NCBI GenBank assembly: GCA_041746255.1
Contig: JBGTHM010000100.1
Location: 120,912 to 184,911 of the forward strand
Direction of reading: 5' to 3'
DNA: 64,000 nt
Source of the DNA: Fibrobacteria bacterium
GTDB lineage: Bacteria > Fibrobacterota > Fibrobacteria > UBA11236
Shown here: positions 1-64,000 of the stretch, piece after piece
How the letters are laid out: each line of letters starts with the position of its first letter
Position numbering within the stretch: the first letter of the stretch is position 1
Made by a program: the position numbers and the translations under genes
The notes under the pieces: model-generated
Database searches by the model: none
The model's input: the letters and a program-made list of their open reading frames with translations, nothing else
Told to the model about the DNA's origin: nothing

Positions 1-72
1 GAGGCGCAGGCCGAAGAAATCAAGGTGGAGAACGTGGTGCAACGGGTATTCGACAACGTGGAAGTGCCGTAA
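1..72 (+). CDS. moxR: C-terminal end of MoxR-family AAA+ ATPase (partial, window edge)
   Basis: Frame 1 reads EAQAEEIKVENVVQRVFDNVEVP*, a typical MoxR C-terminus. The stop overlaps the DUF58 start (TAATG), the canonical position ahead of a Bat operon. Confidence 0.75.
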   Translation, partial: EAQAEEIKVENVVQRVFDNVEVP

Positions 73-962
73 TGATTTCCAAGGAAGTGCTTCGCAAGGT
101 CCGGCAAATCGAAATACGCACCAGCAGCGTAGTCGATTCCGTGCTTTCCGGAGCGTACCATTCCTCGTTCAAGGGCAGGGGCATGGAGTTTTCCGAAGTG
201 CGCGAATACGTGCCGGGAGACGAAATCCGTTCCATCGACTGGAATGTTACCGCCCGCACCGGCACGCCTTTCATCAAAAAATACGTGGAGGAGCGCGAGC
301 TTACCGTGATTTTGGTGGTGGACGCGAGCTCTTCGGGGGAATTCGGCAGCCAATCGGAAATGAAGGGCGAGGTGATGGCTACCATCAGCGCACTACTGGC
401 CTTTTCCGCCATTAAAAACAACGACCGCGTCGGATTGCTTATTTTCACCTCGCAAGTGGAGAAATTCATCCCGCCCCAAAAGGGTAAGAAACACGTGCTG
501 CGCGTTATTCGGGAATTGCTGTATTTCCGCCCCCAGGCCAAGGGAACCGATTTGGCCATGGCCCTGGATCATCTCAACCGTATCCAGAAACGCCGGGCCG
601 TAGTCTTCGTGATCTCCGATTTCGCCACCGGCTCTTTCGAGAAACCCATCAAGCTGCTTAAACGGCGGCATGACAGCGTAGCTGTGGCGGTACTGGATCC
701 GCGGGAGCGGGACTTTCCCGATATCGGATTCATCGAGTTGGAAGACGCCGAAACCGGCGAGTCCGTACTGGTGGATACCGGCGACGCGAATTTCCGCAAA
801 CTTTTCCAGCGGGAGTCGCTACGGGAAACCACCGAGTTGCAAAAACTTTTCCGGCGGTTGAGTATGGACTATGTAGAAGTTCTCATCCGCAAAAATTACG
901 ACCAGACCGTGCATCCCCTCTTGGAATATTTTCGCAAAAGGTCGCTGAAGCATGGGCACTGA
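72..962 (+). CDS. DUF58 / VWA-like MoxR-associated protein
   Basis: GRGMEFSEVREYVPGDEIRSIDWNVTAR and VVDASSS motifs of the DUF58 family. Confidence 0.93.
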   Translation: MISKEVLRKVRQIEIRTSSVVDSVLSGAYHSSFKGRGMEFSEVREYVPGDEIRSIDWNVTARTGTPFIKKYVEERELTVILVVDASSSGEFGSQSEMKGEVMATISALLAFSAIKNNDRVGLLIFTSQVEKFIPPQKGKKHVLRVIRELLYFRPQAKGTDLAMALDHLNRIQKRRAVVFVISDFATGSFEKPIKLLKRRHDSVAVAVLDPRERDFPDIGFIELEDAETGESVLVDTGDANFRKLFQRESLRETTELQKLFRRLSMDYVEVLIRKNYDQTVHPLLEYFRKRSLKHGH

Positions 963-1926
963 CCGTCGCGGCGCTCTCTGGGCGCTGGTACTCTGTATTT
1001 TCGGTTTCACCGGAGCGGGCGCGGCTTCCGCCGCGGGAAAGTTGGAGATATCTTCCCAGGTGGACCGCTCCGAAATTACCGTGGGCGACCGCATCGTCTA
1101 CACCATCACCGTGCAATATCCGGAAAATGGGACTGTCGAGCTGCCGTCGGTGCTGGGAAATCTCGGCGCCTTTGAAGTGAAGGAATACGGGGTGACCCCC
1201 GCGGAAACCAGAGATGGCCGCGTCTCGCAAACTTGGCGCTTCAGCCTGTCCACCTTTACCCTGGGAGATTTCACCCTTCCTCCCCAGCGAATCGATTTCA
1301 TGGAAGGCGACGGAAAACTGCGCACCACCCACTTTACCCAGCCTATCGAAATCACGGTCAAGCGCACCTCACCCGAAGGAGCCAAGACCATAGCGGATAT
1401 CGCCGACTTGGCCGACATTCCCCAAGCGCCTCCCTGGGGCCTTATCGCCTTGGGAGCCCTGCTTGCCCTGGCAGCAGGCCTATGGGTCTGGCGGTCCAGG
1501 CGGAATCGGTCAGGCGCTTCCGACAAATCCATTCCTCGGTTGCCCCCCTATGAAGAGGCTTTGGAGCACCTCTCCCGATTGAACGCAACCCAGTCGGTCC
1601 GGCAAAACCAGGCGCGGGAATTGTGTTTCGCCCTGTCTGAGATTTTACGGCGTTATGTGTCCCGACGGTTTACCGTCAACGGGTTGGAGGCCACCACCGA
1701 AGAATTCCTGCAACGCACTGCTGATCTTCCGGTGGACGTACCCCACCGCCGCTGGCTCGGGGATTTCTGCAGCCGCACCGATTTGGTCAAATTTGCGAAC
1801 CTGAACCTGTTGGAAACCGAGGCCAACCAACTCATGCGCGAATTGCGGGAATTCCTCGATGCCACCCGACCGGCGCCCGAAACCCCCTCGGCATCTCCCT
1901 CCTCGAAGGGAGTGGCCCAAGCGTGA
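952..1926 (+). CDS. Bat-operon membrane protein (BatD-like N-terminal Ig domain, one TM helix, cytoplasmic helical domain)
   Basis: Signal peptide, VDRSEITVGD, TM segment WGLIALGALLALAAGLWVW, then LSEILRRY..EATTEE..DLVKFA motif. Sits between DUF58 and batA. Confidence 0.8.
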   Translation: MGTDRRGALWALVLCIFGFTGAGAASAAGKLEISSQVDRSEITVGDRIVYTITVQYPENGTVELPSVLGNLGAFEVKEYGVTPAETRDGRVSQTWRFSLSTFTLGDFTLPPQRIDFMEGDGKLRTTHFTQPIEITVKRTSPEGAKTIADIADLADIPQAPPWGLIALGALLALAAGLWVWRSRRNRSGASDKSIPRLPPYEEALEHLSRLNATQSVRQNQARELCFALSEILRRYVSRRFTVNGLEATTEEFLQRTADLPVDVPHRRWLGDFCSRTDLVKFANLNLLETEANQLMRELREFLDATRPAPETPSASPSSKGVAQA

Positions 1927-2921
1927 TGTGGCCCACCTTTAACAGTCCCTGGTTTCTGCTGGGACTGCTGCTGATTCCCCTGTTGTTGTGGCGATACATT
2001 CGCTTAAGCGGCCGAAAGGAAGCGGGTATCCGCTTCCCCAGCCTGGGCATCATCAAACGTATTCCCAAGGGAACCTTCTACCATTTGCGCCATAGCCTTA
2101 TCGCCCTGCGCCTGGCGGCTATAGCCTTTATCGTCATCGCCCTGGCGCGTCCGCAATACGGGGAATCCCTGGAAGAGGTGACCACCTCGGGCGTGGACAT
2201 CGTGCTCATCCTGGATGTTTCCACCTCCATGAAAGTCATGGATTTCAAACCCAAGAACCGCTTGGTGGTCGCAAAACAGATTCTGGAGGACTTCATCCTG
2301 GGCCGCAGGCATGACCGTATCGGCCTGGTGGTGTTCGCCGGAAAAAGCTACACCCAAAGCCCCCTTACCCTGGACTACGGTATCCTTGTCCAATTTTTAC
2401 GTTCCGTCGATTTCGGAATTGTCGAGGACGGCACGGCCATCGGCACCGGGATACTGAACGGCGTGAATCGCCTTAAGAGCAGCGACGCCAAAAGCAAGGT
2501 GGCGGTGTTGCTCACCGATGGGGAAAACAACGCAGGGGAAGTCAGCCCCATGATGGCCGCCAGGGCCGCCAAAGCCATGGGAGTCAAGGTACATACCATT
2601 GGCGTGGGCAAGGACGGCGATCAGCCCATGGAAATCGACGATCCGGTTTTCGGGAAACGTATCGTCAGCGTGCCCACGAAAATGAACGAAGAGGAGTTGC
2701 TTGAAATCGCGACGCTTACGGGCGGGCAGTATTATCGCGCGCAGGATCCCGAGGCGTTGCGGAATATATTCGCGGCCATCGACGAATTGGAGAAAACCGA
2801 AATCCATACCACCACTTATAACCGTTACCATGAGCTTTTTTACAATTTGCTTCTGGTTGCGCTCGGCCTGCTTTTCGCGGAAATCATTCTCGCCAATACA
2901 AGGTTCATGAAAATCCCATGA
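1923..2921 (+). CDS. batA: BatA VWA-domain membrane protein
   Basis: N-terminal F..PW.L TM pair, LARPQ, MIDAS DVSTS, GTAIG, LLTDGENN. Confidence 0.92.
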   Translation: MMWPTFNSPWFLLGLLLIPLLLWRYIRLSGRKEAGIRFPSLGIIKRIPKGTFYHLRHSLIALRLAAIAFIVIALARPQYGESLEEVTTSGVDIVLILDVSTSMKVMDFKPKNRLVVAKQILEDFILGRRHDRIGLVVFAGKSYTQSPLTLDYGILVQFLRSVDFGIVEDGTAIGTGILNGVNRLKSSDAKSKVAVLLTDGENNAGEVSPMMAARAAKAMGVKVHTIGVGKDGDQPMEIDDPVFGKRIVSVPTKMNEEELLEIATLTGGQYYRAQDPEALRNIFAAIDELEKTEIHTTTYNRYHELFYNLLLVALGLLFAEIILANTRFMKIP

Positions 2922-3943
2922 GATTCGGATCCCCAACCAGCTTTTGGCTGCTGCTAGCCCTGCCCTTGCTGGCGGCTTTCTTCCTCTATGCCATCCGGCG
3001 CAAGCGCCGCATGCTCCGACGTTTCGCCGAAGTGGAAATGCTGCGGAAAATGTCACAGAACATTTCGCCTTACCGGCAATTCCTGAAAGCCGCTTTGCAA
3101 TTGACGGTGGTATTCTTCGTAGTGCTGGCTCTAACCCGCCCCCAATACGGCACCAAAATGGAAATGATGACGCGCCAGGGATTGGACGTGGTCATTGCCG
3201 CCGACGTTTCGCTTTCCATGCTCGCGGAAGACCTGAAACCCACACGCCTGGCCCGTACCAAACAGGAAATGGGCCGTTTCGTCGACAATCTCTCCGGCGA
3301 CCGTATCGGCCTGGTGGCTTTCGCGGGTGAGGCTTTTCTGCAATGTCCGCTTACCACGGACTACGGGGCCTTCAAAATTTTTCTCGACGAACTCGGTCCC
3401 GAGTTGATCGGCACGCCGGGGACCTCGATAGGAGCGGCGTTGGAAACGGCCCTCAAGGCGTTCGATCCCACGGAAAGGAAATACCGGGTGGTGGTATTGC
3501 TTACCGATGGCGAAGACCACAGCGGCGCGGCCGAAAAAGCGGCCCAGAAAGCCGCCGAGCAGGGAGTCATACTCTATACCGTCGGCATCGGATCACGCGG
3601 GGGAGCGCCCATTCCAGTCCGGGATCAGCGCGGTAGGGTCAGTTATAAAACCGATGCGCGTGGAAACGTGGTCACCACCCGCCTCGACGAGGTTTTACTC
3701 CAGAAAATGGCCTTGGCTACGGGAGGCAAGTATTTTCATGCTTCTCCCGGCAGCTTTGAACTGAAGCAGGTTTTGGAGGAAATCAACGCCATGGAAAAAA
3801 GGAAACTGGAGGGAGAACACTTCACCCAATTCGAGGAACGCTTCCAATGGCCGCTTACCGTGGCGCTAATCCTGATCGTGGGCGAAATGCTGCTTTCCGA
3901 CCGGCGAAGGCGGAAACGCGAATGGGAGGGGCGTTTTTCATGA
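2918..3943 (+). CDS. batB: BatB VWA-domain membrane protein
   Basis: LTRPQYG, MIDAS DVSLS, QCPLTTDY, LLTDGEDH, ERFQWPL. ATGA overlap with batA. Confidence 0.92.
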   Translation: MRFGSPTSFWLLLALPLLAAFFLYAIRRKRRMLRRFAEVEMLRKMSQNISPYRQFLKAALQLTVVFFVVLALTRPQYGTKMEMMTRQGLDVVIAADVSLSMLAEDLKPTRLARTKQEMGRFVDNLSGDRIGLVAFAGEAFLQCPLTTDYGAFKIFLDELGPELIGTPGTSIGAALETALKAFDPTERKYRVVVLLTDGEDHSGAAEKAAQKAAEQGVILYTVGIGSRGGAPIPVRDQRGRVSYKTDARGNVVTTRLDEVLLQKMALATGGKYFHASPGSFELKQVLEEINAMEKRKLEGEHFTQFEERFQWPLTVALILIVGEMLLSDRRRRKREWEGRFS

Positions 3944-4839
3944 ATTCTTCCCACCGTTATCCCATGTATTTCAAGATGCCTTATCCGCTCACTATGGCCG
4001 TGTGCCTTTCCATCACCATCGCTTTCTCTCAGGAAGCGTCTCCCGGCGAGGAAAATCGCGCCGCCCGTCATGAAGCGGGTGAGCAATGGAAGTCCACCTC
4101 GGGCCCGGAAAGAATATGGGAGAAAATCCTGCAATCCTTTCTCCTCAAACCGACGCCTGCCAAAGCCGGTAAGCGCGCCTATGTCGCGGAAGATTATGCC
4201 ACGGCACTGCGGAAATACACGGAAGCCGGATTCGACCATCCCGGTTCGCAATCGCTGGCATATAATACGGGAAACGTCCATTACCGCCAGGGCCGCTTCG
4301 ACGACGCCGCCCGTCATTTCGAGGAAGCGCTGAAAGGGACCAATGCGACCCTGGCCGCTAATGCCTATTACAATCTCGGCAATGTCTTTTTCCGGAAAGG
4401 GGAAGCGGCCGGGGAAGGAGGCGCGGAAAAAGCTTTAGCGGAATTTCGCGAAGCCTTGGCGCATTACAAAAAGTCCCTGGAAATTAAGCCCGAAAACGCC
4501 GAAGCCAAACGAAACATCGAAGTGACGCAGGCCCGTATCAAGGAGTTGCTGGAACAGCAGCAGCAAGATCCATCCCAGGGGGGCGGGGAGCCGCCTCCGG
4601 AGCCAAGCGAACGCGCTAAACAAATTCTGGCTCGCGCCATGCAACTTTCGGCGCAACGCAAATATTCCGAGGCCAAAAGCCTGCTGGAAGCGATAATTCG
4701 CGAAGACGAAACCGCCGCGAGTTTCAAATCGCATGTACAAAGGATTCAGGATGTACTCGATTTGCTGAGCGGTAAGATGCCGACTCCTCCCGAGTCCGGC
4801 GATCCACGCGCAAGACAAGAGGGGTTGGGTGTGATATGA
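3940..4839 (+). CDS. batC: BatC-like TPR protein
   Basis: TPR motifs (YNTGNVHYRQG, YYNLGNVFF, EAKRNIE). Start placed at ATG 3940, which overlaps the batB TGA, rather than at ORF-track 3847. Confidence 0.8.
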   Translation: MNSSHRYPMYFKMPYPLTMAVCLSITIAFSQEASPGEENRAARHEAGEQWKSTSGPERIWEKILQSFLLKPTPAKAGKRAYVAEDYATALRKYTEAGFDHPGSQSLAYNTGNVHYRQGRFDDAARHFEEALKGTNATLAANAYYNLGNVFFRKGEAAGEGGAEKALAEFREALAHYKKSLEIKPENAEAKRNIEVTQARIKELLEQQQQDPSQGGGEPPPEPSERAKQILARAMQLSAQRKYSEAKSLLEAIIREDETAASFKSHVQRIQDVLDLLSGKMPTPPESGDPRARQEGLGVI

Positions 4840-5411
4840 AAAGCCCCGCCTTTTTTCCCAAATCCCTGTCACTCCTATTTCTGGTCCTCGCTGGGGCGCT
4901 TTGCGCCAAATCGGCGGATATGTATTTCCACGGCGGAGGACATAAATATGTGCAGGGACGCATCCAGGAAGCTTCCATCGAAATCGAGGAAGGCGTGCGG
5001 GCACATCCTCAGGACAAGCGACTGACGGACTTTGCGGAATATCTACGAAAACTGAAAGACGAACAAAAGCAACAAGACGGCGATCAGCAACAGAATAAGC
5101 AAGAGCAACAAGAGGGTCAAGACCAGGAGAAACCGGAAGATTCGGGCGAACAGGACCGGCAACAAGATAAACCGCCGGAAGACAAACCCGAGGATCAAGA
5201 AGGGAAATCCGATCCGAAGCCCGATGAAGGTTCAGAAAAACCGGAGGAGGAAAAGCCCAAGCCCGATGCCGCCCGGCCGCAACCGCAGCCCGGCGAAATG
5301 TCGGAGGAGGAGGCGGAACGTTTGCTGAGGGCTTTTGAAGCCGACGAAAAAGAGCAACGGAAAAAGGCGCCTGCGCCCGCACAAAGAGGGGGTGGCGATG
5401 TGGATTGGTAA
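4836..5411 (+). CDS. Exported protein with Q/E/D/K/P-rich linker and BatC-type C-terminal motif
   Basis: Own signal peptide, low-complexity acidic linker, MSEEEAERLLRAFEADEKE...DVDW tail resembling BatC C-termini. ATGA overlap with the previous gene. Confidence 0.75.
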   Translation: MKSPAFFPKSLSLLFLVLAGALCAKSADMYFHGGGHKYVQGRIQEASIEIEEGVRAHPQDKRLTDFAEYLRKLKDEQKQQDGDQQQNKQEQQEGQDQEKPEDSGEQDRQQDKPPEDKPEDQEGKSDPKPDEGSEKPEEEKPKPDAARPQPQPGEMSEEEAERLLRAFEADEKEQRKKAPAPAQRGGGDVDW

Positions 5412-7206
5412 TCGACGGCCACGCATGCGCGTATCCCGGTTCGGCTTCGCTTTCCTGGCCATTCTATTTACGGTTCATCTGGCTTCAGCCGATTTTACCG
5501 CGGACGCGACCATTTCCACCAATCATGTGGGAACGGGCGAGCCGTTTCAGCTTTCGGTGCAAGTGGGGGTTACCAACGAAGATACCGATCTTCCCTGGCC
5601 CATCGTGGAAAACCTGGAACCCTTCACAGTCGCCAAGGGCTCAACCACCGCCCAGTCCTCGGAAACCACCATCATTAATGGACGCATCACCCGCAGAAAC
5701 CGTTTTATCACCACCTTCACCTATACCTTGACCGCTGCGCAACCGGGTAATTTCCACATCGGACCCATCCGATACCGGTATGCGAATTCGGAACGTAACC
5801 TGGGCAGTACCACGGTACAGGTGGTCAAACGCGAGCCGGGTATCCGGCTGATTCCCAGCCTGAATAAATCCTCCGTCTTCGTAGGGGAGCAGTTGGTCTA
5901 TACGCTGCGCATCATTCCCGGTCCCGGCGTGCAGAAAATCTCCCGCCCGGAAATCCAAAAGCTTATCGGCGACAAGTTCTGGTTCCAACATCTGGACGAT
6001 AAAATCGATTCAAAAATCGTGAAAATCGGCGGTGAAGATACCCGCGTCTTCGACGTGCGCATCGTGCTTTTTCCCTTGCTGGCCGGAGCAGTCGACTTGC
6101 CGGGCATTCCGGTGGAATATGAACAGGCTACGCGCACCCGGCGACGCACCGGATCGGTTTTCGATTTCTTCGAAGACGATTTTTTCGGAGGAGCGGCGCA
6201 ATCCCTTTCCGCCACCAGCCACGGACTCAAATTAAAGGTCGAACCTTTGCCCTTGCCCTCTCCCGACGGCTTCTCCGGAGCGACGGGCAATTATAGCCTG
6301 TCGGCGCAGGTCGATAAATCATCTCTGCCTTCCGGCGACGCCTTTACCCTTACGGTCACCATCAAAGGCGACGGACAGCCCAAATCCATTACCCAGCCGC
6401 AACTACCTGATTTAGGCGATTTCGAACTTTACGATCCCGAGGTAACGGAAAAAACCCAGGTGCAGGGGTCTACCCTCATTACTACCAAAACATTCAAATA
6501 TGTCCTGGTCCCGCGCCGTAGCGGATCCCGGAAAATCGACCCTTTGCAATTCCACTATTTCGACCCGAAAAAAGGCCGCTACGCTTCCGCCTCCTCGGAA
6601 ACCATCCCCATCGAAGTCACACCGGGCAAGGATTTGGCCGAACCGGCGGGTGTGGTGTTATCGCAGCGGGAAATCACGGAACTGGGATCCGATATCCGGC
6701 ATATCAAATCGGCTGGCGCGCCCCTGGCCATGGAAAACGGTTTTCTGCATAAGCGTTGGGGATTCTGGCTGCTTTTCGTCTTCCCCCCTCTGGGCTTTTT
6801 CGCCCTGCTGTGGCAAGGCAGGCGCCGCGCCAGGCTGGATTCCGACATCGGCCTGAGACGGAGACTCGGAGCGGGATCCGAATCGAGAAAGCGATTGCAA
6901 TTGGCGCGTAAAGCCCTGGAAGGCGAGGATGCGCGTGAATTCCATCGCTTGCTTTCGTCGGCGCTTCAGGGTTACCTCTCGGATAAACTCGTCACGGAGT
7001 TCAAAGGCATGACGAGCGGACAGGAGCGGGATAGGCTCATGGCGGCGGGCGTATCCGAGAATACGCGCTTGCTTTATGACAAATTACGGCAACAATGTGA
7101 TTTCGCACAATTCGCCGGCGCGCGTTTCGATAAACAAACCTTGCAAAAAACCTATGCGGAAGCCGAAACCGTCTTGAAAAGCCTGGACAAGGAGATACGC
7201 GTATGA
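5398..7206 (+). CDS. batD: BatD family protein
   Basis: Signal peptide, repeated BatD Ig-like domains (FSGATGNYSL..VDK; YFDPKKGRY), DIRHIK, TM helix. Start is ATG 5398 or 5425. Confidence 0.88.
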   Translation: MWIGNRRPRMRVSRFGFAFLAILFTVHLASADFTADATISTNHVGTGEPFQLSVQVGVTNEDTDLPWPIVENLEPFTVAKGSTTAQSSETTIINGRITRRNRFITTFTYTLTAAQPGNFHIGPIRYRYANSERNLGSTTVQVVKREPGIRLIPSLNKSSVFVGEQLVYTLRIIPGPGVQKISRPEIQKLIGDKFWFQHLDDKIDSKIVKIGGEDTRVFDVRIVLFPLLAGAVDLPGIPVEYEQATRTRRRTGSVFDFFEDDFFGGAAQSLSATSHGLKLKVEPLPLPSPDGFSGATGNYSLSAQVDKSSLPSGDAFTLTVTIKGDGQPKSITQPQLPDLGDFELYDPEVTEKTQVQGSTLITTKTFKYVLVPRRSGSRKIDPLQFHYFDPKKGRYASASSETIPIEVTPGKDLAEPAGVVLSQREITELGSDIRHIKSAGAPLAMENGFLHKRWGFWLLFVFPPLGFFALLWQGRRRARLDSDIGLRRRLGAGSESRKRLQLARKALEGEDAREFHRLLSSALQGYLSDKLVTEFKGMTSGQERDRLMAAGVSENTRLLYDKLRQQCDFAQFAGARFDKQTLQKTYAEAETVLKSLDKEIRV

Positions 7207-7988
7207 AAATCCGGGCCATTACTGCATTGTGGGCCGTTTTGCTCGCGGTAGGCGCCGTGATTTTCATGTCTCCGAGCGTAGCGCGCGCCGATGCGCAGCG
7301 AGCCCATGAGCAATTCCTTGCGGGTAACCAGGCCTATGAAGCCGGTGAGTTCCAAATGGCGGTGGATGCCTACCGCCGCGCGCTGGATGAAGGTTTGGTG
7401 AACAGTCGTCTCTATTACAACTATGGGAATGCCCTTTATCGGTTGAACCGGCTAGGCCCAGCCATTCTCTACTATGAAAGGGCGCTTAAACTCACGCCCC
7501 ATGACGACGACATCCGGCACAACCTCCGATTCGCCAACGCCCGCATCGTCGATAAACCGTCGGAGCCGGCCTCGAACGCGCTGACCCGCTTTCTCTGGAA
7601 GGTCCATGCCGGGTACTCGCTCAATCAGGGACTTTGGGCGTCCTTGGCCCTATTTTCCCTCATTTTCCTGTTCGCGGGCTTGCGAACCTACCTTCCGAAC
7701 TGGAAAGCCTTATGGACAATGGCACTGGTAGCGTGTCTACTGGCCATTGTGAGCTTCGTACCTTCCTTGACCTATCGCATATACGTGACGGAAGCCGCCC
7801 GGCATGCCGTGGTTTTGGAGCCCACCCTGAATTTATACAGCGGTCCTGGTCGGAATTATGAGCTCCTGTCCAAAATCCACGAGGGGACCAAAGTGGAAGT
7901 GACCAGCGCGAAAGACGATTGGGCCCTCATTAAGCTGTCCAATGGTCTCGGAGGTTACGTTACTTTAGATGCTTTAGGACGCATATAG
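7203..7988 (+). CDS. batE: BatE TPR + SH3b protein
   Basis: YYNYGNALYRLNRLGPAILYYERAL, two TM helices, C-terminal SH3b (SGPG..IHEGTKV..W.LIKLSNGLGGYV). Confidence 0.9.
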   Translation: MKIRAITALWAVLLAVGAVIFMSPSVARADAQRAHEQFLAGNQAYEAGEFQMAVDAYRRALDEGLVNSRLYYNYGNALYRLNRLGPAILYYERALKLTPHDDDIRHNLRFANARIVDKPSEPASNALTRFLWKVHAGYSLNQGLWASLALFSLIFLFAGLRTYLPNWKALWTMALVACLLAIVSFVPSLTYRIYVTEAARHAVVLEPTLNLYSGPGRNYELLSKIHEGTKVEVTSAKDDWALIKLSNGLGGYVTLDALGRI

Positions 7989-8118
7989 TTTCCGTTCTAC
8001 CCCCTGTTTTTCGCAAAATCATCCCTTATTGTCTCAAAATCCCCCGTTAGGGGCGAGAATTGAGTTCTTTGGAGCCCCCGCGGATTGCTCTTTTCCCGGG
8101 CAAGACCAATGTGACTTT

Positions 8119-8146
8119 TTGAAATGACCTTTTTCGGGAGTATATT
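8119..8146 (+). promoter_or_regulatory. Candidate sigma70-type promoter for the fibro-slime gene
   Basis: TTGAAA (8119-8124), 16-bp spacer, TATATT (8141-8146) in the intergenic region. Confidence 0.35.
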
Positions 8147-8353
8147 TCACTCATAATCAGCTTGAGTACCCGTAAAAACGCCAATTCCGGATGAAATCCT
8201 AAGGTTGGGTAGAGTTATAATCAAGTAGGCGTATCCTAAAGCTGATTGGGGATTCCAATGAACACATCAAAGCAAACGACCTTGCCGCAAGGCAAGACTG
8301 AAGTATCCACCTGCTTACCTGGTACTCCAAAAATTATTATCAAGGAAATTGGC

Positions 8354-11300
8354 ATGAAATTGACCGTAGTGGGACTAACCCTCTTCGCGTTTTGCACCGG
8401 CGCTTTGGCGCAGAATAATCCTCCCTCCACTATCACCCTGCAAGCCAAACTGCGCGACTTCAAAGAAAGTCCCGATCTCGGCAAGGTGGTTGCGGGTCAT
8501 CACCCCCATTTCAATGCTTGCGCGAGTACCGGATTGGCCGCGGGAAACATTGAGACTCAAATCAATGTGAATGGTCAATCAGATCCCCGATTTGAAGGAG
8601 ATAATCGCAATCCCAAGTTGAAAGTTCCCCTGAATTCCAATGCATGCCTTACCCCCGTCGAACGTTTCGAAGATTGGTTCAACGACAAAAGCTCCGACAT
8701 AAACCGTGCCTTTCTCACCGAACTCCAATTTGTGCGTAATGATGTTACAGGTATGTACGAATACGGCAACAGCGCCTACTTTCCCCTGAATAATGGAAAA
8801 CTGAACCAGGCGGGTGGATACACAAAATTCGACCCAAGCGATCCCAACCCGTTCGGACACTTACAAAGTGGAATTGTGAATAACATTGATCTTTCAAGCC
8901 GTAACTATGGTTTTACTCTGGAAATGCATACCAGCTTCGCATATCATGCCGGCGAAGGGCAGACCTTTCTTTTTCGCGGCGATGACGATGTTTGGGTGTT
9001 CATAAACGATAAATTGGTAATTGATTTGGGAGGAATTCATTCAGCCTTGGAAAGAGTCGTGAACCTGGACAATCTGGCCGCACAACTCGGACTTGTAGAC
9101 GGTGAAAATTATCCCCTCGACTTTTTCTTTGCGGAACGACGTGTCACTCAATCCAACCTTTTCATCACTACCAGTCTGGCCTTGGCTCAGCCATCGATTG
9201 TCGATAATATCACCGCATCCCCACCGGGCCACACCTTCCCTATTCAAACCCAGGTGACCCTGTCTACCCCGACTCCTGAGGTAACCATACGCTATACGAT
9301 TGACGGCAGCACTCCCGACAGCACCAGCACCATCTACACCGGCCCCCTCACTTTCATCGAAACCACCATCCTAAAAGCCATAGCCTATAAGGCCGGCTGG
9401 TTACCAAGCGAAGTGTTGACCGAGACTTATACCAAGGTTGCACCCAAGAGTAGTCTGCAAATCCTGAACGCTACAGGCCAACCCTTCGCCTCGGGCTATC
9501 TCACCCAAAATGACAATGCTTTCACCGTCCAGGTCACCACGTACCAGGCCGGACTCACCTCCATCTCCCCCACTTCGGCCACACAAATCAAAGGAGATAA
9601 CCTCACACTCACCCTCTCCAATCCTGTCATCGGCAATACCATCGTGTATACCGGGACTGTTCCTTTCAAATCCAGTGACGATCCGGTATCTATTGCCAAT
9701 ACACTGGAGGCTGCCTTTTACGACACGGTAACGGTAACCTGGGTCAATCCCAGCGATCCCACCGATATCGCCACCGCCAAAATGCCGGTACGAGCGGCTC
9801 CGAAACAGGCAACGGCCTATTTTTCCACCAACCCCCAGGGAACAGACACTACGGACACCTATGTGGGAACAGAAGCCTTCCTCTATATCATCATCGATGA
9901 CCAGATTCTGCCTCCCGGGGCCGGCCAAGTTACCCTGACCACCACTCCTTTTTTGGGAGGCCAGCCCGACAATCTTATCCTGCCCCTGACCCCGGTTGCG
10001 GGAACGCCTGGACGCTATAGCGCCACCATCCCTACAGACCTGCTTAACCCCGTGAATACAGCGGACGGCTTGTTACAACTGGCGCTGCAAGACGAAATAA
10101 AAGCCACCTACCAGGATCCCACCTCACCGACGGAGCCTCCCGCCATAGCTAATGCCGGGTTCGGCATCAAACCCGAAATTACCGCCCAATTCGAGTTTAC
10201 TGATGCGAATTACGTTCCCTTACCCCCCGGAATCCACTGGAGCCCCACCGAAGGTTTCATCTACCTTCGTTACCGCGACGACGTTTTTGACGGCTCCATT
10301 ACCACTAAGCAACTGAATGTGGTGGTAACCAACAACCAGGGTAAGGCTAAAGGCGATGAAGAAAAATCCACCCTCGTTCTCACCCTCAATCCCGGCGCCA
10401 CCCAGCAATCCACCGGATTCTGGTTCGGAAAATTTCCACTCAAAGATCTGCCCAATCCCGGCCTCGAGAATTCGATTGTGGAGACCTATATCCTGGGTGA
10501 GGTCACGGTAAGCGTTCCTACGCATAACAAATTAGGGACGGCAGGCCCGAATATCACGACCCAGCTTCGGGTTGCCTATCCCGATGAGAACGAAGTACTG
10601 GCCCTAGTGAATACCGCGGATCCCGTCGCCGAAATTGAACGGGCCACCAACTCGATAACCGTAATCATCAAGGACCAGACTTATTCGTCGGTGCAGGACA
10701 CCATCTTCGCCGACATGAGTTGCACCAATTCCGGAGATATTTTACGGAATGTCCGCCTGATCGAATCCGACACGCAACCCGGAACCTACACCTCGGCGCC
10801 CGTCGCAAAAAACGAGGGAAGCGTCGATACGGGCGACTTGGTCTTGACCTGCAAGGATACGGATGAAATCAAGCTGCAATACACCGATCAAGTTTACGGA
10901 AACATTCGCGAAATCGTGGTTCCCTTCGGTGGTCAGAGCGTCAATCTCAAACTCTATTATACCGAAAAGGATAAAACCCAGCCTATATCCTTCATCCGCG
11001 TCTCGCAGGGAAATTCCTTTATGGCCTGGGTGGAAGGACACAGCCCCCGGGTCAATCAAATCGATACCATCGCCATTTCCTTCACCACGGAGCAAGGGGA
11101 GAATGAAACATTTTACGCCGTGGAAACCGGACCCTTCACCCAGCTTTTCAAGGTTGAGGTTCCTTTCGCTTTCGTAGACGGAAAACCCACCGTCAACAAC
11201 AAGATTATCGATGCTCAACTCGTCAGCCAAACTTCCCTGGGGAGAGTGGTGGTAACCGGTAAGGTAACCCATAACGGTGTTACCCGTGAAGCGACAATCG

Positions 11301-12592
11301 TTCTGCAATCCGAATTCATCCTGGCCACCACCGCATATATCAAGGACGAGAATGGTAACGGCCGCGGTGATAAGGTGTACATCGTTTTCGAAAGCCCGTT
11401 AGCCGAATTGCCTGCGCAACTGGACAGCGTCTACTGGAACGAAGCCAAAAAGGAATTCGTCCAGGTCGCCGGAAAAAGCCGCCTCTCCTTTTTGGAAGGC
11501 AGCAACAATACAGTTGTAGTCGCCGATTTTACCGATTCGGAGTTCGGAGAAAACCTGACCTCCATTCCCGCAGGTGCGAACCCTTATGTCCTGCTCCCCG
11601 ATAACCTGGTTTTTCTGGGGCAGAAAGTCGCCATCGCCGATTCGATCGGGCCGGTAATCATTACCGCGGTGAAAAAACCCGCTGACCTTACCAACCCCAA
11701 CTCCAGCAATCCTGAATTCAATCTCGATACCTTGGTGGTAAAGCTTTCTGAGCCTATCACGACCCAAACCGATTGGAACGAACTCCTGCGATTTTCGACG
11801 GACTGTAAGGATTACACCAATAGTTTCGTAATCAAGCCGAACGGAGACCCGGTTTTCGGAGACGGCGGCACTACCGTCACCATAGTAATCAACAATGCCG
11901 ATGGAAAATCCCCTCAACCTGGAAATTGCCTGTTCCTGAACACCGATGGACGCTATACCGACAAAGTCGGAAACATCCCGCCCGAGAAGGGGGTTAAGAT
12001 TACAGGAGAGCCTGCCAAGCTGATATTGCAGGGCCTGCGGGGCTTCCCTCCCGTAGCCGGAATGGATCCGAGTAAGAACCCCGATAAATTCATCTTCGCC
12101 ATAAACGAGAAAATATCCGATACGGAAAACCCGAAGGGTTATACCGTTAAGGATGGCGACTCGCGTGTTGTGAATTGGATTCCTCCGGTGGAATGGCAAA
12201 AGAATTCAACCTTCCGACCCTTCATACCCGACAAGGTAACCGACGGCAGTCAGGGAGGCGATAATACTGGGATTCAGCCCATGCCTGTGAATGAGGTCAG
12301 CGCCGTCCAGGTTATTACCACGGGTAAATACATCGCCCACATAAACCTTTTCGACCATCTGGGAAACTTCGTAAAATCGTGGAGCCAAGCTTTCGGCTAT
12401 CGAGGCGAATTGGCCAACCGGGACCGCATTGTTCCCAAGGGATTGGTAAGTTACCTGGTATGGGACATGAAGGACCATCGGGGCCAAAGGGCCGGACAGG
12501 GTGCTTATGTTTGGAAGGTGATTTTCACCTTCGAAAGCAACAAGCAGGAAGTCCGATATATCCGTACTGGAGTACTCAGAAGCGACGACTGA
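8354..12592 (+). CDS. Fibro-slime (PA14-like) domain surface protein with chitobiase-type domain, Ig-like stalk and C-terminal sorting-like domain
   Basis: LRDF..HPHF, NYGFTLEMH, FRGDDDVWVFINDKLVIDLGGIH, LDFFFAER fibro-slime motifs; IRYTIDGSTP chitobiase motif. ATG 8354 has an AAGGAA RBS and is followed by a signal peptide. Confidence 0.9.
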   Translation: MKLTVVGLTLFAFCTGALAQNNPPSTITLQAKLRDFKESPDLGKVVAGHHPHFNACASTGLAAGNIETQINVNGQSDPRFEGDNRNPKLKVPLNSNACLTPVERFEDWFNDKSSDINRAFLTELQFVRNDVTGMYEYGNSAYFPLNNGKLNQAGGYTKFDPSDPNPFGHLQSGIVNNIDLSSRNYGFTLEMHTSFAYHAGEGQTFLFRGDDDVWVFINDKLVIDLGGIHSALERVVNLDNLAAQLGLVDGENYPLDFFFAERRVTQSNLFITTSLALAQPSIVDNITASPPGHTFPIQTQVTLSTPTPEVTIRYTIDGSTPDSTSTIYTGPLTFIETTILKAIAYKAGWLPSEVLTETYTKVAPKSSLQILNATGQPFASGYLTQNDNAFTVQVTTYQAGLTSISPTSATQIKGDNLTLTLSNPVIGNTIVYTGTVPFKSSDDPVSIANTLEAAFYDTVTVTWVNPSDPTDIATAKMPVRAAPKQATAYFSTNPQGTDTTDTYVGTEAFLYIIIDDQILPPGAGQVTLTTTPFLGGQPDNLILPLTPVAGTPGRYSATIPTDLLNPVNTADGLLQLALQDEIKATYQDPTSPTEPPAIANAGFGIKPEITAQFEFTDANYVPLPPGIHWSPTEGFIYLRYRDDVFDGSITTKQLNVVVTNNQGKAKGDEEKSTLVLTLNPGATQQSTGFWFGKFPLKDLPNPGLENSIVETYILGEVTVSVPTHNKLGTAGPNITTQLRVAYPDENEVLALVNTADPVAEIERATNSITVIIKDQTYSSVQDTIFADMSCTNSGDILRNVRLIESDTQPGTYTSAPVAKNEGSVDTGDLVLTCKDTDEIKLQYTDQVYGNIREIVVPFGGQSVNLKLYYTEKDKTQPISFIRVSQGNSFMAWVEGHSPRVNQIDTIAISFTTEQGENETFYAVETGPFTQLFKVEVPFAFVDGKPTVNNKIIDAQLVSQTSLGRVVVTGKVTHNGVTREATIVLQSEFILATTAYIKDENGNGRGDKVYIVFESPLAELPAQLDSVYWNEAKKEFVQVAGKSRLSFLEGSNNTVVVADFTDSEFGENLTSIPAGANPYVLLPDNLVFLGQKVAIADSIGPVIITAVKKPADLTNPNSSNPEFNLDTLVVKLSEPITTQTDWNELLRFSTDCKDYTNSFVIKPNGDPVFGDGGTTVTIVINNADGKSPQPGNCLFLNTDGRYTDKVGNIPPEKGVKITGEPAKLILQGLRGFPPVAGMDPSKNPDKFIFAINEKISDTENPKGYTVKDGDSRVVNWIPPVEWQKNSTFRPFIPDKVTDGSQGGDNTGIQPMPVNEVSAVQVITTGKYIAHINLFDHLGNFVKSWSQAFGYRGELANRDRIVPKGLVSYLVWDMKDHRGQRAGQGAYVWKVIFTFESNKQEVRYIRTGVLRSDD

Positions 12593-15500
12593 TTTCCCAC
12601 TTTTACATCGAATCCTCCTCCGGTATTTCCGAAGGAGGATTCCGATAGCCTCCCAGCCCCCCCAAAAACCTCCACCTCCAAAAATGGTCGTTTGAGTTTC
12701 CCTCCACAATTCTGCGCCAAAACCCGGCCTCCCCGCAAGCAACTCAAAATGCGTGTATTCGCCGTTTTTTCCCGCTATACTTAGGCTTGCAGAGATGTCC
12801 CTTGACCCGGAATACCCCGCAGTCACGGTGAGGTGACAAATGAAAAAATCCCCCTTAGGCTACGCAGTCATTTTGCTCTTCCTCCCCTTTTGTGATTTCG
12901 CCTCGGCTCAAGCTAAGCGATGCGATCTGACCGGTGCTTTACTTACCGACGGCAACGGCATTGGATTTAAAAAATGCCTGGACGTTTCGACGCTGGACGG
13001 TAAAACCCTGACCATTCCCCAAAACGTGACGCGTATTGACAACGATGGATTGGCTCTGTGCCGCACCACCATTCAAGAAGGTGGAGACGCCGATATAGTC
13101 TACGTGATGGACCAGTCTGGTAGCATGTACGCGAATTTCGTCCATATCAGTCCCAGCGGCGATACCACCTATATCGAAAGAATGGCAGGATGCAATGCTT
13201 CGCCCGCGATCGTGGGGAAAATAACCTTACCCTATTCCACCGGCACCCGGACAGTGGATTTACTTGATCCCAACGGAAGCATAATGGGATGCCCACTGGC
13301 AGGCGACCCCTTCGCCCAGCGCGGCGTGGCCTTCAAGGCGGCCATCGACTATCAGGCCCAACAATCCCCGCAATCGACCGCGGGATATATCGGGTTCAAC
13401 AGTTCCATCGTGGAACAGCAATCCTTGCTGCAGCTAACACCGGCCAATGTGACCATATTGAAGAACACCATCGGACTCAAAACGGGCGGAACCAATTACA
13501 AACCGCCCTTGGAGAGATCCAAACAATGGTTGACCAATACCTCCCTGATCAAAACCCAAAGCCAGGCAGTCATATTTTTGTCCGACGGACAACCCTTCGA
13601 CAGTTATCTCGATGTCCTTTCCCCGACTTATCTGAACGCCCCCGGTATCATGCCGCCTATTTTCGGAATCTTTCTCGGCAATCCCAACGCGGCCTACCAA
13701 AAGCTGGAAGAATTATCCTCACTAACCGGAGGCCGATTCTATCTCATTCCACCCAATCGGCCCGATAGCCTGAAAACCGTGGTCGAAGAAATCCTTAATC
13801 TCATTCTCCTGGAGTTCCAGCCCATCTCGGCAACGGTTTCCAACAAAAGCCTTATACCGGTACAAAACTCCCTCGGAGATTTATCCGGGATGACCAAGCA
13901 ATCCGACGGAAGTTGGCTGATTAAATTGGATAGCGCCGTCGCCATCCAACCAGGCAATAATGAAATCACCGTCACCTCCCATTATCGCGAAATCCAAGGT
14001 GATTCGATCCGCCTGCAGAATATCCGCTTTTGGCTTAACGCCACAGGCGGGGCCGAAACCCAGAACAAAATCGTGGGTGGGGGCGCCTTTTCCACCCAAT
14101 GCCACGATCCTTCCACCTTGCAGATCCGCAACGCGCAAGGATTGCTCCCGGCCTATTTAACGGAACTGGATACGGCTTACCGAGTGCATCTGAACATGTC
14201 CCAATCGTCCCTTACCCAAGTTACCGCCAATGCCTTGGCGGTCCTACAAGGCGACGACGAACGTCTCGCTATGAGTGGACCCACCCTCTCGGCCGGTCGG
14301 TCATTGTTTCAATCGAGCTTTCCCTTCCGGGCTGGAGGGTCCCATACCGATTTCAACGGGCGTCTGGAAAGTTCCGCTTATGATTCGCTCCTGGTAACCT
14401 GGCGTCATCCTCGGGACCCTCGCGATATGGCTTCGGGTACCATGAAGGTGCAAGCCGCTTTCAAGGCGGCGGAAGTCTATTTCGCGGCCACCTCCGGGGG
14501 TGAAAAAATCACCAACTATCCCATATCGCAAAAAACCGTTTTCGTGGTCGTAAAAGACCAGGTTTGGAATCCATCCCTGACCTATACGGTTCAGGTCAAG
14601 AACAATAATTTCGGTGAAGACCGGGAAACTCTGAGCCTGACGCAATTGTCGCCCGGTGTATACGGCGCGCAAGTGCCGGTGGAAGTAAACCTTAAAGTTC
14701 CCCATGATGGAAAATTTCAAATGGCCCTGGCCGGCGATCAATTGACGGCCATTTTCGTGGATCCCGTTTACAAAGACACGGCCACCGGGAATGCCGGTTT
14801 CGACCGTGACGCTGAAGTGGCCGCCAAGGTGGATTTCACCAATTCGTTAGGCGTTCCTCTGCCCCCTGACGCCATCTATTCACCTTCCTCTGGGAGAATT
14901 TATTTGCGCTATGAGGATGACCGGGTATTCGGCACCATTCCCACAAAAAAAGTCTCGCTGTTGGTCAATAACAAAAAATACGGCGATATCATCGGTACCG
15001 ACTTCGAAAGAGTCACCGTCACCCTGCAGGCGGCAACAGGAAACCAGGGTGTATGGACGGGATCGATTCCGCTCAAAGACGTTTTTCCCGCCCAGGATTC
15101 CAATGGAACCGTGGAAACCCGCTTTCGGGGGGAAATCACCGCCTCGGTCTTACCGCATTCGAATCAGGGCGTGGCAGGCGATATCCCTGTAACCGATTTT
15201 CTGGTGGTCGCTTATGCCGATATTCCCGCGGTGATCGAATGGGCCCCGGTGGGACCCTCGGTTGAAGTTCCGCCGGGTCAAGAAGCTTTTATCGTTAAAG
15301 TGACCGATCAACCCTTCACCACCGGCGGCAGCGACAGCCTGAGGATTTCCGTAAAATGCCTGCGCTCGGGTGACGGGCTGGGAAATATCCTACTCATCGA
15401 AGACGGTAAAGGCAGTTTCACTTCGGTTCCCATTTTCCAGAACAATAGCAACCCCAATTTTACCGATGCCATTTTATCCTGTCAAAACCCCGACGAAATC

Positions 15501-17285
15501 GAAGTCACTTATATCGACCCCGTTTTCGGAACCATCACCACACTCCTCATACGGGAAACCGCACCTCCCGTCGCCAACCCATCCGGTCGGAATTTCCTTT
15601 ACCAACTTGGCGTGGTGCTGACTAGCCCCACTCCCGATGCGCGCATCTATTACACCCTGGACGGAACCCGCCCCGACACCGCCTCCACCCTGTATACCGG
15701 TCCCATACCGGTGATAACCGGAACCACCCTGAGGGCAGTAGCCGTAAAAACCGGATGGAAGAACAGCAAGGAATTGCAAGAAGTCTATGTGAAACAATTC
15801 ACCCCCTCGCGTTTGGAAATTTTGGATCAGGCTGGAAACCCCCTCGCCGGCGGCGCCCTGACCCAACGGGATAGCTTGTTCATGGTGAAAATAATCACCA
15901 CCCAAGGTGGATTGTCTGTGGTGCAACCCGAAGCCACGACCCGCGTGCTCGGCGATAAGGAAACCCTGGATTTATCCTATAAATTGGAATTGCCGGATAG
16001 GGTCGAATACCGGGATCTCATCCCCTTGAAAATCACAACCGGAAGTCCGACGCGCGTGGACACGGTGGAAGCCTTCGTCATCGATACCTTACGGGTTTTC
16101 TGGCGCAACCCACTCGACAGCAATGATGTTGCCGAAGCAACCGTCCTCGTGCGTCCGGCTTTCCAGGCCGCCGAAGTATACTTTTCGCAAAGCGAGGGAG
16201 GTCCCCGCACCACGCGCTTCCCTGCCGATCAGGATACCGTCTTCATCGTTATCAAGGATCAACCCGGCGATCCCCGTCTGAGTTATACGGTTGACATTTT
16301 CAGTTCCGTCGCGGGGGACACCGAGACCCGTCCCTTAACCGAGCTGTCTCCGGGAACCTATTCCACCTTCATAACCATCGGTAAGACCCAGGCCTCGAAG
16401 GGAGACGGTATCTTACAGGTCTCCCCGGCATCGGATCAATTGACGGCCGTTTTCAAGGATCCCATTTACCTGGACGTGGCAACGGGCAATGCCGGTTTCG
16501 ACGAAGACGTGCAAGAATCCGGGGTGCTGGTTTTCACCGATTCCGAAGGGGCCATCCTCCCGCCTGGACATTTCTGGAATCCGGAAGCAGGTAAGATCTT
16601 TGTGCGTTATTACGACGACTGGAATCCGGCCGTGGACGCCTCTCTGGCGACCAAACAGGTGAATTTCTCCCTTTCCCAGAAAAAATCGCAGGAAATCGTG
16701 GGTACCGATACCGAAGCGGGAACGATGGCTCTGATTCCGGCCAACAACACGGCCACGCGCGGAACCTGGAGCGGGCAATTCAATCTCGCGGATCTCTTCC
16801 CTCCGACTCCGGGAAATTCGATGCTGGAAACCTATTATCGAGGGGAACTCACGGCATCAGTGGTACCACACAATAATGCCGGAACCCCGCTATCGACTCA
16901 ACTGCACTCGTTACTACTTATCGCTTACCCCGATAAACCGGCTACTATCCGGATATCCGACGCCGATAATCGTCTCCAAGTTGACAGGCTTACCGGCAAG
17001 CTCCGCATCCGGATAACGGATCAGGTTTTTTCCTCTTCCGGAACCCCGACCCTGACGGTGCAAGCAAGCTGCGCAGGCTCGGGTGATCAGGTAAATAATG
17101 TGGTTTTGACCCTGATAGACCCCTCGGGTATATACGAAACCAAAACCGATCTAATCAAGGGAGAATGGTATTCGGGCGCGCCGGATAAAGGCGACGGCAT
17201 CCTTTCATGTAAGGAATCGGATATTATCACCGTTCACTACACCGATCCCGTGTACGGAACCCAGGCCAGCGAGAACGTACGCTAT
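9449..17285 (+). repeat. Three copies of a ~480-aa stalk module (about 9449-10920, 14112-15550, 15807-17285) in two adjacent genes
   Basis: Colinear motifs in all three copies: L.I.N/D..G....LT; V.W..P.D..D.A; A..YF; DQ; NAGF; FT...G/Y..LPP....P..G.I..RY.DD; VET/LET...GE.T.SV..H; AY.D; C..SGD...C...D; Y.D.V.G. Confidence 0.8.
12610..12642 (+). terminator. Hairpin downstream of the fibro-slime gene (putative terminator or RNA stabiliser)
   Basis: GAATCCTCCT (12610-12619) pairs with AGGAGGATTC (12633-12642), with inner CGG/CCG. No clear U-tract. Confidence 0.55.
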
Positions 17286-18938
17286 GAGGATGTGACTCCC
17301 ACCCGTATTTATTTCGCTTCCATCACGGACACCTCCGAAATCAAGTCGCTTTCGACCACCCAGGCTGGTTATTTTCTGGTGGTGGTGGAAAGCAAAAGCC
17401 CCACCCGTAATGCGCGCGATACCCTTGCCGTTATTTTGATCGCGCCCGACGGGGAGAAAGAAACCGTATCCGTCATCGAGACCGCGCCTTTTTCCGGGGT
17501 ATTCGTAGGCCGGGTTCCCTTCGGGTTCGCATTGGCCGCGCCTACCGCGGGCAACGGGAAAATCGAGGGAAAAATCGACAATACCAAGCGCATCAACTCC
17601 CTGGTTACGCAAAGTGAAATTACCGTGGACGGGAAAAAATACTCTAGCGCATTGACCCTGGTAGCCGAATTCAACCTGGTGCAATACGTTTATGTGAAAG
17701 ATCTCGACGGCGACGGCCGGGTGGATAGGGCCTACTTCGCGTTCGATCGAAAACTGGGACGACTTCCCACCGGCATCGACCCCGTATATTGGAACGAAGA
17801 GTCGCTTGCCAAGGCCCGCAAAGCGGGAGCCGCCCAGATATCCTTCGTGAATAACGATTCCACCCTGGTGATGGCGGACTTTTCCGCCAATCCCTTCGCC
17901 TACGGGCTTACGGGCTGGGGCCGCGGCGACAAGCCCACCGCCCGCTTCCCATCCGACGAATTGTTCGGCGGTCAGAAACCCATTCTCCACGACTCCGTCG
18001 GACCCGTGATAATCTCGGCCCTGAAGAAACCCTCCGACCTGTCGGCCTACGATTATTCCGAAACGGAAAAACGTTTCAACCCCGATACCCTGGTGGTGGA
18101 AGTCTCGGAACGCATGCGCACCTTGACCCATTGGAAGAATATGCTGCGCTTCACGCGCGGATGCGGCGATTACTCGGCCTCCATCCCGTTGATCACCTAT
18201 GGCGAACCCATATTGGAAGCCGACGGCGTCACATGGACCATAATCGTCGACAATACTCCCGGCTCGCAAACACCCGTACTGGGAGACTGCGTTTTCCTGA
18301 CGGTGGATGGCCGCTATTTGGATGAACACGGCAATAGGCCTCCGGTTCTCGGAATGAAACTGGAAGGGAAGAACCCCAAAATGGTGATACGTCAATTCCG
18401 GGCCTATCCACCGGTTGCGGGCCTGGACCCCAACTCGCCCGAATTCATCCTTTCGATGAACGAAACCCGCACCGAAAAGAAAGGCGAGTACGGTTTGCGG
18501 CGGGGCGAAACGGAATGGATAATGGAATGGATGCCTCCCTACGGTTTTACCGATGTGGAATCATTCAAACCTTATATGCCAAGCAATCCGGGGGAGCCTG
18601 CGCGCAACGAGATTGAATACGCCGGACCCGTTCCCATGCCGAAAAACATCAGTACCGTGCAAATCATCACCACTGGAAAGTATATCGCTTTCGTAACCAT
18701 ATACGATCATTTGGGCCAATTCGTGAACGAATTCAAGCAGTCGTTCGGTTATCACGGTGAAATGCGCAACCCCAACCGCAGCGCCGATCAGGGCATGGTC
18801 AGCTATCTGGTTTGGAACATGAAGGACACCCGGAAACAACCGGTGGGAAACGGCGCCTATGTCTGGAAGGTGAACTTCTATCTGGAAAATCAGAAACAAG
18901 AGGTGCAATTCATACGCACCGGATTAATCCGGCGCTAG
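12840..18938 (+). CDS. Giant secreted VWA-domain surface protein with two stalk modules, a chitobiase-type domain and a C-terminal region shared with the upstream fibro-slime protein
   Basis: Signal peptide, DIVYVMDQSGS MIDAS, GGTNY, IFLSDG, IYYTLDGTRP. GAGGTG RBS upstream. Confidence 0.88.
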   Translation: MKKSPLGYAVILLFLPFCDFASAQAKRCDLTGALLTDGNGIGFKKCLDVSTLDGKTLTIPQNVTRIDNDGLALCRTTIQEGGDADIVYVMDQSGSMYANFVHISPSGDTTYIERMAGCNASPAIVGKITLPYSTGTRTVDLLDPNGSIMGCPLAGDPFAQRGVAFKAAIDYQAQQSPQSTAGYIGFNSSIVEQQSLLQLTPANVTILKNTIGLKTGGTNYKPPLERSKQWLTNTSLIKTQSQAVIFLSDGQPFDSYLDVLSPTYLNAPGIMPPIFGIFLGNPNAAYQKLEELSSLTGGRFYLIPPNRPDSLKTVVEEILNLILLEFQPISATVSNKSLIPVQNSLGDLSGMTKQSDGSWLIKLDSAVAIQPGNNEITVTSHYREIQGDSIRLQNIRFWLNATGGAETQNKIVGGGAFSTQCHDPSTLQIRNAQGLLPAYLTELDTAYRVHLNMSQSSLTQVTANALAVLQGDDERLAMSGPTLSAGRSLFQSSFPFRAGGSHTDFNGRLESSAYDSLLVTWRHPRDPRDMASGTMKVQAAFKAAEVYFAATSGGEKITNYPISQKTVFVVVKDQVWNPSLTYTVQVKNNNFGEDRETLSLTQLSPGVYGAQVPVEVNLKVPHDGKFQMALAGDQLTAIFVDPVYKDTATGNAGFDRDAEVAAKVDFTNSLGVPLPPDAIYSPSSGRIYLRYEDDRVFGTIPTKKVSLLVNNKKYGDIIGTDFERVTVTLQAATGNQGVWTGSIPLKDVFPAQDSNGTVETRFRGEITASVLPHSNQGVAGDIPVTDFLVVAYADIPAVIEWAPVGPSVEVPPGQEAFIVKVTDQPFTTGGSDSLRISVKCLRSGDGLGNILLIEDGKGSFTSVPIFQNNSNPNFTDAILSCQNPDEIEVTYIDPVFGTITTLLIRETAPPVANPSGRNFLYQLGVVLTSPTPDARIYYTLDGTRPDTASTLYTGPIPVITGTTLRAVAVKTGWKNSKELQEVYVKQFTPSRLEILDQAGNPLAGGALTQRDSLFMVKIITTQGGLSVVQPEATTRVLGDKETLDLSYKLELPDRVEYRDLIPLKITTGSPTRVDTVEAFVIDTLRVFWRNPLDSNDVAEATVLVRPAFQAAEVYFSQSEGGPRTTRFPADQDTVFIVIKDQPGDPRLSYTVDIFSSVAGDTETRPLTELSPGTYSTFITIGKTQASKGDGILQVSPASDQLTAVFKDPIYLDVATGNAGFDEDVQESGVLVFTDSEGAILPPGHFWNPEAGKIFVRYYDDWNPAVDASLATKQVNFSLSQKKSQEIVGTDTEAGTMALIPANNTATRGTWSGQFNLADLFPPTPGNSMLETYYRGELTASVVPHNNAGTPLSTQLHSLLLIAYPDKPATIRISDADNRLQVDRLTGKLRIRITDQVFSSSGTPTLTVQASCAGSGDQVNNVVLTLIDPSGIYETKTDLIKGEWYSGAPDKGDGILSCKESDIITVHYTDPVYGTQASENVRYEDVTPTRIYFASITDTSEIKSLSTTQAGYFLVVVESKSPTRNARDTLAVILIAPDGEKETVSVIETAPFSGVFVGRVPFGFALAAPTAGNGKIEGKIDNTKRINSLVTQSEITVDGKKYSSALTLVAEFNLVQYVYVKDLDGDGRVDRAYFAFDRKLGRLPTGIDPVYWNEESLAKARKAGAAQISFVNNDSTLVMADFSANPFAYGLTGWGRGDKPTARFPSDELFGGQKPILHDSVGPVIISALKKPSDLSAYDYSETEKRFNPDTLVVEVSERMRTLTHWKNMLRFTRGCGDYSASIPLITYGEPILEADGVTWTIIVDNTPGSQTPVLGDCVFLTVDGRYLDEHGNRPPVLGMKLEGKNPKMVIRQFRAYPPVAGLDPNSPEFILSMNETRTEKKGEYGLRRGETEWIMEWMPPYGFTDVESFKPYMPSNPGEPARNEIEYAGPVPMPKNISTVQIITTGKYIAFVTIYDHLGQFVNEFKQSFGYHGEMRNPNRSADQGMVSYLVWNMKDTRKQPVGNGAYVWKVNFYLENQKQEVQFIRTGLIRR

Positions 18939-19546
18939 GAACCGGCCCTCGCCTGGAGGAAAGACTGGACCGCCCGGCCCCGGTGGCTGAGCGCGTCCTT
19001 GACCTCTGGCGGAAGTTCCGCGAAGGATTGGTGATGGCCCTCGGGTAGGAAAAGCGGGTCGTAGCCGAAACCCAATTCGCCCTTTTCTTCGTAGGCGATC
19101 TCTCCCTCGCATATGCCCTCGAAATATTCGGGGAGATGGGAAGGAGCCAAAAAGCAAAGCACGCATACGAAGCGCGCTTTTCGGTTCTCCACGCCTTCCA
19201 GCTCGCGGAGCAGCTTGGCCCGGTTTTGCCCATTCGTAGCGGAAGGCCCGGCATAGCGTGCCGTATGCAGACCCGGCGCGCCTCCCAGGGCTTCCACTTC
19301 CAGCCCACTGTCATCGGCCAGCACCGGTAGGCCGGAGAAGCGCGCCAGCGCCTCGGCTTTAATCAAGGCATTAGCCCGGAAGGAGGCGCCCGTCTCCGGT
19401 ATGTCGTCGGTAAACTCGACATCACCGGGGGTTTTCAGCAGGTAGCCATGCGGCTCCAACAGGGTTTTAAACTCCCCCACCTTACCCGCGTTACCGGTGG
19501 CCAATAAAATCACCTTACGTGAATTCGCGTCCATGCTGCAAATCAC
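18935..19546 (-). CDS. rdgB: RdgB/HAM1 non-canonical purine NTP pyrophosphatase
   Basis: ATGNAGK, ETG.SF..NA..KA, ADDSGL, GFGYDP, SHRG motifs. Start is GTG 19546 or ATG 19534. Confidence 0.95.
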
Positions 19547-22074
19547 CCCTTGGGCTTGACTACGAAATTGACCAGTTTATCTTTCACGCGAATCACCCGG
19601 ATAATGTCCTGGTTTTCCAGATAGGTCGCGAATTTGGCGTCGCTGCGCGCCATTTTTTCCAACTCGTCTTCGGGAGTATCCTTGGCTACTTCCAGACGCG
19701 CCCTCACCTTACCATTGGCTTGTAGCACGACCGTTACGGTATCCTCTACGATAAGAGCCGGATCGAATTCGGGCCAGGGCTCGTATGCCAGCGATTCGGA
19801 ATGACCCAAACGTTCCCAGATTTCCTCGGCGATATGCGGAGCGTAGGGTGCGGTCAAAAGCACCAGAGTCTCCGCGGCTTCGCGATGACAAACCGGACGA
19901 TCGTAAGCGGCGGTCAATTCGTTGCAAAGAATCATCAAGGCCGAAATTCCGGTATTGAAGCGCAGCCCTTCAATGTCGTCGCCCACCTTGGCGATGGTGC
20001 GGTGCAATGCCCGACGTACGTTCTCCGGAGGCGTCGCTTCCAGAATTTCGACTTCGTTTCTATCATCGCCTACCGTAAGGCGCCAGACCTTGTTGAGAAA
20101 ACGCCATAAACCTTCGATTCCCGCCGTCTGCCAAGGCTTCATACGTTCCAGCGGCCCCATGAACATTTCGTATAACCGCAGCGAGTCGGCGCCGTATTCC
20201 TTGACCACGTCGTCGGGGTTGACCACGTTGCCGCGTGACTTCGACATTTTCTCGCCGTCTTCGCCCAGAATCAAACCCTGATTCACCAGCTTGTGAAAAG
20301 GCTCCCGCGTAGAGACGTATCCCAAATCGAAAAGCACCTTATGCCAAAAGCGCGCATAAAGCAGGTGCAGCACCGCATGCTCGGCGCCTCCGATATACAG
20401 GTCCACCGACATCCAATGCTTTTCGGCATCGGAGGTAAACGGCGCCTCATCACTTTCCGGGCTCAGGTAACGCAGGTAATACCAGCTCGACCCCGCCCAT
20501 TGCGGCATGGTATTCAATTCTCGGGTTCCCTTGATACCATCCTTGCCTTTATAGGTCGCCCATTCCCTGGCTTTGGCCAGAGGCGGTTCGAAAGTTCCCG
20601 TGGGGCGATAGTCTTCCAACGCGGGAAGCTCCACCGGAAGCTCCTCGTCAGGAACCGCCACCGGGCCTGTGTCGGTATGTACGATGGGAAAAGGCTCCCC
20701 CCAATACCGTTGCCGGGAGAAAAGCCAATCGCGCAGACGGTATTGCACTTTGGCCCTGCCTCGGTGTTTTTCCTCCAGCCAGGCGATGATTTGCTCCTTG
20801 GCGGTTTCCACATCGAGTCCGTTCAGAAAACCGGAATTCACCAAGACTCCGTCGCCGGTATAGGCCTCGGTGGAAATATCCCCTCCGCTGATGACCTCGA
20901 CGATGGGGAGGTCGAACTTTTTCGCGAAGGCATAATCCCTTTCGTCATGAGCCGGCACGGCCATGATGGCCCCGGTGCCGTAGCCCATCATCACATAATC
21001 GGCGGTGTATATGGGTATCTCGGCTCCGTTGACCGGATTGATGGCATAGGCTCCGGTAAACACGCCGGTTTTGTCCTTTTCCATGCCCCGTTCCAAATCC
21101 GATTTTCCGGCCGCCTGACGCTTATAGGCCTCCACCGCATTTTCCTGCGCGGGGGTGGTTATCGTGTCCAAGTAAGGGTGTTCGGGAGCCATGACCATAT
21201 AGGTGGCGCCGAAAAGGGTGTCGGGTCGAGTCGTGAATATTTCGAGGCGGCTTTTACGGCCTTTGATATCGAAGCTCACTTCGGCTCCCTGGGAGCGTCC
21301 AATCCAATTCTTCTGCATCATCTTGATGGAGTCGGACCAATCCAATCCCTGTAAATCGTCGATGAGGCGCTCCGCATAAGCGGTGATGCGCAAAACCCAT
21401 TGCCGCATGGGCTTGCGTTCGCAGGGGAAATCGCCGCGCTCGGACTTTCCGTCGATAACCTCCTCATTGGCTAACACCGTACCCAGTTCGGGACACCACC
21501 ACACGGCGATTTCGTCCATATAGGCTAAGCGGTGCAAATCGAGGAAGGCCTGTATCTGGTGGTTATCGCCACGGATTTCGTGTGGAATAACCAATTCGGA
21601 AATGGGCCTCGCCTTGTTGGCTTTGGTGTCGTACCAGCTCTCGAACAGCTTTTTGAAAATCCATTGCGTCCACCGGAAATACTTGGGATCGCTGGTATTG
21701 ATTTCGCGGTCCCAGTCATAGGAAAAACCCAGCGATTGGATTTGCCTCCGGAAGTTGTTGATGTTCTCTTCGGTGGTAATGCGCGGATGCGTACCGGTTT
21801 TAATGGCATGCTGTTCGGCTGGAAGCCCGAAAGCGTCCCACCCAATCGGGTGCAGCACATTGAAGCCCCGCATGCGCTTATAACGGCAAACGATATCCGT
21901 GGCCGTATACCCTTCGGGATGCCCCACGTGCAATCCATTGCTGGAAGGATAGGGAAACATATCCAGGCAGTAGAATTTCGGCTGGTCCGCTACCCTCTCG
22001 GTTTTGAAGGTCTTCTTTGAGACCCAATGATTTTGCCATTTCGGTTCGATGGCATGGGGATTGTATTTCGGCAA
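19543..22074 (-). CDS. leuS: Leucine--tRNA ligase
   Basis: [28 protein letters not shown] editing domain, SRQRYWG, KMSKS. Start TTG 22074 has an AAGAGG RBS. Confidence 0.97.
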
Positions 22075-22212
22075 TGTAAAACCTCTTGGAATGACCGGGG
22101 AAAATAGCAAATCCAGGCGAAACTGGCCTTGTGGACTAGTATGACGCTATGCGGCGATTTATCCAATTTTAGGGAGCAATTCCGGGGAAACCCGTGGCTC
22201 GAAAGGACATCA

Positions 22213-23190
22213 ATGCGATATCGGGAATTAGGTAAAACGGGTGTGCGGCTATCGGAAATCGGGTTTGGAGGCTGGGCCATCGGGGGTTCCTGGGGGCCGC
22301 AAAAAGAAGAGGATTCGCTGGCGGCCCTGAATCGCGCCGCGGAATCGGGAGTGGATTTTATCGACACCGCAGCCGGTTACGGCGACGGGAACAGCGAACG
22401 AATCATCGGAGCTTATTGCAAACAATCCCCCAAAAAGTTTTTCGTAGCGACCAAAATTCCTCCAGTCGCCGGTAGCTGGCCGCCTTCCCCTTATGACGCC
22501 ATCGAAACTTCCTACCCCGCCGCCTATATACGCAAAAGCCTAAAGCAGCGGATGGAAAACCTGCAAACGGATTGTATCGACCTTATCCAGTTCCACACGT
22601 GGACTCGCGCCTGGAACCGTAAGCCCTCAGCTCTGGATGTACTACGCGAGCTAAGGGACGAAGGCAAGATTCGCTATATCGGCATGTCGACGCCGGAGCA
22701 TGACCAGAATTGCCTGATCGATTTAATGCGCAACGGCTACTTGGACGTCGTGCAAATCATATACAACATCTTCGAGCAAGATCTGGCCGCCGAGTTTCTG
22801 GATACTGCGGCCGAAAACGGGGTCGGAGTCATCGTGCGCGCGCCCTTCGAAGAAGGGGCTTTGACGGGAAAATATACGGTGGAAACACGCTTCGCTGACG
22901 ACGATTTTCGCAAGGGTTACTTCCTGGGAGACCGGCTCCCCCGCACGGTTCGGCGCGCGAACCTTATCGCCGAAGAATTAAAGGGAAGCGGGTATACCCT
23001 ACCCCAGGCGGCGCTGAAATTCTGCCTGGCCCACCCGGCTGTCTCTACGGTGATACCGGGTATGCGCAATGCCGTTCAGGCGGAAGCCAATTGCCGGGTT
23101 TCGGATATGCCGGATATGCCGCGGGAATTGTTGCTAAGGCTGAGAAAGCACCAATGGCGACGCTCGATTTGGTATCCCGGGAATGAATAG
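22213..23190 (+). CDS. Aldo/keto reductase
   Basis: MRYRELGKTG..SEIGFGGW, DTAAGYG, ATK, IDLIQFH, YNIFEQ, VIPGMR. GAAAGGA RBS before ATG 22213. Confidence 0.93.
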   Translation: MRYRELGKTGVRLSEIGFGGWAIGGSWGPQKEEDSLAALNRAAESGVDFIDTAAGYGDGNSERIIGAYCKQSPKKFFVATKIPPVAGSWPPSPYDAIETSYPAAYIRKSLKQRMENLQTDCIDLIQFHTWTRAWNRKPSALDVLRELRDEGKIRYIGMSTPEHDQNCLIDLMRNGYLDVVQIIYNIFEQDLAAEFLDTAAENGVGVIVRAPFEEGALTGKYTVETRFADDDFRKGYFLGDRLPRTVRRANLIAEELKGSGYTLPQAALKFCLAHPAVSTVIPGMRNAVQAEANCRVSDMPDMPRELLLRLRKHQWRRSIWYPGNE

Positions 23191-23292
23191 CCGCCTTATC
23201 GCGACAGAAAAGCTCCTGAACTGAAAGTTCCGGCATGGAGATCCGATCCCGAGGCGGTTAGGGCAAGGACAAATCGTCCATACGACCAGTTC

Positions 23293-25083
23293 TCAAGGGG
23301 GAAGAGGCGCTGGCAGCAGGTCTCCCACCACATTGCCGGAAAAAACCACGTCGCTTTGCTCCAAAGTTCCGCCCAGATTCCGGATTCCCAACCCTGCGCT
23401 TTGGCTGATGACGCTGTTGCTGATGGAGAAGCGGGCACCTATGCTCATTTCCACGTTGGCCTTGCGGTTGGCGCCGTCAAAACCGGCACTGCCGCCGCCG
23501 GATATGACCGTAAACGCGAAGTTGTTGTTCGTGCTGTTGGACTCGAATCTGAATCCTTTCCAGATCCCCGTGCCGCCTTCGGCACCCCGAAAATAAATTG
23601 AATCCGCCGCCATCCCTTCGGCCCGAAACGATCCACCAGAAACGATGGTCACACCGGCGTTCTGCTCCGCTTCGAAGCGGGCTCCGGGGAGAACCGTGAT
23701 ATTGCCTTCCACTTTGATGTCCGCTCCCACCAGACGGTATGGGACATTGAGCGCCTTCCATACATGATTGCCCTTCACCTCCCGTTGAAACCCCAGATAG
23801 GCGTCGCCGACATAGCCCTGGGTATTGCCGGAATAATCAGAGGCGGTGTCCAAATAAGAGAAGTGCTGCGCCATCACATGCACTCCGGCTCCCAGGTTTC
23901 CCTTGAAGTCGTTGGTGGAAAAACCTTCCAAGGAGCAATTCTCCCAATACGTCCAGACACCGTGTTTGGCGCTTTTGTTCACCTGGCTGTGAGTGATTTT
24001 AACCCGACCCCCATTATCCAGAAAAAGATTGGCGCGCCTGTTGGCATCCCCATCGAAACTTTTACTACCGCCATGGGAGAGACGCACATGGGTCAATTCA
24101 TTGGATGGGCTGTTGGAGAGGACTTTGATGCCTCTCCAGTATCCGGCAACGTCTTCCTTGCCGGAAAACTCGATAGGCTTTTCCGCGGTTCCCACCGCCT
24201 TCAGAAAGCCGCTGCTAGCCACCTCCAGACCCGCGTCTTGGACGGCTAGAAAGCGGGCTCCGGGAAGAATGGTCAATTGACCTTTGATGACATGACTTCC
24301 CTTCAACTCATAAGGCACATCAAGGCCCACAACGGAATAGACTCCGGTGATATCATCGTCAAAACCCTGGAAAAAGTTTTCGATGTAACTCTTTCCATTG
24401 CCGGTATATGCCGACGCGGTATCGAGATAAGCGAAATGGCGCACGCGCAGACTGATGGGGGCGCCGGTATTTGCGGCGAAAACGTTGTTGGAAAAGTCGG
24501 CAAGAACAGCCTCCGATCCCGAAACCAGCAAACCCAAGTCGCCGCTACGCGTGGAGCGGCTTTGGGACATTTTCAATCGCCCTCCTCCCGCAAGGGTTAT
24601 GTTGGCTTTATACCCGTGCCCGGTAAAGCCGTCGCTTCCGCCGTTTTCCACCACCACATGAGCGAACATATTGGAATTGCTGTTGCTCTCGATATTCACG
24701 CCTTTCCAATACCCCTGGGTATTTTCCTTCCCACGCATGATAATCAATGCGGTGTCCAGTCCCATGGCGGTGAGTGATCCGCCGATTTTCACCAAAATGC
24801 CCTTGCCGGCATCCACCTCGATGAGAACGCCCGGCTCCACCGTCACCTTAGCCAGAATGTTCAAATCGGCGGTCACGCGATAATCCGCCTTCCCGCTATC
24901 GGCGAATTTATTTTTGAGAACCACTTCCGCTTTGATATCGCCTTTGAGCGTATCGGGTCCCGAGCCTGTGGCAACGGGATTTCCACTCCCCTCGGGGTCG
25001 TCTTCAGGGGAATTGAAACACCCTGTAAACATCACCGAAGACAGACCCAAAAGGACCAGAGTTTTCGTAAAATTCATAATCAT
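23293..25083 (-). CDS. Lipoprotein with three tandem right-handed beta-helix-like repeats
   Basis: Lipobox MFTG-C; three repeats of T..PG.....G..V..GG/SG...A.G.....I...G.E...G.W.G....SNS..N......GGS..F.G....AN. AAGGAG RBS. Confidence 0.8.
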   Translation of the reverse strand: MIMNFTKTLVLLGLSSVMFTGCFNSPEDDPEGSGNPVATGSGPDTLKGDIKAEVVLKNKFADSGKADYRVTADLNILAKVTVEPGVLIEVDAGKGILVKIGGSLTAMGLDTALIIMRGKENTQGYWKGVNIESNSNSNMFAHVVVENGGSDGFTGHGYKANITLAGGGRLKMSQSRSTRSGDLGLLVSGSEAVLADFSNNVFAANTGAPISLRVRHFAYLDTASAYTGNGKSYIENFFQGFDDDITGVYSVVGLDVPYELKGSHVIKGQLTILPGARFLAVQDAGLEVASSGFLKAVGTAEKPIEFSGKEDVAGYWRGIKVLSNSPSNELTHVRLSHGGSKSFDGDANRRANLFLDNGGRVKITHSQVNKSAKHGVWTYWENCSLEGFSTNDFKGNLGAGVHVMAQHFSYLDTASDYSGNTQGYVGDAYLGFQREVKGNHVWKALNVPYRLVGADIKVEGNITVLPGARFEAEQNAGVTIVSGGSFRAEGMAADSIYFRGAEGGTGIWKGFRFESNSTNNNFAFTVISGGGSAGFDGANRKANVEMSIGARFSISNSVISQSAGLGIRNLGGTLEQSDVVFSGNVVGDLLPAPLPP

Positions 25084-25647
25084 TACTCCTTGGAGTCCGA
25101 CCCGGATACACTTTACGATTAGCCGGATTGCAACAAATTAGATTGACCGGATGACATTCAGACGGCACCGTTTAATGATAATAAGAACCGGAATATTTGG
25201 ACATGGACTCGGTCGGGAACCGGCAAAACTTTTTTGCATAATTGTTACCACCCATTGACTTGATGCATCGAAGGAAGAATGGAGCCGATTAAGAATATTA
25301 TCAGGCGATTTTTCCTCCTGCCGAAATGGGATACAGTATAGGTACGCCTTTGGTAATATGGAATCTCGGAAAAATACCGGTGCGGAGATTTTCCTAACCC
25401 CACCGGGTCCTCGAGTTGGCTTCAGTGGCCCCCAGTCCACCCCTCGAAACCTCAATTTCCCAATTTTCTAATGGGTCGGAATCCCGCACCCCGTGCCGCC
25501 AGGCTGTACAATTGTTGAGTTAATTGAAGAAGAATAGGGCTAGAAAGTTGCTCTCCATATGAGGAGAAATTGAAGCTACGATCGGGTTGTATTTGAACTC
25601 CATACAGCGACCGTGAAGGTCTCTCTTTAGGGGTATTGGAATTCCAT

Positions 25648-28600
25648 ATGTGCGTTGGATTAGGCCGAATACTTCTATTGCGATTTTTACTTCCGCTGGT
25701 TGCCCTCTCGCAACCGGTTATCGCGCAAGTGGGGGCGCCTACCGACGTTTCGGCGGCCGCCGGCAATGCCCAGGTGAAGGTATCCTGGAAAACAGGAAGT
25801 CCTATATCCCAGACAAGCGAGTTCATTCTCTATTACGCTCCCGGAAATGTCACCATCAATGAATCCACTCTGGCATCAATTACCGGCCTGGAGCAGGTAA
25901 CCGCAATACCCCGAGACGCGGATGAGAGCCAGGAAAAAATCGTAACCAATTTAACAAACGGAGAGATATACTCCTTTGCGGTACGCGCGAACGCGAACAC
26001 CAATCAAAACTTCAAATTCAGTGAAACCGTGACGGCCACCCCCAATACACCGCCCGCCATCACCTCCGGACCGGCCCATGCCTCCGTCATCGAACCCGCA
26101 AAGGCCACCTTTTCCGTTACGGCTACCGGCAGCCCGACCCTTGCCTACCAATGGTACAAGAACAACGCGGTAATTTCGGGTGCCAACTCTTCATCGTATA
26201 CGACTCCCGCCACCACCCTTTCCGATGGCGGTACCCAGTTTTCCGTAGTGGTCAGCAACGGCATCGGCCGGGATTCGAGCACAGCGGCGACCTTGACGGT
26301 AAGTAAATTCAACAATCCGCCCAAGGCCGATGCAGGGCCGGACCAATCGATTACCCTGCCCTCTAAAGCCAATCTCGACGGGTCCGCATCCACGGATCAA
26401 GAAGGCGATACCTTGACCTATGCGTGGTCCAAAGCCGGAGGACCCGGCACGGTAACCTTCGGAACAGCCGGCTCAGCCAAGACCACGGCGGACTTCTCCT
26501 TGGACGGGTCCTACAGCCTGCGCCTGGTGGTCAGCGACGGAGCGAAACAGGACACCGATTTGGTAACAGTCACCGTTAAACCGGCGCCAGTACCGCCCGC
26601 CAAGCCGACTGCCAGTCCGGGCGGAGGGATCTACACCGAGGCCCTCAACGTCACGCTATCCTCTCCGGAAGCCGGTTTGGAAATTCGCTATTCCACGGGG
26701 CAGACTAATCCCACCCCCACCTCGGGGCAAATCTACTCCGGCCCTATTTCTCTGGCATCGTCCGCGACCATCAGGGCCATCACCATAAGGGAGGGCATTG
26801 CCAGCGACGCGTTGATTCTGGAATATGCCATCAACATCTCCACCAACACCCCCCCCACCGTATCCCTTACTTCGCCCAGCGATGGAGATACTTCTTTTCT
26901 GGCCCCTGCGAGTATCACCCTGACCGCCTCGGCAAGCGATTTGGACGGTTCCATCACGGCGGTGGTTTTCCGCCAGGGTGCGACCCTTCTCGCCACCGTG
27001 CAAGCCCCCAATGCTTTCACTTATGCCTGGAAAAGCGTGGGTGCGGGAACCTACTCCTTGACTGCCGAGGCAACCGACGATAAGGGCGCCAAGACCATTT
27101 CCTCGCCCATAACGGTTACCGTGAAACAACCCCCGAATGCACCTCCGGTGGTTTCCATTTCGCAGCCCCACAACGGGGCGACTTTTTCGACCGACGCGGC
27201 GGTAAAGGTGATAGCGAAGGCAGCGGATGACGGTGGAATTGAAAAAGTCGACTTCTATGTCGATAACCGATACACGTCAACCCAACGTGTCGCACCTTAC
27301 ACTTTTTTTCCGAAAACCAGCATTGCCGGGACTTTTTCCCTCAAGGCCCGAGCCTTCGACAATTCCGGTCTTTCCGTTTATTCCGAACCCATTTCCATTC
27401 AAGTTATCAAGCCCAACCAACCTCCCGTCATTTCCTGGTCGGCTCCGGCGGAAGGAGCCTCCTTCATCTCGCCCGCAACCATCGATATCAGCGTCGGCGC
27501 AATCGACAATGACGGCGCCATCTCCAAGGTTCGGTTTTTTCAAAACGACAAAATACTGGGAGATGTGAATGCCCCGCAATCGGGCAATATTTTCACCTAT
27601 TCGTGGTCCAATGTATCGGCCGGGTCCTATACCCTCAAGGCGGTGGCTTATGATAACGAGGGCGATTCGGCCGTCACGGCGCCCCCCCGCTCGATCACAG
27701 TGAACTCTCCCGGCAACAAATCCCCTACCGTCGCCATCGCCAAACCGCTCAACAACACCAAATTCGTCGCACCCGGTCAAATTACTTTGGAAGCATCTGC
27801 TTCGGATCCCGATGGAACCGTCAACACCGTCCGTTATTTTTATGGCGGCACCAATCAAATAGGACAATCATCTGGCTCTCCATTCAGCGTAAGTTGGCCC
27901 CAGGTTTCCGCCGGCACTTACACCCTTACCGCACGCGCAACCGACAACGGCGGAAACAGCACCCTTTCATCTCCCCTCAGTATTTCGGTCACTCTTCCAC
28001 CGCCTGCCGGCATCGAGGCGTCTCCTGGTAATGCCTCCGCTACCCTCAGATGGAATACGGTGACAGGAGCTACGAGTTATAACCTCGCCTACAACCCGGG
28101 AGCATCGGTGGGCGCCTCCCCCATCGTACTTCCCACCGCCGGCGATACCTCTTATACGGTAAACAACCTGGCCAACGGCCAACAATATGCCTTTCATGTG
28201 ACTACCGAGGGCCCGGGAGGAACATCTCCACCGAGTGTCGTGGTCACGGCAACGCCAAATCCCCATTCGCCGCCCGCGCAGCCGGGAAACCTAGTCGCTA
28301 CGGCGCAGGATGGCAGCGTGCATCTTACGTGGAACGCATCCGGAGGAGCCGACCATTACAATGTGTATTACGCGCAGGGAAATACCGTCGACCGGAATAC
28401 GCTCACGAAACTAACCGGCATCAATGTCACCTCGGCGACAATCGAGGGCCTAATCAATGAAAACCTATATGCGTTTTCGGTCGCGGCGAATAACACGATT
28501 GGTGAATCCCCTCTCAGTACCATCAAAACCGCCATGCCCGCAGGCTCTCCACCTATAATAAGCGCCATATCCCCGGCCACAGCCACCATCAGGGTGGGAG

Positions 28601-31600
28601 AGCCGCATAAAATCACGGTGACTGTTTCAGAAGGAACATCTCCCTTGAATTTTGCCTGGACGCGCAATGGAAGTGTTATTTCGGGTGCGACGGATAATGT
28701 CATTTCCTTGCCGGACCCGCAATTGGAGGATGCGGGAAATTATAGTGTCACCGTAAGCAATGCCCTAGGCGAAACGAAAGCTTCCTCCCACCTGATTGTG
28801 AATCAACGCAAGGTGGCTATTCCCCACGCCACGCCGACCGGACAAGCCTATACCCAGCCTCTGACGGTGGGATTGCATTCCAATACCCCTCAAACTGTAA
28901 TACGGTACACCTTGAACGGGTCGGAGCCCGATGAGCAAAGCAAGATTTACGATTCCGCAGCGAAAATAATTTTCGACCGGCAATCGGTAACCCTCAAAGT
29001 GAAGGGGTTCAGGGCTGGATACATTTCCAGCAATCTTCGCGTCGAAACCTATTCCTATATCGAATCCGGCCGGGTCGTGACCCCCAAAGCCGAACCTTTC
29101 GACTCCACTTTCACCGGTAGCGGGGCAATCACCTTGTCCACACTCACTTCGGGAGCCGATATCCATTACACTACCGATGGTTCCATTCCGACTACCGCTT
29201 CACCGAAATATGCAACCGCTTTGCAAATCAATCGGACTGCTACCGTAAAGGCCATTGCCGTCAAATCCGGTATGCAGCCATCACCCATGTTGGAGAAAAC
29301 CTACACGATCATAGCCCGCTCGGAGGCCGCCCTGAAACCCGAAGCGGATCCGACCGGCCGAAATTTCAACGAATCCATCGTCGTCAGGCTCTCAACCGAA
29401 TCCCCGGGATCGCAAATACTGTATGCCTTGAATGACTCCGTGGCCGAAAGCGGGACCTGGCCGGTCTATTCCGTGCCGCTAACCCTTAAGAGCACTACCT
29501 TGCTGCGCGCAAAAACAAGGAAGTCCGGCTTGCTCGATAGTGACATCCTGGAGGAGGAATACGTTCAACTTCCCACCACCCCCACTTCGCTCCCGCGCGG
29601 AGATTCCGTATTTTCCGGGTTCATTTCCGTGGAGCTGCAAGCCACTCCGGTGGGAGCCGCCATCTATTACACCTTGGACGGATCCAACCCCTTGGGCTCT
29701 AACCGGCAACCCTCGTCCACAAGCGAGCGATACAGGCATGGCTTTCCCATTTTGATAACCTCATCCCGTTCGCTGAATGCCGTGGCATTTTTGAATGGAC
29801 ATGCGAGCAAAGACATCCTCACCAATTTTTATCTCAAAGACGGGGAACCATTACCCTCTCCCTCCGCCAACCCCTCGGCGACCCCCTTTAGTGACACGTT
29901 ATCCATTCTGCTGCGAGGACCGTCCGGTTCCGCTATCCACTATACCCTTAACGGAAGCATCCCCAACTCTTCCAGTCCCAAATACCTGGGTATACCCCTC
30001 GTCATAACCGGTTCCGCTACCTTGCAGGCCATTACCGTAAAAGGCGGTTTCCCCAATTCCAAAATAATGGTCGAACGATACGTATTCGTTCCCGCCGACC
30101 TGGTGGCGAATCCCACCGGCGGAAATTATGTAACGGGAGTTACCGTGAATTTATCTTCCCCTACCTCCGGCGCGAAAATATTCTATACCACCGACGGTCG
30201 TTCACCCTTGTCTACCTCGGCGATACCCTATGATTTTGCCAAGGGAATCAAATTGACGGCCAACGCAACGATCAAAGCTTATGCCGCCCTTGGTGGAGAG
30301 GCCGGCAAGGTGCTTACCGAAACCTATACCATCACCCCTGCCGGAGACACCCTCCTCTTTCCCGGAGAAACCTACTTTCTACCGGGAAATTATGCCGTCT
30401 CCAACCCGTTGGATTCCAGGGATCCGGTCCTTGCAAAGCTGCTGTCAGGCGAAAGCGTGGATATCAACGGGTTCTCCGATAAACGCTTCGGACTGAACTT
30501 GACCGCCAGCGCCTCCGATGTGTCCTTTCCACGACTCGATTTCCGGGGGCCCCCTGGCGGAAAACACCTGCTGTATCGGCACAACGAAGACGGCCGGGTT
30601 CATTTCATCTCCCGCGGGGATGACGGGGTCATTTCTGAGGCTGGCTTACACGTATTGGCGGTTGACGACGTAGCGCCCAAGCTCGTCCTCTTAGAACAGA
30701 AGTTTGACGGCTCAGACTCCACTCTCGTTCGCTTGCGATTTATCGATAATGTCGCTAACCTGAGCTTTGATTTCAAGCGCAATGACGACACCCTCGCCTC
30801 CCACAAAGGATGGTCGATTCTTGATGATGACGTAGTGGAATTCAAAGTCAAGCATGCCGATGGAACACTCAAACCTTTGCTCATACAGGTTATTGCCAAT
30901 GATTCACGCCACCGCGGTTACTTTCCCAAAACCCCCGCGACGCGTTTTGGGGTTTCTCAAAAATTACGGAATGTTAAAAGTCCGAAGGTGGTGAAGCTCG
31001 CCAGTCCCAATGCGGCCTCTAGTTGGGATCTGGTTGGTTTCCCCTTCGCTTCCGCATCGAAGATGTCTTCCTCATGGCTGCAATCACACCATAACGGTAT
31101 CCGCTTCACCGCGGCGGAGAATGAGACCCATCTGGGTCCCGACGAATCGTTGCAATCGGGACGGGGATATTGGATGAACGCTTCCAAAGGCCTCGAAAAC
31201 TTCTCTTTCAAAACCCTGGAGACTCTCCCTTTCGTTACCGACAGTCTCACGGTCACACTTTCACCCGGGTGGAATCAGGTATCGAACCCTTACATGAACA
31301 CCTTGCATTGGCCGCATTCCCGCCAATTTCCGGACGCGTATGGAGTATCACTCATCAAAGGGCTTTACCATTGGAGTCCGACTTCGGCGGCCTACGCGCA
31401 TTCCGATTCCTTGGAGCCCTGGCGAGGTTATTTCGTCTACAGCAACTCCACTCGCGATTCCATCGTGAAACTGCTTCCCCGACCAGCGGAACCGCCCCTT
31501 GTTCTGAGAAAGCAAACCGGTGCCGAAGGACTGGATATATGGTTGCAACTCCAAGAGCAGGCGCCTCTCTGGCTGGGCGCCTCCGCTTCGGCGGATAATG

Positions 31601-32253
31601 AAGTGGGCGTGGAAGATGAGTTCCCGCTTCCCAAGCGGGGCACTCGCGCATCCGCCTATGCATTGCGGGGAACCACAGCGTTGCAAACCGATAGAGTGCG
31701 GTTAAAGCGGGATGAATTACTGCGCTGGAGCTTGGTACTGGCTGGCTGGTCAAACGGCGACTCCCTTCCCACCCTGCGCGTAATCAAGTCGGCGTTACCT
31801 CCAGGCTACGAGGCTTGGGCGTTTTCCCGGGTACGTAACCTGAAATTTCCATTGACCCAGGGTAATGAAATCAGTGTACCGGGTGATATTTCCGACACTT
31901 TGGACGTGGTGGCCGGTCCCCGTGAGAAAGTGGCGGGCCTGGGCGACTTCAAAAACTTCTCGCCACTGGAAAATTTCGGGCTGACCGTGCATCCGATGCA
32001 TGGAGACTTTCACGTGCGTCTGGAAATTCCCGGTCAGTCGCGGGTGCGCCTTTCAGTATGGGATATCCGGGGTCGGCGCCTGGGGCTTTTGCAGGCGGGT
32101 AGGCTGGCGGAGGGTCGCTATCGTTTTTCCTTCTCCGCGGATTTCGGCCGAGGTTCTGGTTCTCATCTTGCTTCCGGCCTTTATTTTCTTCTGGCCGAGA
32201 TAAACGGTAGCGAAGAAAATCACCGCCTCGTCAAACGCCTGCCCATCCGGTAG
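25648..32253 (+). CDS. Very large secreted multi-Ig protein (FN3 x3, Ig x2, PKD, bacterial Ig x4, chitobiase-type x7) with C-terminal sorting-like domain
   Basis: Signal peptide, NNPPKADAGPDQ, four N.PP/SP.V Big starts, seven chitobiase-type I.Y(T..G..P) motifs, C-terminal VWDIRGR...ASGLYFL tail. Confidence 0.85.
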   Translation: MCVGLGRILLLRFLLPLVALSQPVIAQVGAPTDVSAAAGNAQVKVSWKTGSPISQTSEFILYYAPGNVTINESTLASITGLEQVTAIPRDADESQEKIVTNLTNGEIYSFAVRANANTNQNFKFSETVTATPNTPPAITSGPAHASVIEPAKATFSVTATGSPTLAYQWYKNNAVISGANSSSYTTPATTLSDGGTQFSVVVSNGIGRDSSTAATLTVSKFNNPPKADAGPDQSITLPSKANLDGSASTDQEGDTLTYAWSKAGGPGTVTFGTAGSAKTTADFSLDGSYSLRLVVSDGAKQDTDLVTVTVKPAPVPPAKPTASPGGGIYTEALNVTLSSPEAGLEIRYSTGQTNPTPTSGQIYSGPISLASSATIRAITIREGIASDALILEYAINISTNTPPTVSLTSPSDGDTSFLAPASITLTASASDLDGSITAVVFRQGATLLATVQAPNAFTYAWKSVGAGTYSLTAEATDDKGAKTISSPITVTVKQPPNAPPVVSISQPHNGATFSTDAAVKVIAKAADDGGIEKVDFYVDNRYTSTQRVAPYTFFPKTSIAGTFSLKARAFDNSGLSVYSEPISIQVIKPNQPPVISWSAPAEGASFISPATIDISVGAIDNDGAISKVRFFQNDKILGDVNAPQSGNIFTYSWSNVSAGSYTLKAVAYDNEGDSAVTAPPRSITVNSPGNKSPTVAIAKPLNNTKFVAPGQITLEASASDPDGTVNTVRYFYGGTNQIGQSSGSPFSVSWPQVSAGTYTLTARATDNGGNSTLSSPLSISVTLPPPAGIEASPGNASATLRWNTVTGATSYNLAYNPGASVGASPIVLPTAGDTSYTVNNLANGQQYAFHVTTEGPGGTSPPSVVVTATPNPHSPPAQPGNLVATAQDGSVHLTWNASGGADHYNVYYAQGNTVDRNTLTKLTGINVTSATIEGLINENLYAFSVAANNTIGESPLSTIKTAMPAGSPPIISAISPATATIRVGEPHKITVTVSEGTSPLNFAWTRNGSVISGATDNVISLPDPQLEDAGNYSVTVSNALGETKASSHLIVNQRKVAIPHATPTGQAYTQPLTVGLHSNTPQTVIRYTLNGSEPDEQSKIYDSAAKIIFDRQSVTLKVKGFRAGYISSNLRVETYSYIESGRVVTPKAEPFDSTFTGSGAITLSTLTSGADIHYTTDGSIPTTASPKYATALQINRTATVKAIAVKSGMQPSPMLEKTYTIIARSEAALKPEADPTGRNFNESIVVRLSTESPGSQILYALNDSVAESGTWPVYSVPLTLKSTTLLRAKTRKSGLLDSDILEEEYVQLPTTPTSLPRGDSVFSGFISVELQATPVGAAIYYTLDGSNPLGSNRQPSSTSERYRHGFPILITSSRSLNAVAFLNGHASKDILTNFYLKDGEPLPSPSANPSATPFSDTLSILLRGPSGSAIHYTLNGSIPNSSSPKYLGIPLVITGSATLQAITVKGGFPNSKIMVERYVFVPADLVANPTGGNYVTGVTVNLSSPTSGAKIFYTTDGRSPLSTSAIPYDFAKGIKLTANATIKAYAALGGEAGKVLTETYTITPAGDTLLFPGETYFLPGNYAVSNPLDSRDPVLAKLLSGESVDINGFSDKRFGLNLTASASDVSFPRLDFRGPPGGKHLLYRHNEDGRVHFISRGDDGVISEAGLHVLAVDDVAPKLVLLEQKFDGSDSTLVRLRFIDNVANLSFDFKRNDDTLASHKGWSILDDDVVEFKVKHADGTLKPLLIQVIANDSRHRGYFPKTPATRFGVSQKLRNVKSPKVVKLASPNAASSWDLVGFPFASASKMSSSWLQSHHNGIRFTAAENETHLGPDESLQSGRGYWMNASKGLENFSFKTLETLPFVTDSLTVTLSPGWNQVSNPYMNTLHWPHSRQFPDAYGVSLIKGLYHWSPTSAAYAHSDSLEPWRGYFVYSNSTRDSIVKLLPRPAEPPLVLRKQTGAEGLDIWLQLQEQAPLWLGASASADNEVGVEDEFPLPKRGTRASAYALRGTTALQTDRVRLKRDELLRWSLVLAGWSNGDSLPTLRVIKSALPPGYEAWAFSRVRNLKFPLTQGNEISVPGDISDTLDVVAGPREKVAGLGDFKNFSPLENFGLTVHPMHGDFHVRLEIPGQSRVRLSVWDIRGRRLGLLQAGRLAEGRYRFSFSADFGRGSGSHLASGLYFLLAEINGSEENHRLVKRLPIR

Positions 32254-32268
32254 TTTGTTCAGAAGTCA

Positions 32269-33273
32269 TCATTCCAACGTATACAGGAAACCGGCAATCG
32301 CCCAAGCGTCCTCCTCGGTGACTCCCACGTTCGGCATGGCCGTTTTCGGGTCCATCGCTTGGGGATTTTGAATCCAACGCGCAAGATTGATGGGGTTGTT
32401 TACCCATCGTCCGGAAATATAATGGCGGACCCTCCAATTATGGAGCGGGGGTCCTGACATCGCTTGGAGCCCGGGTGCGCCCGGTATTCGGTGACAGGAG
32501 GTGCAGCCGTAATATTCCACCAGCCGCCTTCCCCGATCATCATCGCTCCTTTGCTCCAGCAACTCCCATCCTTGGTTTTCCGGAAGCCAGCGTATTTCAG
32601 CCATGGGATACTCTCCGCGAGTGGCGGCAACCATGTTCCGGTATTCCTCAGGAGGTAAGGTATTGAGGCGCTTTACGAATGCGGTAATAGCCCAGAGATC
32701 AAGCGGTCCCTTGCCTAACCCGAAGGCGGGCATACCGGCCATCTTAAGTCCGTAAGCGGTGATCCAGGCGACTTCGGCATGGGACCAATCCTCCACCGCT
32801 TTCTCAAGGGGAGGAGGATTGGGATTGACGCCGACGCCCATCGGCGCACGCGCCTCCCCCGGAGCGCCGTGGCACGAAACACAATGGTCGCGATAGAGCA
32901 CAAATCCCCGTTGAATGAGGTCGGCATCATCGAGTTCCGGCACAATCAGATCTCGGGCATGAAATTCCACGGACCTGCGTTTGACCAGGGTCAGCACTTT
33001 ATTGGTGATTTCCAAATGGGGGCGGTATGCGGCGATATCGTAGATTCCGGAATAGATAAAAGCGAATGCACCCGCCAGACCCATCATGCCCAAACCAACT
33101 ACCGTTGCCAATACGATCCATAGGGCCCGCATCCTCGGTCGCTCTTCGGGTCTGGAGAGTGGCGTGACCACCAGGGCGGTTGGTTGCCCGGGACGGACAA
33201 GGGTGGCCAGAACGGCAAGGCCCTTCATGAAAAAACGCGATACGGTAGCGATGGCTTTTCTAATCAACTTCAT
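32269..33273 (-). CDS. Membrane-anchored di-heme cytochrome c
   Basis: TM helix, SGIYDIAA, CVSCH and CTSCH heme motifs, distal MP methionines. Confidence 0.85.
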   Translation of the reverse strand: MKLIRKAIATVSRFFMKGLAVLATLVRPGQPTALVVTPLSRPEERPRMRALWIVLATVVGLGMMGLAGAFAFIYSGIYDIAAYRPHLEITNKVLTLVKRRSVEFHARDLIVPELDDADLIQRGFVLYRDHCVSCHGAPGEARAPMGVGVNPNPPPLEKAVEDWSHAEVAWITAYGLKMAGMPAFGLGKGPLDLWAITAFVKRLNTLPPEEYRNMVAATRGEYPMAEIRWLPENQGWELLEQRSDDDRGRRLVEYYGCTSCHRIPGAPGLQAMSGPPLHNWRVRHYISGRWVNNPINLARWIQNPQAMDPKTAMPNVGVTEEDAWAIAGFLYTLE

Positions 33274-33282
33274 TGCGTCCCG

Positions 33283-33681
33283 TCATTGACTATAGAGATA
33301 AGCCGCCATGGAGAGAGCCTCCACCTTGGATACGCCCAAATCCGGCATCGCCGTACCCGGTTTAAATTCCTGTGGATTTTGGATCCATTGCGCCAGTATG
33401 TGGGCCTCATTGGGGACTCTTCCCGCGATAAATTTCCTTTGCCCCCATTCGGTAAGCGGCGGGCCGATATTTCCAGGAATGCCGGAGACACCGGCTATCT
33501 CATGGCAGGCGCTGCATGCGTATACGGACACGAGGTCCTTTCCCCTGGAAACATCCGGAAGAAAATCTTCTTCCGTAAGGCGTTCCGGCGCACGCGTGCA
33601 ACCGGCGATCCAAATCGAGAAGCATAGTACCATGGTAACTCGTATCGGAGTTAGAAGGGTTTTCCGGTTTTTCATGTTCAT
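33283..33681 (-). CDS. Mono-heme cytochrome c lipoprotein
   Basis: Lipobox IAG-C, CSACH, GPPL, PGTAMP. Start ATG 33681 overlaps the upstream TGA (or ATG 33675); the ORF-track extension is not used. Confidence 0.85.
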   Translation of the reverse strand: MNMKNRKTLLTPIRVTMVLCFSIWIAGCTRAPERLTEEDFLPDVSRGKDLVSVYACSACHEIAGVSGIPGNIGPPLTEWGQRKFIAGRVPNEAHILAQWIQNPQEFKPGTAMPDLGVSKVEALSMAAYLYSQ

Positions 33682-34031
33682 AGGCAAGGCTCCAACATGA
33701 GATTCGGAAGCATATTGGCAAAAATGCCAAGCAGATAAAACCCACCGAGTATCATGGCCAGGATTGCGAGAAACCGTAAACCGATACGTTGCTGCGGGAA
33801 GTAGCGCATACTTAGCCAACCATATCCGATGCCGGCGGCGGCAATGCCAAAGGCGGCAAGCGCCCCGAGGTGTAAAAGCCAGATCCGGCCATGCGCACAG
33901 GCATAAGCGGCTAAGAAGAAATAGATGTTCAACTGCGCGAACCACGCCAGGAGAGGCGCCAGAAAAGCTATCCATAGGTAGAAGACGGGACGAGGGGGTA
34001 TTTTAGCCCCGTTTACCGGCGCCATATTCAT
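33678..34031 (-). CDS. Small three-TM membrane protein of the oxidase cassette
   Basis: LW.A..AP.LAW..QL...Y.LA.YAC, RFLA, ends EPCL. ATGA-coupled at both ends. Confidence 0.7.
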   Translation of the reverse strand: MNMAPVNGAKIPPRPVFYLWIAFLAPLLAWFAQLNIYFFLAAYACAHGRIWLLHLGALAAFGIAAAGIGYGWLSMRYFPQQRIGLRFLAILAMILGGFYLLGIFANMLPNLMLEPCL

Positions 34032-34645
34032 TGAGTCCACCTCGGTAACCAATACAGCATCAGATAGATGGGAATCCAGGACAGGGCGGTAAATTTCCAG
34101 TGCATGATGTTTAAATCGACGCCTAATCGCCGCTCCGAATTGATATAACCTTTGATTGCCAACCACGCTAAAATTGCGGTCGCGAACAGCGCGGCAACCA
34201 CATGCATGAGATGGTATCCCGTCAGAATCCAAACAAAGGAGGTATAGGCATTGTCTCCGAGGCCAAAAGGTAAAGCTTCGGACTGCAACCACCGGAGCAG
34301 TACAGAAGTCGCTGCCATACCGCTGCAGAGGAACTGTGCCAAGACGAAGATCCGGGTATGCCCCCGCTCCAGATATTTACCACCGTAAATCGTGGTGAAT
34401 GCGCAAATCCCCAATAATAGGACTTCGATTCCGGGGTAAAGGGCTGGAGGGAGTTGCGTTCCAGCAGGTGGCCATCCCATTCGGTCCAGTGCCACGTTGA
34501 CAATCCACAGGTAAAAAAATCCAACGATAAACACGGCAATGATGGTCGCAGCGATGGTAATGAACACAACGCCTCCCCACCAAAATGGGTGAGTCACGCC
34601 CGAATGGATGCGGGGCCATTGGCTGACGTCAATCGGCTCGCTCAC
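34028..34645 (-). CDS. ctaE: Cytochrome c oxidase subunit III (short form)
   Basis: WWG, WPP, NAYTSFVWILTGYHLMHV, WKF motif. GTG 34645 overlaps the ctaD TGA. Confidence 0.8.
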   Translation of the reverse strand: MSEPIDVSQWPRIHSGVTHPFWWGGVVFITIAATIIAVFIVGFFYLWIVNVALDRMGWPPAGTQLPPALYPGIEVLLLGICAFTTIYGGKYLERGHTRIFVLAQFLCSGMAATSVLLRWLQSEALPFGLGDNAYTSFVWILTGYHLMHVVAALFATAILAWLAIKGYINSERRLGVDLNIMHWKFTALSWIPIYLMLYWLPRWTQ

Positions 34646-36537
34646 CTTTCCACCTTTCCGCTCACAGTGGATTTGATCGGCCAGAACCAGCATGCCGCGG
34701 CCATCAAGCCTCCGCAAAACCCGGCGACATACCACCAGGGGCTGAAAATACTCCCGATAAAGGCGATGGATGAAATCACCGCCAGGATAAAAGGCCAAAT
34801 GCTGGGACCGGGAAGTTCGACTACCGCTTGCGGCTCCGCTTCCACTGAGGTGGTAATAATTATTTCCCGCGCGTCTTCGCGCAATCCTCTTACCCCGGGG
34901 GCTGGATGCGGTCCGTCCTTCCAAACGGGATTTAAGCTGGTGATTCGCGGAACTTCCGCGAAGTTGTAATTCGCGGGCGGCGAAGTTGTCATCCATTCCA
35001 AAGTATCCGCATTCCAGGGGTTATCTCCTGAAGGCCGGCCGCGCCGAAGGCTCCATACGATATTGATCAATAATACCAGCACGCCCAATGCCAGCAGGTA
35101 AGTTCCCCAGGTCGAAAGCTGATTCAAGATATCCCATCCCAGGTCGGGGAGATAGGTATAAATGCGACGCGGCATGCCCCGAAAACCCAAGTTGTGCATG
35201 GGGAAAAAGGCGACATTGAATCCGATGAACATCATCCAAAAGTTGAGCTTGCCCAATCGCTCCGACAGCATACGGCCTGTGAACTTGGGCCACCAGTAAT
35301 AGATTCCCCCGAAAATGGGAAACACCACGCCTCCAATCAGAACATAATGGAAATGGGCCACTACGAAATAACTGTCGTGTACTTGCAGGTCGAAGGGAAT
35401 GGAAGCCACCATTACCCCGGTGAGACCGCCGATGAGAAACAGGGAAATGAACCCAAAGCAAAAGAGGAAGGGGGTTTTGAAAACGGGACGGCCTCCCCAT
35501 ATCGTCGCCAACCATGCGAAGAATTGGATACCCGTGGGAAGCGCGACCAAGCCACTGGCCGCGGCAAAGAAGCCGTCCGCCTGGGTGGGAAGCCCGGTGG
35601 CGAACATATGATGCACCCATAACCCGAAACTGATCACTCCCGTCGAAATGATGGCCACGACTACGGCCGTGTAGCCGAACAGAGGGCGTCCGCAGAAAAC
35701 GGGAATGATGGTCGACACGATACCCGTGGCGGGAAGGAAAATGATATAGACCTCCGGATGCCCGAACCACCAGAAAAGATGCTGCCAAAGCAGAACATCC
35801 CCGCCCAAAGCGGGTTGGAAAAATGCGGTTTCCAGCAAGCGATCCATAGCCAGCATGACGCTGGCCACGACTATTCCCGGCATGGCGAAAACGATCATGA
35901 TGGCCGCCACGAGAATCGACCAGACGAAAGGAGAGGTTCTACCCAGAGTCATTCCCGGGGCGCGTTGCTTGAGAATGGTCACGATGAGCTCCACCGCGGC
36001 CGCCAGAGCAGCCACTTCAATAAAGCTGATGACGGTGGCGTACACGGAAATGCGATGGCTGGGAGAAAATTCCTTGAGGGCCAAGGTGGGATAATTGAAC
36101 CAACCTGCATCGGGCGCCGAACCCAAAAAGAGGGAGATCCACAGGGCTATACCTCCGATGAGGAACACGTAATAACTATATGCGCTCAAGCGCGGGAAAC
36201 ACAAATCGCGCGTGCCGATCATCAAGGGAACCAGATAAATGGCGAATCCCTCGACCATGGGAATGGCGAACAGAAACATCATCACCGTACCGTGTACCGT
36301 AAAGACTTGATTGAAGAAATCGGGTCCCATGAAATCGTTCTGCGGCGAAGCGAGTTGCACACGCATCAGGACACCCAGAACTCCCGCACCCAGGAAGAAT
36401 ATGAAAGCGGTGACGAGATACCGTATCCCGATATTTTTATGATTTACAATCGTGAACCATCCCCAGAGTCCGAATGGGTTACCCCAGGTACAGTCCAAGG
36501 TTTCGTGATTTACAGGGTCGTCGGTTTGGGTATTCAT
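34642..36537 (-). CDS. ctaD: Cytochrome c oxidase subunit I (A1-type heme-copper oxidase)
   Basis: NHKNIG, HGTVM, GHPEVY, WVHH, VAHFHY, GMPRR. Confidence 0.96.
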   Translation of the reverse strand: MNTQTDDPVNHETLDCTWGNPFGLWGWFTIVNHKNIGIRYLVTAFIFFLGAGVLGVLMRVQLASPQNDFMGPDFFNQVFTVHGTVMMFLFAIPMVEGFAIYLVPLMIGTRDLCFPRLSAYSYYVFLIGGIALWISLFLGSAPDAGWFNYPTLALKEFSPSHRISVYATVISFIEVAALAAAVELIVTILKQRAPGMTLGRTSPFVWSILVAAIMIVFAMPGIVVASVMLAMDRLLETAFFQPALGGDVLLWQHLFWWFGHPEVYIIFLPATGIVSTIIPVFCGRPLFGYTAVVVAIISTGVISFGLWVHHMFATGLPTQADGFFAAASGLVALPTGIQFFAWLATIWGGRPVFKTPFLFCFGFISLFLIGGLTGVMVASIPFDLQVHDSYFVVAHFHYVLIGGVVFPIFGGIYYWWPKFTGRMLSERLGKLNFWMMFIGFNVAFFPMHNLGFRGMPRRIYTYLPDLGWDILNQLSTWGTYLLALGVLVLLINIVWSLRRGRPSGDNPWNADTLEWMTTSPPANYNFAEVPRITSLNPVWKDGPHPAPGVRGLREDAREIIITTSVEAEPQAVVELPGPSIWPFILAVISSIAFIGSIFSPWWYVAGFCGGLMAAACWFWPIKSTVSGKVER

Positions 36538-37550
36538 TGCAGATTTTCCAGATAACGCAGCAGCGCCTGAAAATCCTCGGAATTAAGGGGAGTCGCGGGC
36601 ATAAGGTTTCCCGGCTTGATGCCTTGCGGATCAGAGATCCATCCGCCCAGATGCCCTCTACGATTGGGAAGCGACGCGGCTGCCAGGGTATGGCGGGGAG
36701 CGAGGTGAGTCAGGTCGGGACCCGCCTCAACGGCTACGGCAACCCCGCGGACGGTATGGCATTTAGCGCATCCGGCTTGCAGGAATACGTTTTTTCCACG
36801 GTGAGTCATTTCATCCTTCGGCTCCCGGGCTGGAAGTTGTTGCGCTTCCATCCACTCGGCAAACTCCTCCGGCAGTTGGGCTATCACCAGGAAAGCCATG
36901 AGGGCATGCTGGATGCCGCAGTATTCGGCGCATTGTCCCCGGTATATTCCCGCTTTGTTGGCCGCGAGCCGAAGGTAATTGGTGCGACCGGGCAGAAGAT
37001 CGACTTTCCCGGCAAGACTAGGTACCCAAAAGCTGTGAATGACATTATCCGAACGAAGACGGAACCGAACTGGAACGCCCGTGGGAATATGTATCTCATT
37101 TGCGGTTCGAAAAAGGGGTTCACCGTTCTCTCCCAGATAGGTGACCTCCCACCACCAAAGCTTTCCCACAACATCGATGGTTAAAGCTACCGGCCCTTGC
37201 TCCGCATAGGCATCGGAAGAACGGAATGTCGCAGTAAGAATTACCGTCAAAAGAACGATGGTGACGCCTATTCCCCACCCCATGGCCACCCCCAACTTTT
37301 TGTCCGGAACAGGAAGTTCTCCTTCGCTGCGTCTGCGGAAGGAAGCAACCAACAGGACTCCGATAACCGCGATGGTTACGAAAAGGCAGATGGCGAAAAG
37401 AATCCACCAGAGGACAATGACGCGAGCGGCATCCGGGCCCGCGGTTTCGAACATGGACTGGGGACCCCCGCAAGCCATTAAAAGCAAAGCGACAATGGGA
37501 ATTCTAAATCCTTTGCACATTGAATTCCAATTTCTCCGAGTCTTTATCAC
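36534..37550 (-). CDS. ctaC: Cytochrome c oxidase subunit II with fused cytochrome c (caa3 type)
   Basis: Lipobox LMA-C, two TM helices, WWWEV.Y, CuA ligands HSFW...CAEYCGIQHALM, C-terminal CAKCH. Start uncertain. Confidence 0.93.
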   Translation of the reverse strand: MIKTRRNWNSMCKGFRIPIVALLLMACGGPQSMFETAGPDAARVIVLWWILFAICLFVTIAVIGVLLVASFRRRSEGELPVPDKKLGVAMGWGIGVTIVLLTVILTATFRSSDAYAEQGPVALTIDVVGKLWWWEVTYLGENGEPLFRTANEIHIPTGVPVRFRLRSDNVIHSFWVPSLAGKVDLLPGRTNYLRLAANKAGIYRGQCAEYCGIQHALMAFLVIAQLPEEFAEWMEAQQLPAREPKDEMTHRGKNVFLQAGCAKCHTVRGVAVAVEAGPDLTHLAPRHTLAAASLPNRRGHLGGWISDPQGIKPGNLMPATPLNSEDFQALLRYLENLQ

Positions 37551-38421
37551 GTAAGCCTATGAGCCAGGAAGCGAAAAGGGCGATGGCTATGGCGGCGTAA
37601 ATCATACAGGCGGGCATCCACATGATGTAGCCGGCCAAATGCTGATCGGTAAGCGGGGAGTATCCCAGCGCCGGGGTGGTATCCTCATAGTAGGGATACC
37701 AGACCACGGGAGAGAAAGCCATCAGAACTCCCAAGGCGGTGGAGTGGATCATGGCAAGAAACAGGTAGAGGACTCCCAGCCCCTGGTTGAGACGTCGCCG
37801 CGCCATGGGATGAAGGAGCGCCTGCCAAAACAGGCAAGCGGTCAGGAAAAAGGTGAGGTGCTGAATGTCGTGGAGAAATTGCGAACGCAACGCTCCTTCG
37901 TAGAGAATAGGAATATGCCAAACCCAAAGTGTGAAGGCGAAGAGCAACCAGATGAGAATAGGCTGGCTAAAAGAAAAATACGGTAGCCGAAATCTTTGCA
38001 CCCATTGCTGTGGCCGCCACAGTCGCCGTCTCCATACCCCAGGTAAGGCCCAAAGCATAAAGCTTCCCGGCGTTCCCAGAATAAACAGCGGCGCCGCCAC
38101 CATCATCAAGGTGGTATGTTGAATCATATGTACCCATCCCAGCTTTCCCGCGTAGGTATCGAGTGGAGAAACCAGCGCCACGAGCAAGGCGATGATGGCG
38201 CCGCCGAAACACCAGAGACGAAGGCGGGGCAACGCGAAAGATCGGGACCGTTCCTTACGGCGGTAGCAGCCGAGTAAAAAAAGCAGCGTTAAAGTAAGGA
38301 GATTCAATAGAATCAAGGTCTGAGAGGGCCACCACCCTGAGCCACCTGTTGTGGATTCCGGCGCATGCGCCCATGCTCCCATGGGACAGAAAAAAAGGAA
38401 CCTGTAGCCAAACCCCCTCAT
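37504..38421 (-). CDS. ctaG: caa3-type CtaG cytochrome oxidase assembly factor
   Basis: SPLD, HMIQH, MVAAPL, WVWHIP..Y, HDIQH, DQHLAGYIMW. ATG 38421 has an AAGGA RBS. Confidence 0.88.
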   Translation of the reverse strand: MRGFGYRFLFFCPMGAWAHAPESTTGGSGWWPSQTLILLNLLTLTLLFLLGCYRRKERSRSFALPRLRLWCFGGAIIALLVALVSPLDTYAGKLGWVHMIQHTTLMMVAAPLFILGTPGSFMLWALPGVWRRRLWRPQQWVQRFRLPYFSFSQPILIWLLFAFTLWVWHIPILYEGALRSQFLHDIQHLTFFLTACLFWQALLHPMARRRLNQGLGVLYLFLAMIHSTALGVLMAFSPVVWYPYYEDTTPALGYSPLTDQHLAGYIMWMPACMIYAAIAIALFASWLIGLRDKDSEKLEFNVQRI

Positions 38422-38629
38422 GGATTTCCTTATGGAAGAATAACGAGATCCCGACATTCCGGTACCACCCACAGTTCATGCAGCGTGTATGGTTTTTTAA
38501 AATGAAATGTTTCCAGCCCGGACGCAACAAAGAAACGCCCATTTCGACTGGATTACGGGAAAAATGTCCATCCCCTTGCTTCTCAGCAAAAGGGATGGAT
38601 GGAGATTATCGAGAAGGTAATGTCGCGAA

Positions 38630-40720
38630 TTATTTAGTCAGGGACTGTACCCAATCCAGCTCACCTGCTTGCAGGCGAAGAATATGTGCATTCGCCGCTG
38701 TATTACCCGGCAGGGGCAGGTTCACTTTTTCGGCAGCCTCGGTTCGAATGGGTTGCGCCAGAAGCAGCGTTCCATTGGCCCGATAAATACTCATCAGGTA
38801 ATTTCCCGCAAAGGGAAGGGTCAATTGCAGGGATTGATTCCCCAGTTCCACTTTTGCCCGGCCTACTCCGCTTATCCTGCCGGCCAAATGGGTGGAAGCT
38901 TCCGAGACCACGCTTATCACCCAGTCTTTCGCCGCATCCGAAGGCGCATTGCCCAGGGCGACCTTGCCGCCGCCACTCACCGTGGTTACAGACCCGTTCT
39001 TAAGCGCTCCTCCATTGCGGGGATCGTACCAGCGAACCAAAAAGGGACCGCTGGTTCCCGCAAGGTCCAAGGTGGTCGTTCCACCGCTTTTCAAATACAC
39101 AACATAGGACTCGCCTTGTTTGTAAAAGGTGTAACTATTCGCCGCCGAGCTTTTGCCGTTATCGTTCACCATCTGGTGAAAAGGAATTTTGTTATTGATG
39201 AAGAATTCCAAGGCGTAACGGCAATAGTCCCACCATTTATCCCGGCTGCGGAAGTCCTGGAGCGTTAAGTCGGAATGCGCGTGCTTATAGCCGAAATACC
39301 ACTCATTTCCGGCTCCGCCATGCATGAAAGTTCCCCAAATTCCGTTTTTGCGGCCGTCTTCATGGGAATTGCCCGCATCGTTATCAGGACGGAGCGCCGC
39401 ACTCGGATCCCCGGGCTCATCCACCGCAACCACCCACTTCTTACCGGCTTTCGCGGAGGCGCGAACCCATTTATCCGCCGCCCCGGGTACATCGGAAAAA
39501 TTCGACCCCTTTAGCTGCAGGGAAGGACCCGTAATTTTAGACGCGTTGCCCAAGTGGGCATTGTAAACCTTTTCATGTTGGGTCGGGAAGGTGTGAATTA
39601 CGATATGGTGATTATAAGGATCGGTGTCAAAGAAATATTGGGCCATGTCCTTTTGTTGTTGAATGGTCTGGGTATTCTCTTCGCCGAGGTTCCAGTTCAG
39701 AGCGAGATGGTGGGAGTAGCGGGCGATTAACTCACGATAATACATTTTTCGTTCATTGCCCACATTACCACCATCGAGGGCGGCCCAAGGTGATTTTCCG
39801 TCTTGGTCGTCGTTTTCCTCTTCCTGGGTTTTAAAATGCAGGTACATACCCATTTTGTCGCCATGCTCAAAAACGGCTTCCCATTGGTCCAATTTGGAAC
39901 AGTCGAACCGGAACCGATCGGCTTCTTTGCCGCCCTTTGTATACATAAAGACATTCTCATCATCCCCGCCGATATTATAGGTCAGAAAGGAAAAAACGTT
40001 CAGGCCCTCGGAAGCCAAATAGTTTACGGCGCCGATAAGCCCTTTGCCCTTGTCACCCTTCCAAGTCGGGTCGCCGGCTTTCCAGTCCTTGATATGCGGC
40101 GTATATGTTTTTCTCCGGTTGCCGGCATTGGGGGTTCCGTCGAAATCCTCGTAGGCCAGCAGGTTCTCGGGAGCATCAGCGCCCTGTTTTAGAAAAAACT
40201 CTTTGGTTTCCGCGAATTGCAAATAGTGCTCACCGACATATTTCAAACGTCCTTTGCCACGATGATCGCGGCCCGATTTATCGGACGCCGAAACGGCGAA
40301 CGTTCCCGTTTTTCCGTCCATGAAACCGGCCGGAGTTCCGGCCGTAAGGCTTGCATTGACGGCCACCTTGCTGCCGGTTCGGAACGACACCGAATAATTC
40401 CAAGTTCCCACGGCATCGGGGGCGAAATGCACGCGCCATTTATTCCCATCGGTAGCCGAGGTATTTCCAGCATCTCCGTCCGCAGCGTAATAACCCGGTA
40501 CGACGTATTTCGAAGACCCGTTGGTAAAGGTGACGTCCAAACGGTAATCCGAAAAAGGGCTGGGGTTCGCCGTCTCAGATGTCTGAGGCCCATCAAAAGT
40601 GAGCGTGACCTTATGCCATTTTTTCAGCTCTCCGGAAATAGCCACATCCTGGCCATAACCTAAACCGACTAAGGCGGTCGCAATGAAGATGCACAGTAGC
40701 ATCGGTGAATTTTTAAACAT
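38630..40720 (-). CDS. Secreted DUF5060 / apiosidase-like (DUF4038) / putative collagen-binding domain protein, probable glycoside hydrolase
   Basis: GELKKWHKVTLTFDGP, VPGYYAADG, WNLGEEN, VRWYDPRNGG, sorting-like tail. GGAGG RBS. Confidence 0.85.
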   Translation of the reverse strand: MFKNSPMLLCIFIATALVGLGYGQDVAISGELKKWHKVTLTFDGPQTSETANPSPFSDYRLDVTFTNGSSKYVVPGYYAADGDAGNTSATDGNKWRVHFAPDAVGTWNYSVSFRTGSKVAVNASLTAGTPAGFMDGKTGTFAVSASDKSGRDHRGKGRLKYVGEHYLQFAETKEFFLKQGADAPENLLAYEDFDGTPNAGNRRKTYTPHIKDWKAGDPTWKGDKGKGLIGAVNYLASEGLNVFSFLTYNIGGDDENVFMYTKGGKEADRFRFDCSKLDQWEAVFEHGDKMGMYLHFKTQEEENDDQDGKSPWAALDGGNVGNERKMYYRELIARYSHHLALNWNLGEENTQTIQQQKDMAQYFFDTDPYNHHIVIHTFPTQHEKVYNAHLGNASKITGPSLQLKGSNFSDVPGAADKWVRASAKAGKKWVVAVDEPGDPSAALRPDNDAGNSHEDGRKNGIWGTFMHGGAGNEWYFGYKHAHSDLTLQDFRSRDKWWDYCRYALEFFINNKIPFHQMVNDNGKSSAANSYTFYKQGESYVVYLKSGGTTTLDLAGTSGPFLVRWYDPRNGGALKNGSVTTVSGGGKVALGNAPSDAAKDWVISVVSEASTHLAGRISGVGRAKVELGNQSLQLTLPFAGNYLMSIYRANGTLLLAQPIRTEAAEKVNLPLPGNTAANAHILRLQAGELDWVQSLTK

Positions 40721-40809
40721 GATTCCTCCAATAAGGCCGTTTATACGGCGTTTCTGTGTTTTGAGAGATTCGGGAACCCGTGTTACGTAGCTCCATCTTC
40801 TTGGTCAAG

Positions 40810-41793
40810 TCATTCATTTCGGGGGATATTAACGGCTATCCCAAAAACCGGTTGTGAAATTCTCTGGCCACAGAGATTGAAGCGGGTTATGAAATCCGGG
40901 TAATGCGAAGGCGAAGTTCCGGTAATCAAGCCCAGGTTGACGGAACGAACCGGCCGGGAACTTATGTTAGCGCCCGTTTGATCCAGCGAAGTCGTTTGGG
41001 GATCCCTGGGAGTCGCGGATTGCAGTGTCGTACCCACCAACAGGTCATGCAAGTCCACAGTGATTTCGGTGCTGGAGACGCTGCCGCCATAAACGCCCCA
41101 TTTGGGCGCCACCTCGGTGCCATCCATGGTTTTGTGGTAAACCCGGGTGTTACCGTTGGAAAAAGTCTGTTGCTCTCCATCAAAATAAAATTCCAAGTAA
41201 CCGACTTTCGGGTCCCGGGAAATTTTTAAAACCAAGATAAGGGTGAACCATTTATTCCTGGGTACAGGTTTTTTCCAAATCATGTTGATGCCCTTACGGG
41301 TTTTTTGCCAGTCGGCATCATAAGTCCAGAAGGCCAAATCCCTGCCGTCGTATTTGATGTGCATGGGATAATTTTGCGTCGATTCAAGGGTGGGGTAAGA
41401 TTTCCATTGAAACGTAGGCCAATCACCGATTTTGGTATCGGGCATGCTTACTTTCCAGCGCCAGCCGATATAATACACCTCGTTTTCTTTCATGGTTCCG
41501 CCCTTACCCTCATGGTAAGAGAAACCCGTAGCGCCTCTGATTTCCGCGCGTTTGTCTCCCTTGGGTTTGAATACCCGCCAAATTTTTCCGTAGTAGGGAT
41601 CTACGGCGGGTTTGATGGATCCGGAACCACTGCCGTTATTTCCAGACTGAAAATTGAGGTTATTGAAAATTTCGCGTCCCAGATCGGGATCGCCATACCA
41701 AATTACTTCCGCCCTGGGAGCAACCAAAACCAGGGCGAGAAAGGTCCAGATTTTTAAAAACACTGTACCAGCCTTATATTCATGCTCCACCAC
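40810..41793 (-). CDS. Secreted jelly-roll polysaccharide lyase-like protein (heparin lyase I / Polysacc_lyase type)
   Basis: KRAEIRG, YYIGWRWK, FQWK, GYLEFYFDG, PKWGVYG. Start uncertain. Confidence 0.7.
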   Translation of the reverse strand: MVEHEYKAGTVFLKIWTFLALVLVAPRAEVIWYGDPDLGREIFNNLNFQSGNNGSGSGSIKPAVDPYYGKIWRVFKPKGDKRAEIRGATGFSYHEGKGGTMKENEVYYIGWRWKVSMPDTKIGDWPTFQWKSYPTLESTQNYPMHIKYDGRDLAFWTYDADWQKTRKGINMIWKKPVPRNKWFTLILVLKISRDPKVGYLEFYFDGEQQTFSNGNTRVYHKTMDGTEVAPKWGVYGGSVSSTEITVDLHDLLVGTTLQSATPRDPQTTSLDQTGANISSRPVRSVNLGLITGTSPSHYPDFITRFNLCGQRISQPVFGIAVNIPRNE

Positions 41794-41960
41794 GCTCCGA
41801 TTTTGAACAAAATATGACCTGTGACCGGGGATTATGCTGACAAAAAGGAGGACTAACTGTTCTCAAAAGGGAACGACCGCGGTTTTGCGGCCATCAGGGT
41901 AAGAAGGGTTGCCGAGGCCGTCCCTCGTTTGATTAAAAAGGGAAGGATTATAAAAAGGTT

Positions 41961-42461
41961 CTAGCGGATGGAGCCTTTTCGTTTGGTGAAAACGGCAACA
42001 ATTGCGGAGGTTAATATCCCCATGATGGCAGCGCCAATAAGGCTTTGCATCAGGTAATTTTTCAGACTGAAATAATTTTCCGCGGCATCCTGGGTCATTT
42101 CCCCTTTTGCAACCGCATATTCAATCGCTTTGGGAAAATACTCGGGGGTAATTAGGGTCGAAGTAATATACTGTGTTAACGGACTCAAGAGGGTTACGAT
42201 TGCAGTAATTTTCAGTCCTGTAATAAATCCCTGCTTATAGGTCATGACGCCGTCGTAATAGTTTTTCCGCTTGTCTAAAAGCCCGAAAACATAGACAGCA
42301 ATCGCGGAGATGGCGAAGAAACTGGAGTAAATTGCGTGCCATTCTATATGATCGCCATGGAGTCCCACCAACTTTTCCAGCCACATCCAGAAAAGTCCCA
42401 TGGCTGCGAAGGCGATTCCCCATTTTATTTCAATTTTCAAGTGTTCCAAATTTGACCTCAT
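41961..42461 (-). CDS. DUF4199 family membrane protein
   Basis: IEIKWG, LEKLVGLH, MTYKQGF..GL, ITPEYF, YFSLKNY. Four TM helices. Confidence 0.8.
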   Translation of the reverse strand: MRSNLEHLKIEIKWGIAFAAMGLFWMWLEKLVGLHGDHIEWHAIYSSFFAISAIAVYVFGLLDKRKNYYDGVMTYKQGFITGLKITAIVTLLSPLTQYITSTLITPEYFPKAIEYAVAKGEMTQDAAENYFSLKNYLMQSLIGAAIMGILTSAIVAVFTKRKGSIR

Positions 42462-42532
42462 ATTCCTTAACGAGCTTTTCCCATAGCCGGTTTATAATCA
42501 CCTTAAAATTTAGGTCCGGAAGCTAGGGCACG

Positions 42533-42745
42533 TCAAAAATGGATGAATTCCATTCCCATACCTACCATCAGACCTCCGGTAGCAAATTCCGGCGCTGTGT
42601 CTGACCATTGGGCTGCTCGGGGAGATTCGCCATCCGGTGTCACCACCCAAGCAGTGTTTCCTCCCAGGAACCGATAGCCCACTTCCAGTAACAGATCCAT
42701 TTTCCGCCCCACCAAATATTGAAAACGAAGGGAAGGAATTAATGA
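42533..42745 (-). pseudogene. Remnant 3' end of an outer-membrane beta-barrel gene
   Basis: Open frame SLIPSLRFQYLVGRKMDLLLEVGYRF...GLMVGMGMEFIHF* has amphipathic strands and a terminal Phe. It is closed upstream by TAA at 42746-42748 and has no signal peptide. Confidence 0.45.
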
Positions 42746-43015
42746 TTACGTGGGCATTACACCCCGGGGAATCAGGAGTGCCTGGGAAAAACCATCTATT
42801 ACGGTCTAAATGGGCCTTTTTGAGCTTTTCTGCCGTTTCTTCTTCAAAAATCGGGCGTTTCAACGGATTTTTCATATTGAAGTGGTGTATGCACATGAGA
42901 ACAAAATTATATGAGTTAGGGCGAAAAACACAAAATTTTTGCTTTACATTTTTGTATTAACGCCTAAGTTATATTCGCAGAAGTGGATTTTCGGCAAAAT
43001 TTCAGCCAAAAAGGA

Positions 43016-43858
43016 ATGGACATTTTGAAAACGATAAAACTTTTAGGATTCTCGACATTAATGATTATCGGCGCAGTGACTGCCTTCGGTCAAAGCCAGG
43101 TTGGAGATAAAAAGGTTTTCCAGGCCTTGGGGGACTTTAAAATCATGCCTGCGGGTAATGGGTTTGTGACCTATTACGAACATGCAGCAGAAAAGGCCGT
43201 AGCTATCAACGCAGCGCAGGAACCGAATCGTAACAAATGGGCAGCGGCCGAACTCAAATTTCCCGGAGCCGACGGAACTTATAAACTCAACCTCAAGGGA
43301 CTTCGGGAGTGGGATGGAGATACGGAGTACAAGATAAAGGTTAACGGCACACAAGTCGGGACCGATTTCAAGAATGATCATCTGCCCGAAAATATGAAAG
43401 ATTATACCCCGCAATTCCATACTGTCGAAAACGTAGTGCTTAAAAAAGATGATGTTATCCGTGTTGAGTCAAAATGCGTTTCCAACGGCTTAATTCCCGA
43501 AAAGGGCGCTTTCGCCTGGGCCCGCGGACGCTGGACTCAGCTCGAAGTAGAATTCACCGGGGCCACAACGGGGATAGCGGGAACAGGGATACCGGTAATC
43601 TCGAGCCGGATTGCGGTCCACTCCGAAGGGGCCTCGTTTCGCTTTGATTTCGTGGGAATGGACGTGAAATCCGATGCGAACGCGCGATTCACCATTTATT
43701 CGGTCTCAGGAAAGGCTATCAAGGTTTTCCAATTGAAGGAAACCACGCTCCTGTGGGATGGTAGGCTGGATTCGGGAATCAAATTGGAGAGCGGTAAATA
43801 CACCGGGGTTTGGGAATCCGGCTCGCACAGAATCAGCGATTCGTTCATGGTATTCTAA
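43016..43858 (+). CDS. Secreted beta-sandwich protein with FlgD/T9SS-like C-terminal domain
   Basis: Signal peptide, a single ~150-aa beta-rich domain, then IYSVSGK...LWDGR.DSG..LESGKY. Confidence 0.75.
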   Translation: MDILKTIKLLGFSTLMIIGAVTAFGQSQVGDKKVFQALGDFKIMPAGNGFVTYYEHAAEKAVAINAAQEPNRNKWAAAELKFPGADGTYKLNLKGLREWDGDTEYKIKVNGTQVGTDFKNDHLPENMKDYTPQFHTVENVVLKKDDVIRVESKCVSNGLIPEKGAFAWARGRWTQLEVEFTGATTGIAGTGIPVISSRIAVHSEGASFRFDFVGMDVKSDANARFTIYSVSGKAIKVFQLKETTLLWDGRLDSGIKLESGKYTGVWESGSHRISDSFMVF

Positions 43859-43921
43859 AAACCAATACGAATTCGGTCGGCGTTTATACAAAAAAAGCGC
43901 CGTCCTTTTGAGCCAGTCAAA

Positions 43922-43966
43922 GAAAAGGAGCTTTGTGGAAATTATCCGCAAAGCTCCTTTTCGTTT
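43922..43966 (+). terminator. Rho-independent terminator (possibly bidirectional)
   Basis: GAAAAGGAGCTTTGTGGA-AATTA-TCCGCAAAGCTCCTTTTC, an 18-bp stem with one G-U pair and a U-rich end. Confidence 0.85.
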
Positions 43967-44160
43967 GTGGCGGTTCTATTACCAATGGGTCGAATTCGAA
44001 CAGGTAAAACCAAATCCTCATTGTGGTACGGAAATTGGAATCAAAAATGGGAGATGACGGTCGAAATAGCTTTCAATAGCGTCCCGCGAAATATGTCCCC
44101 ACGAGAGAACGGTTTTTGGGGTAAACCTACCGATAATCCGGGAATTATTGGTAAGCCAGC

Positions 44161-44188
44161 TTGACATGACTGGATTGCAGCCTAGATT
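44161..44188 (+). promoter_or_regulatory. Candidate sigma70 promoter for the DUF1593 gene
   Basis: TTGACA (44161-44166), 16-bp spacer, TAGATT (44183-44188). Confidence 0.35.
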
Positions 44189-44342
44189 ACCCTAACCTTC
44201 AACTCCTGAGTGGATAGCTGGGGCTTTTCCTGTGCAGTAATCCCAATTAATCAATAACGTCCAAGGCAGGTTACTTCCGTTTGCATAATCCCCTAAAAAT
44301 TAATTGTATCTCCCGCTTACTCGGCCGATTCATGGATGAGCT

Positions 44343-46085
44343 ATGAAACGTTATGCCGGTATCTTTACCTTAGTGGCTGCATTCGTATTTTTCAGCCTGT
44401 CGCATGCCGAGTATTCTAAAACCCGGGTAATCATCATGGCCGATATGGGGAACGAACCCGACGAAGAACAGCAAATCATGCACATGCTCATGTATGCCAA
44501 TATGTTCGACTTGGAAGGACTTATCGCCTGCTCGGGAAAATACCTCAATTCCGACAGGACGGGTAACAAAGGTCGACTTCATCCGCACTTATTGCATAAC
44601 CTGGTGGATGGATACGCTAAGGTCATCGGCAACCTGAAATTGCACGCCTCGGGTTGGCCCACGCCTGAGTATCTGAAAAGCATTATTAAATCCGGGACCC
44701 TGGATTACGGGATGGCGGCGGTGCAGCCCGGCAAATCCAACGAAGCTTCCAAGCTTATGGAAGCCGCCATAGTGAAGAAGGATCCCCGCAAGTTGTATAT
44801 CGTAGGAAATGCCGGTACCAATACCCTGGCGCAGGCCTTGGTGGATTTGGATCAAACGCGCACCCAAGCCGAAATGGATGCCTTGAGCAGGAAAATCATC
44901 GTGTTCGAAAACGGAGCCCAGGACAACGCCGGCGCCTGGATAGCCAACAAATACCCCGACATCGCATGGCATAGGAGTAATCACCAAACTTACGCCTATG
45001 GAGGTTCGAATGGTCTGGGTGTGGCCGGCCCTTATACCTGGGAGCCTTACTCCCGCGACACCTTCGGGCAGCATGAATGGGCGGCCGAGCATATCATGAA
45101 GGGCCATGGCCCTTTGGGTGCCCTATTTCCCTATAGGGGGGGATCCAAGGGCAACCATTTCATCGAGGGCGGCGGAACCGTCCCCTGGATTGGCCTTGCC
45201 AATCACGGCCTGGCCCATCCCGAGCATTTGTACTGGGGAGGCTGGAGCGGGCGCTTCTCGAGAACCAAACATCCCAACGTGTATTCACGACACAACGAAA
45301 TAAAATCCGATGAGTCGAAATACGGGGGCTTCAAAATGTTCGAAGCTGATTCCGAAAGGGAGAAATGGACGGACCCGGTGCATGGCGAGACCTTCGATAA
45401 CTCCGACGTACCGGTGTGGCGCTTTAGGCGGGCCATGTTCAACGATTTCCGGGGCAGGATGGATTGGTGCGTCAAACCCTTCGCCCAGGCCAATCATAAT
45501 CCCGTGGCTGCTTTCAATGGAGACAAATCGGATACCATCATCCGCTTGAAGGCTCTACCCGGGCAACAACTTTTCCTGGATGCCTCCGCCTCCACCGACC
45601 CCGACAACGACGAGCTGGAATTTTCATGGTGGATTTATCGGGAAGCGGGAACCTATGGCAAAAATATTCCTCTCCCTAATTCCAAATCGGTGTCGACAAC
45701 CCTGACCATTCCCGACGACGCCCTCAATTCGGAAACTCACTTGATTTTGGAAGTCCAGGACAAAAGCAAAATTGTCCCCTTAACGGATTACCGCCGGATT
45801 GTAATAGAAGTCGTGAAGGAGTTACCCACAGCGAGCGTTTCCGAACCAGGTGAATTCATTGCTTCCGGATCCCCCGTCCGCTTCTTCATGCATGAGGGTT
45901 TGCCCTTGATTCAAAATCAGGGGAACTTCACAATGGAAATGCAGATAAAAGATTTGCGTGGCGCAACCCGAGCCGAATTAGACCTGGCCCCCAATAGAAG
46001 TCACTATCTGTCTTTGGAGCGAGGCGTGTATTTTCTCTCTGCCGTGAATGCACCCGGCCAAGCCAAACGAATCACCATCCACTAA
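44343..46085 (+). CDS. Secreted DUF1593 (Sde0182 nucleoside-hydrolase-like) protein with C-terminal Ig domain and sorting-like tail
   Basis: RVIIMADMGNEPDEEQ..LMYANMFDLEGLIA, GGWSGRF, NDFRGRMDW, ANHNP, LDASASTDPD. Confidence 0.88.
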   Translation: MKRYAGIFTLVAAFVFFSLSHAEYSKTRVIIMADMGNEPDEEQQIMHMLMYANMFDLEGLIACSGKYLNSDRTGNKGRLHPHLLHNLVDGYAKVIGNLKLHASGWPTPEYLKSIIKSGTLDYGMAAVQPGKSNEASKLMEAAIVKKDPRKLYIVGNAGTNTLAQALVDLDQTRTQAEMDALSRKIIVFENGAQDNAGAWIANKYPDIAWHRSNHQTYAYGGSNGLGVAGPYTWEPYSRDTFGQHEWAAEHIMKGHGPLGALFPYRGGSKGNHFIEGGGTVPWIGLANHGLAHPEHLYWGGWSGRFSRTKHPNVYSRHNEIKSDESKYGGFKMFEADSEREKWTDPVHGETFDNSDVPVWRFRRAMFNDFRGRMDWCVKPFAQANHNPVAAFNGDKSDTIIRLKALPGQQLFLDASASTDPDNDELEFSWWIYREAGTYGKNIPLPNSKSVSTTLTIPDDALNSETHLILEVQDKSKIVPLTDYRRIVIEVVKELPTASVSEPGEFIASGSPVRFFMHEGLPLIQNQGNFTMEMQIKDLRGATRAELDLAPNRSHYLSLERGVYFLSAVNAPGQAKRITIH

Positions 46086-46403
46086 TTTTTTGCATCCACC
46101 TTATCGGGGCTCGATTCCATATCCACTCGCAAAATGGAATCGGCTGTATTGCACCGAAGACGGTCCCGACCGCCCTATACCCAGATTGTATTGTCCTTTT
46201 TCCAGCATGCCAGGCACCAAAATGCGTGAGGTTGTGAAATTTTGTTATCCCTACCGGGTTAGTTTTATTGGGTTTTATGAGAAAATTGCGAGGAAAATTG
46301 TAAGAAAAATTCTGGGATTGTACCCCTTATCGACCAAACATGCCGTAGCGTATATAGCAGAAGGTATCTCTTCGGGGGGCGCATAGTGTATCGAAATATT
46401 TTC

Positions 46404-47495
46404 ATGAAAAATCAAATTTTTACTTTCGGAATCGGGATGTTTTTGGCCACTTCCGTTTTTTCCCAAGAGCTATACCAGGTAATCGGAACGGATCATTCTT
46501 GGAAATATATCATCGACAATAAATTGATTCCGCAAAACATCAATTCGACTCAAGGATTAACCGGTTCGAAAGTAGTAGTGAACCAACAAATAATGTCGAA
46601 ATTAACCTATGCGAAATATTCAATCACCAATAAAATCAGAATACACACCCCGGGTAACAGCCAAATTTCTCGCCCGGATTTCGACAAATGGTCGCGATGG
46701 TATCAAGAGGACGGCAATACCCAAGTTTTTCGCCTATTCCAAGGTGAATATAATGTCCGTAATACACGCAGCGCCTCCGCAAGGACGGAAGCCTTCAGTG
46801 ATTTCAGTTGGAAAAAAGGAGCTTGGCAGGAATGGGTCGGCTCTTATACTATCGTGAATCCCAAGGGATGCGTGGGTCCTCATTTCTGTAGCCTACTACA
46901 GGTGAAAGCACCTGATGTGGATTGGGGCGTGATGATACGTCTGGACCAGAACGGCGACGTTATTATCGATCACCGGAGATCCGGACAGAGTAAAACCGTA
47001 TTAAAGGACATGACAGGAAAAAGCTTTGATCTCAGGGTCAGAGATAACGGAAACAATTACGAGGTCTATTTTAACGGGAACCTTGAAGGCACGGGCAATT
47101 ATGATCGGGGAAGTCGAGAATCCTCCTTCCGATGGGGGCTTTATATGGGTGCCAGCATCCCTAAGGAAGAAATTCTGGTGTTTGTTACCGGGGCTACGGT
47201 AAATCCAAGTAACTCGGCCGTACCCTACTCCTTAAGTTTGCACCCTTTTGGCGGCATTAACCCGAGTTCCGAGTATTCAATCGCCTCATCGCCGGATGGA
47301 GTCCATTTCAGCGCGAAGAAATATCCCGTAGATATCTCATTGAGAAACATCCATGGCCGCGAAATTTGGAAAAAAAGAAATGTGACTTCCACAGAAAGAA
47401 TTTTCGCCGGAAGGCTTCCACCGGGCTTGATTTATGGCATAATCACCAGCCAAGGTCGGAATTCCGAAGTCATCCCCATTTCCTGGACGAAATGA
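46404..47495 (+). CDS. Secreted PL7-like (jelly-roll) polysaccharide lyase homolog
   Basis: Signal peptide, ARTEAF, LLQVK, YEVYFNG, FRWGLY, sorting-like tail. Confidence 0.6.
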   Translation: MKNQIFTFGIGMFLATSVFSQELYQVIGTDHSWKYIIDNKLIPQNINSTQGLTGSKVVVNQQIMSKLTYAKYSITNKIRIHTPGNSQISRPDFDKWSRWYQEDGNTQVFRLFQGEYNVRNTRSASARTEAFSDFSWKKGAWQEWVGSYTIVNPKGCVGPHFCSLLQVKAPDVDWGVMIRLDQNGDVIIDHRRSGQSKTVLKDMTGKSFDLRVRDNGNNYEVYFNGNLEGTGNYDRGSRESSFRWGLYMGASIPKEEILVFVTGATVNPSNSAVPYSLSLHPFGGINPSSEYSIASSPDGVHFSAKKYPVDISLRNIHGREIWKKRNVTSTERIFAGRLPPGLIYGIITSQGRNSEVIPISWTK

Positions 47496-47583
47496 CACGA
47501 GGGTAACCCGCAATACGAAAAAGTCTGGGGTATCAACAAGCCTTCCGGCTCTATCGGATGGAGTGTTAAAGTGAAAAATGTAT

Positions 47584-48792
47584 TTATTCCTGCCTTTTCC
47601 AATTCAGACTGACTACAAAACTTCTTTCATTTTTGTTACCCGAAAGATAATCAAGATCGGAAAGCGACCCGGACAAAGATAAAGTCGATGCCAGAGGGCT
47701 GGAACCCAATGAGTATTCAACCTCAAAACCGAACTCATTCCCTTCCAAGTGGCCCAGCCGAATGTCACCCGTATACCAACCCTCGCGAGCCGTATAAGAC
47801 GTGCGGTAGAAATCCGCCGGTAGCTGGTAATAGTATTTGTGCCTGGGTGTGATCAACCAGCGCTTCCCGATTTCAACCGGTATGGCTGTTTCCGGAATCC
47901 AGGCCTTGATGCCCCAGGAATCGAAGTAGCCACCCTGACAATGAAAGGCGGCGATGCCGAAACCCAGATAAGCACCCATTTCAATTGCCCCCACCTGACG
48001 GTAGCGGGTATCAGGCAGGCGTTCCGGAAAAAGCGTGGTGATGATTCGAGCGCGGCGGTAGGGATTTTCCAAAGTGCCCGCCAGCATGGAAAAGGCGTAT
48101 GAAACGCCGGCTTGCACTCGCGGAGACAAAAGCTGCCCCACCTGAGCCCCAGCCGCAAGTCGGATAGCTGCCGCCGGCCAAAGGTCGGCCTCACCCGGTG
48201 GCGGATCAGTTGGAACACTGTAATCCAAGCCACCGCCGAGGAAACCGGATATCGCTGTGTTGCGTTGGAACAATTCCTTACCACCGCTAACAGCGGCCAT
48301 GCTGGAATGAAAATCGGATTCTCCGGAATAGCGCAAAGAACCCGCCAGCGAAGCCGGATTGCTTCCCTGCCAATTCCGACGTAAAGAAAGAGTCGCTTCG
48401 CCTCTGGCTTCGCCTGTACCATGATGCCCATGCGCGCGAATAGATGCGCCGGATACAGCATCAACGTCCGTCGAGGCTCCGCCCGGATCGTGGCCACCAT
48501 GATCACCGTGGTTGTGTCCCGCATGGGGATTGGAAGTATCGGGCACCCCAGGGATGCGGATCCATTCTCCGAGCGCTTTGATGCCTAATCGCCAATCCGG
48601 CGCCAGGGGAAATCCGAATTTTCCCTCGACGGTGGATACCAGCTGACCTGATCCGTCCCAGTATTGGGAGGTCAAGACTTCTTGCCCAGTGAGAGAGACG
48701 CCGGTTTGCCCAGTTACGCCGGGAGGAAAAATGGCGACGGCCAAAAAACCCGCCGCCAAGAATAATTGACTGCGATCCAAATCAACCGACAT
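47584..48792 (-). CDS. DUF3570 family outer-membrane protein with flavinylation motif and His-rich insert
   Basis: VDAVSGAS, ESDF, QRNT, G.LENPYR, ERLPDTR, DSWGI, YYYQ..ADFY, GDIRL; amphipathic strands. Confidence 0.82.
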   Translation of the reverse strand: MSVDLDRSQLFLAAGFLAVAIFPPGVTGQTGVSLTGQEVLTSQYWDGSGQLVSTVEGKFGFPLAPDWRLGIKALGEWIRIPGVPDTSNPHAGHNHGDHGGHDPGGASTDVDAVSGASIRAHGHHGTGEARGEATLSLRRNWQGSNPASLAGSLRYSGESDFHSSMAAVSGGKELFQRNTAISGFLGGGLDYSVPTDPPPGEADLWPAAAIRLAAGAQVGQLLSPRVQAGVSYAFSMLAGTLENPYRRARIITTLFPERLPDTRYRQVGAIEMGAYLGFGIAAFHCQGGYFDSWGIKAWIPETAIPVEIGKRWLITPRHKYYYQLPADFYRTSYTAREGWYTGDIRLGHLEGNEFGFEVEYSLGSSPLASTLSLSGSLSDLDYLSGNKNERSFVVSLNWKRQE

Positions 48793-48797
48793 ACATA

Positions 48798-50177
48798 TTA
48801 CTCAAGGGGTCCATAATGATGGCTGGGACCGTCATGTTCGTGCCATGTCGCCAACGTTCTGGGATTGGCCCGCACCGTGAGGGCTTTAGTGACCTTACCC
48901 GCGGCAGCGTCAATCTGCGTCACCGTGCCGTCAAGGTTATTGGCCACGAAAAAGTATTTATCATCCCCGCTCAAGCACTCGCCGTGATGGCTTCGGCTTT
49001 TACCGATGTCCAGCGAAGCGATTTGGATCGGGTTGGCCAGATCGGTGATGTCGAGCACCAGGTGTTTTGCAGCCGAACCCGTGGGATCGGTGAACCCGGA
49101 AGCCAGTTGCACATACAGCTTGTTACCGGCGATCTTGATATGACCCGGTCCCGCCGTGGCCTCCGGCTTGCCGAGGATGGATTCGGTGCAATTCGGTCCG
49201 GTGTATTTGACCGCGACTTCCTTCACCACGCTATCGACCTGGGCGTCGATCACCACGATTTGCCCGACCTGGCAAACGGCCCCGGGCAGCGTGGTATGGC
49301 CTTCGCGCGGGGTGCTTTGCAACGAATAGACATAGCGGCCTTTGCCCTTGGTATAGCCGCCGCCCGACCCTGATGTTTTGAGCAACCGCGCCGTGGGCGG
49401 GTTGGCGTCGATATCCACCGAAATGATGTCGCCGGTGCCGGTGGCGTTGCAATAACCTTTGCCGTTCAAAGCGGAGGTGGCGCAGCCGTGGGGCGCGGCC
49501 GATCCCTGAATGCCCAGGTCATCCGCCGACCAGGCGGCTACTTCGGTGATGGCGGCAGGATTGGAATAATCGTACACACCCAAAACCTTGGCCGCGTCGT
49601 TGATATTTGTGATCACCACGCGATGCCGGCTTTTGCTGAAGCAAGCTTTGTGATGGCCGACGCCGATACCCACCTCGCCAACGACCTTGATCGAGGCGGT
49701 ATCCGAAGGCGTACTCAGGTCGATGAACAGGGCCGAGTTAGCGGCGGCCGTGTTGCCGGTGGAGGGCCCATCGTTCAGGGCCATCCAATACTGCTTGCCG
49801 TCGTATTTAGGCGAGATGTAGGAATGCACGGGGCGCACCGCCTGGCTGCCGGAAAGGGCGGAGGGAATGCGCTTGATTTGCACCATGCTTTTGCCGTTTA
49901 CCACCAATACCTCATTGCGGTTGGTGAGATTCACAAGTAAGGTGCCGTTACTCAGCGACTGGATGTCGGTAGGGCCGGAAACATCGACGATTTCGCCCGC
50001 CTGCTGTTCCCCTGTGGCAATATCATAGGACGTAATCGATCCTTCATGGGCCACGAAGAGCAGATGCTTGTGTTGGTGGGTGTGCCCATGGTCATCGGTT
50101 AAGCAGCCGCTGAACAATGCGGTCGTAAAAATTGCAGGTACAAGAATTATAATCGAAAATAGGAACTGGTGACGCAT
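48798..50177 (-). CDS. His-rich beta-propeller lipoprotein (AztD/YncE-like)
   Basis: GAGGAG RBS before ATG 50177, lipobox FSG-C, DDHGHTHQHKH, PVH, GHHK, PHG, SHHG, FVANNLDGTVTQID, SHHYGP. Confidence 0.75.
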   Translation of the reverse strand: MRHQFLFSIIILVPAIFTTALFSGCLTDDHGHTHQHKHLLFVAHEGSITSYDIATGEQQAGEIVDVSGPTDIQSLSNGTLLVNLTNRNEVLVVNGKSMVQIKRIPSALSGSQAVRPVHSYISPKYDGKQYWMALNDGPSTGNTAAANSALFIDLSTPSDTASIKVVGEVGIGVGHHKACFSKSRHRVVITNINDAAKVLGVYDYSNPAAITEVAAWSADDLGIQGSAAPHGCATSALNGKGYCNATGTGDIISVDIDANPPTARLLKTSGSGGGYTKGKGRYVYSLQSTPREGHTTLPGAVCQVGQIVVIDAQVDSVVKEVAVKYTGPNCTESILGKPEATAGPGHIKIAGNKLYVQLASGFTDPTGSAAKHLVLDITDLANPIQIASLDIGKSRSHHGECLSGDDKYFFVANNLDGTVTQIDAAAGKVTKALTVRANPRTLATWHEHDGPSHHYGPLE

Positions 50178-50205
50178 ATTTGAATCTCCTCGGAAAATAT
50201 TTTTG

Positions 50206-50433
50206 TCATTGTGTGCAGCCGCATCCGCCGCCGGGCGTGCCGCCCGGCAATTCCGCCGCGGTGGCGGTCTGCTGAACCTTGTTGTTGTACTCGTTGCGAA
50301 GTTCATTTCGGGAAAAAGGCGACTGCATGCATTTGCGCGCCAAATCACCCCTTTGATAGGGCAATACCCGGGCGCAATCCATGAGGAACAAAGCCGACAA
50401 TAGCAAAACCAAACTTGAGAATTTTTTCCGCAT
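50206..50433 (-). CDS. DUF4266 family small lipoprotein
   Basis: Signal peptide + C-ARVLPYQRGDLA..CM, C-terminal GGGCGC. AAGGA upstream. Confidence 0.82.
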   Translation of the reverse strand: MRKKFSSLVLLLSALFLMDCARVLPYQRGDLARKCMQSPFSRNELRNEYNNKVQQTATAAELPGGTPGGGCGCTQ

Positions 50434-50480
50434 ACTTCATCCTTCGCGAAATGGGACGGCCAAGCACGCGCCAAATCCAA

Positions 50481-50500
50481 CGCGGATTGCGTAATCCCCG
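50481..50500. promoter_or_regulatory. Palindromic candidate operator upstream of the DUF4266 operon
   Basis: CGCGGATTGCGTAATCCCCG, with core GGATT-GCGT-AATCC about 50 bp upstream of the start codon. Confidence 0.4.
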
Positions 50501-51207
50501 CCTATTTGATGATGGAACTCATGCCAGTGGCGTGAATCAGGCGATGGGAATTTTTTGCAGAAGCTCTTGGAAGGGATCGAGATGTGATTGGACCTGTGAA
50601 CGCAGCCACCCGCTGATCGGATCGGGGATTGGCGGCTGCAAAGGAGTTTCCGGACAGAGCGTCACTATGAATTGCCCCAGCTGTACGTAAATGCCGAAAG
50701 GAGGAATTTACCGTCATGAGATATAATCTAGTTCGGGAATTTGGAAAGTACCTGGAAATTTCCCCCATAAAATATTTTTCCTGTTTAAGATATTCCATTT
50801 TTAAAGACTGAGAGATTCCCGCTTCCGAAACCGGGTGAACAAATGCGCGTTCTGGTTTTCATCTTCAATTTTACGGGGTAAAACGTGCACCCAATGCACC
50901 GTTAAAGGGATCGTAGGTTGGAATAGCGCCCGCCAAGTTCCTAACCCAATGGCGACTCCGCCAACCACCTCCTGCACAGGCGTTGAATTCGGGCCGGCAG
51001 TTTTCACTAACACTACTGCTCCAAGAAAAGGGATGAATTGGCCGGAAGAAAATTTCTCGTAAAACCTTCCAAAATCCTCTCTCAGGGAAGAATTCGTTGC
51101 CTGGCTAATATCTTAAACAACTTTTCAAACAAATTCGCCCCCAAAAACTTTTTGGACGGTAAGTTTAATCCATAAATAATCCATTAACCAAAAAATTGGG
51201 GTTGGAA

Positions 51208-52551
51208 ATGGGAAAATTCGTTACTCTTCGCAGATTGATGTATTCGTTGACAATAGTGCCGCTCTGCCTGGCTTCAATCGGGTTCGCGCAAACGACGAAA
51301 AAGATGACCCAACTGGCGCATTTGAAGCTGTCCAAAGCCGGTAATGCGGGTATTTGGGGCTGGGTCGCGCCGGACGGCTCCGAATATGCTTTGCCCACAA
51401 CGCGCAGCGGCGTGGCCGTGGTAAGCCTGAAGGACCCCAAGAACCCGAAGGAACTCTTCCATCTCGATTCGCCGCAAGGCAACTGGCATGAGCTGCTGAC
51501 GGTTAGAAACTATCTGTACAAATGTGCCGAACAAGGGCGTGTCGGCATGCAGATTTGGGATCTTTCCCCCCTTCCCAACGCGAAACCAAAGGAACTTGCG
51601 GGATGGATGGGGGTAAGTACCTGCCATTCCCTTTGGTCCGACACCCTTGTGACTCCGCATCGCCTTTACGTGGAAGGGTCGAATGACACAAAAATCCTAT
51701 CCCTTGCGAATCCCGCCAAACCCGTGCTGGTGGGCACAATCAAGGGCGAAGTTCACGACGGAATGGCCAGGGGGGGGCGGGTATTTATCAGTACGGGGAA
51801 CCGGAAAACCGTCGACATTTTTGACGCAACCGATCCCGCCAGGCCTCAGCTTCTCGGCCGCGCCGCGATTGGAGAAGTCTCCCGGAGTCTTGGGGAGCCT
51901 GCAGGATACTCCCATAACATCTGGCTTACCGACGACAATCGCTATGCCTTCACCACCGAGGAGACCAATGGCTGTACCGTCAAGATGTGGGACATCTCCG
52001 ATATAAAGTCTCCCAAGTTCACCGGAGGAAAGTATCTCGCGGGTCGGGGCATGGCCCACAACGCCTATATTCGCAAGCATCTTCTCTACTTGTCCCATTA
52101 CGGCATGGGAATTCGCGTCATCGATTTCAAGGACCCTAAAAACCTAGTGGAGGTGGCTTTCCACAACCCCGGAGGCTCTTCGTGGGGCTGCTTTCCCTGG
52201 CTACCGTCGGGACTGATCATCCATGGCAATGGTGGATTGAGGGTAGTTGAACCCGATGCCGATATAAAGATCGTGGGAAAGCAAGTGGTTTCCATCTCGG
52301 GCAGACATTCCCTTGGAGGGTTCAAGGTCAACGCCCTGCGGGAGGGAATTAGCTACCAACTACCCGGACAGGGGAGGTACACCCTCTCCATCCTCAATCC
52401 CATGGGAAGGGAGTTGCACTGGGAAGAGGGGACTGGCGCCGTGGGCCTGCGGACCCTGGACATGGGGAGGCAATGGCCATCCGGCAACTACCTAGTGAGA
52501 TTGCACCAGGGTCAGGAGGCCTTCACCGCCCCAGTCACCCTCGGACGATAG
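51208..52551 (+). CDS. Secreted LVIVD-repeat / choice-of-anchor-B-like beta-propeller with sorting-like tail
   Basis: IWGW..PDGSEYA, CHSLW, VHD, SHNIW, TTEE, AHN, SHY..GIRVID, SWG.FP.LPSG. Start is 51208 or 51238. Confidence 0.82.
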   Translation: MGKFVTLRRLMYSLTIVPLCLASIGFAQTTKKMTQLAHLKLSKAGNAGIWGWVAPDGSEYALPTTRSGVAVVSLKDPKNPKELFHLDSPQGNWHELLTVRNYLYKCAEQGRVGMQIWDLSPLPNAKPKELAGWMGVSTCHSLWSDTLVTPHRLYVEGSNDTKILSLANPAKPVLVGTIKGEVHDGMARGGRVFISTGNRKTVDIFDATDPARPQLLGRAAIGEVSRSLGEPAGYSHNIWLTDDNRYAFTTEETNGCTVKMWDISDIKSPKFTGGKYLAGRGMAHNAYIRKHLLYLSHYGMGIRVIDFKDPKNLVEVAFHNPGGSSWGCFPWLPSGLIIHGNGGLRVVEPDADIKIVGKQVVSISGRHSLGGFKVNALREGISYQLPGQGRYTLSILNPMGRELHWEEGTGAVGLRTLDMGRQWPSGNYLVRLHQGQEAFTAPVTLGR

Positions 52552-52869
52552 CCATCCTCGCCCGCTACTCCCCGGTTCCGAATAGCTTCCCATTGTCCTG
52601 AGACATTGCCGGTTGACGAGGGAGCGCCGTGGAGTACTTTGCAGGAGGTATTCGAGAGCAACAAGCTTGAATCCAGCAAGGAAGGTTCGTGGCGCCGCAA
52701 CTGTACCAAGGTATCAGTGGTGAAGTTGCCGTTCCTCCATCCTCCAGAGCGCGTGAAAGGTTTTTGGGTTGTAGACCCCACTTTTGATAGACGCTACGGG
52801 ATAATCCGCGATCTGCTCCATTCCAGCACCCTGTCCCTGGTAAGATCTTGGACGACGGTAACCATTCAT

Positions 52870-53082
52870 GCTATCCGAATCGTGGAAAGAACCGAAGCAA
52901 ACGGAAAGGTGGTGCAATCAATAGAATACCGTGCGACGACTCAAGCCGAAGTTCCCCTTAAAAACGTAATCTATGAGTTTAAAGAATTCGGGAACGACGA
53001 AGTTGAATTAGCCACGACTGCGAACATTACTCCGACTGTACAGGTACCCGCGTGGATGGTAAGCATGTCATTTTTTGTGTAA
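52870..53082 (+). pseudogene. Internally deleted START-like domain remnant
   Basis: IEYRATTQAEVPL is joined directly to NVIYEFKEFGNDEVEL....TPTVQVPAWMV. These resemble the N- and C-terminal ends of a START domain with the middle missing. Confidence 0.4.
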
Positions 53083-53483
53083 ACATGCTAAATCACTTCG
53101 CGGTACTGGCGCTAATTGAAACGGATGTCTATTTGTAGGTTTTCACTTCCGAACAAATTCAGACCATAGTAATGTTTTTCCTTGATTTACACAAACATGG
53201 TTATTTGATTGCCGGCATTTTTTACGGAGGTTGGTTATCTCCTCTCGGGTACTTGGTCTTCAAGTCGGAAATGTTTCCAAAGATTATCGGAATCGGTTTG
53301 ATGGCGGCAACCGCTGGCCACTTGTCCGAACTATTCCCTGTATTTCTATTCCCAGGTAACGAGGAATTTTCTTACCCAGGCCTCGCTATCGCGTCACTGG
53401 GCGAACCGTCCTTTTGTCTTTGGCTCTTGATCAGGGGAGCGAAAGAGAGGAAAGGCCAGGGACGAATAATAAATGAAATTTAA
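53067..53483 (+). pseudogene. DUF4386 family membrane protein, 5'-truncated with internal stop
   Basis: VIFCVNMLNHFAVL..DVYL*VFTSEQIQ..MFFLDLHKHGYLIAGIFYG.WL.PLGYLVFKS..FPKIIG...GE..FCLWLLIRG. In-frame TAG at 53136-53138. Confidence 0.7.
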
Positions 53484-53552
53484 TAACCGAATTTTTAATA
53501 AATATTAATTATCTTATCCCGGATTTTTTAACCCTATTTGGAGAATATGCAT

Positions 53553-55772
53553 ATGAAAGATTATCTTAGGCGGTCAAAGTTTTTACAAGCCGGAGGATTG
53601 ATGACCCTCTTGCTATTGGGGGGTTGCCTACAACCCGAACCTGTAGAGGAAAGGATAAATACCCGTATAAGCGATAATACTGCTTCCCCTTCGGCAGCAT
53701 TAGTACGTGTGGATAAGGTGACTAATATTCGTGCGCTGGCCATCATCGTAAATTTTTCGGATATCCAAGCCAGCGGTTCCCAAGCACAATTCGCTTCGAT
53801 GCTTAATACGAACAGCGGTTACACGGGCGGGGGAAACAATGGTTCCGTACGTGAATATTACCGGAAGCAGTCCAATGGAAAAGCCAACCTGAGTTTTGAG
53901 GTCGTTAGCGTGAAGATGCCAAGGCCACATAGCTACTATATCAATAATTTTAACATCTCCCCTCCCTGGGACGGACATCAAGCTCTCGTACGCGAAGTTC
54001 TGGCAGCAGTTAAAAAAAATTACCCAAATGGTTTCAACGGATTGTCCAAACATCCCCAGCATAACCAGATTTGGAGCGTAAGCCTTTTAATGGCCTGGCC
54101 ACATGGCGGCGGAGCGAATTTCGGTGTGGAACAAAGCCAAAATGTAGGCGTAATGAATAATGGAATCACCGTTCCCGTCGGATTGGTCAACACCACTTAT
54201 TTCCCCGTCTCCGAATCGCCTAAAATACCCACTCTGATCCATGAATTAGGGCATAATATTTTTGAATGGAACGACTATTATTACCACTACTCCGACGGTT
54301 CCATGCAAAATCTTGGGCATTATTGCCTGATGGGTTCAGGCGGAAACAACACCTCTCCAATGCCCATCAATCCCGGACTTAGACTTCAACAGGGCTGGAT
54401 TGACACGGTGGTTGAAATTTCCAAAACCACAAAAACCACCTACAAGGTTTCGGCTAATAGCACCACCAAAATTTTCAAATACACCAACCCAAAAAATGCC
54501 AGGGAATATTATTTGATAGAAGCGCTTCGGCACGGAAACTATTATGTGAGTATCGATGCGGACGGTTGGCCCACGGATCAGGGACTGGCCATTTGGTATG
54601 TTCACGAAACCGACGGTCCTTCAACCCCACATTTATATGTAAAGCTTGTCCAAGCGGATCACCGTGACGATATGAGCCATCCTGAGTCCGAAAACGCCCA
54701 ATTTCTGAGGGGCGACCTTACCGATCTGTTTGATAACAGCAATACCTTCGATAATTTGGGCTATACCGCATTCTCATGGAAAGACGGCAGTCCGACGAAC
54801 ATGTATCTCGAAAAGATTTCCGCGCCGGGTGCTACCATGAATTTCACGTCCGTACCCTTAGCCCAGCAGCCAATCGCCACCTTACCGGGGCGTGTAGAAG
54901 CGGAACGCTACAATTTGGGTGGACCGAATAAGGGCTATAAAGATTTGACCCCTGGAAATAGTGGCGGTCAATATCGACCCTACGACGGTGTTGATATCGA
55001 AGATTCTTACGATGTGGGCGGAGGATTCAATTTGGCTTACGTCCAAGCGGGTGAGTGGGTCAATTATACCGTCAATGTCTCTGCTTCCGGTTTTTATGAT
55101 TTCACCGCCCGGCTCAGTTCCGCAGATGTCGGTACCAAGAAGGTCATCTTGAAAGTGAACGGAACAAGCGTCGGCACATTTTCCTTTACGGACGCATCCG
55201 GATGGCAAAGCTGGAGAAACGTTGCTCTACCCAGAATTAAATTGAATGCAGGGACGCATACCCTACAGCTTTTTTTCGAAACGGCCGGGATGAACGTGAA
55301 CTATTTCAGCGCGGTTCGCAGCCCAGCGACGGCAGAAATGCTCGCAAACGGAAATTTCAATAATGGATTGGCGCAATGGACTGCCCAATATTCCGGTACC
55401 GCTACAGGAACATGGAGCGTAAGTGGTGGACTTGCAAAAGCTGCAATCACCAATGCCGGAACCAAGATAAGTGAAATCCAAATCTACCAGCGCGTTGCTT
55501 TAACCGCCGGAAAGACTTATCGTTTGGCCTTTGACGCGCGCGGTGAAACCACGCCAAAAAAATTCAACGTGGTAGTTGAGCACCATGGCACCCCGTTTAC
55601 GAAATACCATAATAAACAGTATTCCGTTACCGTAGCAGCCAATACATCCCAACGTTTCACCATCGATTTCAAACCAACCGCCACGGATTCCGATGTCAGA
55701 ATAGGCTTCCAGTTGGGAACCTATAACGTAAAGGATTTTTGGTTGGATAATGTGACGTTGAAACAACTGTAG
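53553..55772 (+). CDS. M6 (immune inhibitor A-like) metalloprotease lipoprotein with CBM6 and CBM4/9-like modules
   Basis: Lipobox LGG-C, NGSVREYY..QSNG, HELGH....DYY, YCLMGSG, EYYLIE, GLAIW.V; PGRVEAERY..GEWVNYTV..GWQSW; NGNF...WLDNV. Confidence 0.88.
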   Translation: MKDYLRRSKFLQAGGLMTLLLLGGCLQPEPVEERINTRISDNTASPSAALVRVDKVTNIRALAIIVNFSDIQASGSQAQFASMLNTNSGYTGGGNNGSVREYYRKQSNGKANLSFEVVSVKMPRPHSYYINNFNISPPWDGHQALVREVLAAVKKNYPNGFNGLSKHPQHNQIWSVSLLMAWPHGGGANFGVEQSQNVGVMNNGITVPVGLVNTTYFPVSESPKIPTLIHELGHNIFEWNDYYYHYSDGSMQNLGHYCLMGSGGNNTSPMPINPGLRLQQGWIDTVVEISKTTKTTYKVSANSTTKIFKYTNPKNAREYYLIEALRHGNYYVSIDADGWPTDQGLAIWYVHETDGPSTPHLYVKLVQADHRDDMSHPESENAQFLRGDLTDLFDNSNTFDNLGYTAFSWKDGSPTNMYLEKISAPGATMNFTSVPLAQQPIATLPGRVEAERYNLGGPNKGYKDLTPGNSGGQYRPYDGVDIEDSYDVGGGFNLAYVQAGEWVNYTVNVSASGFYDFTARLSSADVGTKKVILKVNGTSVGTFSFTDASGWQSWRNVALPRIKLNAGTHTLQLFFETAGMNVNYFSAVRSPATAEMLANGNFNNGLAQWTAQYSGTATGTWSVSGGLAKAAITNAGTKISEIQIYQRVALTAGKTYRLAFDARGETTPKKFNVVVEHHGTPFTKYHNKQYSVTVAANTSQRFTIDFKPTATDSDVRIGFQLGTYNVKDFWLDNVTLKQL

Positions 55773-55779
55773 CTCTGTA

Positions 55780-55847
55780 GGGTATGATATTCCTTATCGT
55801 ACCCAAATCCTACGCGCATGTCTTCATCCGTTGATATGGACATGCGC
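55780..55847 (+). terminator. Two tandem hairpins between the convergent M6 protease and trmH genes
   Basis: GGGTATGATA/TATCGTACCC (55780-55804) and GCGCATGTC/GACATGCGC (55814-55847). Confidence 0.5.
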
Positions 55848-55980
55848 ATGGAAAAGAACGGGACCAGAACAGCCTTCCAGCACGTCTCACCGACCGCCTG
55901 TGTTTACGGTTAATGCACGTTTTTAAAAACGATTGTAGATCAATTTGGTTGGGCCCAGACGCCAACTTCTGACGTTCCAA

Positions 55981-56649
55981 TCAATCCATGAAATGCAATG
56001 GGGAATTCTGATCCACCCCCACCGCGCTCCTCTCGAAGAACGTAGCCAATAACTCCGCCCGCTCTTCCCCGTTCAAAGCGTAACGCTCCCGCCCCTCCTT
56101 CGCAAGCCACCCATTCAGCGCCGCCATAATCACACCCGCGCATACCGACACGTTCATACTCTCCGTCAAACCGTGCTGCGGGATCCGGAAACGGCAATCC
56201 GCCGCCGCCAGGGTATCGGCATGGTTACCCATCGTTTCCGATCCCATATAAAAAGCCGTCGGCTCGGAAAAATCCATCTCGTACAAACTTTCTTCCGCCG
56301 CCGTCGAGGCCACCGCGATGCGATATCCGCGCGACTTCAAATGCTTCAGGCAGTTTATCCTTTTTTTATAGCGGTAAATATCCATCCATTTATAACTGCC
56401 TTTGAGAATCGCGCGCGATATTTGATACGAATTTAATTCTTCGATGATATGCACGTCTTGAAACCCGAATACTTCGCTGGTGCGGATGATGGCGCTGATA
56501 TTGTGTTGGTCTTTCAAATCCTCCAGCACGAAGGTGAAATGGCGGGTGCGGGCGTTTACCGCATTTTGCAGCAGGGTGCGGCGGCTATCGGTGAGCTTAT
56601 AGCCGAATTTTTCGATGAGGGCTTCGATGGCGGGATCATTGCTTGTCAT
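55981..56649 (-). CDS. trmH: TrmH/SpoU family RNA methyltransferase
   Basis: RT..FT.VLED..D.HNISAIIRT, GSE..G, IPQ.GLTESMNVSV. Start ATG 56649. Confidence 0.88.
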   Translation of the reverse strand: MTSNDPAIEALIEKFGYKLTDSRRTLLQNAVNARTRHFTFVLEDLKDQHNISAIIRTSEVFGFQDVHIIEELNSYQISRAILKGSYKWMDIYRYKKRINCLKHLKSRGYRIAVASTAAEESLYEMDFSEPTAFYMGSETMGNHADTLAAADCRFRIPQHGLTESMNVSVCAGVIMAALNGWLAKEGRERYALNGEERAELLATFFERSAVGVDQNSPLHFMD

Positions 56650-56711
56650 GGGAGGATAATATAGCCATGACCCTGGGGTTCGGAAGGGTGCTTGTGTCGG
56701 CAAATACCGGT

Positions 56712-57578
56712 TTAGGGGAGCTTGAGAAAGGCCTCCAGCTTAAGCCTTTCTTCCAGAGTCCAGCCGGGGTGCTTAAGCACCTCCTCGCGGCCGGCCGCTT
56801 CCATTTTGCGGGCGGCTTCCGTGATATCCACAATCACTTCGCGGATTTTACCGAATACGATATTCTTGAACATTCCCAAATTCATAATGCCGTTTACGAA
56901 GCCATTACCCGGGAATACCAGAATATGCATGTTATACGCCACCCGTTTGTTTGAATTACCCACCGGTTTGTAGGAGAAATCCATCAGGGCCGGGCCTCGA
57001 AGGCGCCACCAGGCCACTTCCGCGCTTCCATAGCCGAAATAGAATAAGCGCCGCTCCTCGGTATCTCCCGATATATGGCGTACATCTCCTTTCAGGCGTT
57101 TGCCCTTCTCACCCTGGAAATGCTTCCGCTTCGCACCATCCAGGTAGGTTGCGCTATAAGGTTCCTTTTGGAAATGGCTGATAAGGCGCGCCGCCAGGGG
57201 AATGTCATTCAAAAGGTACGCCAACCTTTCCGGACTGATTTGCACCGAGTCCACGACCTCGTAGACAACGCGGTATTCCATGCCCAGATATCGGTACAGA
57301 CGGTAACCGATATCGGGAACCGTGGGCGTCACTCCCCGGGAAAACAGAAGCTTGGGCACGCGGCATTGTTCCGCATCGAAATTAACCTTTGGCTTACCCA
57401 AAGATTGTTTCGAGGGACAATGGCCTCCGGGTACAGGCAGGTCGCAGTAGTAGAGAACGCTACAATAATTGAGGCGTCCTTCGGTGAGGTTGGTCGTATC
57501 GCCGTACAATGGGGAAAAAATACCGGAAAGAATCAGGAAAAGCCACAACAATACGGAAGGCGCGGCTTGTGAATTCAC
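56712..57578 (-). CDS. Conserved-looking exported hypothetical protein
   Basis: Signal peptide, four N-terminal Cys, GTGA-coupled to fabF. Confidence 0.7.
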   Translation of the reverse strand: MNSQAAPSVLLWLFLILSGIFSPLYGDTTNLTEGRLNYCSVLYYCDLPVPGGHCPSKQSLGKPKVNFDAEQCRVPKLLFSRGVTPTVPDIGYRLYRYLGMEYRVVYEVVDSVQISPERLAYLLNDIPLAARLISHFQKEPYSATYLDGAKRKHFQGEKGKRLKGDVRHISGDTEERRLFYFGYGSAEVAWWRLRGPALMDFSYKPVGNSNKRVAYNMHILVFPGNGFVNGIMNLGMFKNIVFGKIREVIVDITEAARKMEAAGREEVLKHPGWTLEERLKLEAFLKLP

Positions 57579-58816
57579 ACGTATTTTTTGAAGATCAAGG
57601 TGGCGTTATGCCCGCCGAACCCGAATGAATTCGAGAGAATGGCTTGCACCGGCTTTTCCACCGCCTGGTTGGGCACATAATTCAAATCGCAATCGGGGTC
57701 CGGCTCCACCTGATTGATGGTGGGATGCACCACGCTTTTAACCATGGCCAACATGGCCGCTACCGCTTCCACTGCTCCGGCCGCGCCGAGAGTGTGGCCT
57801 ATCATCGATTTGGTGGAATGTACCATGAGGTTTTGCGCATGCGAGCCGAAGCAGCGTTTGATGGCATTGGTTTCGCCCGCGTCGCCGCGGGGCGTGGAGG
57901 TGCCATGGGCGTTGACCAAGTCGATTTGCTCGGGGTTCATGCCCGCCGACTTAAGCGCCAATTGCATGCAACGGAGACCGCCGTCTCCATCGGGATGCGG
58001 GGCCGTGATATGGTAGGCGTCGCAGCTTTGGCCGAAGCCCGCCACTTCCGCGTAAATGCGCGCGCCGCGTTTTTTGGCGTGCTCGAGCTCTTCCAGAATC
58101 AGGATGCCCGCGCCTTCGGCCATTACGAAACCGTCGCGGCCTTTGTCGAAGGGGCGGCTGGCGCCTTGCGGGTCATCGTTGCGGGTCGAAAGGGCTTTCA
58201 TATTGCCGAAACCGGCGTAGACGATTTCCACCATCGCGCTTTCGCTGCCGCCGGCCACCATGATGTCGGCGTCGCCGCGTTTGATGATTTCGAAGGATTC
58301 GCCCATATTATGGTTGGCGCTGGCGCAGGCCGTAACAATGGTGAAGTTGGGACCGCGCAAGCCCTTTTCAATCGCGAAATAGGCCGTAACCGTATTGGGC
58401 AGAATCATGGGAACGAAGAAGGGGGAAACGCGTTTGTGACCCTTGTGCACCTTGAGCGTTACTTCCGCCTCGTAAGTGCCTACCCCGCCCATGCCGGTGC
58501 CAATGGCTGCGCCGACGCGATCGGGATCGAAACCGCCTTCGGCCAGACCCGCGTCCTTGAACGCTTCGGTGGCGGCCACATGCGCATAAATCACCGCTTT
58601 GTCGAGACGGCGGGCCATTTTCTGATCTTCGAAAAAGGGCATGGCATCGAAATCGGGAACCAGGCCACCGATGCGGCTGCCCATGGTGGCGTTATCGAAG
58701 CGGTCGACAATCTTGATTCCCGACTTGCCCAAAGTGATACCCTCCCAAAAAGAAGGAACGTCAAGACCCAGGGGAGTTAATGCGCCCAAGCCCGTGATGA
58801 CGACACGTTTACTCAT
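57575..58816 (-). CDS. fabF: Beta-ketoacyl-ACP synthase II
   Basis: RVVITGLG, TACAS, SRPFDKGRDGFV, NAHGTST, KSMIGH, NSFGFGGHN. Confidence 0.97.
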   Translation of the reverse strand: MSKRVVITGLGALTPLGLDVPSFWEGITLGKSGIKIVDRFDNATMGSRIGGLVPDFDAMPFFEDQKMARRLDKAVIYAHVAATEAFKDAGLAEGGFDPDRVGAAIGTGMGGVGTYEAEVTLKVHKGHKRVSPFFVPMILPNTVTAYFAIEKGLRGPNFTIVTACASANHNMGESFEIIKRGDADIMVAGGSESAMVEIVYAGFGNMKALSTRNDDPQGASRPFDKGRDGFVMAEGAGILILEELEHAKKRGARIYAEVAGFGQSCDAYHITAPHPDGDGGLRCMQLALKSAGMNPEQIDLVNAHGTSTPRGDAGETNAIKRCFGSHAQNLMVHSTKSMIGHTLGAAGAVEAVAAMLAMVKSVVHPTINQVEPDPDCDLNYVPNQAVEKPVQAILSNSFGFGGHNATLIFKKYV

Positions 58817-58828
58817 TGCTTAATCCTT

Positions 58829-60427
58829 TTATTCTGCGATGGCGGGAGATGCAGGTTCTGAAGCGACGACTACCGGGAGTTTCCGCTCCTCCATCTCCTT
58901 AGTGGTTATTTCCGTGACGGTTCCGAATTGCTCCAGGGCCGCCTGGTGTTTCACGTCTTTTTCCAGTAACTGGGTTTTGGGCCCTACGATAACGATACGC
59001 ATGGCCTCGGGTTTAAAATATTTCCGGAACGCGGCTTCCACTTCCTCTTTTCCCAGGGTTTCGATGCGTTTGCGGTAATTTTCAAAATGGTCGAGATCCC
59101 GGCCCCAAATTTCGCTTTGCGCGAATATGGATGCAGTGGCCGGCGGAGTATCGAAAAGCGAGGGTAGGCTTTTGCTCAGCCCGTCTTTCGCGCGCTGTAA
59201 CTCTTCGTCGGTAATGCCTTTTTCAGCCATTTTCCGCATGGCCTCCAGCACCAACTTGGTGGCATAAGCACCCGTAGAGGCTTTGGTTTGCAAAGAAACG
59301 CCTACGCTACCTTCGCGATGATAATCGCTTTCCACGAAACTGCGGACCCCGTAGGCCAGACCTTCCTCGGAGCGTATGCGCGTCATCAGGCGCGAAGTGA
59401 ACCCTCCTTCGCCGAAAATATAATTGGCCACCACCAGAGGGTAATAGTCCGGATGCGGGCGCTTGACTCCCGGCGCGCCCATTTTAACCGTGGCCTGGCT
59501 GAACTCCCTATCCACCAGATAAACACCGGGTTCGCGCGGTCCCTGAAAGGCGGGAACCGAATCGACCACCCGGCCGCTTACCGCTTTGCGGGTTTTCTCC
59601 GCCTCACCGGCGGCTTTTCCGAATTGCGCAACTAACCGGTTCAAACCCGCTTGCATTTCATCGCGGGTAAATTGGCCGGCTACGCCAATAACCAGACCGT
59701 CCAAACCGAATCCCATGCCCGCCAACTCTTTGAGATGGGCGGGACGGACGGCCTTTACCTCGGCCTCGGTGGCCATCCAATTGGAGGGATGGCTTCCTTG
59801 CGTGACATACTCATACGCCGTAGACATCACGCCTTGAGGAGTATTGTAACGATGCCGGATTCTTTCCAGGTATTTCGCCTGTTGCAAAGCGAAAATTTCC
59901 TTGTCCATACGCGGCTGCAAGGCAACCTCGGGGAGCAAATCCATCAAACCGCCGGCATTTTCCCGCAGCGAACTGAGAGAAGCATTGCTCTGATAATTTC
60001 CCATGCCTACGCTCACAGTGGCGGCCAGAAATTCCAAACTATCCTCCAAAACTTCCGGCGTAAACCGTACCGTACCCCCGTCTTTAAGCATCAGGGAATA
60101 AAGATTGAGCCGCGCCGCGTCCTCGGGCTTTTTCGGAATATGATTATGCCGCCACAGCAAAGTCATATCCAGTAATGCCAAAGTGGAGTCCGGCACCAGA
60201 TAGGCCACAACTCCGCTATCGAGCTCAACCCGGTAATCGCGCGGGTGCGGAGGCGTATAGCGGAACTCCGGAAAATCGATGGCGCTATAATGGGCCGCAA
60301 CCCCAGGCGACTTGTTCTTTCGCTTCGAAGCGGAAGAACCGTCTTGTTGCGTACCCGCGCATCCCGCCACCATTATCAGCGCGGCGGGGAGAAACAGAGT
60401 GGAAAGGGGAACCCATTTGAAATTCAT
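58829..60427 (-). CDS. M16B peptidase non-catalytic partner subunit (lipoprotein)
   Basis: Lipobox VAG-C, no HxxEH, GGFTSRL..IRSEEGLAY R/Y pair. Confidence 0.87.
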   Translation of the reverse strand: MNFKWVPLSTLFLPAALIMVAGCAGTQQDGSSASKRKNKSPGVAAHYSAIDFPEFRYTPPHPRDYRVELDSGVVAYLVPDSTLALLDMTLLWRHNHIPKKPEDAARLNLYSLMLKDGGTVRFTPEVLEDSLEFLAATVSVGMGNYQSNASLSSLRENAGGLMDLLPEVALQPRMDKEIFALQQAKYLERIRHRYNTPQGVMSTAYEYVTQGSHPSNWMATEAEVKAVRPAHLKELAGMGFGLDGLVIGVAGQFTRDEMQAGLNRLVAQFGKAAGEAEKTRKAVSGRVVDSVPAFQGPREPGVYLVDREFSQATVKMGAPGVKRPHPDYYPLVVANYIFGEGGFTSRLMTRIRSEEGLAYGVRSFVESDYHREGSVGVSLQTKASTGAYATKLVLEAMRKMAEKGITDEELQRAKDGLSKSLPSLFDTPPATASIFAQSEIWGRDLDHFENYRKRIETLGKEEVEAAFRKYFKPEAMRIVIVGPKTQLLEKDVKHQAALEQFGTVTEITTKEMEERKLPVVVASEPASPAIAE

Positions 60428-60428
60428 G

Positions 60429-61949
60429 TCACTTCCCCTTTTTTCCGGAACGGACCGCAGTCGTCCCATCTTCTTCCGGAAGAATAAGCCCTACCGTGGA
60501 GTGGTTGCGGTGGAAATATTTCCTGGCTACCGCCATGACCTCCTCCTGCGTCACCCGCTGCACCCGTTCGGGAAATTCGTTGATGTAATTCCAACCACCG
60601 CGCATCTCCCAATAGGCGAGCTCGGTGGCCAATTGTTCCATATTGCGCAAGCTGCGCAGGCTGCGGGCTTTCACCTGGTTTTTAACCCTTACCAATTCGC
60701 GTTCCGAAATGGGATTGGCAGCCAAATCGTCCAGCACCTCCCAAATCGCCTTCTCCACCGACTCGGGTTTAGGGTTGCCTTCGAGCATAGCGTTCACATA
60801 GAAATAGGAAGTGTAGATATTCACGCCGTTGCCGCCTTGCGCGGAAAGCGCGATTTTACCCTGTTGCACCAGCTTTTGATGGAGACGGCCGCTCTTCCCC
60901 GACAGCACTCCTTCCAGAATATCCAACGCATACAAGTCGTCATGCGGAAAACCCGGTGTGTGAAACAGCATATCCAGGCGCGGCTCGGCATCGTTCTTGC
61001 GAACCACCAAGCGCTTTTGCCCCGGCTGCTCCGGCTCTTCCGTCACTACGGGAGGAAACTCCTCTCCACGGGGTATGCCTCCGAAATACCGCTTCACCTT
61101 TTCCAGGGTTTCGTCGATGTCGATATCCCCGGCCAGCACCAAAATGCAATTATTGGGTTTGTAATACTTGCGATAATGCTCTTCCGCATGCCGGCGGGTC
61201 AGATTGGAAAGATCCGACTTATAGCCAATGGTGGGAAAGCGGTAAGGGTGGGCTTCGTAAAACACCCCCATCAACGATTCCCAATAGCGGCCGGTGGGAC
61301 GGTCTTCCACGCGCATTCGCCTTTCTTCCAGCACCACGTCGCGTTCCGGGTAGAACTCCCGCAAAATCGCGTTCTGCATACGATCCGATTCGAGCCATAA
61401 AAACAACTCCAACCTGTTTTTGGGCAAGGTTACGATATAGGCCGTCATGAGATCGGAAGTAAAAGCGTTGAGGCCCGTGCCACCGGCTTTTTCATAGGCC
61501 TCCCAAAGCTCGTATTTGATGAAAAGCTCGCGATGGCCAATCAACAGGGAATCGTAGCGCGCCTGTAATTCCACTCTTGCGGCGGAATCGGAGGCGGGAG
61601 TCCGGTTCAACTTTGCCATCACCTCGTCGATGAGGCGGATGAACTCCGCGTCTTTTTTCAGGTTCTTATCCGGATCCTTGATGCCGACTTTTTTCGTGCC
61701 CTTGAAGAGCATGTGTTCGAGCAAATGCGCGATGCCCGAATTGCCCGGACGTTCATGCACCGATCCAGTAACATAAAAGATACGGCTGGAGACGATGGGC
61801 GCCTGCGGGTTGCGGTGCAATATGACTTTGAGACCGTTATCCAGCTCCGTAAATTTCGCCTCGATGGAAGCGGAAGCCGCAACCGCTCCGAAAACCAATA
61901 TCGCCGCGGCCAAGACCGAAACACATCTTCCTTTGCGGATATTTATCAT
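60429..61949 (-). CDS. M16B zinc peptidase catalytic subunit
   Basis: Signal peptide, GIAHLLEHMLFKGT, NAFTS, LESDRM, ERDVVLEERR. Confidence 0.93.
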   Translation of the reverse strand: MINIRKGRCVSVLAAAILVFGAVAASASIEAKFTELDNGLKVILHRNPQAPIVSSRIFYVTGSVHERPGNSGIAHLLEHMLFKGTKKVGIKDPDKNLKKDAEFIRLIDEVMAKLNRTPASDSAARVELQARYDSLLIGHRELFIKYELWEAYEKAGGTGLNAFTSDLMTAYIVTLPKNRLELFLWLESDRMQNAILREFYPERDVVLEERRMRVEDRPTGRYWESLMGVFYEAHPYRFPTIGYKSDLSNLTRRHAEEHYRKYYKPNNCILVLAGDIDIDETLEKVKRYFGGIPRGEEFPPVVTEEPEQPGQKRLVVRKNDAEPRLDMLFHTPGFPHDDLYALDILEGVLSGKSGRLHQKLVQQGKIALSAQGGNGVNIYTSYFYVNAMLEGNPKPESVEKAIWEVLDDLAANPISERELVRVKNQVKARSLRSLRNMEQLATELAYWEMRGGWNYINEFPERVQRVTQEEVMAVARKYFHRNHSTVGLILPEEDGTTAVRSGKKGK

Positions 61950-63661
61950 GCAATCATCCCCTTTCCATTACGGGACCAATCCTGAATGTCATAGACATAG
62001 CCCTGCTCCGCCAGAAAGAGCTGTCGATTCATCCCGAATTCCTGTTCCTTGGTGTCTTTCGTAATGATGGTATAGAAATGCGCCTGTGAACCGTTGCTCT
62101 TGGGTCTGAGCACCCGGCCGAGACGCTGCGCCTCTTCCTGGCGGCTGCCGAAAGTGCCGGAAATCTGGATGAGCACGTTGGCATCGGGAATATCCACCGC
62201 GAAATTACCCACTTTACTCACCATCAGGGTTTGAATCTTACCCTCGCGGAAATCGCGGAACAGGGTTTCGCGTTGCGAGTTGGGCGTGGCTCCGGTGATA
62301 AGCGGCACTTTTAAAATATGCGCCAAATCGTTCAGCTGCTCCAGGTATTGCCCGATGATGAGCACGCGATCTTCTTTGTGGCGGTTCATCAATTCCTTGA
62401 CCACCGCGGTTTTTTCCGGATTGGTCGAAGCCTGTGTAACCTTTTTGCGCAAATCCGCCATGGCATAGGCCATCTTCTCGTCAGACCGGAGCCCGATGCG
62501 GATTTCGATACAAACGGCCGTAGCAATCCAGCCCTGCTTTTCCAGAATCTTCCAAGGCACTTCAAATTTCTTGGGGCCGATCAAAGAAAAAACATCCTTC
62601 TGCCGTCCGTCCTCGCGCACCAGGGTGGCGGTAAGACCCAAGCGGCGGGTAGCCTGCATCTCCGCCGAAATGCGAAACACCGGCGCGGGCAGCAAATGCA
62701 CTTCGTCATAGATGATAAGGCCCCAATTGGCGCGCTCGAATAAATCGAAATGCGGGTACTCCTGGGTTTTACGTTTGCGATAGGTGATGATTTGATAGGT
62801 CGCCACGGTAACGGGGGCGATATTCTTGGTATCTCCCGTATATTCCTTCACCTGATCTTCCGTCAAAGTGGTTTTGTCGAGAATTTCGCGAATCCACTGC
62901 CGCGCCGCCGTAACATTGGTGGTTAAAACGAGGGTTTGCGTCTGGCATTGCACCATAGCGGCCAGACCGATAACCGTCTTGCCCGCCCCGCAAGGCAGCA
63001 CAATGACCCCGGAGCCGCCCTTGGCGCTACCTCCGGCGTGAAAGACGGTCGCCGCATCGGTTTGATAATCGCGCAGCTTGAGGGGGTCTCCACCCACCAT
63101 GGTTTCGCGCAAACTCATTTGCAACGGAGTGCCGGTTACATATCCGGCCAAATCCTCGGCGGGAAACCCCACATCGGTCAGCGCCACCTTCAACCATCCC
63201 CGACTATGGGGTTTCAATAAGGCGCGACGGTCATCCAAAGGCTTCTCGATATAATCCTTGGTGTTCTTATGATTGATCACTTCGGCGAGCAAGGCGGGGT
63301 CATCGCTTTCGAGAATGAGATTGCCATCTTCGCGCACGAACCGCAAACGGCCATAGCGGCTCATAAACGTTTCGATTTCGGTGATTAAATTAACCGGCAG
63401 GTCGAAGCGGGAAAGCGAGGTTAGAATTCCCAGCACCTCCTCCGCCTTATGCCCCGACGAAGCGGCATTCCACAACGATAAGGGCGAAATGCTATAAGTG
63501 TGGATATGCTCCGGGCTTTTAAGCAGCTCGGTAAAAGGCGCGATTCTGTCACGGGCATCCGCATATTGGGGATGGTCCACTTCCAACAGAATGGTCATAT
63601 CACTTTGTACGATCAGCGGGCCGGGCACGGCTTGGCCAGTTTGGGTAGCGATCAATAGCAC
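61946..63661 (-). CDS. XPB/Rad25 (ERCC3-like) DNA repair helicase
   Basis: PLIVQSD.TILLEV..KSPEHIHTY N-terminal domain, LRDYQ, LPCGAGKT, DEVH, GLTATLVRED, GSRQEEAQRLGR. Confidence 0.95.
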   Translation of the reverse strand: MLLIATQTGQAVPGPLIVQSDMTILLEVDHPQYADARDRIAPFTELLKSPEHIHTYSISPLSLWNAASSGHKAEEVLGILTSLSRFDLPVNLITEIETFMSRYGRLRFVREDGNLILESDDPALLAEVINHKNTKDYIEKPLDDRRALLKPHSRGWLKVALTDVGFPAEDLAGYVTGTPLQMSLRETMVGGDPLKLRDYQTDAATVFHAGGSAKGGSGVIVLPCGAGKTVIGLAAMVQCQTQTLVLTTNVTAARQWIREILDKTTLTEDQVKEYTGDTKNIAPVTVATYQIITYRKRKTQEYPHFDLFERANWGLIIYDEVHLLPAPVFRISAEMQATRRLGLTATLVREDGRQKDVFSLIGPKKFEVPWKILEKQGWIATAVCIEIRIGLRSDEKMAYAMADLRKKVTQASTNPEKTAVVKELMNRHKEDRVLIIGQYLEQLNDLAHILKVPLITGATPNSQRETLFRDFREGKIQTLMVSKVGNFAVDIPDANVLIQISGTFGSRQEEAQRLGRVLRPKSNGSQAHFYTIITKDTKEQEFGMNRQLFLAEQGYVYDIQDWSRNGKGMIA

Positions 63662-63857
63662 CTCGAGGGTTGTCGAAAACTAAGCTGAAGCCCGATGGAC
63701 TCCCAACCAAAAAGTGGCCATTAGGGCCTCGAAGCCAGCTAATTTACAAAAAATGGCCGGATTTCCCCTTTATTTCCCCTGTGGCCCCCAGGGAAGGGCG
63801 AGAAAATCAGGGTAAGGGGAACTCCAGGGGGTTTGGGGATTCATAGGCCGAACGAAC

Positions 63858-64000
63858 TTAGAGTGCCTAACAGAATGGGGTTTGTAGCGAGGGCGAGCGA
63901 GGAAGTTCAGGGCGAGGCCCGAGGCCTTGAGAACCCTGAAGGCGTGGCTGGAGGCCACGTCGATGGGTTTGAAAGGTCGAGAACGACGCCCTGGACTTTC
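63858..64000. mobile_element. Long imperfect palindromic (MITE/REP-like) element, truncated by the window edge
   Basis: Nested inverted repeats centred near 63951: 63901-63914 with 63987-64000, 63923-63928 with 63973-63978, 63931-63936 with 63965-63970, 63941-63948 with 63954-63961. Confidence 0.55.

Follow-up and report, generated by a model that had tools for sequence, protein, structure and literature searches.

A conserved variant of the DUF4266/DUF3570 flavin-barrel system in which a β-propeller lipoprotein takes the usual place of thioredoxin

Results

Three adjacent genes encode two lipoproteins and a predicted outer-membrane barrel

The DNA analyzed here is a stretch of 64,000 nucleotides (the window) from a Fibrobacteria bacterium. 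On its minus strand, genes for a DUF4266 protein, a β-propeller and a DUF3570 protein follow one another in this order, separated by 28 nt and then 5 nt (the trio); a preliminary description, made from the sequence alone, had noted these three tightly spaced, co-oriented genes, and they lie at the coordinates that it gave. The features are as follows.

50206..50433, minus strand: DUF4266 mini-lipoprotein, 75 aa (PF14086, E 2.7e-9; 38.3 bits, cut-off 27)
50215-50235, minus strand: invariant C-terminal PGGGCGC of the DUF4266 protein (residues 67-73), followed by TQ at the protein end
48798..50177, minus strand: propeller lipoprotein, 459 aa, with lipobox FSGC and Cys25; models as an eight-bladed β-propeller
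50064..50096, minus strand: His-rich N-terminal linker DDHGHTHQHKH of the propeller (residues 28-38); subgroup-specific, pLDDT < 50
47584..48792, minus strand: DUF3570 protein, 402 aa, with a signal peptide (PF12094, E 8.4e-18; 64.8 bits, cut-off 25); models as a 16-stranded outer-membrane β-barrel
48418..48531, minus strand: disordered barrel loop with NPHAGHNHGDHGGHD (residues 88-102), D111-A-V-S-G-A-S117 (48442-48462) and AHGHHG (residues 120-125)
48022..48204, minus strand: predicted docking loops of the barrel, PPPGE (residues 197-201) and the hairpin IITTLFPE (residues 250-257)

The individual proteins also agree with that description: the small lipoprotein said to end in GGGCGC is the DUF4266 protein, the propeller lipoprotein carries DDHGHTHQHKH and several HH motifs (GHHKA, SHHGE and WHEHDGPSHH), and the His-rich insert of the barrel is its disordered loop. 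The lipobox cysteine of the DUF4266 protein is Cys20, and across 27 trio DUF4266 sequences C20, M36, L62, P67, G68-G70, C71 and C73 are invariant. The propeller starts with MRHQFLF at 50177, preceded by a GGAG Shine-Dalgarno sequence; a longer reading frame to 50480 would overlap the DUF4266 gene and was set aside.

When the genome's own copies were used as phmmer queries (E ≤ 0.01), no ApbE, TlpA-like thioredoxin or DsbD was found in the window, so the reported absence of a thioredoxin gene from it holds. A scan of 47000-52000 against Rfam (E ≤ 1) gave no match, which argues that the 760-nt gap upstream of the trio contains no riboswitch; a consensus scan for promoters and terminators returned one promoter-like and five terminator-like sites, not above the yield from shuffled sequence.

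The trio is conserved in two phyla and lacks the usual thioredoxin

Homologues of the propeller were sought by scanning genome contigs with the single protein, which gave 65 pattern matches and no confirmed one, and the search was repeated with an alignment (A1); in the flanks, both candidate open reading frames were kept per site, since high-GC loci gave antisense reading frames. Both partners flank the propeller in 24 of the 35 assessable loci (non-redundant propeller loci with enough flanking sequence), DUF4266 is the only partner in one, and neither is found in ten; counted separately, DUF4266 is upstream in 34/47 and DUF3570 is downstream in 27/40. The gene order is kept in both Fibrobacterota and Myxococcota, and its recurrence in 24 of the assessable loci argues that it is not due to chance. 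The preliminary description had made its proposal hinge on conservation of the propeller beside DUF4266 and DUF3570 in other genomes, and it survives this comparison.

A TlpA-like thioredoxin is encoded near none of 26 trios, in contrast to 21 of 28 other DUF3570 loci from the same bacterial family. The trio is a conserved, undescribed variant of the known DUF4266/DUF3570 flavin-barrel system, and these counts support the earlier suggestion that in this variant the propeller takes the usual place of the thioredoxin. In the closest genomic relative (L041; phmmer E 7e-209) the propeller occurs without both partners; because this locus and nine more of the 35 have neither, the propeller can evidently work without the barrel.

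Metal-related genes, which were counted in favor of a metal role, occur near a minority of the trios, and none is at the trio in the window: among the 26 trios we found multicopper oxidases (two), YtkA-like proteins (two), a CDF exporter (one) and TonB-dependent receptors (five, plus one weak partial match). The receptor genes leave the proposal of a ‘TonB-independent’ route unsupported. A small Cys/His-rich membrane protein is encoded beside eight of the 26 trios; Pfam searches with these proteins and with the conserved flanking genes of Fibrobacterota returned only a weak PA14 match. Elsewhere, one orphan propeller lies downstream of MbnP/MbnH (L028), and a distant propeller-DUF4266-DUF3570 set lies upstream of MerR and an HMA protein (L037). 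No substrate-specific gene recurs near the trios in the flanking reading frames scanned, which cover the third batch of 20 in part.

The propeller has an invariant histidine cluster

The invariant core residues of the propeller are H118, H175, H176, H230, C302 and C330. H118, H175/H176 and H230 are located on the first (innermost) strands of blades 3-5, and because three blades in succession thus carry four invariant histidines on their innermost strands, the model suggests a central metal site. C232 and C243 co-vary and resemble a disulfide pair. Invariance does not extend to H346 and H398 (L041 has Tyr at 346). Additional polar or charged residues (R103, D136, K177, R186, R291, E292, Q303 and Q306) are invariant; these could mark the active site of an enzyme and were counted against a carrier role.

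The terminal histidine motifs are distributed differently. The linker stretch DDHGHTHQHKH is not a trait of the whole propeller family; it is variable in alignment A1 and restricted to a subgroup. The 30 residues that precede aligned position 40 contain at least five histidines in the window sequence, L027, L056 and L061, and four in L067. The C-terminal WHxH is found only in the window, P0009, P0014 and P0015.

In the ESM Atlas, the propeller falls only with generic lactonase/YncE-like clusters (0.93-0.95). It stays below the family cut-offs of both YncE (NF052280, 20.3 bits; cut-off 400) and the YVTN repeat (TIGR02276, 17.1 bits; cut-off 27.85); the YVTN-repeat resemblance is confined to the last blade.

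The barrel retains one flavinylation motif and forms its own branch

A survey from 2021 added just two substrates to those of ApbE, one of them DUF3570, and the Chlorobium luteolum protein is flavinylated by ApbE at [S/T]GA[S/T] (PMC8238504). The trio DUF3570s have one such motif (DAVSGAS, residues 111-117); the first of the two motifs reported for DUF3570 is absent from all of them and is present in a paralogue from the source genome (DVVTGAS, contig C95). The retained motif lies in the disordered loop (pLDDT < 50 at residues 84-118 and 120-124), and among 25 trio DUF3570s D111, A116 and S117 are invariant and G92-H93 is at least 90% conserved. The description of the barrel as flavinylatable is consistent with the invariant Ser117, and we infer from the motif that this copy is flavinylated at that residue. 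The claim that the system is ‘without ApbE’ is true of the 64-kb window but not of the genome, which has two apbE genes, on contigs C95 and C5 only (Pfam matches); likewise, apbE is on another contig in 5/5 trio-bearing relatives, and it adjoins the trio in three of 26 cases.

Three motifs are specific to the trio DUF3570s: GH at 92-93 (missing from both DUF3570 paralogues of the source genome), PPG at 198-200 and TTLFPE at 252-257. The 25 sequences form one side of a branch with SH-aLRT 100 in a quick IQ-TREE search; as judged from the alignment and tree, they are a separate, co-evolving barrel subfamily.

Modelling places the propeller on the long-loop face of the barrel

In a prediction of the three-protein complex, the propeller docks on the loops of the barrel with ipSAE 0.82 in three runs as compared with 0.02 for the best of three controls (range 0.00-0.02), a score that is a model confidence rather than a measurement and was obtained with alignments that lie outside the scoring calibration; of 157 solved complexes 116 attain this mark, as do 2 of 215 mismatched pairs. 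The runs share at least 62% of their contacts, and the pLDDT of the partner is at least 91. In the model, the propeller is located on the long-loop face, with barrel residues 198-202, 247, 250-256 and 335-336 opposite propeller residues 49, 57-65 and 97-100. This modelled interface coincides with the trio-specific barrel motifs, in which P198, G200, F255 and E257 never vary among trio DUF3570s but are different in the paralogues from the source genome. The model lists no confident contact between the propeller and the DUF4266 protein, which is not evidence either way.

These data bear on whether the three proteins act together at all. Were the genes neighbors without a joint function and the docking an artefact, the ten propellers found alone would be expected, and the nature of the docking score leaves room for such an artefact; we regard this as highly unlikely, given that the gene order is kept in two phyla, that the trio barrels are a subfamily of their own, and that the interface falls on the invariant motifs of that subfamily while the controls remain near zero.

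Relation to known systems

Like canonical flavinylation clusters (Meheust et al. 2021, eLife, PMC8238504), the trio has a DUF4266 protein with a C-terminal CXC directly upstream, an [S/T]GA[S/T] motif in DUF3570, and ApbE in its genome. The source genome itself contains a canonical copy (C95), with the order DUF4266-DUF3570-TlpA-DsbD ... ApbE. The trio differs from these clusters in that a 459-aa propeller gene is inserted between DUF4266 and DUF3570, the locus is without thioredoxin, DsbD and ApbE, and one of two flavinylation motifs is kept; the GH(x)H motif, the docking loops and the separate barrel subfamily are found in the trio only. The main text of PMC8238504 does not contain the words ‘propeller’, ‘copper’, ‘zinc’ or ‘barrel’, and its supplementary tables may list propeller-type clusters.

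In another copy in the source genome (C34), DUF4266/DUF3570 has a 741-aa HZS_alpha/PD40 protein as its partner, along with a thioredoxin, and an HZS-like neighbor occurs at ten of the 28 other DUF3570 loci of the family. These hydrazine-synthase-alpha-like modules resemble the trio in joining the flavin-barrel pair to an exported propeller-containing protein; however, the HZS-alpha-like partners have haem motifs, lie upstream of DUF4266 and retain the TlpA-like thioredoxin, whereas the trio propeller has no haem motif, is encoded between DUF4266 and DUF3570 and takes over from the thioredoxin. They also raise the possibility that the propeller is an enzyme, either a metallo-oxidoreductase or a hydrolase, whose substrate is small and not a metal, with DUF4266/DUF3570 as a general electron-delivery module open to different propeller enzymes. 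The trio would in that case add one more pairing of an enzyme with the flavin barrel, as opposed to a route for metal trafficking. The eight invariant polar or charged residues beside the histidine cluster would fit an active site, NirF, NirN and cd1 nitrite reductase are among the top fold matches, and orphan propellers would fit an enzyme able to use other partners. We nevertheless consider an enzyme somewhat unlikely: the propeller has no CxxCH-type cofactor motif and no similarity to an enzyme family above threshold, substrate-specific genes do not recur in the flanking reading frames scanned, and metal handling is a better fit to the His tails, the barrel loop with GH(x)H, the Cys-Gly-Cys tail of DUF4266 and the Cys/His-rich neighbor at eight of 26 loci.

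The preliminary description called the propeller ‘AztD-like’, and this is correct for the fold, that is, AztD (PDB 6CK1, 6CMK, 6N01) is also an exported eight-bladed β-propeller. However, NirF, cd1 nitrite reductase and a designed propeller match the fold equally well (14% identity for AztD), and we found no link in sequence: a 32-sequence profile searched against all PDB sequences (E ≤ 10) retrieved six sequences, none of them AztD, and the AztD model is absent from the NCBIfam matches of the propeller (E ≤ 0.1). Nor is any ABC transporter, of the aztABC type or another, or an AztC/ZnuA-type binding protein encoded beside the trio in the window and the scanned flanking reading frames. In AztD, site 1 is formed by H124, H167 and H218 in the pore beside a disulfide, and site 2, the transfer site, by H99, H102, D104 and a C-terminal His (Neupane et al. 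2019, PMC6689063). The counterpart of site 1 would be H118, H175/H176 and H230 with C232/C243, a correspondence by spacing and blade position only; no conserved motif equivalent to site 2 was seen in the trio propeller. The trio propeller differs from AztD in having a fourth invariant His and an outer-membrane flavin barrel as its partner.

BtuG is a seven-bladed, cobalamin-binding propeller, and its partner BtuB is a plugged TonB-dependent transporter of 22 strands. The complex modelled for the trio resembles BtuG-BtuB (PDB 8BLW, 8BMX) and other outer-membrane barrels capped by lipoproteins in that a propeller lipoprotein covers the long-loop face of a barrel; no sequence relation to the trio proteins was found. 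By analogy, the trio propeller could be a lid that captures ligands, and the barrel a pore for diffusion or export, with a vestigial or regulatory flavin site and no electron transfer. Its placement in the model is compatible with this, as are Foldseek matches (E about 4e-10 to 4e-9) to BtuG2/BT1954, surface lipoproteins that bind B12, and the resemblance of the barrel model to the 16-stranded export porins PgaA, PelB and BcsC. A lid is nonetheless quite unlikely: the BtuG matches score below the eight-bladed ones, the CXC tail of DUF4266 is invariant, and a vestigial flavin site is disfavored because Ser117 and D111 are invariant in all 25 trio barrels.

A possible complex of covalent flavin and protein-held metal

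The propeller probably handles a metal ion. As a tentative interpretation, to which we assign somewhat less than an even chance, the trio would form one outer-membrane complex that pairs a covalent flavin with a protein-held metal ion. The 16-stranded DUF3570 barrel would provide a flexible long loop with GH(x)H and a single FMN site at Ser117, served by ApbE in trans; the propeller would dock by the side of blades 1-2 on loops at the barrel face that also bears the flavin loop, and its central channel, lined by the four invariant histidines, would be the likely transition-metal site. The Cys-Gly-Cys tail of DUF4266 may act as a thiol/disulfide relay (or a soft-metal carrier), the role of thioredoxin in other forms. 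Electrons would be exchanged among periplasmic thiols, the flavin and the propeller-held metal, and the metal would then be reduced, captured and passed on at the cell envelope. In this scheme we infer metal binding, the identity of the metal, which way the electrons flow and the role in physiology; copper is our best guess for the metal, and zinc is the next.

Several observations were counted against this flavin-metal complex, namely that ten of the 35 assessable propellers have neither partner, that H346 and H398 vary, that the source of electrons is not encoded in the locus, that the first DUF3570 flavinylation motif is missing, and that metal-related neighbors are few.

The flavin-metal complex would have a more specific form if the barrel has the usual topology, with termini and short turns in the periplasm and long loops outside; because of that topology, the flavin loop and the docking loops would face the cell surface. 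The trio could then conduct electrons across the outer membrane without cytochromes, so as to reduce and capture extracellular copper or iron: the surface propeller lipoprotein would hold the metal, and the periplasmic Cys-Gly-Cys lipoprotein would feed electrons to it via the barrel flavin. We think this conduit unlikely; if true, it would do with flavin and thiols what the MtrCAB system does with a porin and cytochromes.

The variant gives DUF3570 a defined, modelled partner that has a probable metal site and is kept in two phyla. The trio may be the simplest system for learning the role of the flavin barrel because it has the fewest parts among the forms seen (three genes, with ApbE in trans), and it could show whether covalent flavin, thiols and His-bound metal can replace cytochromes in electron transfer or metal uptake at the envelope. 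The targets for point mutation are Ser117 and the hairpin 247-256 in the barrel, His118, His175, His176 and His230 in the propeller, and Cys71 and Cys73 in the DUF4266 protein.

A three-gene set with a propeller in place of the thioredoxin

The three genes are encoded on the minus strand of the window and are separated by intergenic gaps of 28 nt and 5 nt:

50206-50433, minus strand: DUF4266 lipoprotein, 75 aa (Pfam E 2.7e-9)
48798-50177, minus strand: propeller lipoprotein, 459 aa; start codon ATG at 50177, preceded by the ribosome-binding site GGAG
47584-48792, minus strand: DUF3570 outer-membrane barrel, 402 aa (Pfam E 8.4e-18)

The preliminary description of these co-oriented genes is confirmed as an observation: all of the motifs that it quoted are found in the three proteins and, as it stated, neither apbE (encoding the flavin transferase) nor a thioredoxin gene is located in the window, a search of the 64 kb finding no ApbE, TlpA-like thioredoxin, or DsbD. 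Its interpretation, that is, metal acquisition with an AztD-like propeller replacing the thioredoxin, is supported in part. The propeller has no match above the family cut-off in Pfam or the other family models. Translation of the propeller begins at the ATG at 50177; a longer frame, which extends to 50480 and overlaps the DUF4266 gene, was rejected.

The immediate surroundings contain only carbohydrate-related genes (Pfam scan of flanking ORFs). The bin at 48001-50000, inside the trio, has 58.6% G+C vs 46.5% and 51.0% in the adjoining bins; the 42-56 kb portion of the window is a stretch of lower G+C. Elsewhere in the window, an extended open reading frame (8246-12589, plus strand) matches (E 4.6e-56) a protein of 332 aa, itself weakly matched by PA14, whose gene precedes the trio in two other loci (L025 and L026).

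Conservation of the trio

We pooled loci from genome contigs (28), metagenome contigs (54), and relatives in the phylum (7) and searched their six-frame ORFs with the window genome's own proteins. The propeller is present (E < 1e-40) in 78 loci, 57 after removal of 21 near-copies; 35 are assessable (at least 450 nt upstream and at least 1000 nt downstream). The propeller is kept beside its proposed partners in most of these: the order DUF4266-propeller-DUF3570 occurs in 24/35, neither partner in 10/35, and DUF4266 only in 1/35. Overall, 26 non-redundant loci, from Fibrobacterota and Myxococcota MAGs and metagenome contigs, encode both partners, and a TlpA-like thioredoxin is matched in 0/26. 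Orphan propellers are found in Hyalangium loci, two alphaproteobacterial loci, one cyanobacterial locus, and L041 (G249:C100:5841-10223, 1498-2883, minus strand). Among genomic relatives, this last protein is the nearest to the window's propeller (phmmer E 7e-209); its residues 346 and 177 are Tyr and Met, and neither DUF4266 nor DUF3570 is encoded within 1.5 kb on either side.

As a comparison set, we took the bacterial family of the window's genome and its 30 top-scoring DUF3570 loci, minus one from the window's own genome (L003) and one from an unpublished genome (L120, G254). DUF4266 is directly upstream in 28/28, a thioredoxin is present in 21/28, and an HZS-like gene in 10/28; the propeller occurs in 0/28, which is partly a product of selecting by Pfam score because propeller-type barrels rank lower. 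In the phylum, 8/296 genomes (a tally that includes G254) encode the propeller, all in one family (7/31 besides the window's genome); the sole other genome of the genus (100% complete) does not. Because the distribution is patchy and the G+C content contrasts, the sequences hint that the trio may have been acquired laterally.

Paralogous clusters in the same genome

According to Pfam searches of the whole assembly, DUF4266 and DUF3570 are paired three times and apbE occurs twice; absent from the window, apbE is present on contigs C95 and C5. Each pair has a distinct context, the third being the window's, with the propeller between DUF4266 and DUF3570 and no thioredoxin:

C95 (L009, G000:C95:8001-24000), 4650-11939, plus strand: published form, in the order DUF4266, DUF3570 (two flavinylation motifs), TlpA-like thioredoxin, DsbD_TM, CarboxypepD_reg protein, ApbE, NusG_II, Hpre_diP_synt_I
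C34 (L010, G000:C34:40001-52000), about 5566-9671, minus strand: 741-aa HZS_alpha (hydrazine-synthase alpha middle domain)/PD40 protein, thioredoxin, DUF4266, DUF3570; the form also found in 10/28 comparison loci of the family
C5 (L011:5484-7500): second apbE, standing alone, divergent from a gene for a 293-aa exported protein

The exported protein contains His-rich stretches (GHHDHAE, NHDHGPG) and is related (E 5.5e-11) to the product of the gene 3' of the trio in L025, L026, L029, and L075. ApbE is encoded on other contigs in 5/5 trio-bearing relatives tested; it is also found in 8/14 control genomes, that is, it is common.

The C34 cluster, a heme-propeller version, appears to be a case of an enzyme plus a barrel. 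This is in keeping with the main rival explanation for the window's trio: a propeller enzyme that acts on some substrate other than a metal, with the barrel module doing no more than delivering electrons to it.

Family, fold, and putative metal site of the propeller

In a word-indexed search, 8000 candidates were scored and 180 proteins passed E <= 0.001; the 119 matches listed besides the window's own propeller are mostly full-length (43-71% identity). Of 1.84 billion representatives searched with a profile, 76 matched at E <= 1e-30; about half are multi-repeat proteins (640 to 3,065 residues) that match repeatedly, so the true family is small. The AlphaFold2 model (pLDDT 90.8, pTM 0.87; 32-sequence alignment) has eight four-stranded blades, and Foldseek concurs with the following fold matches:

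Fold matches of the propeller (structure, protein, and three match values)
8prj_A, designed propeller: 29.9, 2.5, 311
6tv2_A, NirF: 29.2, 3.6, 344
6ck1_B, AztD: 28.9, 3.1, 329
1aof_A, cd1 nitrite reductase: 28.2, 3.6, 353

The term "AztD-like" thus refers to a fold that NirF, cd1 nitrite reductase, and a designed propeller match about as well; in sequence it has no support, AztD being absent among the 6 PDB entries that a propeller profile found at E <= 10 in a search of the full set of PDB sequences.

In 52 aligned members, R103, H118, D136, H175, H176, K177, R186, H230, R291, E292, C302, Q303, and C330 are invariant or nearly so, equally with and without DUF4266/DUF3570 partners. C232 and C243 are replaced jointly, by (S/A/V/T, H), as would be expected of a disulfide pair; position 346 is His or Tyr, and H398 is variable. 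In the model, blades 3, 4, and 5 each carry invariant His on their first strand, the innermost one. The pore of AztD is described as binding one zinc by His124, His167, and His218, beside a Cys214-Cys231 disulfide (PMC6689063); the window's histidines are similarly spaced, and the likeness rests on this spacing. Only the window's protein and three other members (P0009, P0014, P0015) combine a His tail at the N terminus with WHxH at the C terminus, so both features are accessory.

A trio-specific barrel and its predicted complex with the propeller

In a tree of 56 DUF3570s (IQ-TREE quick search, midpoint root, non-trio sequences almost all from one family), a branch with SH-aLRT 100 separates the 25 trio sequences from the rest. 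ApbE-linked DUF3570s are reported with two flavinylation motifs (PMC8238504); the first is present in the C95 paralogue and missing from all trio barrels. One disordered loop carries both a trio-specific G92-H93 (at least 90% conserved) and the ApbE motif, in which D111, A116, and S117 do not vary among trio barrels.

All three mature chains entered one model, in which the propeller was the partner to be scored. It was docked on the barrel in each of three runs (ipSAE 0.82; three controls 0.00, 0.01, and 0.02), with at least 62% of contacts in agreement and partner pLDDT at least 91; the docking mark is reached by 116/157 solved complexes and 2/215 mismatched pairs, a calibration that does not extend to the custom alignments or three-chain set-up used here. 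The modeled interface (barrel 198-202, 247, 250-256, and 335-336; propeller 49, 57-65, and 97-100) coincides on the barrel side with PPG and TTLFPE, motifs that all trio barrels share and in which the paralogues differ; we take this as independent support for the docking. In the model, all of the docking loops and the flavin loop come after odd-numbered strands. In the usual barrel topology such loops form the extracellular face, so both would be located there.

The best-supported reading is that the trio is a three-protein outer-membrane complex. In such a complex, the flexible barrel loop with its His residues would carry a flavin, which would act jointly with a metal held by histidines in the docked propeller, and the Cys-Gly-Cys lipoprotein (DUF4266) may take the role of the missing thioredoxin. 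A full-text literature search for DUF3570 and DUF4266 yielded, among the papers listed, only the 2021 flavinylation survey (PMC8238504) and passing mentions; the main text of that survey does not contain "propeller", "copper", "zinc", or "barrel". The trio is the smallest context so far defined for this function-less flavin barrel, and it offers a strongly modeled candidate partner and clear mutational tests.

Genome neighbors of trios and orphan propellers

Flanking ORFs were scanned against Pfam, and recurrent neighbors were counted by phmmer:

Recurrent neighbors of the 26 trios
ApbE: 3/26 (L031, L061, L066)
TonB-dependent receptor: 5/26 (L012, L014, L017, L059, L074), plus one weak partial match (L026)
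Multicopper oxidase: 2/26 (L027, L077)
YtkA-like: 2/26 (L020, L036)
CDF exporter: 1/26 (L027)
PilS-like histidine kinase and HTH_8 response regulator: 4/26 (L020, L022, L036, L054)
Membrane-anchored Cys/His-rich protein, no Pfam: 8/26 (L015, L025, L026, L029, L031, L061, L066, L074)

These neighbors point to metal handling, copper slightly ahead, with the metal-related ones in minorities. The small Cys/His-rich protein (e.g., L066:7337-7930, L015:702-1232, L061:7302-7874, L031:3950-4435, L025:6049-6519; motif example CxCxHGPEVPCDCPHH ... PPCH) has its gene either immediately upstream of DUF4266 or in the interval that separates DUF4266 from the propeller; it was not found in the window's genome.

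In myxobacterial loci (L016, L019, L020, L022, L036, L054), genes for a PilS-like histidine kinase and a Response_reg/HTH_8 regulator immediately precede the propeller or trio, both where DUF4266/DUF3570 accompany the propeller and where they do not. In a copper-linked context on a cyanobacterial chromosome (L028:3004-8314), an orphan propeller comes after MbnP, an MbnH-like di-heme peroxidase, a cytochrome c, and a TPR protein. In a Nitrospira MAG (L037:4573-11122), a distant propeller (27% identity) is upstream of DUF4266-DUF3570, and the set is flanked by two thioredoxins and precedes a MerR regulator and an HMA-domain protein.
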